64,000 bases of DNA from Octopus sinensis (lineage: Eukaryota): NCBI RefSeq assembly GCF_006345805.1, contig NC_042998.1:170190001-170254000 (forward strand). Direction: 5' to 3'. A program made the position numbers and the translations under genes. Positions 1-64,000 of the stretch are shown piece by piece (within the stretch, counting starts at the first letter, position 1; each line of letters begins with the position of its first letter). Under the pieces are notes generated by a model. That model was given only the letters and a program-made list of their open reading frames with translations, was not told the DNA's origin and searched no databases.

Positions 1-417
1 GAGTGACATGCAGTCATGTTATCATAAGTAGTGAGCATAGAGTTGGCAGAGGTTCAATGAACTAGCTATCTTAAACATTGAGATTTACAAATGTGGTTAA
101 TTGATGATATGTTGATGTAGGATAAATTGTGGAGATGTTGAATTGATAAGTGGGTTTTGTGACTTGCAAAGGTTGGATTGGGTTGGTTCTGAAGAGTGGG
201 AGAGTGTGTGTGTGTGTGTGGGTGGTGTCCCCAGCCATAACCAAATGGTTAAAACCAATAAAATAGTGTGTATGTGTGGGGGTGCTTATGTTTATCTTAA
301 TCTCATTGTGTTGGTATTTTTAAATTTATGGTTTCTTAAGATCAAACACAGTTATTTGTGTATCTATTTTATTCTCGCGAATTAAATATTCTCTCTTTCT
401 TTTTTTTTTTTACTTAG

Positions 418-649
418 GCATATAAAAACTTTGGTTCTAGAGTTGCAATTGTGAAAAAGAAACTCGATGAACTGAAGTTGTCATTACCAGATCCAGCTAG
501 TCCTCTGCCTTCACCTACACCTGATGCTCCATCACCTAGTAGTACTCCACCAGCAGACGTAGATACACAACAAGATAACACAGAAGCAATTGATATGGAA
601 CTTTCTGATTCTGACAATGATGAAAGTGATGCAACTCGAAATATATTAG
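418..649 (+). CDS. RPRD2: RPRD2-like gene, first exon in window (end of coiled-coil/CREPT region and SP-rich linker)
   Basis: Polypyrimidine tract and TAG acceptor at 415-417. Translates AYKNFGSRVAIVKKKLDELKLSLPDPASPLPSPTPDAPSP...DMELSDSD, matching my recollection of human RPRD2 AYKTFANRVNNLKKKLDQLKSTLPDPEESPVPSPSMDAPSP...DMELSD. Donor AG|GTAACT at 650, phase 1. Confidence 0.92.
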
Positions 650-1035
650 GTAACTTAGCTTCAAAGCTTTTACCTTTCAATACTTTTGGTAATGTCCCTT
701 TCCTGTTTTATAACATTTGTAGCCAACAAGTTATTCTAAAACTCATAAGTAATTTCTATTAAATTTGTTGTATAATTAAGTAGAAAATTAACACATAATT
801 ACTTGACTTCTTTTGGTAATAGCAACTTATTTTAACATTCTAAAGGTTTATTTTTGAATCATATTCCTTGTCTAACTGAAATCCCATGATATATCTGATA
901 TAAATAAGTTTCATTTAATATTCAGTTCATAAATATAATTAGTACTTTGAAAAATAACAAAAATACTCTATAATAAAAAAAAAAAATATCCTTGTTTGGT
1001 ATAGATAATGATTTAAATTTTTGTTTCATTTTTAG

Positions 1036-1053
1036 TTGTTGTCAATGAAACTG
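1036..1053 (+). CDS. RPRD2: RPRD2-like 18-nt microexon (V-V-V-N-E-T)
   Basis: U-rich acceptor ttgtttcatttttag, then TTGTTGTCAATGAAACTG, then consensus donor GTAAGT at 1054. Phase 1-1, frame-preserving, no stop. Confidence 0.7.
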
Positions 1054-4000
1054 GTAAGTAATTTTTTTATATATATCTTTTTGTTTTTTAGCATTTGTTT
1101 AAACTTAATCGTTAGCTTATTGTACTAAGAATTTGTTTATATTTTACTAAATTAAGTCCAACTTCCTCTGGTTAATAAATAAATTTTAAAAAATTACTTA
1201 CGTAAAAGTTTTATTCACATACATAAATGCACATGTACTTTCACACAAAATACACACTTAAAGATAAACTCCCTTAGTGGCTCTGAATTTCTTAACTACT
1301 TTGATATCACTTTTGGGTTGGGCTTACAATTTGCAAATCTGTTAATTTGTCACTTCATCCAGTTATGGCATGATTCATTTTTACTTTTACTAAATGTCAG
1401 TCTGGTTCCTTTATTGTGTTCATACAACCTCTCATATACATCTTCTGCATGAAGTTGCTTAAGACTGATATTTGTTTATAATATTTTGTTATTTAATTTG
1501 CTTACTTTTTTTTCCACTTCTGATTTTTGTCAACTTAATTGTATGTTTTAAATATAGGTTGTGAATTATTTGTCTTTTTAAACTTGTATTATGTTGTTGA
1601 TAATTTCAAATATATGTTGTAAGAGCCTATGTAGATACTGAAATAATACTTTTTTTTCTTTAAATAAAGTCTCCCTCCCAGTGACAATCTAATTTTTTGT
1701 TGAAATGAACAAAAAAACATTCATGTAAGGCTTGTTAGAATTTATCAAATTAAGAAATTATCTTCAGAAAGTTGAAATTACGTCTGTAAGCTGTAAACTT
1801 TTATTGTATTTTATGTTGTTACTGTTAGAATAAGGTGTTAAAAAAAATTTTTTTTCCATTGTTTTCTTGTCACTTGATCTTAGTGGGGCGCAGCCAATAC
1901 ACTCGCAAAAGCTGACCCTTTTCATAAATTTCATGCTTTAAACAAGCAAATACCTTATGAAAGTTGAAATTTACCTAGTCTTTTCAAATAAGCAAGTAAT
2001 ATCATCTAATATTTTGGTGGTTGGTGATTTATAAGTAACTAACAGTCAGGCAGATTTGAGAGTAAACATTGTGAAAAATTATTAAAAATATAATTCTCTT
2101 AAAAACTACCAAATTATCTATATAATAATTGTTTTTACCCAACACTCTTTTCACTACAAAGTTTCTCTCTCTCTCTCTCTCTTTCCCTCTCCCCCCCTCT
2201 CTCTCTCTCTCCAGAATATTTTGTTTGCCTGAAACATTTGTGACTATTCCAACTCGTGCCAGCATGAGAAAAGGAACCTTAAAATGACAGTAGAATGTGT
2301 GTTTAATTTCTATCTGAAATATAATCTTAATATAAGAAAATAAATATTAGGAAAGAAAATAAACATGCGTTAACAAATTGTTGAGCAGGGTATGTAGTGA
2401 CATTATAAATCTAGTTATAATTAATATAATGTGTGTGAGAGTGAGATTGCATGTATGTAATTATTCTTAAAACACATCTGTCTAGCTTCATGCTTATATT
2501 ATTTTCAATTTAACAGTGTATATTTCAATTTGTTTCTTTTACAAATATTTGTGATCATAATCTCATAAAAGTTGTCTAATCTGGTTTGTTAAATTTCTCA
2601 AAAAGAATTGGTAAGCCTTCTCGAAAACACATAGGATTAGTAAAGCTGTATTTATAAAGTATGATAGCAGATAAGATTGATGGTCTTTAATGGAATTGTG
2701 AAGACAGATATTTGAGTATTCCAAGATATTATGATTCAGTACTCAGGATATACTACATTTCAAAATTCTGTTCAGTGTAACACATAGCATAACTTTACCT
2801 GTGTTAGAATATAATTGGCATAAAAATAGAGGATTTCTTAAGTAGAGAATGCTTTGGTGAACATCTGGGGAAATATTTAGAATGCGTCATCTTGAAAAAT
2901 TACTATACTTTGGTTTGGATTCATTGTAAGCAATCTGTCCTAAGCCCTGAAAATTAGCCGATTATTTCATTGCATTTGTATTATTTATTCAACAAAGGGA
3001 TTCTGGTAATTATTTATGATCAAGTATAAGATTTTTGTATCTCATAATTTTCATTGTAAATTATTAAGTACTAAGTGGGATTATTTTAAGTTTTGTTGTT
3101 GACATCCATTGTCCACCTCTGTTGCTATCCACCACTCTCTTTCTCATCCCTACCTCTACCATCTCACATAAATCACTCCCTTACTCTCCTTGCCCACCAA
3201 TCTAGGTTCTTCTACCTTCACTCTCTGTTCTATTCACCTTGTTCAGTCATGTTGCCTTTAGCAAAATAGCAAGGCTTCTTCAGTCTTATTGGATACAAGG
3301 TAACTTCATCAGTGCTTGTGTCATGATAAATTGAAGTTTAGAGGACTTCTTAGGCTAATCAAAGACATGGTAACCTTTCTAGTGCTGGGGCCATGAAAAA
3401 AATGCCTCCAGTACACTTTGCATGTGGTTGGTGTTAGGAGAGGCATGCAGCCATAGAATCTAAGACAAAATTGAAATGCACAAGCAAGATGTCGACCCAT
3501 CCAGGAGAGCATTGATGGAAATAAGATCTCAGATCATCATGACCAGCATGATACCAGCATGGAAGGTGGGCGTAAAATGATGACAGTGACTGTTGTTATT
3601 ATTATTATTAAACCCTTTCAGTTTTGTTTAATTTTCCATTAAAATTATAGACGTCTTTGCTGACATAGTTAAAATATACATATAAAGCATATTGTTTCTG
3701 ATTTAAACATTTCACTCTTGTCAAAAAGATTGTTTGAGTTCTGGTTTGGCCATAGTTCAAGGATAGCTTCAACATGGCAGTTTTAGAACAATTCAGTTAC
3801 AAAATATTTCTGAATGTTGACTTCAAATATTAAGATAATGTTATTGTAACCAGCCTTTAAGTTTGTCTTGAATACTCAGAGCAATGTACTTGCATGTGTG
3901 TATGTGCATGCATGTGTGTGCGCGCACACATGTGTGTATTTTAACGCATTGTTAGTGAATATGGACTGTTGATAATATATAGTTTCATTTTAATTTTATA

Positions 4001-7000
4001 TGATATTTATTTTTATTGTAGCCTTTCAAGGTTTCTACTGCTAAACAATGGTAATCTCTATTATGCATACTGGAGATTAGAGATGTGGGTTTTGTCATGA
4101 GAGTAGCTTTTAAGAAGACTTATAAAGTAATTAAAAAGTACTAAGGAAAACAATATATTTAGTAAAATTTATCAAAATTTGTTGAAAATTTTTGAGGGTC
4201 TCTGAAAAGTAATAGGCTAACACATCTAAAAGAATGACGTTTGGTTTTAAAAAGAGGCTTTAAATTAAAAATGAAAATTTATCAATTTTTTACAGAAAGC
4301 TAACTACATCAAGTTTTTAATATATTTCTAAGTTTGTTGTGGCAATTAGGTTGAGTTTATTTTAATTCTATCACTGATTATTCAACTACAGTCATTTTCA
4401 ACATAAAAAGTGTCTTATACTTGCAATATTTTATTTTGAGTTAAAAGGAGATCAACCATCCTCAGATTTAAATATAAGAATTTACACATCCCTGCTATGA
4501 AATATCTATGGAAATATACAAAACATGTAGGTTATTCAAAAGAATAGTACAGAAGCTGCTACATCTGTTGCAGGATGTTATTTTGCATTAAAGGTACAGC
4601 ACAACTGAGCTAGAAAAATAGTTAGGTATTAAAAATATTGGCCAGTATGTCTTGATGTAATAACTGCATTGGTATAGACATGATGCATACAACTATTGAG
4701 TATTCAATGATAAAGTGGCAGAGAGTGACATGGGAAGAAGTGATGATATAAAAGCTCAGAATGTTGGCCTTCACAACCATGGTGACATTAGATTTTCAGC
4801 TATCATCAACATTTTATATTCAGGTTCCATGTTGACAAAGATTAGCCAGTTGGACAGTATACAACAATTCAGAGGATCACTTCTTACTCATCTGTCTCAC
4901 TTTCGGCATAGTTTCTATGGCTGGATGTCCTTCTTAATGCCAACCACTTTTCAGAGTGTACTGGGTGCTTTTCAAGGCACCAGAACTAATGACATTGACT
5001 TGTAACTTGTGAGAGTAAAGAGCCTTCATGACTGAAATGAAAATAGGTGTCAGCATTAGGCAAGGTGATGAGAGAGAGGATTGAAGTATATTGGGAAGAA
5101 CAGGGTATACACTTTAAAGTATGGAAGGGAAAGAAAACAAGGATTAGGGTTAGTGAGAATAAGAGAATGACAGAATATTTATGGAGATGGAAAACGGACA
5201 TTAAATGATGAAGATGATGATGATGAAGTCAATTGTAAGAGAAGTATTTGGACAGTTACAAACAGCTTTTTAGTTTGCATTTGTTGACTTGGAGATTTTT
5301 GACTCTATCCTTTGCTGTAAAAGTCCAAATTAATGGGTTGGGGTGGCATAGAAAAAGCAGTTCAGCTATGTAAAAGAAGTTTGATGACAAATCACAATAA
5401 TTTGCTGTGGAAAAAAATCATGTATAGTTATTGCTTTGAAGCATTGCTCTTGTGATAATTGTTTTCCGTGTAAATGTGTGAATGTTATCAACATCATTTA
5501 AATGTCTATATTTCCATACTCGCTTGCATAAATCAGGCAGAATTTTGTTGAGTCTGATTTTCTCCAGCCAGGTGCCCTGCCTGTTGCCAAACCTCATCTG
5601 TTTTAATGGAAAATTTGGAGGAAAGGACACCACTTACTTGGTGAATTCAGTAACACATGTACATGTGCATTCACACATATATACATGCATGTGTATGTAT
5701 GTATACACACACACACATATATATATATGATGGGCTTATTTCATCTACTGAAATCACTTACTAGGCTCTGGTTGGCTGGGACTATGGCAGAATACATTTG
5801 CTCGAAGTGACATACAGTAGAATTTAACCCAGAACAATGGTTCTGGGAAGCAAACTTCTTACTGCATGGCTAAGTCTGCCTATGCGACTAAATATCTGAA
5901 TATCTTTTTGAATGATTTGCTATATTTGTCTTCTTTTGTGCTTCAAATATGTGCCTCATCTGTGTTTGACATAGGAAAATAAAGTTGCTGCCCCCCCACG
6001 ACTAAATCCCCAAGTTATGGTTTTGTTCGTATCTCTCCCTCTTGTGAAAAAGTAATTGACTTAACAATATTTTAAAACTTTATAAGAAAACAACCCATAT
6101 TTTCAGGATACCTCATTCAGAGATGAATGTTTGCTTTAGAGTCATATCATGTTTGTTTATTCTATTTTATCTAAAATATTTTTATTTTGTCGAAAGTGTC
6201 ACACAATCTTTTCCTCCTCCTACTTGTTTGTTTAAGCATGTATTAGACACAAACTAAATTGCCAATGTTTATTATGATTATGATACGTTAGAAGCCTTTC
6301 AATGCTGATGTTAACAGAAAATAGACATTGTAGCATTAGATCTGTCGATTTAGCTCATTGAATTGAAGATAATCTCTTTGTAATGAGTATCTTATTTAGT
6401 GAATGCAGTTCAATTTATATCTATAAATATTCAATTCTTTTCACTGATTTAACTGTCTTAATGAACCATTTTGATCATTTTGATCCCCCTGTGATATCAG
6501 ATTCCATATTTACCATGTTTGTTGATATGTGCTTGAATTTAGGTTGGAGATTCTTGAGTCTTTATTTCAAATATAGAGTTCTATGTTCTTATCCACTAGG
6601 CTGTAGTCCCCATGGAATAGTTATGTCGATTTAAATTATATTTAGACATATTTTTGGTAATATCAGCTATATTAGGCTAAATTCAGTGCTATATTTACTG
6701 ATTATCTTCTCAAAACACTGTATGAACTGCTTTTTTTATTTTCTCTAGTTTCCACTGTTTCTTTCCCTATAATGGAAACATTATTTTCAGTATATTATTA
6801 CAGTTTTTATAACATATGCTTTTTATAGTATATGATGTTCTGTTGTAGCTGACTTCTCTTGTATTTTGAGCTTTCCACTGTTGTTTCTCTGCTATAAGTG
6901 CATGGGACATTGTATACTCTTTTAGTGGTTTCAATTTTTGAACAACGGCCATGCTAACATACTGTCTTGGTAGGTTTAGTCAATCAGATCAACCCCAGTG

Positions 7001-8127
7001 CTCACTTATTAAAGTCTGGTGACCTCCTTTTGCTGACCTGCTTAGTTATGGGGATGTAAGCAAACTAACACTGGTTGTTTAGTGTTGAGACAAAGGGTTG
7101 TGCACAAATGGACCCCCACCCCCAACTCACCACATGTGCAGTGATTTTCCACAGTTTCCGTTTACTAAATTCACTCATAAGGCATTGATTTATAGTGTTA
7201 TAGTAAAAGACATTTACCTAAAGTGCCACACTGAGGGACTCAACCTAGAACCATGTAGTTATGAGGTGAACTTTTTAACTACACAACCCTGTCTGCAGCC
7301 TTTTCTTGAATAAATTTAAATTTGATAAAACAACTATAGAGTGTTGTATTATATCTAAACACTGTTCTGATCTTATATTTGCTACATTTTGTTGTATGTT
7401 GTATATTCTCAGCCAGACCTTTATAGCATGGAAGAGTCACAATGGATTTAATTTTAGTTTCATCCATGCAAATAAATGCAAGTGATGATAATTGTAATAG
7501 TAAACTTCAGTTTGGTCTTCACAAATATCTGTTCCCAAAAAAACATAGCTGTGCTAAAACCACGATATGATCCCAATTGATTAAATACCAGAAAAATTGT
7601 TTCTTTTGATAGACACAGAAATAGTAACACCAGTAAATTATTTCTGGATATTATTTCAAAACTACAAAAGAAAACAAATAGTGAGTTGTCTTGAAAGATT
7701 TTTGGATTGTACCAATTCCTGAAGTATTATATTACCAATTAAAATGCTTCATGTTGTTTTTTGCTAGACTCTAACACTAAATTCTCTTGTCTTGATTGGT
7801 AATAACTCTGCACATTTAAAAATAATTTGTGTGATCTCCTTTAGAGTTTTGATGAATTTTCATGTTAAATTTTTCATGAATTAATGTGGTTTTCTGTCGG
7901 TGCTTATTCACTTCTCATATGAGTTAATTCACATACTTGGTAGTGTTTTGTTTAATGACAGAGATACTCACTGTCAAATTCAGAATGTAAATAAGTGACA
8001 ACAACATTTCTGCAAATGTACAAAATATGGTCCATGAATACACTGGACACTAACATTCAAAATCTACATATACAATACAGTGATCCCTCACTACTTTGCG
8101 GATTCATGATTTCGCGGATTTTTAAAA

Positions 8128-8538
8128 TCATCATCATCATCATCATCATCGTTTAGCGTCCGTTTTCCATGCTAGCATGGGTTGGACGGTTCTACTGGGG
8201 TCTGTGAAGCCAGAAGGCTTCATCAGGCCCAGTCAAATCTGGCAGTGTTTCTACGGCTGGATGCCCTTCCTAACGCCAACCACTCCGAGAGTGTAGTGGG
8301 TGCTTTTTACGTGCCACCCGCACAGGTGCCAGACAGAGCTGGCAAACGGCCACGAACGGATGGTGCTTTTTATGTGCCACCGGCACGAGGGCCAGGCGAG
8401 GCTGGCAACGGACACGAAACGGGGCGGTGCTGGCAACGGTCGCGAAACGGAAGGTTCTCTTACATGCCACCGGCACTGGTAACACATCTGCAATTTCCAT
8501 TGATCGATTTCAATTCTGATCCTCACTTGCCTCAACGG
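8128..8538 (-). mobile_element. RTE-LINE 3'-end-derived repeat (family A), young copy with (ATG)n tail
   Basis: (CAT)n tail, then gtttagcgtccgttttccatgctagcatgggttggacgg...ctggatgcccttcctaacgccaaccac and internal gtgccaccggcac repeats. Many copies occur across the window. Confidence 0.8.
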
Positions 8539-8680
8539 ATATACATAATTTATTTCCATACCAGCATGAGTTAGACAAGATATTTTGGGAGATTCATTTT
8601 TTTAATTGCCAGATGCCTTTCCTATGAACAACCCTTGTTTTTTCCATCAACTTTCTGTCCCTCTACCATACTTTCATATC

Positions 8681-8913
8681 TATTTCTTTACTACCCACAA
8701 GGGGCTAAACACAGAAGGGACAAACAAGGACAGACACACGGATTAAGTCGATTATATTGACACCAGAGCGTAACTGGTACTTATTTAATCGACCCCGAAA
8801 GGATGAAAGGCAAAGTTGACCTCGGCAGGATTTGAACCCAGAACGTAGCGGCAGACGAAATACCGCTAAGCATTTCGCCCGGCGTGCTAATGATTCTGCC
8901 AGCTCGCCGCCTT
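8681..8913 (-). mobile_element. SINE family B, full length, with a perfect 21-bp target-site duplication
   Basis: Head GGCGGCGAGCTGGCAGAA with B-box-like GGGTTCAAATCC on the minus strand. cctctaccatactttcatatc is repeated at 8660-8680 and 8914-8934. Confidence 0.9.
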
Positions 8914-9520
8914 CCTCTACCATACTTTCATATCCTTCAATATTATATTCCACTCAAAGCAGCAAACTGGCAGAATCATTGAGAGTTCAAACTCTGCAAA
9001 AGCTGACCCTGCCCTTCATCCTCCCGGGGCCGATAAATAAGCACGAGTTGAGAACTGAGGTTGATGTAATTGACTTTCTTCCTTCCTTGAATTTGCTGGC
9101 CTTGTGCCAAAATTGGAAAGCAAGATTATATCCCACTCAGTTGAGGGATGTCTTGTCTTGCAAGCATTTGGTGACCTCACTGGTGTAGTGCTATGCCGAA
9201 AAAAAAAACTCAAAACAAAGCAAAAAAAAAACCCACCTAGTATCCCCTGTAAAATGGCTGGTGCTAAGAAATGTCTCCCTCCAGCCATAGAAACCATGTC
9301 AAAGTCAACACTGGAGCCTGCGGTAGCCCTCTGGCTTGTCAGTTCCTATCAAACTGTCCAACCCAAGCCAACATGGAAAGAGGGACATTAAATGATGATT
9401 TTGTCAGCTTTCTACCTTGAATTGAAAATCTGTCCAAGTATTTCAAAACTGATGTATATATAGATATACATCACCTACATTATCTTTTCCTTGCATAAGC
9501 TGAGTAGGTCCTATTTATGT

Positions 9521-9522
<2 letters not shown>

Positions 9523-9577
<55 letters not shown>
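9523..9577. repeat. (TA)n microsatellite (others at ~27115-27160, 33307-33342, 34400-34463, 47971-48000)
   Basis: Seen directly. Confidence 0.95.
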
Positions 9578-9581
<4 letters not shown>

Positions 9582-9598
9582 ATCCAAATATATATATA

Positions 9599-10007
9599 CT
9601 AGCAGCTAAGCCTGGTTTCACCTGGTCGGTTTGGATGATGTAGCTGTAAAACCTGCTCTGTGAAAGCATTTGACTTGTTTGGGCATGCTTACATAAAAAA
9701 ACAATTTTAGAATGACTTTTTTGTCAAAATGCTAAAAATAACTACAAAAAACAACAACCAAGATTCAACCAAATCAAAAAATAAATCCAAATACTAAGTG
9801 AACAACGATGAACCATCCCACTTCCATTGCACGCGCACACATAACCCCTCCTTTACATACACACAGAGTTGAAATGCTGTTTGATTTATTTTTCAGCGTA
9901 CAATTTTCCTCATCCCACCACCAAGTATGACATCACCACTTCCTTCCTTATTCATCTATCATGCCTTCCTTTCTCATTCATAAACACAAGAGTATTATTA
10001 TAGTAGA
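9599..10007 (-). mobile_element. Non-autonomous Helitron
   Basis: Minus strand reads host A|TCTACTATAATAATA ... degenerate hairpin CCAGGTGAAACCAGG ... CTAG|T host: 5'-TC, 3'-CTAG, subterminal hairpin, A-T insertion site. Confidence 0.7.
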
Positions 10008-10179
10008 TTATCTTGGTAACCAGGGGAACTATGAAAAAAATACAAAGCCCAGCATCACCCCCAGATCATTCTATACATCTGTGTAATTTTTCGCGCAATT
10101 CCACCCAGCCGTTTGATCGTGAATCCCAAGACAAGAAAGAATTGCCCATGTCAAATTTATATACATAGATATATAATTT

Positions 10180-10985
10180 GCAGACATGACTGTGTGGCAC
10201 CTTAGGCAAGTCTCTTCTACTATAGCTTTGAGATCACCAAAGCCTTGTGAGTGAATTTGGTAGACAGAAACCGAAAAAATACCATTATATGTGTGTGTGC
10301 GTGCGCATGTGTATATATATATATATTTCTTTATTACCCACAAGGGGCTATCACACAGAGGGGACAAAGAAGGACAGAGAAACGGATTAAGTCGATTACA
10401 TCGACCCCAGTGCGTAACTGGTACTTATTTAATCGACCCCGAAAGGATGAAAGGCAATGTCGACTCCGGTGGGATTTGAACTCGGAACGTAACGCCAGAT
10501 GAAATACGGCTGTGCATTTCGCCCGGCGTGCTAACGTTTCTGCCAGCTTGCCGCCTTGGTGTATATATGTGTGTGCATGTGTATGTGTTTGCCCACCATC
10601 GCTTAACAACTGATGTTGGTGTGTTTATGCCCCCGTAACTTAGTTCAGCAAGAGACTGACAGAATAAGTACTAGGGGTTGATTTGTTTAACCCTTTAGTG
10701 TTCACATTATTCTGCCAAAATTAATGCTTTTTCATCTACATTGCCTTGAACTAATCAGGAATTATCTTGTAGCTTTGAGATTTTGATGAGGTAGCTATTA
10801 ATTTTTAAAACGATATTGTAGGGTTGGTGTGAGAGACCAGATCTGGCCATTTTGAACATAAAACAGGCAGAATACTTTTGATCGGATATGGCCGGTTTAA
10901 ATGCTAAAGGGTTAAATAAAACCCTTAAAGGTGGTGCTCCAGCATGGCTACAGTCCAATGACTGGGAGTGAAACGAGTAACAGAG
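10180..10985 (+). mobile_element. SINE family C carrying nested SINE B (10324-10557, minus) and a TTAA MITE (10691-10911)
   Basis: Head gcagacatgactgtgtgg...ccttaggcaagtcttctactatagc...gccttgtgagtgaatttggtagacagaaacc and tail ggtgctccagcatggctacagtc...gaaacgagtaacag. The interruptions match repeats found elsewhere in the window. Confidence 0.7.
10691..10911 (-). mobile_element. piggyBac-like TTAA MITE (221 bp)
   Basis: TTAA|CCCTTTAG...CTAAAGGG|TTAA. About 94% identical by my count (about 14 mismatches) to the reverse complement of 32247-32467. Confidence 0.85.
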
Positions 10986-11007
10986 TATCGAAGATTGAAA
11001 AGGTTAC

Positions 11008-11276
11008 CTGAGTAATTTTACAAGAGCTGGAATACCTCCAGATTTAAATATAGCCAGAAGTCCCTGTCTATGTTGTGAGAGGCTATGGAGAACTGCAGCT
11101 CCATAACGAGTGGTTTCAAAATCCTTTGTATTATTCATGGCTCGTACAAGAGCCGCAACCATTTGTGGAGAATTAAGGATAACATGCCGGCTAGCATCAT
11201 TTCTGGTTAAGTGGTGTACAATGACAGCGGCGCGAGCAACGACCACTTGGTCCTCATCGTTCAACAACTTAATCAG
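11008..11276 (-). CDS. CTNNB1: Isolated beta-catenin/armadillo-like exon (armadillo repeats 1-3 region), antisense in RPRD2 intron 2; functional status unknown
   Basis: Translates [89 protein letters not shown](S). Colinear without indels with beta-catenin about L156-G245. AG acceptor at 11278-11277, donor CAG|GTAACC (phase 2) at 11007. Confidence 0.9.
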
Positions 11277-12459
11277 CTATATGAACACCTAAAATTTTTC
11301 ATTAAATCCATTAAAATATTAATAATAAATATTATTTCCTAGTCTATGAACAACAAAACAAGAGCAAAATAGCAAAAAAGCATATACAGGGGTATTTGAA
11401 CTTAAGATGGGCTGGGATTTGTGCAATGGAGAGAGACGACGAATCACAGCTTTCTATTTTGTAATCTGGCCTGTGTAACAGTAACAATATTTTTAAAAAT
11501 CTAAAGTGTTATTGCTTAACAGTTGTGTTTGTTATTTATAGACTACTGTAATGGGTGAGTTGTTAACAGTACAGGGAGAGTTTTAAAAGTCCAAATACAC
11601 GTTAAATAAATACTGTAAATATGGTGTCCCTACTTTGCGGAAATTCAGTTATCGCAGCCGGTCTCGGAACAAATCTACTGCGATAAACAAGGGATCACTG
11701 TTCCATCAAACTATCGACAATGCTATATGCAAGTGAAAGAAGGAAGAAAAGAAAATCGTCAAAGAGTTGACTGTCTTTAAATAAAAGTCTTGGAGGAAAA
11801 TCCATAGAAATGAAGTTTTAAGAAGACTATTATCATGAAGACTTCAAGACCTGGTAAATGTACATAGAATGCATTTGGCTTGTCATGTTCTGCAACAACC
11901 AGATAATGAGTATGCAGAAACAAAATTAAGATGGACTCAAGTAAGATGAAAGAGAAGATAAAAAAAAACAACAAAAAAACTGAGGTCTCTTAACAGGCAC
12001 TGGGAAAACAATCAAGACAACAGAAGCAATGGAGGCTCTAGAGCATATGCTCTATATGCTGGTATGCAAGTGATGGATTAACTAACATCTTGTAGGCTGA
12101 GATTTTAGAACATATATCTTTGAGTTGGATTTTTCTGGATTACATTATGTTCTTCCTGAGATCCTTTCATGTCTTCTACTAGGATTAATTTCGGTGGCGG
12201 GGATTAGAGAAGTTGCGTTTTATATTTAAATCTGTCTAAATGCTATTGATATAACATCTGTATGTATGTATGTGTGTGTACACATGTACATATGTGCATA
12301 GATGTAGCTGGATGGTGAAATGTCCATGAAAACATGAGGAAATATTACCTTCAAAACAAGTGAGTGCTGGTGGTAGGAAGGGCATGTGGCCATAGAAAAT
12401 CTGTCACAACAAATCTGGTCCATGCAAGCATGGAAAATGGACATTTAAACGATGATATA

Positions 12460-12893
12460 CAGGGTGTCCCTCCAAAATTGACATCATTTCGCAGTCTAGT
12501 AATGTAGCCAATTCTCTCCCAAATGACCTCAAATTTTAACAAAATGTGTAAAAACTAAGTTTTGATCTGGCATGCCAGTGATAATGACAACGTACTGTTG
12601 AAATGACCACCAAGTTCACCCGACTTGACACCTTGTAATTTTTTTTCTATGGGGCTATGTTGAAGGATTGGTCTGTATCCCCCTCTTCCTATAAGCCTAG
12701 AGGAACTCAGCAGATAATCACTGAGGTGCTGGAGAATGTTACACAATAACATGCTACAACATGTTTGGCAGGAGCTGGACTACTTACTTGACATGTGTCA
12801 TGTCACAGATGGTGTGCATGATTTTATGTCTCGGACATGTAGTTGCTCAGATATTCACATTACAGATGATGCCAATTTTGGAGGTATACCCTG
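12460..12893 (+). mobile_element. Tc1/mariner-superfamily internal-deletion derivative (434 bp)
   Basis: TA|CAGGGTGTCCCTCCAAAATTGACATCAT and inverse GATGATGCCAATTTTGGAGGTATACCCTG|TA. Decayed transposase C-terminus (*PPSSPDLTPCNFFLWGY...LQHVWQELDYLLD) at about 12600-12800. Confidence 0.85.
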
Positions 12894-15170
12894 TATATGT
12901 AACTAAAAAAATTTGTTCCAGTGGAAGCCAGTGTTAATACTAGTCTGCATTGAGGTGTTTCTAATAGGTCAGCATCACTCTCTAAAACTGCTCATTAGTA
13001 TTTTGGTTAAAAATATTCTCCTGCGAGAGGAAATTCAAATTTTCCTTAATTATCATTGATTTTGTATTGCACTCACCCACATAACTAAATCTATTTATCA
13101 CAACTGTTCCATATCAAACAATTACTCAACTGTATTTAACATGCCCTTTTTATTTTGTGATTTCACAATTATTGTTCACCATGTTTCTGGCTTTCAAGTA
13201 AGAGAATAATTTGCTACTTAGTAAAACCTAAGTATGATTTACCTAGTATTTTTTTTCTCCTTGCTATAGTAATGTATCCTTCGTCAGTTTCAACAATGAA
13301 CATTCAGTTGTTCAATGAACTGATCTACTTTTTCATTTATACTAATATATGACTGAATATTCTGCAGAAAGTGTCTTCTTAGCCCATAGGCCAAATCAGT
13401 GTAAAAGAATATGAGACAAAGCTGTACTTTTGAATTACAAGCACAGTCCATCTAGTGGTCTTCTACATAGTTTCTGTTCTATCCAACTTCACTCTTGAGT
13501 TTATAGTAAAGATCTCTGCTCAATATGCCTTATATTGGGATTGAACCTGGGACGTCATATTGCAAAGATGAACTTTTATCTTCACTCTGCATTAAGAGTC
13601 TAATACTTCTTCAAATTCAGTTGTATAAATTTTTGAATTAAGAGATTTATTGATATAATCACTTCATCTGTAGATAAGAAAAGATATTTTCAGTTAAGTA
13701 CAGAGACACAAGTAGTCATATGACTTGTTCAGATCCTATACATTTTAAATTGTTCGCCTTTCATTATTGACTGGCTATGTTTTTCAGATTATTTTACATG
13801 CAAATCATATAAATATCAATAGTTTCTTCAGATATATTAGTGCTTTTTATCAAAATATCATGAACTAAATGAAGCTAGAATTTCAAAACTTATTTTCTCT
13901 CATAGAAAAATAATATTACATTTGACCCTAGTATTTGACTAGTACTTTATTTTATCAACCTCAGAATGATGAAAAGCAAAGTTCATTTCAGTAGGATTTA
14001 GTTACAAAATACAAACAGCTGAGTCTGACAGCCTGTCCATTTAGCTAACCACAATTATAAATGAAAATGAAATTAGATTTAAATAACCAGCTATTTTCAG
14101 AGTTTTAATACAAGTATAGTCTTATCTTGCTGAGAACTATTTAATGTTTCAAGTGTTGGTGCCACAAGAAAATGCACCCAGTATACTCTGGTTGGTGATA
14201 AGGATATCAAGCCATAGAAACCAAGCCAAATGACATGTACCAGTTAATGGGAGCAATAGTCCTAATAAGAAATGACTTGGACTGTAGCAAACCCTCCAGT
14301 GGATAATGAGCATATTATAACAACACTAATAGTGATGGTCATAGTGATTTTGTTGGAGAAAAGAGATTTCAAAATTCAAGCACCATTTAGCACATAATTC
14401 TTTAATAGGACCTTATGGAGGAGGTACCTGGTGACTCTGCTCCTACAACCATCCCAGGAATCATGGGTAAAGAAGATAGATGGATGAAGGATCTGAACAA
14501 ATTTTATGGCTGTACCTATCTCTCTACTTTTGTTGGCTTATGAATCATTCTTAGTCCACAATTGAAGTGACTATATCAGTAACCCAATGGATTTCCATAT
14601 TTGCTTGTAATAACAAAAGCTCCTTTATATTTGTTTTGTTTAGTTGCTAAATCAGGAAGGAGAGTAGTGCATATGACCCATTTTTTTAGGACCTCCAAGA
14701 CTGATGGTAGGGAGGGTGGAGGGTGGCAGGTATCCTCAAATTAGGAACTTGGCCCTCATACATAGGTTTAAGCACCCAACACTACATTGAATTCTTTGAC
14801 AAGATATTTTCCCATACACTGACCTGATCTACATACCTGTAAGATCAAATCTACCTTGTTGTAAGTCGGTATCATAGGACCCTACAACTTGTTATTGTAA
14901 ATAGCAGGAACATTGTATAATTGATGAACACTTTGCTTGCCATACTGATTTTTTTTTTTCTATGGATACAGCATTAGGAAAAATTTTGTTTAACCTGTCT
15001 TTGTCTAGGTACACTACATAGATGTAATGTTTTCTGTAGATTCTTGCTCCCAAAAGATTATCAGACTCACAATGGCAAACAAATAATGATTAATTATGAG
15101 AAGTATAGAGATAGTCTAATTTTGAATGATGAAATAAGTCATCTACTTGGAGTCAAAATTAGAAATATTA

Positions 15171-15500
15171 TCATCATCATTATTATCATCGTTTAATGTC
15201 CACCTTCCATGTTGGCATGGATTGGATAGTTTGACAGGTGCTGACCAGGTAGAAGACTACCTCAGGCATCTGTGCCTGTTTTGGCATAGTTTTTTATGGT
15301 TGGATGCTTTTCCTAACACCAACCACCCCACAGGGTGGACTGAGTGCTTTTTATGTGGCACCAGCACAGGCAAGGTCAGTTTTGGCATGGTTTTTACAGC
15401 TGGATGCCCTTCCATATGCCAACCATTTCTCAATGTGGATTGGATGCTTTTCACATGGCACCCTCAACAGCAGGGTCACCAAGTAACTTGCAAGACAAGG
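15171..15500 (-). mobile_element. RTE 3'-end repeat (family A)
   Basis: (CAT)n tail plus gtttaatgtccaccttccatgttggcatggg...ggatgcttttcctaacaccaaccac, similar to 8128-8538. Confidence 0.75.
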
Positions 15501-17287
15501 AATTTTTGAGAGGGAAGGGAGCATTATATTTAAATTTAATAGCTGCTGGTTTTGCAAAAATGAGAAAGTTATTATTACTATAACTTAGTAATTATTCACG
15601 TTAATTCCCACTTTGCACTTCTGAAAGCTCTGCATCTGGGTCAACATCTGCAAATTAATAGTTTGTCTGGTATTTCAGCCTCCTGTACTCTGGGGTGTTA
15701 TTTTTTCTTTATATTTAATTTCCACTAATAAGCAAAATGTTAAAATACCTTGCATGCTCTTTTCCATGTACTTCCTATTAATTCAGTGTAAAACTCTTTG
15801 TATGTGCATACATATACATGCATATGCAAGTGTTCATTCATTGCAGAAAGTGTACCATAAAGATTATTTAATTATTGAAATATTAAGTTATATTGATCAG
15901 TATTATAGCTGTCCTTCAAATATAAAAATCTTTTGTGATACAAATAATACTGTATAATCCCTACTTTTTTCTTTGGTCAGTAAGTGTTATTTCCTATTTG
16001 TGTCTATCTAGAAATCAAAGGAAATGACTACTATTCCCTTCAAACTTTGCTTTTGTGATTTGGATATCAAATGTTTTGAAACTTACCTAGTTTCCATTAC
16101 ATTTCAGACAAATTAAGCACTGAGTTGCTGAAGCAGAAATATCATTAAAGCAAATATTCTGCTCAATACCACAGATTTGCTTGTCAGTTGCTTGGCTGTA
16201 ACCACTTGAGCATGTACCTTAGCGACTGACATGTGCATCTCTGATCACAAGTAACAGTAGTTGGGGAGCATCATATCCATGTTTTGAGAGGGATTCTTTA
16301 GGGTTTGAATAAATGTAACAAAAACAATGTTTGAAGGAAATATTAGCCATTTTTCATACTTTCTGAGGCTAAGCAAATAGAAAATAACAGTTGCTACCCA
16401 AGGACAAAAACCTTTGTTACACAGTGTAATTATGTGCAATTAATCACCATAGATTTCCTAGCAGTAATTATTAAGCTTAGGCTGGTGACAACTACTATAT
16501 TTTCTGTGCATGCATTTCTTGTAACAATAGCAGCTAAGTAGAAGGATCAATCTATTAGGCTTTGTGAAAAGCACCTGATAGATAAGTAGCAAAGATGTTC
16601 TAATCCTAATAAGGAATTTGGATATCACATTATAAAACATCATGACATACACTGATGTCTGTAGTGGCTGTGTATGTGATAGAAGAAATTTTAAAGGAGT
16701 AAGTCTTAACCTTTATGTGTAAATTCATTTGCATCACGGACATGCGAGTCTTGCTCCTTCAAAATTTCTTTTACTACATATACAGCCTCTCCATACATCA
16801 GTGTATGACACAATGTTTTATAATGTGATATTAAAATTTCTTTTATATAAACCAGACAATCATTTAGTCACCAACTAATAAAATGGGTTTAGGAATCAGA
16901 TTTACATCATCCTAACCTGGAAAAGAGGCAGACAAATGGTCATGACCACTAGGTCCTCTAACATAGAGTAATACTTTGTGGATTCAGATTGAAAATGAGG
17001 ATAAGTGAAACTACAACATGAGTGTAGTAGTTGAAAGATGCTATTGTGAGTTGAAGTACAGCTTCAGGTTAAATAAATGCTGTACATTATTTCATTTTAT
17101 CTCTATTTTCTTGATTCAAACTCACTCAAAGAGATGAAGGATAGAGACAAATTCTTCTTAACCTTAAACGAATGCTGATGTAAAAACATAAAATAATGAA
17201 TAAGGATTGTTTCTATGATATGTAGGTTACTTCATAGTCTCTACTTCATCTAACAGTGCACCAACTTCCAACACACACTCCAAACTG

Positions 17288-17432
17288 TTTTCAGTTTCCA
17301 TCTAACTGATCCATTCACAAGGCTTCGGTTGGCCTAGGATTATAGTAGAAGACACTTGGCCAGGATGTCACACTGAGATCAAATTCAAAATCATGTGACT
17401 GGGGAGCAGACTTCTTAACCACACAGCCATGT
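17288..17432 (-). mobile_element. SINE family C 5' half
   Basis: ttttcagtttccatctaac...tatagtagaagacacttggcc...ttaaccacacagccatgt is the reverse complement of the head at 10180. Related copies at about 5740-5880, 34480-34610, 40660-40800 and 43030-43190. Confidence 0.75.
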
Positions 17433-19689
17433 CTGCACCACAATTGTAATATGATATAAAATATTGAAAAGATGAAAATGGTATTCTTTAATTCAGTAGG
17501 CTTTGTTTTGTTAAAATTGCTGCAGGGGTTTAAATTATAAATTTATGTCTAATACTGATAATTACATACCACATGTTGACAATTTCACTTTCGAAATGTT
17601 TTATTTTATTATGCTTTTACATGTTAACCACATACACTCGTAGAAACTGTATAAGTCAGCAAGAGAGTCTCTACATCAGTGATTCTCCATGTTTTGTTGC
17701 TCAACACTCTCATCTTTATACTTTACAAAATAATAGTAACAATAAATAGGATCAAATAAGTGTACACATTGTGGATGATTTTTTTCTTCTTTACCTGTTG
17801 ATCTTTATATGTTGTCATGTCACTTTCCAAGGTAGGTTGAATATTGGTAAGTTCATTACATGTAGGTGTTTTCATATATATTTACAAGATATCAGTTTCT
17901 GGTCATTGTCTTATCTCAGCTGAATCTGTGTTCCAGTAGTCTCTGTGACTCCCTTGAGAAAAAGCATTCCAAAACATGCCTTTATTATGATCAACTTTAT
18001 GATAACTTCACTCCTGTTCAGAATCCATAAATCTCCGATATCACTTAGATTGTTGGTGTGTACAGATGATGCTGAAATATCACTTTAATTATTTTTGCTA
18101 ATTCCAAGCCCTCTTTCTCTAAAAATAGAAGGAAGAAAAATAAAAATCCAAAGAAGTTCAATCATTGAAGCAAAAAATAAACACATTTTGCAAACAGGAA
18201 GTCTTTTAACTGTAAATTCTTTCTAAAGTGTAGTTAAATTTTGCGGCCCACATGGAAGAGTGCATAATACCTGTTCTGGGGTCACAAACAACAGCACAAT
18301 CTGAATTATAGTTGTGTGTACTATGTGAATTGTAATTATCATGACTCGACAACCGTTGCAGTTACTTATAGTACAAGACTTTAAGAGTTAAAACTACCAA
18401 GTTCAAAACTGTAAATGGGGAGACTTGAGGCTCTGTACTGAACAGAGCCAGAAGTCTCTTCTTTTACAGTTTCATAATCTATTACTCTGTTTAGCTAACA
18501 GTTGTACTACTACTATGCTCAACCCTTTCTCAGCCAAGTATGTGAAAGAAAATATTACCAGCAGTTTTATTTCTTTTCAAAGATAGAGATGTTTATTTTG
18601 TTCTGTCACTGATAACAGAAAGTTTTATTTATATTCTATTCACAACCAAGGTAGAGTGTCCTGTTGATATTAACCATTTTCTTGTGCATTACAATACTTT
18701 CTAGAGAACACTTTTACCCAGGTTAAGACACACTCCACTTACTAGAAATAACAATCAAATCCCTTTCAAATCGCATCTTTCTGTCTTAGAGAATGGTGTT
18801 AGATAATGTGGTCACGGGTGTCTTTCACATAAGAAAAAGATGGATGGTCATGGCTGGAATCCTTTGATCATAAGAGGTCTGTTTGGTCAGGGCTAACTGG
18901 AATTCAACAACAGCCTGCATGTGGTTGCTCATAGCAGCCAAGGTTCACTCAGCAAATGGCATACACATAGTCATTTACTCACCTAACTGTTTACTTCATT
19001 AAACATAACTTGGATCAGTTTACTTAACTATTCCTCCCACTTTCCTTTTCTTAGGCATTTATAAACTCAAAATAACATTAAAACTTAAGGAAGTTAGAAA
19101 GCTACAGAGTAGTGAAATATGGGAGTGCTCTGCTTTGCTGAGAGTTTGCTCTGGCATTCCACCACTATGATATTTCTTGTCTTCATCTTCCCAATTGCTA
19201 CTATGTATGTATCTCTCCCCCTTTATAATGTGGGGTAGCAGTGTATCTTATCTATAGCAACACACCTATGCTTGTCCCTCTGTCATACTTTAAGCTTTCA
19301 ACACCTAATATAAAACCACCTCCTCCTTCCTAATACTCCACCACCACGACTCATCGTGGCGGGGGGGGGGGGGGGTAGCTTTTGTCTTTCCTATTCTTTT
19401 CTGTCTTACAACTTAGCTGGCAATCTCACTAGCACCCAATACACACTCTAAGGTGGTTGGTGTTAAATAGGGCATCAAACCATAGAAAACCTACCAAAGC
19501 AGACACAAGAGCTTGGCACAGCTGTGTGGCTTACCAGATCTTCGGTTGGCCTAGGATTATAGTAGAAGACACTTGGCCAGGATGTCACACTGAGATCAAA
19601 TTCAAAACCATGTGACTGGGGAGCAGACTTCTTAACCACACAGCCATGTTTTTATTATTTTTTTCTCAAAGAAAAGTCTTTATTCTCAA

Positions 19690-20210
19690 CTGGAAAGGAT
19701 GAATGGATGCAAGTTCTGACGTTTCTTACTGAAGTAAAGAATCTTCTGCAAAATCTCGACTTGGCATTGCTGGGGAAGAACATAATTGTTTCTGATCTTA
19801 CTCAGTAAGAGAGTAAATTCATTCTGTGGTATTGAAATATAAGACTATAAATTGTAAGATACTGCTTCACCTGTCTAGTAAATCCATTCTTAAATGATGT
19901 GTCAGTGCAAGATGTCTGATTCTTTAGCATCTGGTTTCATAATCAACTACTGTAGAAATGGAAATCCCAGTTTGTAATCAAGTTCTGGAAACAAATTCCA
20001 GAAATAATATATTCTAAACTACAGAAAACTAGTGCGAAATCCATCTCAGTTGTCAGCGCAACATGCTACTTTGAATCACTATCTGTAATTAAGTTTGTGA
20101 AGTTGAAGTATCATGCAAATCCTTAATAACCACTTGGCAGAACTAATTTGTTCAACCATGACAGCATATCACCTGGATTTTCAATGATTTACAGCCAAGA
20201 TAGAGACCCA
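19690..20210 (+). mobile_element. Decayed hAT (Charlie/SPIN/GTF2IRD2-like) transposase fragment
   Basis: Reads DEWMQVLTFLTEVKNLLQNLDLALLGKNIIVSDL (compare W..DLAFLTD...LN.LNL.LQGK) and SATCYFESLSVIKFVKLKY (compare C-terminal dimerisation motif STY.CE..FS.MK..KSK). Multiple stops. Confidence 0.6.
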
Positions 20211-20619
20211 TAAGAGCTCTTACTTGCAGTAAATAATCTGATAATTGTAGCATTGTCTGTTTGTCATAAAAATTTTACAAGAGTGTAATTAGTGGTATCT
20301 GATTGAAATATCTCTAAGTTTATTAGTTTTTTTTGTTTTTTTTAAATACATTTCCCTCATGTTTTCAGATATTTAAAGACAAATATCAATAAGAAATTAA
20401 TTTTTTGTTTTAGTTTATTTACTGAAATGCAAATTACTATTTTTCTAAGATGTTCTCATAGTTTATTATTGTATTAAAGCCACTCAATCACCAGTCAAAA
20501 TTTTTAAAGCATTTGGTATATATGTATACTTGGTAATGACTGAAACTAAATCACATTATCAATTACATTTACGAGTGAATATTATTATTGTGTACATGTA
20601 TATCTGAAACCAAGTGAAA

Positions 20620-21050
20620 TCAGGGTCGTGGCTGGCACTGGTGTCACATAACTGGTACCCATGCTGGTGGCATGTAAAAAGCACCTTTTGAGTGTTGGGC
20701 CTCACGGACACAAAGTAGTTGTTTCTGGTGGCAGGTAGAAAGCTCCTTTCGAGTGTTGGGCTTCATGGAGGCAATGACTGAGACTTTTGGCATTATGTTG
20801 TACTTGAGAAGAAGACCCATCAAGCCAAATAAAATTGCAGTCATGGCAGATACTGGTGTCATGCTAATGGCACCTGTACTGGTGGCACATAAAAGCACCC
20901 ATTACTCTCTTGGGGTGGTTAGCATTAGGAAGGACATCCAGTTGTAGAAACCATGCCAAATCAGACTGGAGTCTGGTGCAGCTTCCCAGCCTTGATCAAA
21001 CCATCCAACCTATGCCAGCATGGACAACGGACATTAAATGATGATGATGA
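20620..21050 (+). mobile_element. RTE 3' end (family A) including the last coding codons
   Basis: atgactgagacttttggcattatgttgtacttgagaagaagaccc resembles an RTE C-terminus and runs into the family-A body and (ATG)n tail. This suggests family A is an RTE 3' UTR. Confidence 0.7.
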
Positions 21051-21319
21051 AGAATATAAACTTGTATGTAAATATTGTTCATATCTTGTAACTCAAACAT
21101 CTGTAGTTTATCACATGTGGCTCTTACGAGCAAGTTTGTTCTACCCGATACTAGCCTTTGCATTTGAGTGTGAGTGTGCACATGAACATTTACATGTGTA
21201 TGTAATGTTGGTGTTTTTATTGTAGTTTCTCAACCTATACTGCACACATGCTAACTGTAATCATTGATGGATTGTCACTTTCCAATAACTAATGATAATA
21301 ATTTATATGTATGCAAGTC

Positions 21320-21673
21320 AGAAAGGAGCATTCGTAATCTTTGTAGGTCCTCTCAGAGTAGTGGAATTGATGTTCAGTTTGAGCTTCCTGTAAACTGATG
21401 CCTGGTGGGAGGACATTGGTAGACAAGAGAGGAATTCTAAGGGTTGCACCTTAGAAAGGAATGATTGGGAAAAGTGTCTGTTGTGTGGTCTGAAAGGTAA
21501 AGGCAATGAGTTTGGGCAGCAGGTGTGCCAAAGAGGTGATGATAAGCAGCTTAAGTTCAGAAGTGTGGAAGTCATTGTAGTTGCAGTAAAACTAGCTGAG
21601 AGAAGAAATAGTCAGACTTGTGAGATAGTAATTGTAACATTCTAGTGGATTTTTGCCAATTAGCTAAACTCAC

Positions 21674-21761
<88 letters not shown>

Positions 21762-22400
21762 TTTGTAGCAGCAGCAGCAGCATCCTAAGTGTGAGAGCAC
21801 TTTTCCAAAGGTGCAAGATTAAAATATGTTCTGGCTTCTGCAGTGGAAGCCTAGTCTTTAAAATGCATGGCCTCTGAGAGATCATCAGAGATTATGAATT
21901 TTGAGGGCATTGCTTGTGTGTTCAAGCATAGGAAGAATGTGTTGTGAATCTAATATGTCTAGTATTCGTTAGGTTTCCAGTCCCCATTGAAATTGTTTTC
22001 AAGGTTTCTATTCATGTCAGCATTGTAAGTCTGACATAAACTGGTTAGGTTGGAGGTGAATGATATTTGTGTGCTGCAAAAGGTTTTAAATGTGGAGAGT
22101 GGTATCATCTACATAGAAGGGTATGTATTTATAAGTATCAGCAAGTAGATCATTAATGTACAATGGGAAGCATAACCAAACTGTGGAGTACTCTTAGTAG
22201 ATAGACTATATGTCAAGAGAGAGACCTATCAGTGTATACTGCACTGAAATTGTCTGACAGAAAACTTAACTGTACAGTGCACTTTTAAAAGTTAACAAAG
22301 AACAGGATATGCCTTTCTATTACCATTGATAATGAATAACTTGTGAGGTTTGATCTTTTGATAAGGCAATATTAATGCAATGTAGAAGTATTTAGTTAAG
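21320..22400 (-). mobile_element. CR1/L2-clade LINE reverse-transcriptase remnant interrupted by an (AG)n microsatellite
   Basis: YINDLLADTYKYIPFYVDDTTLH (YADD-like motif at 22104-22115), LEKCSHT*DAAAA (compare MEYCSHIW), SQSFLSK...YRKLKLNIN. Confidence 0.75.
21668..21760. repeat. (CT)n microsatellite
   Basis: About 90 bp of near-pure CT dinucleotide repeat. Confidence 0.95.
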
Positions 22401-23579
22401 CACTCTATTTAAAACAACAAAATCAGTGAATGTTTCACCAGAAAGGACAATATCTGGCTCAAACCTCTCAGTTTGTGGCCTCCAGACACAAAAAAAATGT
22501 TACCTAATTTCTTTCGTTAAAAAGAAAAGTGAAGATGCATCTTTATGATAGACTTGACAGAAAACATAATCTGCTCTATACGTTGCAGTAATTGTTTAAC
22601 ATAAGCTCACAGTCAAGAGAGAGAGAATACACTTAAGGGTAGCCACCATGAATTCCAGCAGTAAGCTGCAATTAATCATTCACCCATACATTATAGAAAC
22701 ACTGTTTTTTTTTTACAGGGATCATAAATTGCCACTATGACATAATTACTTTTTCAGCCAGACCTTTTTACCTACAGAATTTAAAGACATGTTCAGGAGA
22801 GCAGAAACTTTGATTAAAAACTATGCAACACAACTTCTGTTCTAAAATACCCACAAATCATGCTCTAAAGTGGTTTATGGTAGGAAAGGCAGTTACTTGT
22901 AAAAAGTTATGCAAAAAAGGGAAGAACAGGGATGAAAGCCAATGAGGGTGAAGGAAACTGTCTTTAGGTTTCTCTCAAAGATAATCTTTCTAGTTCAACA
23001 AAGATGTCCGTATTTTTCCATTGCAATGTGTGTGATTACAAATCTGGTTGAGCACCTTGGCAGTACTGCCAGGCCAAGGATTTCTAGAAGTTATCCATTT
23101 TACTCAACCCAGAAGTCCTCTATGCAATCACAATCACACCAGTTATTCTCAAAAGTTTAGACCTAGACTTTGATGTTCATTTAAGGAGGTCATCATGTGA
23201 AATTTCTAGCAACAAATTTCAAACCTTGTGACAATGCTTCATAATCCAAACAGCAGCATCCTTTTTAGGTGAGATTCTTTCAGTCCGGGTTTTGTATTTA
23301 GTTGTTCAACAACCTACCAAACATGCAAGGGCAACATACGCAATCACAAACTAGCAAAAATGATCTCTCTTCATATAAGAGTTCATGTTATCTTGTTAGA
23401 GTAATCCTTTGGGATTACTGGTTAGCTTATTTCTAAGAGAGCTAGCTGTAAGGGTATTAAATTTTGATGGCATTTTTATTTTACTCATTGTGTGTGTAAA
23501 ATAATCTTACATCTTCAAGAAATATTGATGTTAATGCTATTGTTACATTTAAAAATGCTCTCTTTTCTCTTTCTCTCTC

Positions 23580-24650
23580 ATATATTATCATTATACATCT
23601 ACTTTCTATTCTGGTATGGGTTGACTGTGTTTCACAGTTAGAATCCATTTTTGTCTGGGGTTATTGCCCTCTCAGGTATTAGAATGGAACCATACTTGTC
23701 TTGTTTGTTTTCATTTGTCATGGTTTGTATAGCTTGATGCCCTTCCTAACACCAAGCACTTTACAGAGTGTACTGGTTGTATTTTCATGCTACCAGCTCT
23801 AGAAAGGTCATGTCCTTGACAAAATTGGATTAAAGAGTTCTTCTGAACTCTGAAATGTCACCACATATCTACCCACCCTTTTAATATATACTGGATGCAT
23901 TTTTTCTGATACCAACATCAGAAAAGTTGTCATGTTCCTATCAAGACAAGTCTTAGGATTCTTTTGAACCTGTGACACTCCCAGTCATTCATCCACCACT
24001 TCATAAGTTGCGCTTTATTTTAACACCAGTGCTTGTGAAGTTACCTTGTTCCAAGAGCCTCACTGTTCTTTGTTGTCTCCATTTGTTCAGCTTAATTGGT
24101 GGGTAGAAGAGAGGGCAATAGTAGAGGGCGGACATTGGTAGAAGAGATGGGGAGAAATGGAAGAGATAGTGCTACAGGAGTAAAAATTAGTAACAGGAGT
24201 GTGTAAAGATGGATGGATTGTAAGTGGAATATTGAAATGACTGCTAACAGGTAAAGTGTTACCTGGAGGAGTGGTAGTAACAGCCAGCAATATAGAAGGG
24301 CAGGGGTGAGGTAATGTTAACTAGTAAAGGAGAACATGGAGATGGATAGTCAAGATGAAGAGAGTGAGTGATGCGTGACTGGAAATGTGACCAGCAGAAA
24401 GTGGAGTTGATGGGGCAGTGGTGAGCAGCTCAGGAAGGTAAATGGAGAAGCTCATCAGATACCACAAATATGAAGCAAAATTTCTCCACTTAAGATTTGG
24501 AATGACACAGGTAAGAAGAGTTGCAAGATATGGACAGTGGGAGTAGGAGGGAAGGTTCAGGATGCATTTTGTGAGTGACTTGGTATGGTGAGTAGGAGAA
24601 GAGGTGATAGGTGGATGATAAGTTATAGAGTAAGCAAGGAGACTTTAGTA
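23580..24650 (-). mobile_element. Composite repeat: Penelope-like GIY-YIG remnant (~24100-24640) joined to an RTE family-A tail
   Basis: Minus strand gives ITYHP, a PFYIA-like segment and LPVSSHFN, recalling Penelope motifs LTYHP, LYIG and PVA.HFN. It continues into a degenerate family-A body. Confidence 0.45.
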
Positions 24651-25559
24651 TTTATACATATCCTGGTTTTGATCATGATTCCACTCTTTTTATGTGAATT
24701 TCACCAAGTTATACTGTAGGTCAGGTCTTCTTTACACTGCATATTGCCAGACGATACAGTCCTCAGTCATTGCTTGATGCATGCAAACATAATCCAAGCT
24801 GCTCTACATTTTGAAGGAGAAGACCCTTTGTTGCCAACAGAGGTAATAGCTCTCTGAACTTTTTGCAACCCATTCTTGTTCTATCTATTATGCTTTCGAA
24901 CACTTGTCCTAATTAGTTCACCTAGCTAAAACAAAAGCTATCAGCTACTTCAAGTAAACAGCCTGGGCATTTGAGAGAATCCATTCCCCTAATGCACTTA
25001 CTGCATAGGAAATCTACCTCCTCCGTTAGCCCACCTGTGTGTCTATTGTTTACACTGGGCACACATGAAATTTCTACCAACTCCTTTTCGAGAAATGAAG
25101 CACAGCCATTTCCTTGGTGGTATCAGAGTCCTCTTGTCCTTCCCAAATCTTTTGATTTTGCTCAGTTTACTTTATGTATACTCAATGTTTATTTTCTCTT
25201 CTACATACTGGTTTATATTTTTCTCTGCTGCCCCCTTTTTTCCAGTCATTCCAAGTCTGTTGCTTAGCTGTTATGACTTTGCTACAATATTGCTTCCATG
25301 TCATCTTTCATTTAGCTGGAACCTTACACCAGGCTCAGATCTGTTCTGTAGTCCTCAGCAGGTTGTCATATAAAAACTATCAATTTTGCTGTATGTTGCT
25401 AGTCTTTATTTCCTTTTCTGTCATAATTGATATCTTCTTAATCTATGACCAGTGGAAAGCTCTTTCAACTTTCTTGTCTTTTTTCTCCAAATCATTTTGG
25501 TCACTGGCTTGAGGTAGCTCTTATTTTGAAGTCACTGACCACTGATCTATTATGCAACC

Positions 25560-25722
25560 TCTGTCTGTCTGTCTATCTCTCTATCTATCTTTCTCTATCT
25601 CCCCCCTCTCTCTCTATCTATCTCCCTCTCTATCTACCTCCTTCTCTGTCTTTATCTCTCTATCTATCTATCTCTCTATCTATCATTCTTTCTATCTATC
25701 TATCTATCTATCTATTTGTCTG
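25560..25722. repeat. Compound (TCTG)/(TC)/(TCTA)n microsatellite
   Basis: Seen directly; it explains spurious ORFs 25445..25771 and 25552..26034. Confidence 0.9.
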
Positions 25723-27112
25723 TCTGTTTGTCAACAAACAGAAAACAGGTATGATATTCAATGCTTTATAGAATATACAAGCATCTCAGCAAAATGCTGT
25801 TTACATAACAGTTGTAGAAACATTATGCAATCTTGCACTTTGTATTCCATAGTAAACACCTGTTTTCTGTATATTATTATTTCTATTATTTGGTTCATAT
25901 TCCACATGCTAGCCTATCTTGATGTTGATGGCCTACATCGTTCTATACTGAAATGGAATGTGGAACCCACCAATAAGCCCGGTCTTTGTCTTCATGTTGC
26001 ACTTTACAGTGCCTTCTTCAATATATGTGTGTAGACATGTAGGTCATGAAGGAATATCCTCTCTGTCTGTTTCATATTACTGAAATTAATGCAGTTTGTC
26101 AAACATTCAGAATTAGTGTTCTTGTCAGTGAATCTCACTTAGAGTATCATGAGGTTTAGTTTCTCTGTGTATTTTACTGACAGTTGAATTGTGTATATTG
26201 TACTTCTAGCTTACACAGTAGTGAAGAAAGAAAGATTATATGGATGTAAACCCTATGTTGTCTTCTCATTAATAATGGGTTTGTGTGGGGGTATAAGGTG
26301 GATTTCGCTAATATTTTGTGGAACCTAGTGTTTGTCATGTTGAAAACCTATAACAGTGGCCTGTTTCAATAACATTTGTTCGTTGCAGTGACTGTATCAA
26401 AATATCATTTTCTATATATTATGATCTTGTTTTGTGGTGATTTGTTTTTTTGTTTTTTTGTTTTTTTCCCCAAAAATTATTTAACTGTGACTTGCAGTTA
26501 TAGTAAATATCTGATAGACTAGAAGCTATGTACCAAGATCTTGACTCCCAGTTTTTTTTCTCTTGGATTGTACACTAAATGAGGAACCAATAAAGCTGTT
26601 ATGGAATTAAAAATGACAATCTTGCTATGACTATTTTAAAACATTTCTTGTCATAGTAATGATGCTTTATTTGAATGCTAGTTTTTAATGAGAATGAGTT
26701 AAATTAACCATGAAGAATGTCTAGGTGTGATACTAAATAATATAATAATAATATAATAGGTGTTCAATTATTGAAACTATATCAGATTATTCCATCTTGT
26801 TTAATAAACATTTTCAATTCTCTTTTTTTAATTTTCTTTTTAATAAACTTATTAAATTACCTTAATTTTGAACAGTTGTATTTTAAGTTGCATTTTTTAT
26901 TATGATAGTATGGCTGTTTCATTGTTGATATGTCATATTTTCACAGCAAATTTCTGTGTTTTGACTCTTTGAAAACATCAATTTCAACTTTTAGTTCTCA
27001 CTCTTTATATTCTCACCAATATCTTTAATTCTCAATGTTTTGTCATTGAGTTATAGTATTTTCAGTTTATTACACACTATTAAAAAATACAAAGATTCAT
27101 TAAACATTTTAA

Positions 27113-27164
<52 letters not shown>

Positions 27165-28039
27165 TGTATGTATGAACTAGTATGATCTAAATTTTTTTAA
27201 ATAGCTGCCAACATTTTGAACTTTCCTTTGTTAACTCAAACTTCATAATGTTTTCTAAAGTTCTTAATTTTATTTGGTGATAAGTTTATAAGTTGATGAC
27301 TTATGATTTACACACTAACACATTGTAAGTATGCATGTGCATAGATATGGATTAATCATGTGTGTGTGTGTGTGTTCATACATACCCACATATTTATGGT
27401 ATATGAGGTCAACACAAAACCTAGGAATCCATATGCCCTTTCTTGATAAGCTCTCAGTATATTAGGTTAAATGATGTCCAGAGAATTAATGGAAGTCAAC
27501 AATTTGAAAATGTTGAGCTTGTGACATAAGCTGATAATTACTGTGTGTTTAGTGTAAATTTACTGTATTTAAATATTGAACAATAAATAACAAAAACAAG
27601 AACTAAAAGCATCACCTGAAACAAAAAGGTGTAAACAAATAGTGAGGGATGCTCTACACATAACCATCTGCAAGAAAAAAGCAGCCAAGTCTCTTTCACT
27701 TTACCCAGCCAACCATCTTAAAAGGAAACTCTTATTCGACACACTTTATGTAAAAAATTTAGAGACAATATAGTCATGACTAGAAGGCCTTTGGTCATAG
27801 GTCTCCTTATTCAGAGCTGACCTTTACTTCAACTACATCAAGCACCACCCGATTGTCCTACCGATGTTGACCTTTTATGTAATGTTGTAATAGTAAAACT
27901 AGTTGTAGTCATCAGTAGCAACAAATTGAAGTGTATATTTGGGTTTGTGTATGTCCAAGATTTTGATTATATATGAGACCTGTTGAGTCAAGTACGTCAA
28001 CATCAAAATAAAAATTCAAATGGAAATTGTAGTTAAGAC

Positions 28040-28313
28040 ACCCATGCCAGTGACACGTAAAAAGCACCGTCTGAACGTGGCAGATACTAGCATCGTGTTG
28101 GTGACACATAAAAGCACCAACCGATCGTGGCCGATGGCACGTAAAAAACACCCACTACACTCACAGAGTGGTTGGCATTAGGAAGGGCATCCAGCTGTAG
28201 AAACACTGCCAAATCAGACTAGAGCCTGGTGCAGCCTCCATGGCTTACCAGACCCCGGTCGAACCATCCAACCCATGCTAGCATGGAAAACGGACGTTAA
28301 ATGATGATGATGA
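28040..28313 (+). mobile_element. RTE 3'-end repeat (family A), young copy
   Basis: gtgacacgtaaaaagcacc repeats, ggcattaggaagggcatccagctgtagaaacactgcc, ending catggaaaacggacgttaaatgatgatgatg. Confidence 0.85.
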
Positions 28314-30238
28314 TATATATATATATATATATGTTATCCCTTTGTAATCTTTTTTCTTTCTTTCAACTGGAGAGCATCTCTTTAAAAAAACAAGGGAAAA
28401 CAATTAGTATATAAGAACTAGCTATTAGCATGTAAATGGATATCTATTATAGTACCAGTGATCAAATCATAATAGATGTGTGATGAAATATTTTTATTCA
28501 ATTAATTGTTAAAATATAAAGAAGCAATTGAATAGATTGTATTATAAATATTTTAAAAGACTCCACCAAGTTGCAATAATAATAATAATAATATAATAAT
28601 GCACCATATCTTCTCTCCCCTCCTGTCCTGTATGCATCATTTTTTTGCATTATGTGTCCATAACAACATAGTTGTCAACTAAGGACTTTCAGTGCTTAGT
28701 TGCTTTCTGAAATAACAAGCTGAGGCTTTTGTGTGTAAATTAATGTTGTACCTCCACTAAGTCAACTTTATCCTTTGGCATTCAGATTATTCTGTCAGAT
28801 GTAATGCTGATTTTATTCACATTATTTTGAATGCATTATCTCATTGCTTCAAAATTTCAATGATGAGATTGTTTATATTTAGAACGACATTGTAGGGTAG
28901 GTGTTAGAAGCTTTACCTGGGTGGTTTGAACATACAATAAATTCATTTATTACACATGCCTGAGAGTGAAAAACATTGTTTTAGGCTGAAACAACCATGT
29001 TTACGTTCCATCCAGTTTAAACTCTAAACTACCAGTTCTGATTATACAACCTAGAGAACAGAACTTATCCACTACTTCCATTGAGCCTGTAACACACTGA
29101 TTTCAAGTGAAGAATGTTCCTGATGTTAGCTACTGTATTTCACCTGGTACCTATTTAATTTATAAATTATTGGCTGTTTGCATTAACTGTTGGTTTCTTG
29201 CCAAACTCCTTACTTCGAAATGCTCAAGACCAATGCTTTTTGACTTTTGTCAAAATTTCAAAATTCTGTAATTTTTTGACAGAAGACCTTGGCCAATGAG
29301 TGAAATTCAGATTTTGTGTGCAGACGTTGGAAGTCGGTGTAAGAATGACTGAAGTCATTAAGATTGCGTACAAGTTGACATCTACGAGACATTCTTGTTC
29401 GAGAATCTATTAAAGAACTGATAAATGGAGGTCAAAATGTAGATTTAAGCCAAAAGGCTTCAAGTTTGACAGGCCAAGACTAAATAGTAAGAGCAACAGA
29501 ACACCAACAGCAGCAAGGGGGTAATTTTGAGCTACTGCAGAAGAGAGCAGCAACGTGTTCAGTACTGTATATGTAGTACACATAATTTATCCACTAAAAG
29601 TGTTGTAAGATCTCTGAAGGATTGATATGGACAGTCCTCTGGAATATGTAAATAGCCATATTGTGAAGGCTGTAGACACTGCAGAGGAGTTGATAGAAAT
29701 TACGAAAAGCTTGAGGTGGAATAATGCTTAGGGGTAGAGAAATAAATGTTTTGAGAACTGCTACCTCTTTGAAACAAAACAAAAAAAAAAAAAATCCCCT
29801 CTTCATAAAATAGTAAACACACATGTTAAGATATGTGTAAAAAGTGTATTCCTATCCCTTGGTAGAAGATCTGCAGTGACTGGAGAGGAGGGGGATGAAC
29901 TGTTAAACACTAAATAATTTGAGAAAGCATGAAGGCTTTCAGAAATGTAAGGAGAGATGTCTGTAAGCTATATTGCCAGATTGAAAAATTTGACAATAAT
30001 GATTTTGAAAATTCTATGAACATTTTTTTGTCATAATTTTCATTGATGCTTGCTTATATGAATATAAAAAAGCTTTTTTTGTATTCTGCCATTTTTCTTA
30101 GCTGATTATATAGAGTGCATCTATATCAGTTAGTGTCACAGTGTTGGCAGCTATTCTATCTTACAAATTTCATTTTGATAGTTGTCTTCCGTGTTTTTTC
30201 TGGATGCTGGTCTTTTAAAGTGATGTTGTGTCTTTCAG

Positions 30239-30385
30239 CAACATCATCTCCACCTCCTCCTTTTCCTCTTCCTTCTCCACTTACTCCTTCAACTGCGTGT
30301 CCTGTGGTTGCCCTGACTACTACTACAAAGAGCATCCTACAGCCGATCTCAAGTGTTACTGAGATCATTGGAATGCCGGCTATCG
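30239..30385 (+). CDS. RPRD2: RPRD2-like internal exon, 147 nt, Pro/Ser/Thr-rich (ATSSPPPPFPLPSPLTP...GMPAI)
   Basis: Acceptor tgttgtgtctttcag and donor G|GTAGGT at 30386. Phase 1-1, open frame inside ORF 30115..30483, GC content above the flanking intron, composition like the RPRD2 disordered region. Confidence 0.75.
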
Positions 30386-31862
30386 GTAGGTCAAACTTAA
30401 TAAATTTGACTACTGCTATCTCTCCTTTTTTTTTCTTTCCATATATAATTGCACACACATTTAAAAAAAAATATTTTCCTTAAATTGCTGCTCTTTTAAA
30501 TATATCCAATATCTCTCCTATTTATTCTCATATATATAATATATGCTTTTTATTGCATGAAATAGCTTATTTTACAACTTTCTTCCCTAACACCTTTAAA
30601 TCAAATAATATTGAAGAATTAAAAGAAAATAAATAAATGGCATACTATACATATGGCACTGTTTCTGCTTCTTTCCTCCTTCTTTCTCTCACTCTCCTTC
30701 TCATATTAACACTAGCTCAATGGTAAATATATTTTATATTTAACATTTTTTTTTTGCTCTAGCAACAATACTTGCATTAAAAAGGGGTGTCAGGGTTGGG
30801 ATAGATTAACAACATTTTTTAGAAAATGTTTCATATTTGAACCAGTTAGCATCCAGTGTGGACATGCTGTTAAACTGTATCACCTTTATAGCACACCAAA
30901 CCTTAAACGTGATTGCTTTCATCATCTGTACTTATTTATCTTCATTGTTTTTACTAATACACCAGTTACCACTCCTGCATAGATAGTGTTTTTGTCTGAT
31001 TGCATGGTTTCTTGCTCAATAAAATAAAATTTAAAATTATATTTTGCTTGTTTCTTTGTATTGGTATTGTTACCTGCTTGTCTCTTTTGTATTGCTATTG
31101 TTATTCGAAACTTAAGCAATACATAGTGTTGGACATGTGGCCAAATTCAGACTAGTTAGGAATATTTTTACCTCTAGATTTCTAAATCTCAGGTAATTTC
31201 TATAGAATATTTGATGATTTATTTTCTCTTATTATTGTAACTTAAATATTTTGAATGTTGCAAAGAAAACTGAGAACAGTTTTTTGATAATGATGAAAGA
31301 TCTAAGGTCAGGTCTGTTCTGATTTTCCTCCTACATTTTCTGTGTAATGATTTGTTTGGGCTGATTTGACAAGAATAATCTGTTTCATAGAAACTCAGCA
31401 TTATTGTAAATGGTGTTCTGGATATTAAAATAAAAACATATGCTTCTTAATAGGACTGTTTGGATGCAATTGAATGTTCTTATTTCACTACATGACATTT
31501 AAACTTAGCAGTTATTTTTCTCAATTTGCTAACTTTATGTTCACCAGTTTCATATATATCATCACAAGTTTCACATCTAATTTTCCATATTCATATAAAC
31601 TAATTTGTAGCTTTGTCACACAATTATATAATCATTTTTAAGTAAAGAAAGAACTAATGTTTTGCTTATATGTTGCAAATATGAGTAGATCTGCTTATAT
31701 GTTGCTAATTGAGTAGACCTGTCCAAAAAATGCTCCCTAGCCATAACCATTGATTTGTTCATTTCTTGGGATTTTTTTCTTCTTTTTTTGTGGTGGTGGA
31801 GGAGGGGCATTGTGTGTGTATCTAATGAGATATATTTTTGAAAACTGTAATATGCGATTTAA

Positions 31863-32081
31863 CCCTTTCATTACCAACCCGGCTGAAACCGGCTCTGGCT
31901 CTGTAGTACAAATGTCTTGTTTTCATAAGTTTTGAATTAAAATCTTCCACCAAACCTTAGTCACAATTTGTTCCTAACACTAACTTAATGATAACTAAGT
32001 TGTTTTACTAAATTCTCTGTTATATTTAAAATAATTGAGAGAAACACAGAGCATCTCAAAATAAATACAGTAACGAAAGGG
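31863..32081 (-). mobile_element. piggyBac-like TTAA MITE, second family
   Basis: TTAA|CCCTTTCATTAC...GTAACGAAAGGG|TTAC. A close reverse-complement copy lies at 51803-52026. Confidence 0.8.
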
Positions 32082-32190
32082 TTACAGGTTAATTTTGCCG
32101 CTATTTCTGGTATGTTATGTGACCACATAAAAACCACACTCTATGGCTTGTGCTTATACATGTTGATGGTGTTAATGAAAGTAATTTTAA

Positions 32191-32628
32191 CCTTTCAGCA
32201 TTTAAACCAATCATACCTGGTCCAAATATACCTGTTTTGTGTTTAACCCTTTAGCATTTAAACCGGCCATATCCGGCCAAAAGTATTCTGCCTGTTTTAT
32301 GTTCAAACTGGCCAGATCTGGTCTCTCACACCAACCCTACAATATCGTTTTAAAAATTAACAGCTACCTCATCAAAATCTCATAGCTACATGATAATGCA
32401 TGATTAGTTCAAAACAGTGTGGATGAAAAAGCATTAATTTTGGCAGAATAATATGAACAGTAAAGGGTTAAACTGGCTATATTCAGCCTCTCACACCTAC
32501 CTTACAATGTCATACTAAAAATAAACAAGCACATTGTCGAAATTCTCAACTCAAAAAGATAATGCATGAGTAATTCAAAAGAGTATGAATAAATAAGCAT
32601 TACATTTGACATTCAGATTGCTAAAGGG
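32191..32628 (+). mobile_element. Older TTAA MITE with a younger same-family copy nested at 32247-32467
   Basis: Outer TTAA|CCTTTCAGCATTTAAACC...CTAAAGGG|TTAA. The inner element is flanked by TTAA at 32243-32246 and 32468-32471. Confidence 0.8.
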
Positions 32629-33302
32629 TTAAAACGTTAAGCAAAATCAGTGACTTAAAATGTTAGTGATATTAATTAGCTGGACAGATAAATACTGAAT
32701 CATAGTGAAAATTAATTACAGACGCTTTCTCTTCCCCCATTACTTATTTAGATGAATTTTAATGATTCAAATGGTTGGAGTGTATTCATAATTGTTATTA
32801 TCATTATTAATTAATCAGAATAAGAAATTTTCACTTGACTAGATGCAAGCAGTGTATGAATATTCCCAGTTGAGATAAAATGAGGGTCATACTAAACAAA
32901 CATGAAAAATATGAATTAGATGTTTTTTAAGTTTGAAAATTTAATGGAAATATTTTTGTCTGAAGACTATTTAACCACTTAATAAAGAAAACAGTAAAAA
33001 AATTGGGAAATAATTTCAATTTAACGGAAATATTAGTGCATGAAACACTCCTAGAAACATTTGTGAAAATGGATCCATCTACTTTGGTATCTTTTATCTT
33101 ACTTGTTTCAGTCATTGGACTGCAGCTTCATTGGGTCATTGCTTTGGAAGGTTTAGTCAAGCAATTTGACTCTAATACCTATTCTATTGGTCTCTTTTGC
33201 CAAACTAAGTTATAGAGGCGTAAACAAACTGGTGATGGTGGAAAACACAATGATACACTCATATATATGGATCTCTTTCTTACACTCTTCTCCCTCTCTC
33301 TC

Positions 33303-33342
<40 letters not shown>

Positions 33343-33343
<1 letters not shown>

Positions 33344-34398
33344 GAGGGGCGTTCAATAAGTAATGCCCCTGACCCACTTCCCATAGCAGTAGAGCAACGA
33401 AACGATGGGGGAATAGTTCATAGCCGCACGCCTGTGCTTCTGATCTGGCGACACGCGAGTTGTGGACCAGAGCGTTGTCCTGCAGGAGGAGGATGCCTTT
33501 GCTGATCTTGCCCCGCCTCTTGGTTTTGATAGCTTCTCTTAATTTCCTCAAAAGTGAAGCATGATAGGCTCCTGTAATTGTGGTACCCTTTGCCAGGAAA
33601 TCTGTCATCACTACTCCATCCTGGTCCCAGAAGACTGTGAGCATGACCTTGCCAGCGGAGGGCTGCACCCTTGCCTTCTTTGGAGGAGGTGAGTCATGGT
33701 GCTTCCACTGCATTGACTGGGCTTTGGTCTCTGGATCATAGTGATGGACCCAGGTCTCATCCTGTGTAATCAGACTTTTGAAAAATTTTGACTCATCTTC
33801 TTGGCACATCCCTAAATTCATCCTCGAGCACTCAACGCGTTCTTGCTTCTGGAAAAGTGTGAGCAACCTGGGAATCCATCTGGCAGACACCTTTTGCATA
33901 TGCAAATGGTCATGAATGATAGTTTCCACAGACCCGGTACGAATCTTGACCTCATGGGCTATTTGGCGAATAGTTATGCGTCGATCTTCCAAAATGACAG
34001 CCTCAACTTGACGGACAGATGCCTCATCAATGGCAGAAGGAGTGCGACCAGATCTGGGAGCTGTTTCCACAGAGTTCCGACCATGTTTGAATTCACGATG
34101 CCAGCGTTTTACAAGGTCATATGATGGGGCATCATCACCATAAGTTACTTTCATTTCATCAAAAGTCTCCTGTGGTGTGCGTCATTTCAAATACAAAAAC
34201 CGGATCACTGCTCGACACTCAACAGGCTCCATTTCCCACTTGACTCATTTCAAACACATGTAAATCCGAAACCACAATTAGTTCGGAGCTGTAATTTGCC
34301 ACTTAATCTATAGAGATATGAATAATTGCACATGCAAAATTTCAGCTAGATCAAACAACGGAAAGTGGGTCAGAGGCATTACTTATTGAACACCCCTC

Positions 34399-34399
<1 letters not shown>
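33343..34399 (-). mobile_element. Mariner transposon (irritans-like CGAGGG ends), 1057 bp, defective transposase
   Basis: About 40-bp TIRs CGAGGGGyGTTCAATAAGTAATGCCyCTGACCCACTTyCC flanked by TA repeats. ATG at 34232, TGA at codon 17 (34184-34182), then ORF 33306..34154 with WIPRLL, QDETWVHHYDPE and LLQDNA. The C-terminal YSPDLAP/third Asp is deleted. Confidence 0.95.
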
Positions 34400-34476
<77 letters not shown>

Positions 34477-34764
34477 ACACACACACTACAGGCCAGGACT
34501 ATTACAGTAGAGGGCACTTGCCTGAGGTACCACACTGGGACTGCACTCCAAACCTCAGGGTTAGGATGCAAGTTTCTCAATCAAATCTGGATGTCAGTTT
34601 GTGTGCTATTTAATTTTCAAAAGATCCCATTTTAAGTGTTTGTATCACATACTAACACATTATATGGAACTGAGTTTTCTAAATGTGTGAATTATTTAAA
34701 GTACCTGTTAGGATGATAGTGATAAGAAACAAAATTGCAGAAATTCTTATTAGAATTATTATAT

Positions 34765-35240
34765 CACCATCATCCTTTAACGTCCATCTCAAAGCTGGCA
34801 TGGGTTGGATGGTTTGACTAGAGCTGGCTAACAGGAGAGCTGCACCAGGTTCCTGTCTGATTTGTTTTGGTTTCAATGACTGGACACCCTTCCTAATGCC
34901 AATCCTTTTACAGTTTGTGCTGGATGCTTATAACATGGCACCGGCACAGGGATCTTACAGGCTAAACCTCTTCATCAGGGAGAACGGAATTAACATTTCC
35001 GCTGTAAAGGATAAGCTTTCTTGAGTACCGCAAGGTGTCAGATAACTCAGTCCTTTGTCATCTCCTCCATAAGGTTTAGTGTCCTGAGGTCATCATTCAA
35101 TACGTCATCCTATGTCTTCTCTCTTCCACAAGTTCCATCCACTTTGAGTGATTGGCACTTCATAGAGCTGTTGATATTCAGCCGTATCACATGACCAAAC
35201 CGCACAGTCTTCTCTCTTGCACACTGCATCTAAACTCCCA
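34765..35240 (-). mobile_element. RTE LINE 3' fragment (C-terminal codons plus family-A 3' UTR)
   Basis: Minus strand gives a degenerate RLRWFGHV-like segment and ...DDVLNDDLRTLNLMEEMTKD, continuing into the family-A tail. Confidence 0.7.
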
Positions 35241-36239
35241 TTATACTAGCTTTTGATTATAATTGAGGTTTATATTAAAATATGGAGCAAGTAGGAATTT
35301 GTTTACTTGCTTTGCTAAGGACCAATTAGCTTATGGTTTTTGTTTTATCTTTTACCTGTTTAACTTAAATAGTTGTTGAATTGTATCATTGGAGTAGGAT
35401 TTCAAATACTTGATGCCTGGTTCTATGATTAGAACATCAGGCTTACAATTATGAGGTGCTGAGTTTGATTCCTGGACTGAGTTGTTGTGTTGTGTTCTTG
35501 AGCAAGACACTTTATTTCACATTGCTCCAGTACACTCAGCTGTAGAAATAAGTTGCAACATCACTGGTGCCAAGCTGTATTGGCCTTTCCTTTGGACAAC
35601 ATTGGGGGCATGGAGAGGGGAAGCTGGTATGCATCGGCAGTTGCTGGTTTTCCATAAACAACCTTGCCTGGACTTGTGCCTTGGAGGGTAACTTTCTAGG
35701 TGCAATCCCATGGTCATCATGACTGGAGGGGATCTTTACCCTTTACCCTTATTTAATATAAATATAAATAAATGAATTTCAAGTTATTTTAGTAGACCAT
35801 TAAAAAATTATTTTATTTTACTTTTCAAAGATTAAAATATACATGTTAGAAGTATAAACATGAAGGAGTTAAATCTTCATGTTGGCTGAGTTTATCAGTT
35901 TATCGCTATCAATACTGTGGTTTCATTGCCAAGCAATTACTCTGCTTTCTAAGCTCTTCTGTTGCTTAGATTTACTTTATAGAAAAGTAATCCAACTAAG
36001 TTACTCTTTCTCTCCTCTCTCTCTCTCTGTTAAATATTAAACTGGTTCCTCTTTACTTTGTTATAATTTCTGTAAGTTTTAGGAAACACTTCTTGCTGAT
36101 TAGGTAAAAAATACAATAGTTCATCCCTCTATCCATCTGCTCTGCCTACAATTTCCGGAAGGGTATGTGTGGGTACAGTCTAAGCACCTCCTCTATAGAG
36201 TCCTATCAGAAGCAACTATCATTACAATTTCTTGCTGGA

Positions 36240-36790
36240 TTCTCAAGTATGATCAGCTGAGATTATGGATGCTATCCAACCATCTCATTCTTAGTCTACT
36301 CTAGTTCTCCTGCCAGTTGGTTTGGCCTGAAAGATCTGTGATTCTTTCTAGTCACATTCTAATCACATGCCCATAGCAGCAAAGTTGTGACCTCTTAATG
36401 CAGAGAAGTAGCAGCTCAACCTGGAGAGTCTCTGATTGCTAAGCTTTACCCGCTTACATTTTCTATTGTCCTTTATCAGTCGTTACCCAGTATTCATGAC
36501 TATAAATGAGGGTAGTCATGTAAACTATATTAAAAGTAGTGAGTTTGGCATTTTTGCCAATCTCTTCCCTTTTGAAGACTGAATGCTGAAGATTACTGTG
36601 CCAACACCTGCAATTCTGGAATTTAATTCAGCCTCCTGCCTTCCGTCACTTGTGAATATGGCTCTGAGATACCTAAACTACTTCACTTGTCTCAGTGATG
36701 TTCCACTAACATGCAGAGTGTACTAGGAAGACTTTCTTGAGAGGACCAATGTCTCAGTCTTTGCAACAATAAATTTCATTGCAAATAAGT
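36240..36790 (-). mobile_element. Decayed RTE LINE fragment (post-RT region)
   Basis: Minus-strand pieces resemble FRYLG..FTSDGRQEAELNSRI and a YGHV motif typical of RTE elements. Many stops and frameshifts. Confidence 0.55.
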
Positions 36791-39324
36791 TCCCCACTTC
36801 TACTCAAAATATTGTTGTAATCTTTGTTGTAAGTAGTAATTTCCTAAGTAAAGGTGTAACACATGGATGCATGTATATGTAAGCACAATGCAACAGAAAG
36901 AAATTCTTAGTTAAAATAGAGGAATTTAGTTCTGAATATGATAAATGGGATGTTATTAAAATACTTTGGAGAAATAAATTTTTGTATATAATTAAATTAT
37001 TATAAAAAAATTGCAGATAGTATTTCTTCCTCTAAGTTACCAAGTATAAGTTTACTGATACTATTTAGTGTTTTTTTTTTTTTATTATATTTTGAAACTG
37101 CCGTTTTACAAAACAAAAAATTATCTTTTATAATTGATGTTGTTTTTCAGTGTACCATTTATTTTTTTTACCTACTTTAAAATACTTCTCTAATTGAAGA
37201 TTCAGCTATAATATGCATGTTGATATCCATTTAATTAGAAGCTATTCTATTTATTAACTTAAAAGAGTGGGGGGGGGGAGAGATTTTCTTTTAACCACTA
37301 TTCTGCTTAAACTAACAAGTTAGCATTTTTTAAAAAACTCTTTTGTTATTTAAACAGAAAATCTAAAATTGTTGGATAAAAGAATCTATCTTTCATGATT
37401 AGTGTGTCTGTCAGCTGACTTATTACATTTTTTTAATAACCTGTAATTACACACCATAACTACTGTCCTAGTCCTTTAATTAACATGATTTTCTTTTAAA
37501 TGTCTCTGTTATGTTATTTTCTTTAAAGAGATGGATCCTTTCAGTTTTCTATTTAAATTAAAAGTATTGTTTCTTGTAGCTGTTACATCGTGTGACTTCC
37601 TTCATGCAAATATATATAAACCATCTCTTGGTATATTACTATCTCTTTATTGTCTTGTCATTTATCACAACATTGAAATTGTGGCATGTTCCCATTTAAT
37701 TGAATATTTTGTTTAATTTGTACACGTTATTCCTAGTCTTACATTCCTGCATTTTTAAGTATTTCTTCTTTAACAAGCGACATCTCAACTTTCACATTCT
37801 CTATTGATATTAAAGGTTGTGAATTTGTTCTTGTTTTCTTTGTGGTGAATAATTAAAATTGAATGATAGTAACCATGCTGTGCTTCTTAAGATAATTAGA
37901 TTCATGTTACAATATCACTCACATAAAATAATAGACAGATGCCTTTCTTTTAATTTCAAAGAATTAATAAAAATGTGCTTTAATATTCATCAAGAAATGA
38001 ACTTCTCTTGTAGTTTTCTTGTTCTGATTTTATTTATAAATGCTAATGCTCATCGTGTAATCTATGCATGATAAATAAATTAAAAAGTATAACGAGGTGT
38101 GTCTTTTGCAAGAAGATAAAGTGAACTTGCTAATAATCTGTTGAATGATGAAAGGTGCTCCAGCATAGCTGAGGTCCAAAGATTGAAATCAATAAAATAG
38201 TAAAGGAATATGTGTCTAGGTTGGAAAAATTGAAAGCTTAGTTCAAAGGATAGATTTGGCTGCTGAAAATATCTAAGGAAAATTTTGATTAAGACCATCT
38301 TAGGTAATTGAAGATTAGTGGTATTGTTTAACCTATAGCATGACCAAACACACATGTGATCAAAAGTATTTCAACCATGACCATCTCTCTTATTTTCTTC
38401 AGACATCTAGGATCAGTGTGTCGTTTCTCTATTAAGACAGTGGCACATGGTTTGAGGAAGATTTATTTCTATCAGCTTGCTGGTTTTGTTTTTCACTTTT
38501 GGTGCTTATTCCTTATATTTAAATCAAACTTCTTTCATATTCTAAACTTTTTACAGTTAGTAAACTGTAAGCTGTAATAGTCTCGGTTGTTAAAAAAATT
38601 TTATACATTAACTTGTCAAGTCCTATGAGATTGTGTCAAATATCCTCATTAACCTACAACATGTGGAAATTAGTGAACATAAAGTTTAATGATGGCAAAA
38701 ATTTAATTGCTTGCTTTAGCAGCTTCCTCAGTATTTTTATTGCACATAACAGCTGATACTGCAATGTGGTAATCTGCAACTCAATTTAGATTCCCAGCTG
38801 AAACTGTTACATTTCTCTCTCATCATATATTATCTTGAGAATATGAAGATCATGACCCAAGACATTGTCTTATTGTATGTAGGGACCCAGCCCTAGAACA
38901 AAAACAAATTACATTATCTCCATATCAGTGTAGCTATAAAGATATCTTTTGTTAACTTAATTCTCTAGTAGTCTGGGTTTACTCCAGTCTAATTGCATCA
39001 TCAGTTGTCTCTGCATATTGCACTGTATACAGTATGGCACAAGTAAATAGTCAATGAATATTGACTCTATGCAGTTGCTTGAAATACTAGAAATAGTTGC
39101 TGAATCTCTATTAATGTCTTAAAAAGAGAAGGACACATTACATAATATAGACTTGGATGGCTTCTCATAAGGGTTAACATGCTAGTTTGTAAACGTACTT
39201 TTAGCTAAGCAGACAGAAATTTATACTGCATAAAAACACAACAAAACAGCTAGGTTTTAGTTTCCAAAATAACAATGACCTCATACTTACATGCAAACTT
39301 TTCTTTAATTTCTTTATTATCCAG

Positions 39325-39432
39325 AAAGAAAAGCTGAAGCTTCTCCTAAATCTGTGTCGTCAATCCCTCCTCCCTCACCTGATTCCAACCGCACTGTAGA
39401 CCTGAAAGACAATGTTGAGGAATCCTGTGAAT
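39325..39432 (+). CDS. RPRD2: RPRD2-like internal exon, 108 nt (ERKAEASPKSVSSIPPPSPDSNRTVDLKDNVEESCE)
   Basis: Acceptor tttctttattatccag and donor GTAAGT at 39433. Phase 1-1, in frame with ORF 39354..39569. Confidence 0.8.
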
Positions 39433-42400
39433 GTAAGTATTATTTATACTATATCTTGCTAGAACTTTTTCTGAAAAATTTTAAACGGTACAGTGTGTGT
39501 GTTTACTTATGCTTTACTTTCTTTCTACAGCTACATTTCACAGCTGTGTTTAGTGTTGAATTGTTTTAAAAACATAACTGGAGAGTCTTAAATAGAGCTC
39601 TAACTATATAGTCCTACATATTTCACATCATAATTGTTTCTAATGAAATGAAATTTTACCAAAAGCATTCATTTTTTGATGACATATGCTTGATTATTTT
39701 GTCTTTCTAAAAGAAAAGAATGTCTACTTCAAAGCATGATTTGAGGCGGCTTTGTCAGTGCTTCAGGAATTTTTCTGGAGTAATTGCCAAAGGGAATGGA
39801 AAATATGATATTTAACTGCCCCAATAGCTTCGGTAATCAAGAATTAAAATTAAGACTCAATTTATGTAAGGTGGGGGTGGAGAACTTTAATCCTTCTTTG
39901 CAGTATTCACATGTTTGTTACATATTTCTTCTTTTTAAATCCTTAATATAATTTCTATAACTGTCCTCACTGTAATACACTGGTTGTGAAAGTATTTTAT
40001 ATAGTAATGAATTTTGGATTCTAAAAACAAGATTTTCAATCAATGTCTTTAAATAATAATCACCATAATTCTATTTAGTATCTAATTTTCCTTGAAAATT
40101 TGTTTTTTTAATTACTTTGTCAGAAGAGGAAGGGTAGCAGACAATACCCATTCCAGGCCCTCCAAAACTATTTGGAAGAAGGAAGTCATTATCAGACCTT
40201 CGTCGTCTTTTGTTGTAGTTGAACAACTAAGCCCAATCAATTGGGATTCACTGTATGGGTGGTACAATCTATCTTTTTGATTGCGGACTACAAAACGTGG
40301 CTTGCAAGACCTCCATCCTGGTGATTTTCTTGTGTCCCCACCTCACCTTTGTATGCCAATTCATCACAAGCTTGTCTGTTTAGGGCTGAATGGAATGGGA
40401 CAACATGGCATGAAGTGTTTTGCGCAAGAACAGTATACACAGCCGGTCTTGGAACCAAAACCATGTTCTTGCAATCATGAGTGCAACACCCTAACCACTG
40501 GGTCATGCACCTTCACATCCTCAAACCACAAGCCTAGTCTGAATGTATGTGATAGAGTGAACCCTGCTTAAAGCACCCTAGGACCAGATGGCAGTGTTAT
40601 ACTGAGCAATGAATTAGAATTATAAAACTATGTAAATCAAACCTTGGATATAAGCATAACTGCATGGTTAGGAAGTTCGCTTCCCAACAACATGGTTTGT
40701 GATTCAATATTGCAGTGTAGCACCTTTGCCAAATGTCTTCTGTACCCACAGACCGACCAAAGCCTTTGTAGATCAAAGCTTAAAGAAGTTCATTGTATAT
40801 ATGTATGTATGTATATATAAGAGAGAGAGATGCTTGTGTGTTTACATTTGCACTTCTCTGAAAATTATTGAGCATGTCAACAAATTGTATGCTAATTTTG
40901 TGCCACAAAAGATGCGTGAAATAAGAAATCCCTTACTTGAAAAGCAAATAAAGGTTTGTGGCAGGAAAATTGTCTGTAAAGCAATGCCTCAGTGATCATA
41001 CATTAGATCATCCCATACTCGTCTGGAAAAACAGTTGCAAAAACAAATAGATGATTGAAACCTAATGTGTAGTATAAACCATTTCTGTCACCTTAACAAA
41101 CGTATAAAAGGTAGCATTATGTATACTAGAAAGAACAGTCGTGTATCCCTTAAGTCATCCACTACTTGATGATACATTAATGAAATACTCCATTTGTTAA
41201 TAACTCCAGGTTGGTTCTGATCAAATAGATTTAAAGCAAAGGTGCTCTTGCCATGAGCAACCCCCACTTCTTTTTTCTTATTTAGGCAGAATGTACCCAG
41301 TGTGTCCTTCAGTTTTGATGATTAGAACTTGCTTGATCACTGTTGATAGGAGTTACTTCACTACAGCTAGGATAAGAAATCTATTTTATTTACTTAAGTA
41401 AAATATGATCTCAAATATAATATGACTCCGCTCTTGTAGGTAAAAAAGAAGTTGGTAGTATTTTTTCTTGTACAATATAACCTCTAACTATAGATCATAT
41501 TTTTTAAAGAAACCAACATGATATTGCTGCAAATTTTTTAAATACAGAAACACAAGCTAAACGGATGGGATTCCTGCTTTCTGCTCAGTGACGTTTTCTT
41601 AAAAGCTATTGAGGGAAGGCTGCAGTACAGTTTAAGGAAAAAAAACAACTCATTGTTTATAGAATAAGAGGTTATCATTTAGAAACAATCAGTCTGATTT
41701 GTCATATGATCCTCTAAATAACTGTAATCCTTCTTCTTGATTTAGCTTTCCTGTGATTATGCAGTGTTATTTCAATTTAACCATCTTTCCTCTTATATTC
41801 CATCCATTCAGCCAATTCTTTTTCCAGTTCTGGATAGTGAGATAGAGATAGTTTATTTCTTGGCATTTTCTACAGTTAGACCTCATTCTCTTTCCATAGC
41901 CTCATGTTGCTCTTAACACCATATTTGTTTGAGGCTGTACTATGAACAATATATCTCTTTTTAACACCCATGCTTTTTATTATTATAATGTTATACATGT
42001 AAAATATTTTTCATTGCTTGCATACATAGAAATATAACATTGGTGTTTAAAAAAATTATAACCTTTTAAGTTAAATAATCATATTTAAACAATAGAAGGT
42101 TATAACCTCTCACCACCAGCATACTAACAGAATCAACAGTTGCCATTTGATATATGTATTTGCTATACATATTGTGTTTCATAGCTGCAGGCAATTAAGT
42201 GCATACATGAGTTTTTAGATTCTTGAGCTATCTTCATTTTCACAGGTTGCATTTATTTTTGCACTGAAATATGCTACCCGCCAATTTTGTCTGACTTTTT
42301 TTTTTTTTTTACATTAAATTTCTTGCATTATGCACAAGTAAATTTAGTAAGAAGATAGTGGGAAGTGAGAATTAAAGAGCAGTTAGTGGTATATTAGTTA

Positions 42401-43796
42401 TTAATTAACTCTGGTTTGATGACATACTTTCTTGATACAGTTATGTTTAGAGGTTATACACATGTACATACATTGCACTTGAGAGGGGATTTCATGTTGC
42501 CAATAAAATACAAACATTATGTAGAGATATAGATATGTCATTCAATTCAGACTATTTCTATTTTTCATTAGGGTGGAGTGAAAACTAATATCTTTTCCTT
42601 TATTTTTATTTTCTTTTTGAATGTGTATATACACATACACATATCTTGCCCACCAACATTTCATGTCTATTTCTCCAAACTGGCCGACATCAAATATATC
42701 TTGTTCTGCAAATATATCTTATAGGAGATAAAACAATTGCTACCTATGACATAGTTGTTATTACAAAAAAAATCTATTAAAATAGAATGCTGAAGTAGTA
42801 ATTCTGATAGTTTTAATGTCCATTTTTCCATGCTTGCATGGGTCAGATGGAGTTTATTGAGGCAAAATTTCAATGGCCAGATGCCCTTGTTACCAACCCT
42901 CACTTGTTTCCAAACAAGGTAATATTTCCCCACACCCTGATATGTTCTTGCAGAATACTGCAAATTAATAACACTTCTTGTATGGTAGTGACACTTAATT
43001 TTACAACTATCATGTCAACACATACACACACATACATAAAAAAAGCCTTCCAATTTCTGTCTACCAAGTTCACTCCCAAGGCTTTGTTTGGCCCAGGGTT
43101 ATTGTAGAAGACACTTTGTCGAAGGTGCCATATAGTGGGACTGGACCCAGAACCATGTGGTTTGGAAACAAACTTCTTACAGCTACACCTGTTATTATAA
43201 AACAATCTACTAAAACAGACCATTAGTAAAGTATCTGGTGTAATTTCAGATTGGTGTCATTGCTACTTTCAACAGTCCAGCTAGTGTGCCACTACCCCAA
43301 GTTACATATTGCATACAAGCAAGAACTCCTAGACATTTCCTTCCTGAAGCAATCCAAACTTTTCATCATTCTCAGGTTGAGGCAGCAGCTTGCAAGTTTC
43401 CAATAATGCATCAAGCCATTTTGTATTTAGTTATTTTGCAACAAATAGTTTGATGCTATGTTAGAAATCTTTTCAGTGCAGATGATGCATAGTCAGTAAT
43501 TGTTGTTGGTGTGTTTGTGAAGCCCAAGTCAAGAACTTCAACCATTTCTGATTCCTCTTGGAAAAATGAAAAATAAATTCTTTACTTTGAAAAGTTCAAA
43601 TTAATCATCAGTTCTAATTCAAAAATTAAGTGAGCCTTCAGTTGCTTTGGCTACGGATCTCAGTCTCACACAGTAATATGAATAAAACAAAACTTTTTTT
43701 TTCTTTTTTTGGTTTTGATCATCCTTCAAATTCTGTTTATTTAATGGACTGATACCAAATTTTCATTATTATTTTTGTCTTCATTTATCTTTTCAG

Positions 43797-46096
43797 CACC
43801 ACTTGATTCTGCTGTCAGCCAACCAAGTAAAGAATGTAACAGCTTGGAAAAAAGAATAGCTAGTATGTTACCAAATCTACCAATCGCTAGCAATATTTCT
43901 AGTCCTGTAGAGGATATCCAGCGTCAACAACCATCGCCTGTGTCCTCTTCTTCATCAAAGAAAGAACATCGCTATCATTCTGACCGTAAACACCTAAGAA
44001 GTGGTAGTGATGTAGTACCAGATGACACTTCAGATTGGCTTGACCATTCTCCTGTGCTATCCAGTCGAAGTACAACTAGTCCAAGTCATTCTTCACATAA
44101 AACAAGTCACAGAAAACTTCCTTCCAGTAGTAATTTGCACAATTCAACCTCTTCATCCTCCTCAGGTCGAGTACCAGCTTATAACTCTCCTCCTTTGTCA
44201 AATGATGAAGGTAGTAGTACTCCACTTAATGATGAAGGTGGAAGTACACCTGTACAGGATGAAAAAGAAGAGCAAACTACGAGAGAAAATCCTATTGATT
44301 TCTTGACCAAACTCATTAATCAAACCCAGAAGTCTCCCAAAACCAGTACTGCTAGTTTCCTTCAGAACTTAATGAATACAGGAATGAAACCATTCACTTC
44401 ATATGATGACAGCAAAAATAAGGACTCTTCTGTTGATCTCAACCAACCTGCCATGCCTCCACAGATTCCCCCACCTCCTATGGGGCCAGGACCTGTTTCG
44501 CTACCAACTCAATCTTCCTTACAAACCTCATCCTCCCAGCACAATCAGACTACTTCCGCTCAGTCATGGGCAGCCTGGAAAGCTAAACGTGGTCCTTCTG
44601 ATGATATTCCTAATCTCATCACAAGTGCACCTCCCCCGCCCCCTCCCACCATGCCACCTCCCATTATTTCTCCACAACGGCATGAGCAAGTTGGACTAGC
44701 TTCTATTCCACAACGACCTGATCTGTCAACTCTGCCTCCAATGATGGGGCCACCACCTCCACCTGATCGCCTTCCAGGAATGTCAGGAATGCCTCCACTT
44801 CCTCCAGACTCACTCCCTTCCGTAGCACCAGTTCCTCCTCCAGACTGTCTTCTGCCTGGAATGGTTACTCCACCTTCAGAAGGAATTCCTCCGCCAGGTA
44901 TGCCACCTATGCAACCGCCTGATGGCATGAACAATATGCAAAGGCGGGACCAGATGGTATTACCTGGTGGTATTCCTGGAATGGCCCCTTCTTTCCATCC
45001 ACCAGAGAATCCCATTGCTCCACAAAGCCCGTGGAAACATGATATGGGAACTCCTTATTGCGCTGTTAGTAACACTACTGAACACCCAGATGGTTATAAC
45101 AGCAGTCCCCAGAGTCAAACAAGTCCTGAACCCTGCTCTATACCTCTACCTTGGATGAATCATCCACCTCCCCCACATGATACCAGCATACCTCCACCTG
45201 TAAACTTGGGGCCTCCACCTCATGCTCGAGGACTCAACTGTTCTGTTTTACCAGATTATTCTGGTTCAGCTGACAATATTTCTACTTTGACTGATACAAT
45301 GCAGAGTTCTAAGACTAGCTCTCAGTCTTCCTCTCCTAACAGTAATGGGGCCTCTGGCTACACTAGCAGAGTAAACCGTGTACTTTCTCAATCAGATTTT
45401 CCTGATGACCAAAGAGAATTCATTGAAAAATTAAAAAGGAAATCTAGTAATCTTGTTACTCCGCCAATTGTAGATTCACTCACAGACTTACAGGAATCTG
45501 TAAGTAATGTACGGAACTTAACTGCAGTAAAACTTGAAGACAGTCCAACTAACAGCAAGAAACCAACAGACAGCATAGAAAATACAGAGTCCAATCATTC
45601 TGCTGACATTGGCACTTGTAGTGCCCAAACTGAAGATGAGGAAGAGGAGGAGGAGGAAGAGGAAGAAGAGGAGGAGGAAGAAGAGGAGGAGGAAAGGGAA
45701 GAAGTACCTGATTGTCAAAATGAAGAACCAAAGGGAGCCCCAATATTAACTGTTTCTGGTATTGCAGCTCGGCGATATGAACCTGAACGACTTCGCAATG
45801 TTGCTGAGCATAGGGGAGATAACAGTCGGCGAACTGATTCCTTAAACAGACGCTTTGAACAGCCAATACCCAATCCTCTAATTCACAGACAGACCACAGA
45901 TTCTTATCGGGAAAGAAGAAGAGGAGAAAGGGATTTTTATCGGAACACTCCTTACCCTACTGACCCCTATGCTTATACCTACACACAGGACTGGCATCAG
46001 TATTATGCTCAGACTAATCCATATATGGCTCCACCTTTGAAACGGCCTTACGAGCCATATAATCCTCATCATTCTTACTATTCCTCAAAGTATTGA
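43797..46096 (+). CDS. RPRD2: RPRD2-like large terminal coding exon (2300 nt, low-complexity/disordered C-terminus, stop TGA)
   Basis: Acceptor tcatttatcttttcag at 43796, phase 1, in frame with ORF 43775..46096. Motif islands SLEKRIASML, STPLNDEGGSTPVQDE and PIDFLTKLI resemble my recollection of human RPRD2 SLEMKIHNFL, GTPVRDERSGTPTQDE and TMSLLSKII. Confidence 0.9.
45638..45694 (+). repeat. Coding (GAR)19 poly-glutamate tract
   Basis: 19 consecutive GAG/GAA codons inside the terminal exon. Confidence 0.95.
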
Positions 46097-46700
46097 ACTA
46101 CTGTTTTGTGAGGTTTTATAAGCAGAAATACTGTCTTGGCAATTTTATTGATGATTTTAACAGCTCTGTAATATTCCTGCATATACTGAATGGTTTTGAC
46201 TTGAGATTTCTCATTTAAACTGTTGGATATTCCATAAAATGTAAACATCCTGTTCTCTCTCTCTCTCCTCTCTCTCTCCTTCACTCTCCCTCTCTCTTTC
46301 TATCTCTCATTTTTTGGCAATGTCTTTGTTTTTGTTATTTTATCTTTTTAGAATAAGGGATAGCAATGCCACAAAATACTGAACATGGTTTTAAGTTAAA
46401 GAGAACAGGCATGACATTAAAAAAAAATCTTATTTTTCCAAGTTTTGAATTGAATTATTGTTTTATTTAAAGCATTAATTCAAATGGTTTCCACTGCATA
46501 TCATGAGGAGGAGATCCTGCCAGTACAAAAATATAATCTACAAAAAAAATTTTAAATATAAGCTAAAAAAACAGTCAGACTGAAAGTTTTATTCATAAAA
46601 TGTTAACTGGAGTCATTGAATTCTTTCCAATACGTTTTTGGATTTGATCCCAGTTTCTTGTAAAACCTATAAATCTGATCTGAAGCACAATGTGCTGCAG

Positions 46701-46706
46701 AATAAA
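46701..46706 (+). promoter_or_regulatory. Candidate polyadenylation signal of the RPRD2-like gene
   Basis: AATAAA about 600 nt after the stop, followed by U-rich sequence. Later AATAAA sites exist and the A10 run at 46721 could cause internal priming, so the real 3' end is not determined. Confidence 0.35.
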
Positions 46707-47967
46707 ATTTTAAACTTTTGAAAAAAAAAACCTCTCTTGTTCACTCAACTCTCTCTTCTTAATGAATATCGTCTTCATGTTCTTTTTTGTATATTTTAGT
46801 GTTTATCCTGGAATAATCAATTCATATTAATTGAATTTTGCTTTGCAATTTTTTTTATTTATTTTTTTAAAATTTTTATTGGTGAGCTGGCAGAATTGTT
46901 AGCATGCCAGGCAAAATGCTTTACACCATTTTGTCCAGTTTTACATTCTGAGTTCAAATTCCACCAAGGTTAACTTTTCAGGATCGATAAATTAAGTGCC
47001 AGTCAGGTACTAGGATCAATGGGATTGACCGTCCCCCTCCCCCAAAATTTCAGGCCTTGTACCTGTAATAGAAAGGATTATTACTATTATTATCAAATGT
47101 TTTATCTGTAATTATGTGTCCTCTCGCTCTTTTAAACAAAAACTAATTACTTAGATTTTCATCTGTTTAAACAAGAGATGGTCTTTTGAGGGTGGAGAAG
47201 CGAAATTCAAAATTGAAACACAGTGGATACTATACTAAAAATATAGAATACTGGTATTTAAATTTCATCAAGTTTACCTTTTAATCTCTCCAGGATTAAT
47301 GAAACCGTTATCAGTAATGTTAATAAGGCATTAGGTGATGGAAGAGGAAATTCATTATCATTTGTGATTAACAAATTTAATTTTGGAAATGTTGCAAGGT
47401 ATTATTCAGATATAATATAGTGAACACTGAAGACAACAATATTGTCATGTGGAAAAGACTGAATATGAAGATATAGTATAGAGCTGGCTAAAATTACCAT
47501 GGCAATTTCACAAAAGCTAATGATAGTAACTTTAAGGAAGATTGCTGATGACAACAGTAATATCAGTAGACAAAATATGCCAGAGTAATATAACAATAGG
47601 CAATGTTAGTGTGGTGAAAGGAGGACTTTGGAAGTGGTGTGAAGATGACTGGGAATAAAATGTTCATAAGAAAAAGGCATGAGGAATTGTTTATGTATAT
47701 TATATTAGGGAGGATGTTTGGAGCGAAAAAGAAAGGAAGGTAGGTGATGGTAATGTCTGCATGTGGTGTTGTTAAAATAAAATATATCTATGCAAATTAG
47801 AAAAATTTGACTCTTCATAAATTCTGGAATTAAATTGGGCATTTCTTTTTATTTTCATATGAATCAGCTGGTCACGATTTCAAAACAAAATCAAACTCAT
47901 TTTACCTTTTGCTACTATTTATATTTAACAGGAGGAAAACTAAATTTCTAGTAAAGATAAGTCTTAG

Positions 47968-48003
<36 letters not shown>

Positions 48004-48274
48004 CGAAGGTGCATGGTTTTGTGATTAGTGTTACACTTATGATCACCAAGTGGCTCATTGTGTTCTTAAGCAGAACACTTCATCCCACATTGCTCTATGA
48101 TCTCATTGACATCTGAGACACTTTGCACCTGTACAAGCAATGTCAATTTGATGGAGGTAATGAGTATAAACATTTCTCACTAAACAAATCTCTGCAGGTT
48201 GTTCAGCTAGAAATAGCAAAACTGTCATCTGTTGTCTATGACAGGAGAATCTGTGTGATATGTACATATATGTA

Positions 48275-49510
48275 TTGGGTCCATAAATAATGCAGTTTTT
48301 CCAATTGCTTGAACTAAAAGTTGAAGGAGAACAGGATAAACCACCAGCATCAATTTTCTATAAAAGCAGGTAGTAGTTTTTCCTTATTCTTAGTGCAAGG
48401 TTTGAAGAATGCAGTTCGATTTTAACAGTTATTTTTTCAAAGCTGTTATGGAAGTGACAAAGGAGCATATTTTGCTTTATGATTTCAATAAAGGCAACAA
48501 TGCAACGGAAAGTGCAAGGAATATTAATGCAGTATATGGGGATTGAACAATGAGTGTAAGCCAGTGTCAATGGTGGCTCCAGAAATTCCAAGCCGGAAAC
48601 TACAGCCTAGAAGACAAGCTTTGTCCTGGAAGATCTGTAGAGCTGTACAAGGATGTCCTGCAAACCCTGGTGGAACAAAATCCCACTGTAGCTGTTGAGG
48701 AACTAGCAGAGAGGCTTGGATTTGGTCATTCAGCCATTTATTGACACCTGTGTGCCATTGGAAAAGACAGCAAATTGGGTCAATGGGTTCCTCACAAACT
48801 TTCCAAGACTAATCACATGCAGAAAGTGAATGTGTGCTCTTCTTCACTGTCACATCTCACAAATGAACCTATTTTGGTCCAAATAGTGATTGGTGACAAG
48901 AAATAGGTTCTCTATAAAAATGTCAAGCACTGAAGACTGAGTAAGGAAAGGAGAAACACTGGTACTCCAGTCTAAAGGTCTTCACCCATGTATGGCATTG
49001 TTATCTGGTGGGATATGAAAGGTCTAGTCCACTTTGAACTTTTAAACCCAAACCAAATGATAACGCAGGAGATCTACTGTGAGCATCTTGAGCGGCTTAA
49101 GTCAGCACTAGAAGAAAAACGACCATCTTTGGTTTCAAGATAAAAGGTGTTCTTCCATCAAGATAATGCTTGGCCACATACAGCGAGGATGACATTCCAA
49201 AGGCTAGAGCAGTTTGAATGGGATCAAACAATGCCCCACCCACCATATTTGCCAGACATTGCCCCATCTGATTATCGTTTATTCCACAGTCTTCAAAATC
49301 ATTTGGATGGAAAAAATATGAATTTTTCCAGAACAGTACTGGAGGAGTATTTTTTGTCACAGACGTTGCCTTGCAAGTCTACCAGATAGATGGAAGAGCA
49401 TTGTAGAAAATGAAGGAAATAATATTTTAGATTAAAAAAGGAACATTGTTTATCTTAATTTTGAAAAATAAATGAAGCATAAAAAAAACATTATTTATGG
49501 GATGACCTAA
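48275..49510 (+). mobile_element. Full-length degenerate mariner (1236 bp)
   Basis: TA-flanked TIRs TTGGGT(----)CCATAAATAATG and CATTATTTATGGGATGACCTAA. ATG at 48448. Fragments WVPHKL, FHQDNA and HPPYLPDIAPSDYRLFHSLQNHL, with stops and frameshifts. Confidence 0.92.
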
Positions 49511-51802
49511 TATATGTATATTTATATATATATATATCACCTGTTGCTAATATATCGAAATTATATTTCACATTAAAGCAGTGATTACAAGTTAAATATA
49601 AAAGCTAATTTATTTTGACAAATTCTTTGCCCAATAATATGACCATGTGCATTTTCCTAACACTCATAATGAAGCAGTCAGAAATCTGAGTGGCAAAATC
49701 TTTTAAAATCACTTTTAATGGAACTTCAGTTGTTTCAAACTAAAGTATACTGTTCATTACACAGAACTAATTATCTTGCTAATATTCATTTTACATATAT
49801 ATATATATATATATGTATGTATGCAGTCCAGTTTGATAGATTATGCTGGAATATATGTAGAAACACATGCATATATGCATACACACACATATTTCTGTCT
49901 TGCAAGTTACTTGATGCCCTCACTACTGCTGGCTAGTGGCACAAAAAAAACATCCAGTACATACTGTAAAGAGGTTGGCATTAGAAAATGAATCCAGTTG
50001 TAGAAACCACACCAAAGCTGACATTGGAGTTTGATGCTACCCTACTGCTTGCAAGGTCCTGTTAAATTGTCCAACTCCTGCTAACAGGAAAAATGGACAT
50101 TAAATGATGAAGATGATTGTGCACACACACACACACACACACTCCAGTTTGATGATTTGTTTTTAATGCTTTTTTTTAACAAAGGTTTATCATGTGAAAT
50201 AATTAGTAATAAAATCAATCTCAAAATATTTCACATAATATCATTTTCTCTTTCCTCTTAACTATTGAAATTATAATAAAACTAAGTTTACATGTATGAA
50301 ATGTATTTAATAAAATTTAACTAAAGCTGCTTGCCACCTGTGTGATTGGGTTTAAACTAATTAGAATACTCAGATTGTATTCTTTACTCTCAAGCTGCAT
50401 ATCTTATAAACACCTCCACAAACATACTTTCTTTTCTTTGTTCCAAAGCAATTTATACTTCAGCTCATTAGCAAAATTACATTAAGAATTTTGGTATAAT
50501 TTGCAATTACAAAGGTAATTGAAGAAACCAATTTATCAAATGATATATGCAGGTGAATGTTTCTTTAAAGTTAGTTTGGTATTATAATGTTTTAGTCTGT
50601 TACATTGATATATATTACAATATGCTACTGCATTATATTTTTCAATGTCACAATTTATTTTCATTAGCCATTTGTTATTTTAAATATATAATCTTAATTA
50701 TGTTTTGTTTATTTAATTTGTATAACCAAACTTGTAGATTTTAATTACAGGTTGATTATTTCTCCAGAAAAGACATACCTAAGCTTAACTAGTATTCTAA
50801 TGCCATTTCTTTAATATAATTCTCTTGAATTGTCAAATAAACATTAGTTTCAGTTTGAAACTAAATATTAGATACCTACTAGATTAGGCACAAATGCTCA
50901 TTTGCTTCAGGTATGTCAAAAGTTTCATTACAACTTTTTTTTTTTTTCATGCATATAATTTGATATTTCAGTGAAAAAGTTTTATTAGGGTTTTTGGGTT
51001 TTTTTTTTTGTTTTCTCTTCTAGACATTTTACTAATGTAGTGGACCATACTGTTACTTGTTTAATTTTCAATAAAAAGTACACACAAAAAAAAATAATAA
51101 TAATTGAAGAAGCAAACATGTGTCTACATCAATTTAAGAAAATAACTCTGGTTATTTTGATCAGAGACTGCTACTTTTTATATAAAGCTTTCCAGGGGTG
51201 TAGATTGTAGGAAATATTCAAATATTGATATTGTGAGCAGGGGAAATATGCAAATGTTTTATTGCCATCTTTAGAATGTGTACAAGTTCCAGAGAAAATT
51301 CTCTATTTATTATGAACACTTTTGAAAGGATTCAAGTAATAATTTTGCTCTTAATTCCCATCTAGTAGCAAATGTAAATTAGATTTATTTTATTGTTAGT
51401 GTATTTGAATAGAATCATTCATATTCTGGAATAAGGTGTATTCTGTATGTCTTTGACACTGCTGTTCTTCAAAAGAAATTTAAGAAACCAACTTATAATC
51501 TCAGTATTTGCAGAATTTGGATTGACTAGAAGACATACTACTAATCCTCTTTAGGTAGACTAGATGTGTATGAATAGATAAATAAAACTTGAAATACAAG
51601 CCAGCAAAAGTTTTTATATGATCCTGCTAAAAACAACAGCCAAATTTCCATCAAATCATACACTACTGTGGTAAAGAGAGAATATTAGATAATGTAGTTC
51701 CAGTTATATTGTGCCTGATAAAAAAAAAAAAAACTGGCAGGGTGGAAAGGAGGATTACTGCTTGAATGCCTATTGATCGTAGATCTGCTTCATTAAAGTT
51801 AA

Positions 51803-52026
51803 CCCTTTTGTTACTGTATTTATTTTGAGATGCTCTGTGTTTCTTTCAAATTATTTTAGATATAACAGAGAATTTAATAAAATAACTTAGTTATCATTCA
51901 GCTAGTGTTAGGAACATAAATTGTGACTAAGGTTTGGTGGAAGATTTTAATTCAAAAGTTATGAAAACAAGATATTTGTACTCAGATCATCCAGAGCCGG
52001 TTTCAGCCGGGTTGGTAACAAAAGGG
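51803..52026 (+). mobile_element. piggyBac-like TTAA MITE
   Basis: TTAA|CCCTTTTGTTACTG...GTAACAAAAGGG|TTTA; same family as 31863-32081. Confidence 0.8.
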
Positions 52027-52331
52027 TTTAAGCTACAGCTTAAATAATAATGCTGAAATAACTGAATTTTTCAAATCCTTTGAGATTAAATCAAAACTTG
52101 TTGCTTTTAAAATGTAACAATGATGTATCATGAGTTTTAACCATTCTCTGCAGTTACCAAATCGGCTGTCCCCTCCCCCTCCCCCCTTAACCCTGTATCA
52201 TTCAGATTATTCATTCAAATGTAATGCCTATTTATTCACATTTTTGTTTTGAATTAATCATATATTATCTTGTAGCTTCAGGATTTTGATGAGCTGGTTG
52301 TTTATTTTTAGAAAGATATTGTAGGATAGGT

Positions 52332-52506
52332 CTACCGCTATGTTCTGAGTTCAAATTCCACCGAGGTCGACTTTGCCTTTCATCCTTTCGGGATCGATTA
52401 AATAAGTACCAGTTACACACTGGGGTCGATGTAATCGACTTAATCCATTTGTCTGTCCTTGTTTGTCCCCTCTGTGTTTAGCCCCTTGTGGGTAGTAAAG
52501 AAATAT
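52332..52506 (+). mobile_element. 5'-truncated SINE B with a 16-bp TSD, inserted in a TTAA-MITE copy
   Basis: atattgtaggataggt at 52316-52331 and 52507-52522. The body is the reverse complement of 8681-8860. Confidence 0.85.
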
Positions 52507-54962
52507 ATATTGTAGGATAGGTGTGATAGGCATATCTGGCTGGTTTGAACATAAAACAAAGTAAAATATCTGGGTCAGGTATGGCATGTTAAATGGTCGG
52601 ATACAGCAGACACACATATAGAAAATGAGAAAGTGGAAACTCTGTCTATTTTGCACATTCCATGTTAGAGAACTGAAATCAGATATTAAAATGGAGAGAA
52701 TTACTCAAAGACTCAATAAAACTTTTTCATCTTTTTGTTTTCCATTTTGTATCTGAATATCTCCATGGTTTACTTTTACTTAATTATGAAATTGTTTTGT
52801 TATAAATCACAACTAAAATAATGGTTATTTTCGTTGGTGGAAGAAACGTATTATCATCGTCATCATTAGATATTATATTTGAAATATTCTTTAAATTAGA
52901 GCATTTGTTGTGTTGTTAAGAAATAAAGTTTATTTTTACAATACACAGTTCCATTTTGTTGCTAAAACCTAAAATGTTATCAAAAAATTTCCTAAAAAAG
53001 CCAAGCAGTCTATAACATTTTAACTCAGGTTTCCAGTAATGTTTGACAAAGTAGGCAAACATTTTCTTGCTTTAATATTAAAGACAAATGTCTCAGGCAT
53101 GTCAAGTAACACCTAGCATGTTTATTGTTATTGTTCTCCTACATTAAACTCTGGTCAGAAATATTCCAGCTGGAACCATTTTGTCTTTTGTATATTTAAG
53201 ATGACATCATGCAGTGTACCTTTTTATTTCATCTGCTTTTGTGTTCTGAATTCAAATTCCACCCAGGTTAAGATTGCTTTTCATCCTTCTTTGCCACATA
53301 GTAAAATAAGTACTAATCAAGTGCTGGGGTTAATGTAATTGACTTTCCCTTCCCCTCAAAAACTGCTTGCTTTGTGCCAAAATTGAAACCATAATTATTA
53401 AGACAGTAGAATGCTATTTGAGGGAGATTTGGCTGATGTTCTTAGCAGGCCAAGCAACTGCATAGAGGTTCCTTCATTTGCTTGATATTTATTGTCTTAA
53501 CACTTTGGAGGCAAATTTTATTGATACTTCTCTACTGAAGAAGATGAATTCAATTTTACAAGATACAAAAGGAATGAAACTTACTATTTAAAACTAAAAA
53601 ATTTGAATATGCATAGAAAATTTATATTTCTTTTGCACAAAAATGACAAGCCAACATATCAGGCTCAGAATATTAATGTTAAAATAAGGTATGATATTGA
53701 CAAAAAAATAAAATATAGCTGTGTGGATTTCAATGAAAATTTGTCTTGCCCCAGCATGGCTGTGGTTGAATGACTGAAACAAGAAAAAAAAAATTAGAGA
53801 TAGTTTGGTGATCAATATCTGTTTAAAATTGATCAATTTTTGGAATACAGCTGAATTATTTTAGAATTGTTTACCAGCTTAATAATGGCAAAATTACCTT
53901 ACTAAATCCTTACTAAATTCTTTATTTTTAAAATTAATTGAAACAGCTGCTGTGTGATTCTGTAGAAATGTGGTAATGAAGGGAGTTAAAATCAGTGATG
54001 CAAGTGATGATACCCTCCACCAAAATGTGCCACTTCACACAAAGATGTCTTAACAACATTATAAGCAAAGCCAGTCCCCTCCACCCATATTTATTGACAA
54101 CAAACCACAGCATGCATAGATTAGCAGGGGGCACCATACAACTGCCCAATATGTCAATGCCTTTAGACAGCACTGGCCTTGTATCTACGTTAGAAGTCAT
54201 TATAAATAACACTGGTTTCAAATTTTGACACAAGGCCAGCAATTTCAAGGGAGAGGATAAGTCGATTACATTGACATCAGTGCTCAACTGGTACTTCTTT
54301 TACTAACCCCAAAAGGATAAAAGGTAAAGTTGACCCCAGTAGAACTTGAACTCAGAACTATGCATTTTTCACAGTGTGCAAACGACTCTGCCAACTTGCT
54401 GCCTTATCATTATTAAGGTGATGCCATGGCTGAATCATTAGAATATAGGACAAAAATCATTTAATGTCCATGTTCGATACTGGCATGGGTTGGACAGTTT
54501 GACAAGATCCATTGTGCCTCTGTGTCTGGCATGGTTTCTGCAGCTAGATGCCCTTCTTAATGCCAACCACTTTACAATGTGTACTGGATGCATTTTTTCA
54601 TGCCACCAGCACTAGTAAGGTCATAAGACTACAAAACTCAAAGCAGAGCAGGTTCTTAATTGCGGAGAGGCTACACAACTGTTCATTTTCAGAGGAGAAA
54701 GTGAGAATGAATCAGTTGCAGCTGTAAAGAGATTAATGGCGATGAGGTGTTGAGGCAGTATCTCACAGTACAAGACGAGAAGTGAATGGGGATAGAGGAA
54801 GTGTGAGTGAGTGACAAGAGTATGTGGAGAGGGAAGTAGGCAACGTCTGTAAGGATTAGATACGGTTGTGTATAGACATATGTATATGTGAAAGTGAATA
54901 TGAGAAGTTGAGGATGATAGCTGTTAGGAAGGGTATTAAACCCGAAGTATGACAGACTAAGA

Positions 54963-56118
54963 CAGGGGTTCTCAACCATTTTTACACTGTGTGGGTAAGC
55001 AAAAGCAGGGTACTGTAATCGTCTTCGTGTGTTTGCAAATTACTGGAAAACAGCTGAACGGATTTTCACCACATTTGGCAGAAATACTCATTGGGTGAGT
55101 GGCTCGAAATGATGAACATTTGGTTTGATTATTTTTTAAAAATAAAAAAAAAATCTATTTTTAATTGAACTTAACAAGTTTCCTAATAAGCAAATGGTCA
55201 TATTATTTTGTTCACTTTTCTTTTTCATATGAATCAACCCTTGTCTGTGTGTTTATAGATCATGGTGAACCTATGCGTGTAGACATGTATGCATTCATAC
55301 ATATATAGATATGCAACTGTGTGTGTGTACAGTGATGGATTCAAGGGTTTTGTCTATTTATGACTTGATTTCTTAATTTAACCGGAATATAAATACTTAT
55401 AATGGTGATACTTCAAAAAACAATTTTTATCGAACTTTCAAATTTCCTGATTAGCAAGTGGTTATATTATTTTGTTTTCTTTCTTTTTCATATGAAGTGA
55501 CACTTGTCTGCGAGTATATAGATCATGGTGTACCTACGCTTATAGATACATGGGTACATACATAGATTTGCAACTGTGTGTGTGTACACTGATAGATTCA
55601 AGGGTTTCATTTATTTTACTAGTTGATTTCTTAATTTCACTAGAGTATAAATACCTATAATGGTGATACTTAAAAGAAAAATTTTTTTAATCAATTCAGT
55701 TCAATTAAAAAGCATGGGTAAGCAACGCATTGTAAGCCACACTATAATTTGTGAAAAAAATTATCTGCGCAAGGAATGTATCACCTCCTAGATGCCTTTT
55801 CTTTTTCATTTACCATTGGATTCCCTTTGATTACTATTTTATCCTGGTGGAACTCCCACCCCAATAGCCATCCGATTTTAAAAACTAGTTTTTTAGAAAC
55901 TTCTTTCAAAATTCTTATTTTATTTTTCACACATTTACTTGTGTAGGCTGAACCATATAAAATGTTAAAGAAAAAAAACCTAGCTGTTTTTTTGCAATAC
56001 ATACAGCTAAAGCAAAATGTTTTCACGGGCCCTTGTAATACTATTGTGGATCCCCAGTTTACTGTTTTGTAGTGTGGACCCTCAAAAATCTTATATGGAC
56101 CCTGGTTGAGAACCACTG
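54963..56118 (+). mobile_element. hAT-type MITE with a nested Helentron/HINE-like element (~54984-55791)
   Basis: TIRs CAGGGGTTCTCAACCA and TGGTTGAGAACCACTG, with a degenerate 8-bp TSD (gactaaga / ggctaagg). The insert has the core ttactggaaaacagctgaacggattttcaccacatttggc and ends in CTAG. Confidence 0.7.
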
Positions 56119-59100
56119 GGCTAAGGTGTAGCTCAGAAGGAAAAGAGAGATTAATGAAAATACAGAAAGGGTGTGATCAATGGTCTCTCACTTTACATTC
56201 TGATTTCAAATCCTGCTGAGATTAACTTTGATTTTCATTTTTTCTGAGTGGTTAAAATAAAGTACCAGTCAAGTACTAGAGTCTGTTTAATCAACTATGT
56301 ATGTCCCACCAAATTTATGGCCTTGTACTTATGTTAAAAATGATTAACATTGTTACATCATTGAAGACCGAGCCTTTGATTTTATCTGTTGCACATTCCA
56401 GACAATAACAATTAGTAAACTGATTTGCGTAAGAAGTTATTTAAAATGAGGATATAAAATGGGTCACTTAGTTTAATGGTGTAGGTTCACTTCTTTGTAG
56501 AGGCTTGCTTTTTAGATAAGGCAGTGAGCTGGCAGAATCATTAACACACTGGGCAGACTGCTTGGTGGCATTTCATCTATTTTTATGTTCTGAGTTCAAA
56601 TTTCACCGAGGTTGACTTTGCCTTTCATCCTTTTGGGGGTCAATAAAATAAGTACCAGTAGAACACTGGGGTGAAGGTAATGTGTCTCCTACCCTGAAAT
56701 TGTTGACCTTGTGCCAAAATTTGAAACCAATGTCAAAATGTAAAGAGAAAGCTGTTGACTACCTCAGCTAGTCAATAATTTCCCTTTAGAATTAAAACTC
56801 TCAAAATTATTTCTTAAAATTATCCTCCATTTGTATCTCAATTATCCATCCTTGACTATCCATTCATTCATTCATTCTTATTGACATCCAGCTTGTAACT
56901 GTCACTCTTTTATTTCTCCCTCCCCAACCATCTTTTAACCCCTCTCTCTGTTTCTCCCCATCACACTCATAATCTCTCACTCTTTAGTCTTGCTGAGAGC
57001 ATGACAACCTCTCTAGTACTGGTGCCATGCTAAAGTGCACCCATTACACTCTAAAGTGGTTGACAAATGAACAGAAACAACATGGAATAGGGTGCCTCTT
57101 TAGTCTTTCTGAGAATACAGCAACAGCTCTCATGTCAAACATGACAAAATGCACCCAGTACAATCTGAATTATGGTTATCATTTGGAAGGGCATCCAGCC
57201 ATAGAAACCATGCCAAAAACTGAATATACGAGTGAGACATGTTCTCCCAACCTGTCTAGGATAATAACTATAAGTAAGAATTTAGTCCTTGGCAATCTAT
57301 CCACTCCAAATCAACACAAGTCAGATGTGGTGGTAGTTTCTTCTTCAGCATATAACAAAAGTTTTATCAATTGAAAATTCTAATTAAAAGTTCTTCAGAT
57401 GCCTCACAAATTTCTTATAAAAAGGAAAAGACCATGCCATTCTCTTGTAACTCCCTTTTTTTCTTTATTTTCTTTTTGTATCCATGCCTGGTGTGATTTA
57501 CATTTGAATGAAGTTGTTGCACAAGAATATAGTTAATTTGGAAAATAGAAGTAACAACAAAGTTTATGTAAATAACATTGCATAGCAAATTCCTTTCCCT
57601 GAATATTTTTCAAAATAATTTAACAAAAACAAGTTAACAATATTATCTATTTACTTACAGTTTGCCATTTATCAAAAAAATATATTTATAAATATTTTAT
57701 TTTAACAGTATATGTGTATGTGTGTGTTTAAAAAATACTACAGAAGCATGTAATATAGATTTTTATTTTTTTGTAGACAGTAAACTTGTCTTTTGAAGCA
57801 GAAAACATACAAAACCTTCATAATTCTCAAAATGCTAAGGCTTCCAATAAAATAAAATTTTGGTTTAGTTGATGTTTATTCTTAAGGTTAGCCATGATTG
57901 GGTGAACTTACATACAAAGAGTTGCATGAATGAATGGAGCCAACAGGAGACATGAGGTGGTGATACAAGGCTTAACCAAAGCAAACAAGATCAAAGGAAT
58001 TGCAACTGGGAACACCTTTCCTTTCATTTCATCTTGGAAAACATCCAATGTGTCCTTTTTTGAATCAGTAGAATGTGATTCAAGGGAATTTAGTCATTGT
58101 TTCTAGCAAGACAAGCAACAATGTAGTTTCCTTTATTGGTTTGGTTTCACTTAAATGAATTTTTTTTTTTTATCTTGAGCCCTAGGTATCTATGGCATCT
58201 AAGTGACCAAAATCACAACATTCCCACTGAGTGGAATGCCAGTTCATTGCAGCATTTTAAGCCAGTGATTTTTCAGGGAGGAAATAAGTTGATTACATTG
58301 ACATAGTACTTGATTGGTACTTATTTTAATAACCCTGAAAGGATGAAGGACAAAGGTTGACCTTAGTAGGATTTGAACTCAGAATGTAAAGAGCTAGAAC
58401 AAATATTGCTAAATGTTTTATCTAATGTGCTAATGATTCTAACAACTCGCCTCCTTAAATGAATATTACAAAACAATGTTATATCCAAACTATTTCTTAG
58501 ATTATTGTTTCAGCAATTATGTATGGACAGTTTTAAAATTATTATTTAGTGTTATCATGGAAAGAATGTGTATAGAATGCAACATGAGTATTGTACATCA
58601 TCATTAGCTTCTCTAGGTGTCAAGAGACTGATTCCATTGATTTATCTATAGGTTCTGGGATAACCATCTAAACTCATTTTTGGCCTCAAAGAACACTGAT
58701 AAGGATATGGGAATTGAAGCACATCTGGGTCTAAGGTTCCTTACCTTCTGTTTACCTCTTCCTGTCAACTCCCATATTCAGTCAGCTGCTTCTTTCCAGT
58801 TACTTTCTAAGAATTCATGTCCAATATGTCATTTTTTCTGTCAAACTAGATGATCCAGAGCATCAACAATCTGCAACAAAGCATCAATATTAAAGTTTTT
58901 GAGCATTCATTTAATTTGTTTTTTGTATCACTTCTGCTGGGTGAGTTCACTTTTCCAATTCCCTATACATAAACATCTCTGGCTGTTAATGATGCAATGT
59001 TGTTTAGATAGGCCAATCCATTGCAGCTGGTGATGTAATGCATCATCATCATCATCGTTTAACGTCCACTTTCCATGCTAGCATGGGTTGGATGACTGAC

Positions 59101-59699
59101 TGAGGCCTGGCGAACCAGATGGCTGCACCAGGCTTCAATCTTGATCTTGTGAGCCCAGAAGAAACTTCTAAGTAAATGTAAATAGTCACTTGACTGGCTC
59201 TAGTCTGTTAGATTTTTTTTTTTTCACTTTGTTAACCCTACCATCTTGATTTCATGATAAGCTGTCTTTGACTTTACAATTCTTAACATCTTAATCTGTG
59301 TTCTGCTAAGCTTCATTATTCAAATAACACAGTACAGTCTTTCCTGAAGATCTACAATTTACTTCAAGCATATTTTGAACATTTAGGTTGAGAAACCTAT
59401 ATCCAAAACATAAGATCCTGATAGATTCTCTGCCTTGGACAGAAATACTTCCTTTTCACTTTCAAGTTCACAAACATCATGTTAAGTTAATCATTTTTGT
59501 AATCCAGGAAGTAACCACAATAAGAATGGTACTGTGTCAGAAGAAATTTTAAATTGAACTCCTTGGGCACATGCTGCATTTAAAAAGATATAAACGAGTC
59601 TTCTGTTGAGACAGGATCTTGATGCTATGCAAAGAAGTTATTCTGGTGTGATGTCTGGATGATTTATTGAATAGGAATATGAAGGTTGGAATGTTTTTA

Positions 59700-59850
59700 T
59701 TGACCATGTTATGAATAATGAAATTCTTGAACTGCCTGAGCGAGGTCGTTGCCAGTACTGCCTGAAGAAGGCTGGAGAGTATATCAGTCAAAACGTTGTG
59801 TTAACAACAAACAAGATGAGGACAAATGTCTGTCGGATGTAAATTATTTA
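59700..59850 (+). mobile_element. Penelope-like terminal-repeat remnant
   Basis: Motif cctgaagaaggctggagagtatatcagtcaaaacgttg resembles the CTGAAGAAGG...GAAACG signature of Penelope-like ends. Confidence 0.4.
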
Positions 59851-60289
59851 AATAATGTATCATTATCATCATCATCATCATTATTATTATTTTTTAACAA
59901 TCTCGCAAATTCTTTGTATTATTTCTTAAATTATCTAGAGAAGGAGAATCCAATCAATAACAAGCAAAGTAATGGATAATTCATGGTTTGGGCTATTTTG
60001 AATAACATCCCCTTTCACTCTAGTATCTCTGATTAGGTTAAATCCGATCTAGTTCAACATAGACACCAAGCCTTTTGACAGCTTTTCTACTGATTCTATC
60101 ATATATATGAAGATATTTACCAGTGTATGTGAGTAAAAACTTTTAAGAACATCTGCAAGATAGTGGAACTTATTTGTCAGTTTAATCTTTGTATTCATTG
60201 ATATCTTTATGATGGACATTTTTCGTTAAATATGTGCTTGTTTTTCAGCTTTACTGGCAACGTCTTTCTTGATATCAAATGTAGCAATG

Positions 60290-60720
60290 CCAGCCAAGAA
60301 ATAAAAGCTATAATATAATAATGAAATTATTGGATACAGTGCTTAGGTGCACCACAACTTGTCAAAAGTGCGCATAAAGCATATGCAGTAATGTACAAAT
60401 GTCTGGGAAGTGAACAGTGTATGAGTCAGATACATGCTTGCGTGTGTATGGAGAGGAGAAAATCAGGTGTAGTGTTGGTGAATCTCAGGAAGCATGGAAG
60501 TTTTGAAGGATGCAGTGCTCCGAAAACTAACAACTGATGCTGGCAGTTTGTTCCATGCTTCAGCAACTCTTAGCGTGAAAAAATGTTTCCAAAAGTCATG
60601 GGAGCTGTGCTGTTTTCTGACTTTCTAAACATGTCCACGGGTGTTAGACAGGTGGAGTTTGAAAAGGTGCTCAGAGTTATTGTTAGTAAGATGGTTAGTA
60701 AGTATGAATGCTAGTAGGTG
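60290..60720 (-). mobile_element. CR1 LINE 3' end
   Basis: Minus strand reads SNTRGHV*KVRKQHSSHDFWKHFFTLRVAEAWNKLPASVVSFRSTASFK, the typical CR1 C-terminus (TRGH...FF..RV...WN.LP...FK). Confidence 0.8.
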
Positions 60721-60721
60721 T

Positions 60722-60950
60722 AGTCATCATCATCATCATCATTTAGCATCCGTTTTCCATGCTGGCATAGGTAAGACGGAGATCTGCACCAGACTTCAAT
60801 CTGTTTCTGCTTGGTTTCTATGGTTGATGCCCTTCCTAATGTCAACCATTCTATAGAATGTACTGAATGTCTTTTACATGTCTGTCACTGGCATGGGTGC
60901 CTTTTATGTGTCACCGGCACAGGTGCCTTTTACATGTCACTAGCATGGGT
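60722..60950 (-). mobile_element. RTE 3'-end repeat (family A)
   Basis: (CAT)n plus tttagcatccgttttccatgctggcatagg...gatgcccttcctaatgtcaacc. Further copies at about 3400-3600, 4870-5220, 9130-9400, 12350-12457, 49900-50115, 54460-54620, 57010-57230 and 59040-59150. Confidence 0.75.
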
Positions 60951-62699
60951 ACTTAGTGTTTTCATATGTACATCTGAGTGTGATTGAGAGAAAGAGAGAA
61001 AGAAAGAGAGAGAAAAACAAAATGTGTGTGAATCAGTTATTATACGTAAGTGAGACCATTAATTGAAACATAATGATGCTTTGCAGTATTTCTTCCAGAT
61101 CTTCATATTCTGATTTCAAATTCCACCGAGATCAGCTTTGTTAAGGTGGCAAGCTGGCAAAATCATTACCCCATCAGACCAAATAAGTTCCAAGTTCCAA
61201 GTTCAAATTCCACCGAGGTTGACTTTGCCTTTCATTCTTTCAGAGTCAATAGAGTAAGTACCGGCTGAGCACTGGGATTCATATAATCACCTAGCCTCCT
61301 TCCCCCACATTTCAGGATTGTGCCTATAGAAGAAAGGATTCAGCCCATGCCAGGATGGAAAACAGATGTTAAATGTCAATGATGATGATGATGACAAGCT
61401 GGCAGATTCGTTAGCATGCTGGACAAAACGCTTTGTGACATTCCATCCAGTTCTTTATGTTCTAAGTTCAAATTTCACTAAGGTCAATTTTGTCTTTCTT
61501 CCTTCCTGGTTCAATGAAATAAGTACCAGACAAGCTTTAGATCAATGGCCTTGTGCCTATAGTAGAAATACATTATTATTATTAGACAAAATGAAGTAGA
61601 ATTTCAACAGATTTAGGAAGAATCCATGAAACTAAAACGTTAGTCTCACCTCACCTAAGGCCTTTAATCCAGTGTAATAATTTTCTCCCCATATATACTG
61701 TATTTAGGACTGCATTATGTAATGATATCCCTTATTTGAGTTGTTTAGGGTGTGATAGGAGGGAGATTTAGCTGCTATATCACACAGTTCAAATGTAGAG
61801 GATTCCTCAGTGTCTCCTTAGTAAAAATGTATTTTTATTTGATAGGGTAAATGACAAAGCAATTACATTATGCAATAATGCAATTACACTATGCAATAAT
61901 TGACACTATGTAATTGAAACACTGGAATTTTTTTAAAATCCAGCTAAATACATTGAAAAGTTATTAAGCAATTCAATTCAAGTCACAACTGTAGTGCCAT
62001 TAAGCATAACAAGTTATTTAATTACCCTGTGCTTGATAATTAAACATTTTACCAGGTAACAAACTTCCAGATTTTCCAACTATTAACATATTTCAAAGCA
62101 TCTGAATCAACATGGAACAGTGGGCGGTGAACCAGGGTAAAGTGTGGTAAAAATGAAATTCTTGGTGGTAATGAGGACTCATTAGACATCAGTAAAATTC
62201 TATTAAAAACATGTTCCTTGTTATGACAGAATTTTTTTTTTTTTTTGGTAACACTGCATCTGTCCAATGTAATGAACATGTAAATAGATTCATATAAATA
62301 GATTCAATAAAATAGATTCAACAAACCTTTTGAATCCAAAAAATCTATGAGTTTCTTCCTTTCAAATCAAGGGGGTAACGTTGGCATAAATAAATATATT
62401 TTGAGGTAATTGGTTTAAGAAGTTCAAAGGATTAGCAGCTGTTCAATACACATTTGTTAATTAAAGGAAGTTTCCATTCCTATCTAGTTGACTCTGATGA
62501 TGATGAGTATGGAAACCACCATTGTCAGTGTTTATATTCATAACAACAGTAGAGAAGGACATTTTTTTTACTTCATTTTTTTTTGCTTAGACCATTATAA
62601 CTTTGACCATTTTGTAACTGATGATGTTATTTTTGTTAGAAAATTACTATTTTTAAATTTCACAACGAGAGATATTCAGCAACAGTACTTTGTAGTAAA

Positions 62700-63087
62700 G
62701 ATTGTTTGCCAACATAACATGGCAGTCCTGGTTTAGGACTAATGTTGCTGTAATTCAGCCCCAGGAGACATCGTCTCCAGCTGGCTGTACGACACGATCT
62801 GTGTCCTTATATATTTTTTCCTTTTCATTCAAACAAGGGAATCTAGCACCCCCACTCTGCTTAAGACAATATCTATGTATTGTGAAGTTATAATAGTCTA
62901 AGCAAAAAAAATTGCAATACACAGATATTGTTTTGAGCTGAGTGGGGGTGCTAGATTCCCTTGTTCGAAAAAAAATATAAGGACACAGACTGTGTCATAT
63001 AGCCAGCTGGAGACGATGTCTCCTGGGGCTAAATTGCAGCAACATTTGTCCTTAACCAGGACTGCCATGTTATGTTGGCAAACAATC
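62700..63087. repeat. Long inverted repeat / fold-back element (arms about 180 bp, loop about 26 nt)
   Basis: 62700-62885 is the near reverse complement of 62912-63087 (gattgtttgccaacataacatggcagtcctgg... / ...ccaggactgccatgttatgttggcaaacaatc). Confidence 0.9.
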
Positions 63088-63277
63088 ATTATTTTTGTTG
63101 TTTTAAAATTATTTTCTAGCATGCTAGGAATTGAAAAAGTGAAACATCTCGGTAAACCCATTTCACATTTGTTTATGTCATTTTGTGTTTTTGTCAAAGT
63201 AATTTATTGCACCCTATTTATCTTCAACAGTTTTTGTCAAACATTCTTGAATTCATAAATCAAATGGCAAGTTTTAC

Positions 63278-63335
<58 letters not shown>

Positions 63336-64000
63336 CAGGTGCTGAATTGCTCCCCTCCTCCCCACATCTCCTTCCCAGTTTTCAGAGTTGGCACTGTCAA
63401 TGTTGGTACATTGAAAGGTAGGTCTAGTGAGATTGTAGAGATGCTTGAGAGAAGACGGGTTGCTGCATACAAGAGGTAAGATGAAGAGGTGCCTCAGCTA
63501 GGATCCTCACAGGCAAGGCACATAGGTATAAAGTCTTCTGGCAAGGTAACATGGATGGTGTAGGGGGTGTAGGCATTTTCCTTGCTGAGAAATGGGTGGA
63601 TAAGGTCATAGAGGTTGTCAGGGTTTGCGATAGAGTGCTTAAGCTCAGGTTAGTCCTACAGAGTTTCACAGCTACGATTATCTCCGCCTATGCCCCACAA
63701 GCGGGACTACCAAATGATCAGAAGGACCACTTTTATGATACCCTTCTACAGGCTACCTCAAAGACTAGTGGCAAGGACCTCATCTTTGTGAGTGGAGACT
63801 TTAATGGGCATGTTGAGCGGGAATCAGGTATCTTCACTGGGTTACACGGTGGCCATGGTATTGGCACCAGAAATGATGAGGGAACTAGACTACTGGAATT
63901 CTGTGATGCATGTAACCTTTTAATCTGCAACACTAACTTCAGGAAGCCTGACTGCCACCTTATAACCTATCAGTCAGGAGACTCCGCTAGCCAAATAGAC
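63336..64000 (+). mobile_element. RTE-clade LINE, apurinic endonuclease domain, runs off the window
   Basis: FRVGTVNVGTLKGRSSEIVEMLERRRV, then a frameshift and TGA at 63482-63484, then 172 open codons with ISAYAPQ, GDFNGHV, RNDEGTRLLEFC and NTNFRK...ITYQSG. Confidence 0.9.

What the first reader, a model, noticed from the sequence alone, without database searches (positions are those of the whole stretch)
11008..11276. Orphan, intact beta-catenin exon antisense inside an RPRD2 intron
89 open codons plus 2 nt align without indels to beta-catenin about L156-G245. The exon ends in a phase-2 donor at what I recall as the position of the human CTNNB1 exon 5/6 intron, so it is genomic DNA rather than a processed retrocopy. 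By eye I found neither the preceding coding segment (NYQDDADLATRAIPE) nor the following one (SPVESVLFYAITTLH) in the window. Possible explanations: a captured fragment, a nested gene whose other exons are too diverged to see, or a gene interleaved with RPRD2 whose other exons lie outside the window.
Basis: partly seen in the sequence, partly recalled or inferred. Interest (0 to 1): 0.85.

Follow-up and report, generated by a model that had tools for sequence, protein, structure and literature searches.

The report
Lone beta-catenin exon in octopus RPRD2 intron
A single open coding piece of a beta-catenin-like gene lies backwards inside an intron of the octopus RPRD2 gene with no other beta-catenin exon nearby; it is most likely a stray copied gene fragment, but the way it has changed hints that octopus has, or had, a second, diverged beta-catenin gene.

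Summary
Window 11008-11276 (minus strand) is an open 89-codon + 2-nt segment that matches beta-catenin residues 156-244 without gaps (E about 1e-41 to 1e-44). It ends in AG|gtaacc at the ancestral phase-2 intron position. It lies antisense in a 38.3-kb intron of RPRD2 in Octopus (vulgaris group).

No other beta-catenin-like sequence is in the 64 kb, by tblastn, profile HMM and motif scans. In the O. vulgaris annotation, no gene model other than RPRD2 lies in the 162-kb RPRD2 range. The complete Argonauta RPRD2 locus lacks the segment.

The piece is not a canonical beta-catenin. It has 19 of 89 changes, 9 of them in a stretch almost invariant from insects to vertebrates. The changes are conservative: the segment fits a family profile better than all 600 neutral-decay simulations. 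So it diverged under protein-level selection.

Its 5' end is 13 codons shorter than the same exon in three other invertebrate loci, and the acceptor there is weak.

Best reading (about 0.55): a DNA-level partial copy of an already diverged beta-catenin-family gene, unused at this site. Main rival (about 0.2): one exon of an unannotated, very long-intron paralogue interleaved with RPRD2. This is an ordinary kind of object, of modest interest.

The parts
11008..11276 (-). Open beta-catenin-like coding segment: 89 codons + 2 nt, covering part of armadillo repeat 1, all of repeat 2 and the start of repeat 3, equivalent to human residues 156-245
11002..11007 (-). Splice donor gtaacc directly after ...CTC AG; phase 2; at the ancestral beta-catenin intron position
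   Evidence: same position in L001, L002 and L006 and in vertebrate exon-5 ORFs
11277..11290 (-). Putative acceptor region aggtgttcatatag. The AG at 11278-11277 is part of an in-frame TAG stop (11279-11277), and a second AG lies at 11290-11289. The pyrimidine tract is weak (9 of 16 at positions -20 to -5). Protein homology stops here, 13 codons short of the exon start in other invertebrates
10917..12334 (.). Block that contains the exon and has no other copy in the window; bounded by interspersed repeats on both sides
10685..10916 (.). Interspersed (SINE-like) repeat about 90 nt downstream of the donor; 94% identical to 32242-32473
418..649 (+). RPRD2 coding exon (AYKNFGSRVAIVKKKLDELK...), with an alternative donor near 687 used by the 1212-aa isoform
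1036..1053 (+). RPRD2 18-nt micro-exon (VVVNET), skipped in one annotated isoform
1054..39324 (+). RPRD2 intron (38.3 kb) that holds the beta-catenin segment in antisense; the orthologous Argonauta intron is 6.3 kb
39325..39432 (+). RPRD2 coding exon
43797..46096 (+). RPRD2 last coding exon (768 codons plus stop)

Best explanation
This is a solitary gene fragment. One exon-equivalent of a beta-catenin-family gene was copied as genomic DNA, not through mRNA, into what is now a 38-kb intron of RPRD2, on the opposite strand.

The copy kept the source gene's 3' splice donor. It probably lost the first 13 codons of the exon at the breakpoint.

The source was not a standard beta-catenin. The sequence had already diverged under selection for an armadillo fold, so the source was a diverged octopus paralogue or, less likely, an unusually diverged octopus canonical gene.

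At this site the fragment most likely does nothing. Its frame is still open because the copy is young.

Shown: its identity, boundaries, solitude, host gene, lack of annotation, absence from Argonauta, and non-neutral substitution pattern. Inferred: that a source gene exists elsewhere, how the copy was made, and that it is not expressed.
For: 1. It is the only beta-catenin-like segment in 64 kb, by tblastn at E <= 100, by an unfiltered profile HMM over all 3489 six-frame ORFs of at least 12 aa, and by motif scans for the neighbouring coding segments, which stay at shuffle level.
2. In O. vulgaris assembly GCA_951406725.2 the only genes called across the 161.9-kb RPRD2 range plus 10 kb on each side are RPRD2 and a Fringe/CHGN-like gene. 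That annotation combined Iso-Seq, RNA-seq, protein alignments and ab initio prediction, and its median intron is 2.5 kb (PMC10700109).
3. The complete Argonauta hians RPRD2 locus (63 kb, no N) has no such sequence. The same two-gene neighbourhood, with no Arm-domain gene, is annotated in Argonauta and cuttlefish.
4. It came from DNA: homology ends at AG|gt at a conserved phase-2 intron.
5. The 5' end is 13 codons short of the exon start in L001, L002 and L006, and the acceptor is poor.
6. It is not canonical. It has 19 of 89 differences from the nearest known sequence, 9 of them within [22 protein letters not shown], which is nearly invariant across the arthropod, vertebrate and unnamed invertebrate-like sequences retrieved. 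No hit in the searches of the two protein collections (5.8 billion clusters; 1.84 billion representatives) exceeds 79% identity.
7. It is not neutral decay. Mean BLOSUM62 of the replacements is +0.47, against -0.4 +/- 0.35 in simulations (P about 0.01). The family-profile score is 149.6 bits, against 126.7 +/- 5.7 (maximum 142.3) in 600 stop-free neutral simulations. By my reading of the list, every replacement keeps its hydrophobic or polar class except C213Y. Several replacements (I174, T179, R180, V187, S220) match residues in a plakoglobin-like vertebrate ORF that I identified by eye.
Against: No source gene was found. The octopus genome could not be searched, and the protein search tool appears to list only targets up to about 1.75 times the query length. 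Full-length octopus beta-catenins were therefore never visible.

An open frame with both splice dinucleotides is also what a real exon looks like. Absence from one annotation does not prove absence of expression. Argonauta may have lost the segment rather than Octopus having gained it. No transposon ends or target-site duplications were seen around the unique block, so the copying mechanism is unknown.
Confidence: 0.55

Rival explanations
1. It is a working exon of a real, unannotated, diverged beta-catenin paralogue. That gene's other exons lie outside the window (next exon more than 11 kb away, previous exon more than 53 kb away), interleaved antisense with RPRD2.
For: The frame is open, AG and GT are in place, and the substitution pattern shows protein-level constraint. 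Octopus genes can be very long: RPRD2 itself spans 162 kb.
Against: No gene model lies on the minus strand anywhere in the 162-kb RPRD2 range plus 10 kb on each side, in an annotation built from Iso-Seq, RNA-seq, protein alignment and ab initio prediction. The median octopus intron is 2.5 kb, so two consecutive introns of more than 11 kb and more than 53 kb would be unusual. The acceptor is weak, has an upstream AG, and makes the exon 13 codons shorter than in other invertebrates. Nothing comparable is present in the whole Argonauta locus, and no Arm gene is annotated in the cuttlefish locus.
Confidence: 0.2
2. It is a relic of the canonical octopus CTNNB1 that has been drifting neutrally since it was copied.
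For: It is solitary, unannotated, truncated at the 5' end and absent from Argonauta. Staying free of stops is only mildly improbable (P about 0.35-0.43).
Against: The replacements are far more conservative than neutral drift gives: none of 600 simulations reaches its family-profile score, and the BLOSUM test gives P about 0.01. There are no indels after at least 24 nucleotide changes. The changes are clustered, leaving unchanged runs of 21, 16 and 13 residues (P about 0.05 for the longest).
Confidence: 0.07
3. It is a transposon-carried gene fragment (transduplication of the Pack-MULE or Helitron type), possibly present in many copies in the genome.
For: The intron is full of interspersed repeats. 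A MITE-like element with 33-nt inverted ends lies 1.2 kb away (12455-12898), and a mariner-like transposase ORF lies in the same intron.
Against: No inverted or direct repeats bracket the exon block. The 1.4-kb block around it is unique in the window. No transposon protein ORF is adjacent.
Confidence: 0.1
4. It is an assembly chimera or foreign DNA, for example from a parasite or prey, joined into the octopus scaffold.
For: None directly. Reads could not be inspected.
Against: Octopus interspersed repeats with other copies in the same window lie within about 90 nt on one side and 1.1 kb on the other. Base composition is continuous with the flanks. The residues that distinguish it from vertebrate sequences match the invertebrate-like sequences found (I157, the [16 protein letters not shown] stretch, HRQGLL).
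Confidence: 0.03

Closest known systems
Partial (fragmentary) unprocessed gene duplicate, i.e. a pseudo-exon lodged in an intron of an unrelated gene
   Same: It is a single exon-equivalent with an ancestral splice boundary. It was copied as genomic DNA, has no promoter or neighbouring exons, is unannotated, and is lineage-restricted.
   Different: It has no disabling mutation. It is much more diverged from every canonical sequence found than a young copy of a canonical gene should be, and that divergence bears the mark of selection.
Canonical beta-catenin / Armadillo (CTNNB1, arm), exon covering armadillo repeats 1-2 (human exon 5)
   Same: It aligns without gaps to residues 156-244, has the same phase-2 donor position, and keeps [22 protein letters not shown] and [21 protein letters not shown].
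   Different: It has 19 of 89 substitutions, 9 of them in the otherwise nearly invariant helix [22 protein letters not shown]. It starts at L156, not Q143 (invertebrates) or about V166 (vertebrates). The other 11 or so coding exons are absent.
Diverged beta-catenin paralogues in other lineages (vertebrate plakoglobin/JUP; the two 'catenin beta-1-like' genes of the mite Panonychus citri seen; planarian and nematode paralogues, from general knowledge)
   Same: The degree and style of divergence are similar. Several replacements (I174, T179, R180, V187, S220) match residues in a plakoglobin-like vertebrate ORF.
   Different: Those are complete, expressed genes. Here only one exon is visible, and no octopus paralogue has been demonstrated.
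Nested antisense genes inside introns
   Same: It is a coding sequence on the opposite strand inside a long host intron.
   Different: A nested gene is complete within the intron. Here the 38-kb intron holds only one exon-equivalent.

Membership tests
beta-catenin / Armadillo family (as a gene) | Sequence homology to the armadillo repeat core | tested here: met
   E = 8e-42 against PDB beta-catenin and 1.4e-44 against the family HMM, but only for residues 156-244
beta-catenin / Armadillo family (as a gene) | Full set of 12 armadillo repeats | tested here: not met
   No other repeat-coding segment in the 64 kb. No gene model in the 162-kb host range. Beyond that range, not testable
beta-catenin / Armadillo family (as a gene) | N-terminal GSK3/CK1 degron and alpha-catenin-binding segment (through residue about 149) | tested here: not met
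   Homology starts at L156 with a stop codon directly upstream. Motif scan for LINYQDDADLATRAIPE stays at shuffle level
beta-catenin / Armadillo family (as a gene) | Canonical near-invariant residues of repeat 1 helix 3 ([22 protein letters not shown]) | tested here: not met
   9 of 22 positions replaced, all conservatively
Unprocessed partial duplicate (gene fragment / pseudo-exon) | Retains an ancestral exon-intron boundary | tested here: met
   AG|gt at the same phase-2 position as in L001, L002, L006 and vertebrate exon 5
Unprocessed partial duplicate (gene fragment / pseudo-exon) | Rest of the gene missing at the locus | tested here: met
   window; annotation of the 182-kb locus
Unprocessed partial duplicate (gene fragment / pseudo-exon) | A source gene exists elsewhere in the genome, with similarity extending into the flanking introns | not testable with these tools
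   Octopus genome DNA is not retrievable. The protein search appears limited by target length
Unprocessed partial duplicate (gene fragment / pseudo-exon) | Disabling mutations or neutral substitution pattern | tested here: not met
   Frame is open and there are no indels. The substitution pattern is non-neutral. This is compatible with a young copy of a diverged functional source
Processed retrocopy | Homology runs across former intron positions; poly-A tail; target-site duplication | tested here: not met
   Homology stops at the intron position on the 3' side, with no trace of the next exon. No poly-A or direct repeats
Transposon-mediated transduplication | Fragment bracketed by terminal inverted repeats or element ends, with target-site duplication | tested here: inconclusive
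   No bracketing repeats found within 8000-14500. The block is unique in the window. Genome-wide copy number unknown
Nested intronic gene | Complete transcription unit within the host intron | tested here: not met
   Only one exon-equivalent in the 38.3-kb intron
RPRD2 (host gene) | Identity to an annotated RPRD2 with CID and CREPT domains, and conserved synteny | tested here: met
   768 aligned residues at 99.6% identity to an O. vulgaris protein that UniRef names RPRD2 (Pfam CID, CREPT). Orthologues in Argonauta (82%) and cuttlefish (62%), each with the same Fringe/CHGN-like neighbour

The most novel reading that the evidence does not exclude
Octopus carries a previously unrecognised second beta-catenin gene: a diverged paralogue starting near residue 156, so lacking the degron and the alpha-catenin-binding region. 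Its exons would be scattered over more than 100 kb and interleaved antisense with RPRD2, and this would be one of them. A weaker form of the same reading is that such a paralogue exists elsewhere and this is a fresh copy of one of its exons.
Probability: 0.2. Interest if true: 0.55.

Novelty: new member of a known kind. Interest (0 to 1): 0.28.

Why it matters
As a stray gene fragment it matters little. Large, repeat-rich genomes hold many such pieces, and this one mainly serves as a caution for annotation, as an open, splice-flanked decoy exon inside RPRD2.

The useful by-product is indirect. The fragment's substitutions are too conservative for decay of a canonical beta-catenin. That points to a diverged beta-catenin-family gene in the octopus lineage that nobody seems to have described; three full-text literature searches found nothing relevant to beta-catenin copy number in cephalopods. 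Beta-catenin duplicates in other animals have split adhesion from Wnt signalling, so a cephalopod paralogue would interest developmental biologists. One whole-genome search would settle it.

Tried and rejected
- **Other beta-catenin exons in the window.** tblastn with word size 2 and E <= 100, an unfiltered profile HMM on all six-frame ORFs, and BLOSUM motif scans for the missing 13 codons and the next exon found nothing above noise.
- **Exact-protein look-ups.** Look-ups of the exon ORF, the RPRD2 ORF and the mariner ORF found nothing on record. The P0121 look-up also failed. P0370 worked, but its range is too long for DNA to be returned.
- **Looking for an octopus protein that holds this exon or for the canonical octopus beta-catenin.** The 90-aa query gave at most 79% identity. 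The 316-aa canonical composite named no cephalopod among the 120 hits listed. I then noticed that listed targets never exceed about 1.75 times the query length (158, 552 and 1199 aa). These negatives therefore say nothing about full-length proteins. The search of 1.84 billion representatives gave no closer relative either, but at 50% clustering an octopus paralogue could be hidden inside a cluster.
- **Finding the parent by nucleotide similarity.** Third-codon-position identity to L001, L002 and L006 is 22-36%, i.e. saturated, so none of them is the source.
- **Orthologous empty site in Argonauta.** Introns are not alignable apart from one block (3689-4106), so no precise empty site could be drawn.
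- **Processed retrocopy.** Rejected.
- **Transposon capture.** No bracketing repeats and no adjacent transposon ORFs.
- **Pfam.** The exon alone gives only weak Arm matches, and the two RPRD2 ORFs tested from the window give none.
- **Literature.** Searches on beta-catenin paralogues in cephalopods and on RPRD2 in octopus found nothing relevant.
- **RNA genes.** Rfam and tRNA scans of the window were empty.

Full report
**What is there.**
On the minus strand, window 11276-11008 is an uninterrupted reading frame of 89 codons plus two bases. It translates to [89 protein letters not shown].

Against all PDB sequences the best matches are beta-catenins (E = 8e-42), aligned end to end without a gap; plakoglobin is next. 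A tblastn with human CTNNB1 places it at residues 156-244. A profile HMM built from 13 full-length family members found here plus the human probe gives E = 1.4e-44.

The segment is followed by gtaacc, so the last two bases (AG) are the start of a split codon. It is preceded by ...aggtgttcatatag.

**The boundaries.**
The 3' boundary is ancestral. Three unrelated invertebrate genomic loci fetched here (L001, L002, L006) have an intron at the same codon and phase...AAA/CTN CTN AG|gt. Vertebrate CTNNB1 and plakoglobin exon-5 ORFs also stop being homologous at ...KMLG. Nothing resembling the next coding segment follows. The piece therefore derives from genomic DNA, not from a spliced mRNA.

The 5' boundary is different. 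In L001, L002, L006 and many other exon-sized ORFs, the same exon begins 13 codons earlier, at QDDADLATRAIPE. In vertebrates it begins about nine codons later. In the window, homology starts abruptly at L156.

The AG in front of L156 is the end of an in-frame TAG. Only 9 of the 16 bases at -20 to -5 are pyrimidines, against 12-13 of 16 for the three RPRD2 acceptors read in this window. Another AG lies 13-14 nt upstream, and using it would read straight into that stop. No trace of the missing 13 codons exists anywhere in the window. I read the 5' end as more probably a truncation point than a genuine acceptor. I could not see the cephalopod CTNNB1 gene structure, so an octopus-specific intron at this position is not excluded.

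**Surroundings.**
The 773-aa ORF at 43775-46093 (+) aligns over 768 residues to an O. vulgaris protein at 99.6% identity, with 1 mismatch and 2 gaps in the poly-Glu run. The search tool lists it as 100%. NCBI names the protein 'Hypothetical predicted protein [Octopus vulgaris]' and UniRef names it RPRD2. It carries Pfam CID and CREPT. Orthologues exist in Argonauta hians (82%) and Acanthosepion pharaonis (62%). The window is therefore from the Octopus vulgaris group.

RPRD2 exons in the window are 418-649, an 18-nt micro-exon at 1036-1053, 39325-39432 and 43797-46096. The beta-catenin piece lies antisense in the 38.3-kb intron 1054-39324.

The 1.4 kb around it (10917-12334) has no other copy in the window. 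It is bounded by interspersed repeats: 10685-10916 is 94% identical to 32242-32473, and 12335-12453 is about 76% identical to 42807-42932. No inverted or direct repeats bracket it, and no transposon protein ORF is adjacent.

**Is it alone?**
Within the window, yes.
- tblastn at E <= 100 gives only this hit.
- The profile HMM, run with all filters off on 3489 six-frame ORFs, gives this ORF at 1.4e-44 and the next at 6.8.
- Motif scans stay at shuffle level.

Beyond the window, a look-up of an O. vulgaris RPRD2 isoform located the gene in assembly GCA_951406725.2. Its range is 161.9 kb. The only genes called in that range plus 10 kb on each side are RPRD2 and a minus-strand Fringe/CHGN-like gene upstream. 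That annotation combined Iso-Seq and RNA-seq transcripts, protein alignments and two ab initio predictors, and reports a median intron of 2,467 bp (PMC10700109).

The same two-gene neighbourhood, without any Arm-domain gene, is annotated in Argonauta and in cuttlefish. The complete Argonauta locus (63 kb, no gaps) contains no beta-catenin-like sequence by tblastn or profile search. Its orthologous intron is 6.3 kb.

**It is not a canonical beta-catenin, and it did not decay neutrally.**
The nearest sequence found is only 79% identical. These searches covered 5.8 billion clusters, listing only length-limited targets, and 1.84 billion representatives.

Of the 19 differences from the nearest sequence, nine fall in [22 protein letters not shown]. 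That stretch is almost invariant across the insect, crustacean, vertebrate and unnamed invertebrate-like sequences retrieved; the window has [22 protein letters not shown].

By my reading of the list, every replacement keeps its hydrophobic or polar class except C213Y. Several replacements (I174, T179, R180, V187, S220) match residues in a plakoglobin-like vertebrate ORF, which I identified by eye.

I simulated neutral substitution from a parsimonious canonical ancestor until 19 residues differed.
- 35-43% of runs stay free of stops.
- The mean BLOSUM62 score of replacements is -0.4 +/- 0.35, against +0.47 observed (P about 0.01).
- An unchanged run of at least 21 residues occurs in about 5% of runs.
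- Scored against the family profile, the window segment gets 149.6 bits and the canonical ancestor 174.3. Six hundred stop-free neutral simulations get 126.7 +/- 5.7, with a maximum of 142.3.
- There are also no indels after at least 24 nucleotide changes.

Caveat: the ancestor is assumed to be the nearest canonical sequence, P0001, because the octopus gene was not available. Within that caveat, the divergence took place while the sequence was being selected as part of an armadillo-fold protein.

**Interpretation.**
A lone exon cannot be selected for protein fold, so a diverged beta-catenin-family gene must exist or have existed in this lineage. There are two options. Either this locus is that gene, or this is a copy of one of its exons.

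Against the first option:
- no model in a 182-kb annotated span;
- two flanking introns that would be more than 11 kb and more than 53 kb, in a genome with 2.5-kb median introns;
- the weak, shifted acceptor;
- absence of anything comparable in Argonauta.

I therefore favour a young DNA-level partial duplicate lodged in the RPRD2 intron and unused there (about 0.55). The alternatives are:
- the interleaved unannotated paralogue, about 0.2;
- transposon-mediated capture as a sub-mechanism, about 0.1;
- a neutral relic of the canonical gene, about 0.07;
- an assembly artefact, about 0.03.

**Limits.**
- The octopus genome itself could not be searched.
Full-length octopus beta-catenins, canonical or not, were therefore never visible.
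- Expression could not be tested.
- Gain in Octopus cannot be told apart from loss in Argonauta.

**Verdict.**
This is a real, correctly described feature of an ordinary kind: a solitary gene fragment inside an intron. The one notable point is that its conservative divergence implies an undescribed diverged beta-catenin relative in octopus. A single whole-genome search would confirm or dismiss that.

Noticed in passing
window 33306-34154 (-): 282-aa ORF with Pfam Transposase_1 (E = 1.7e-24) and a weak HTH_32 match: a mariner/Tc1-like transposase. It runs into a TA microsatellite at its 3' end (33307-33342), and another (TA)n lies at 34400-34464.
   Followed up: partly
window 12455-12898: MITE-like element of 444 bp with 33-nt terminal inverted repeats (91% complementary), 1.2 kb from the beta-catenin piece.
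   Followed up: no
window 10319-10557, 8676-8913, 52336-52510; and 10685-10916, 32242-32473: Two interspersed repeat families with copies 88-94% identical within the window (SINE-like). One family also hits the Argonauta locus at about 75% identity.
   Followed up: partly
window 1036-1053 (+) and 649/687 (+): RPRD2 has an 18-nt micro-exon (VVVNET) and an alternative donor 39 nt downstream (adding GNLASKLLPFNTF). Together these account for the three annotated O. vulgaris isoforms of 1193, 1199 and 1212 aa.
   Followed up: yes
window about 45.6-45.7 kb (+), poly-Glu run in the last RPRD2 exon: The window differs from the annotated O. vulgaris protein by one mismatch and a two-residue length difference in the poly-Glu tract. 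The window therefore comes from another haplotype or assembly, or from a very close species such as O. sinensis.
   Followed up: partly
window about 63180-64000 (+): Translated sequence (ISAYAPQ...GDFNGHVERE) that, from my memory of such domains, looks like the apurinic-type endonuclease of a LINE retrotransposon. It runs off the end of the window. Seen only as a chance tblastn row and an ORF.
   Followed up: no
window 8299-8418: 63-nt tandem repeat, 1.9 copies, inside a GC-richer repeat-derived block.
   Followed up: no
window 3689-4106 vs L003 45261-45673: The only non-repeat intronic block alignable between the Octopus and Argonauta RPRD2 introns (66% identity over about 430 nt). It may be a conserved intronic element.
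   Followed up: no
P0250 (313 aa, Logan contig, unknown animal): A diverged beta-catenin-like protein that lacks the N-terminal DSGxxS degron and shares AAVL..LSQHRQG with the window piece. It is only 68.5% identical, so it is not the source. It is an example of a degron-less paralogue in some invertebrate.
   Followed up: no
tool behaviour: the search for homologous proteins never listed a target longer than about 1.75 times the query length. Negative results for short queries therefore cannot exclude longer multi-exon proteins.
   Followed up: partly
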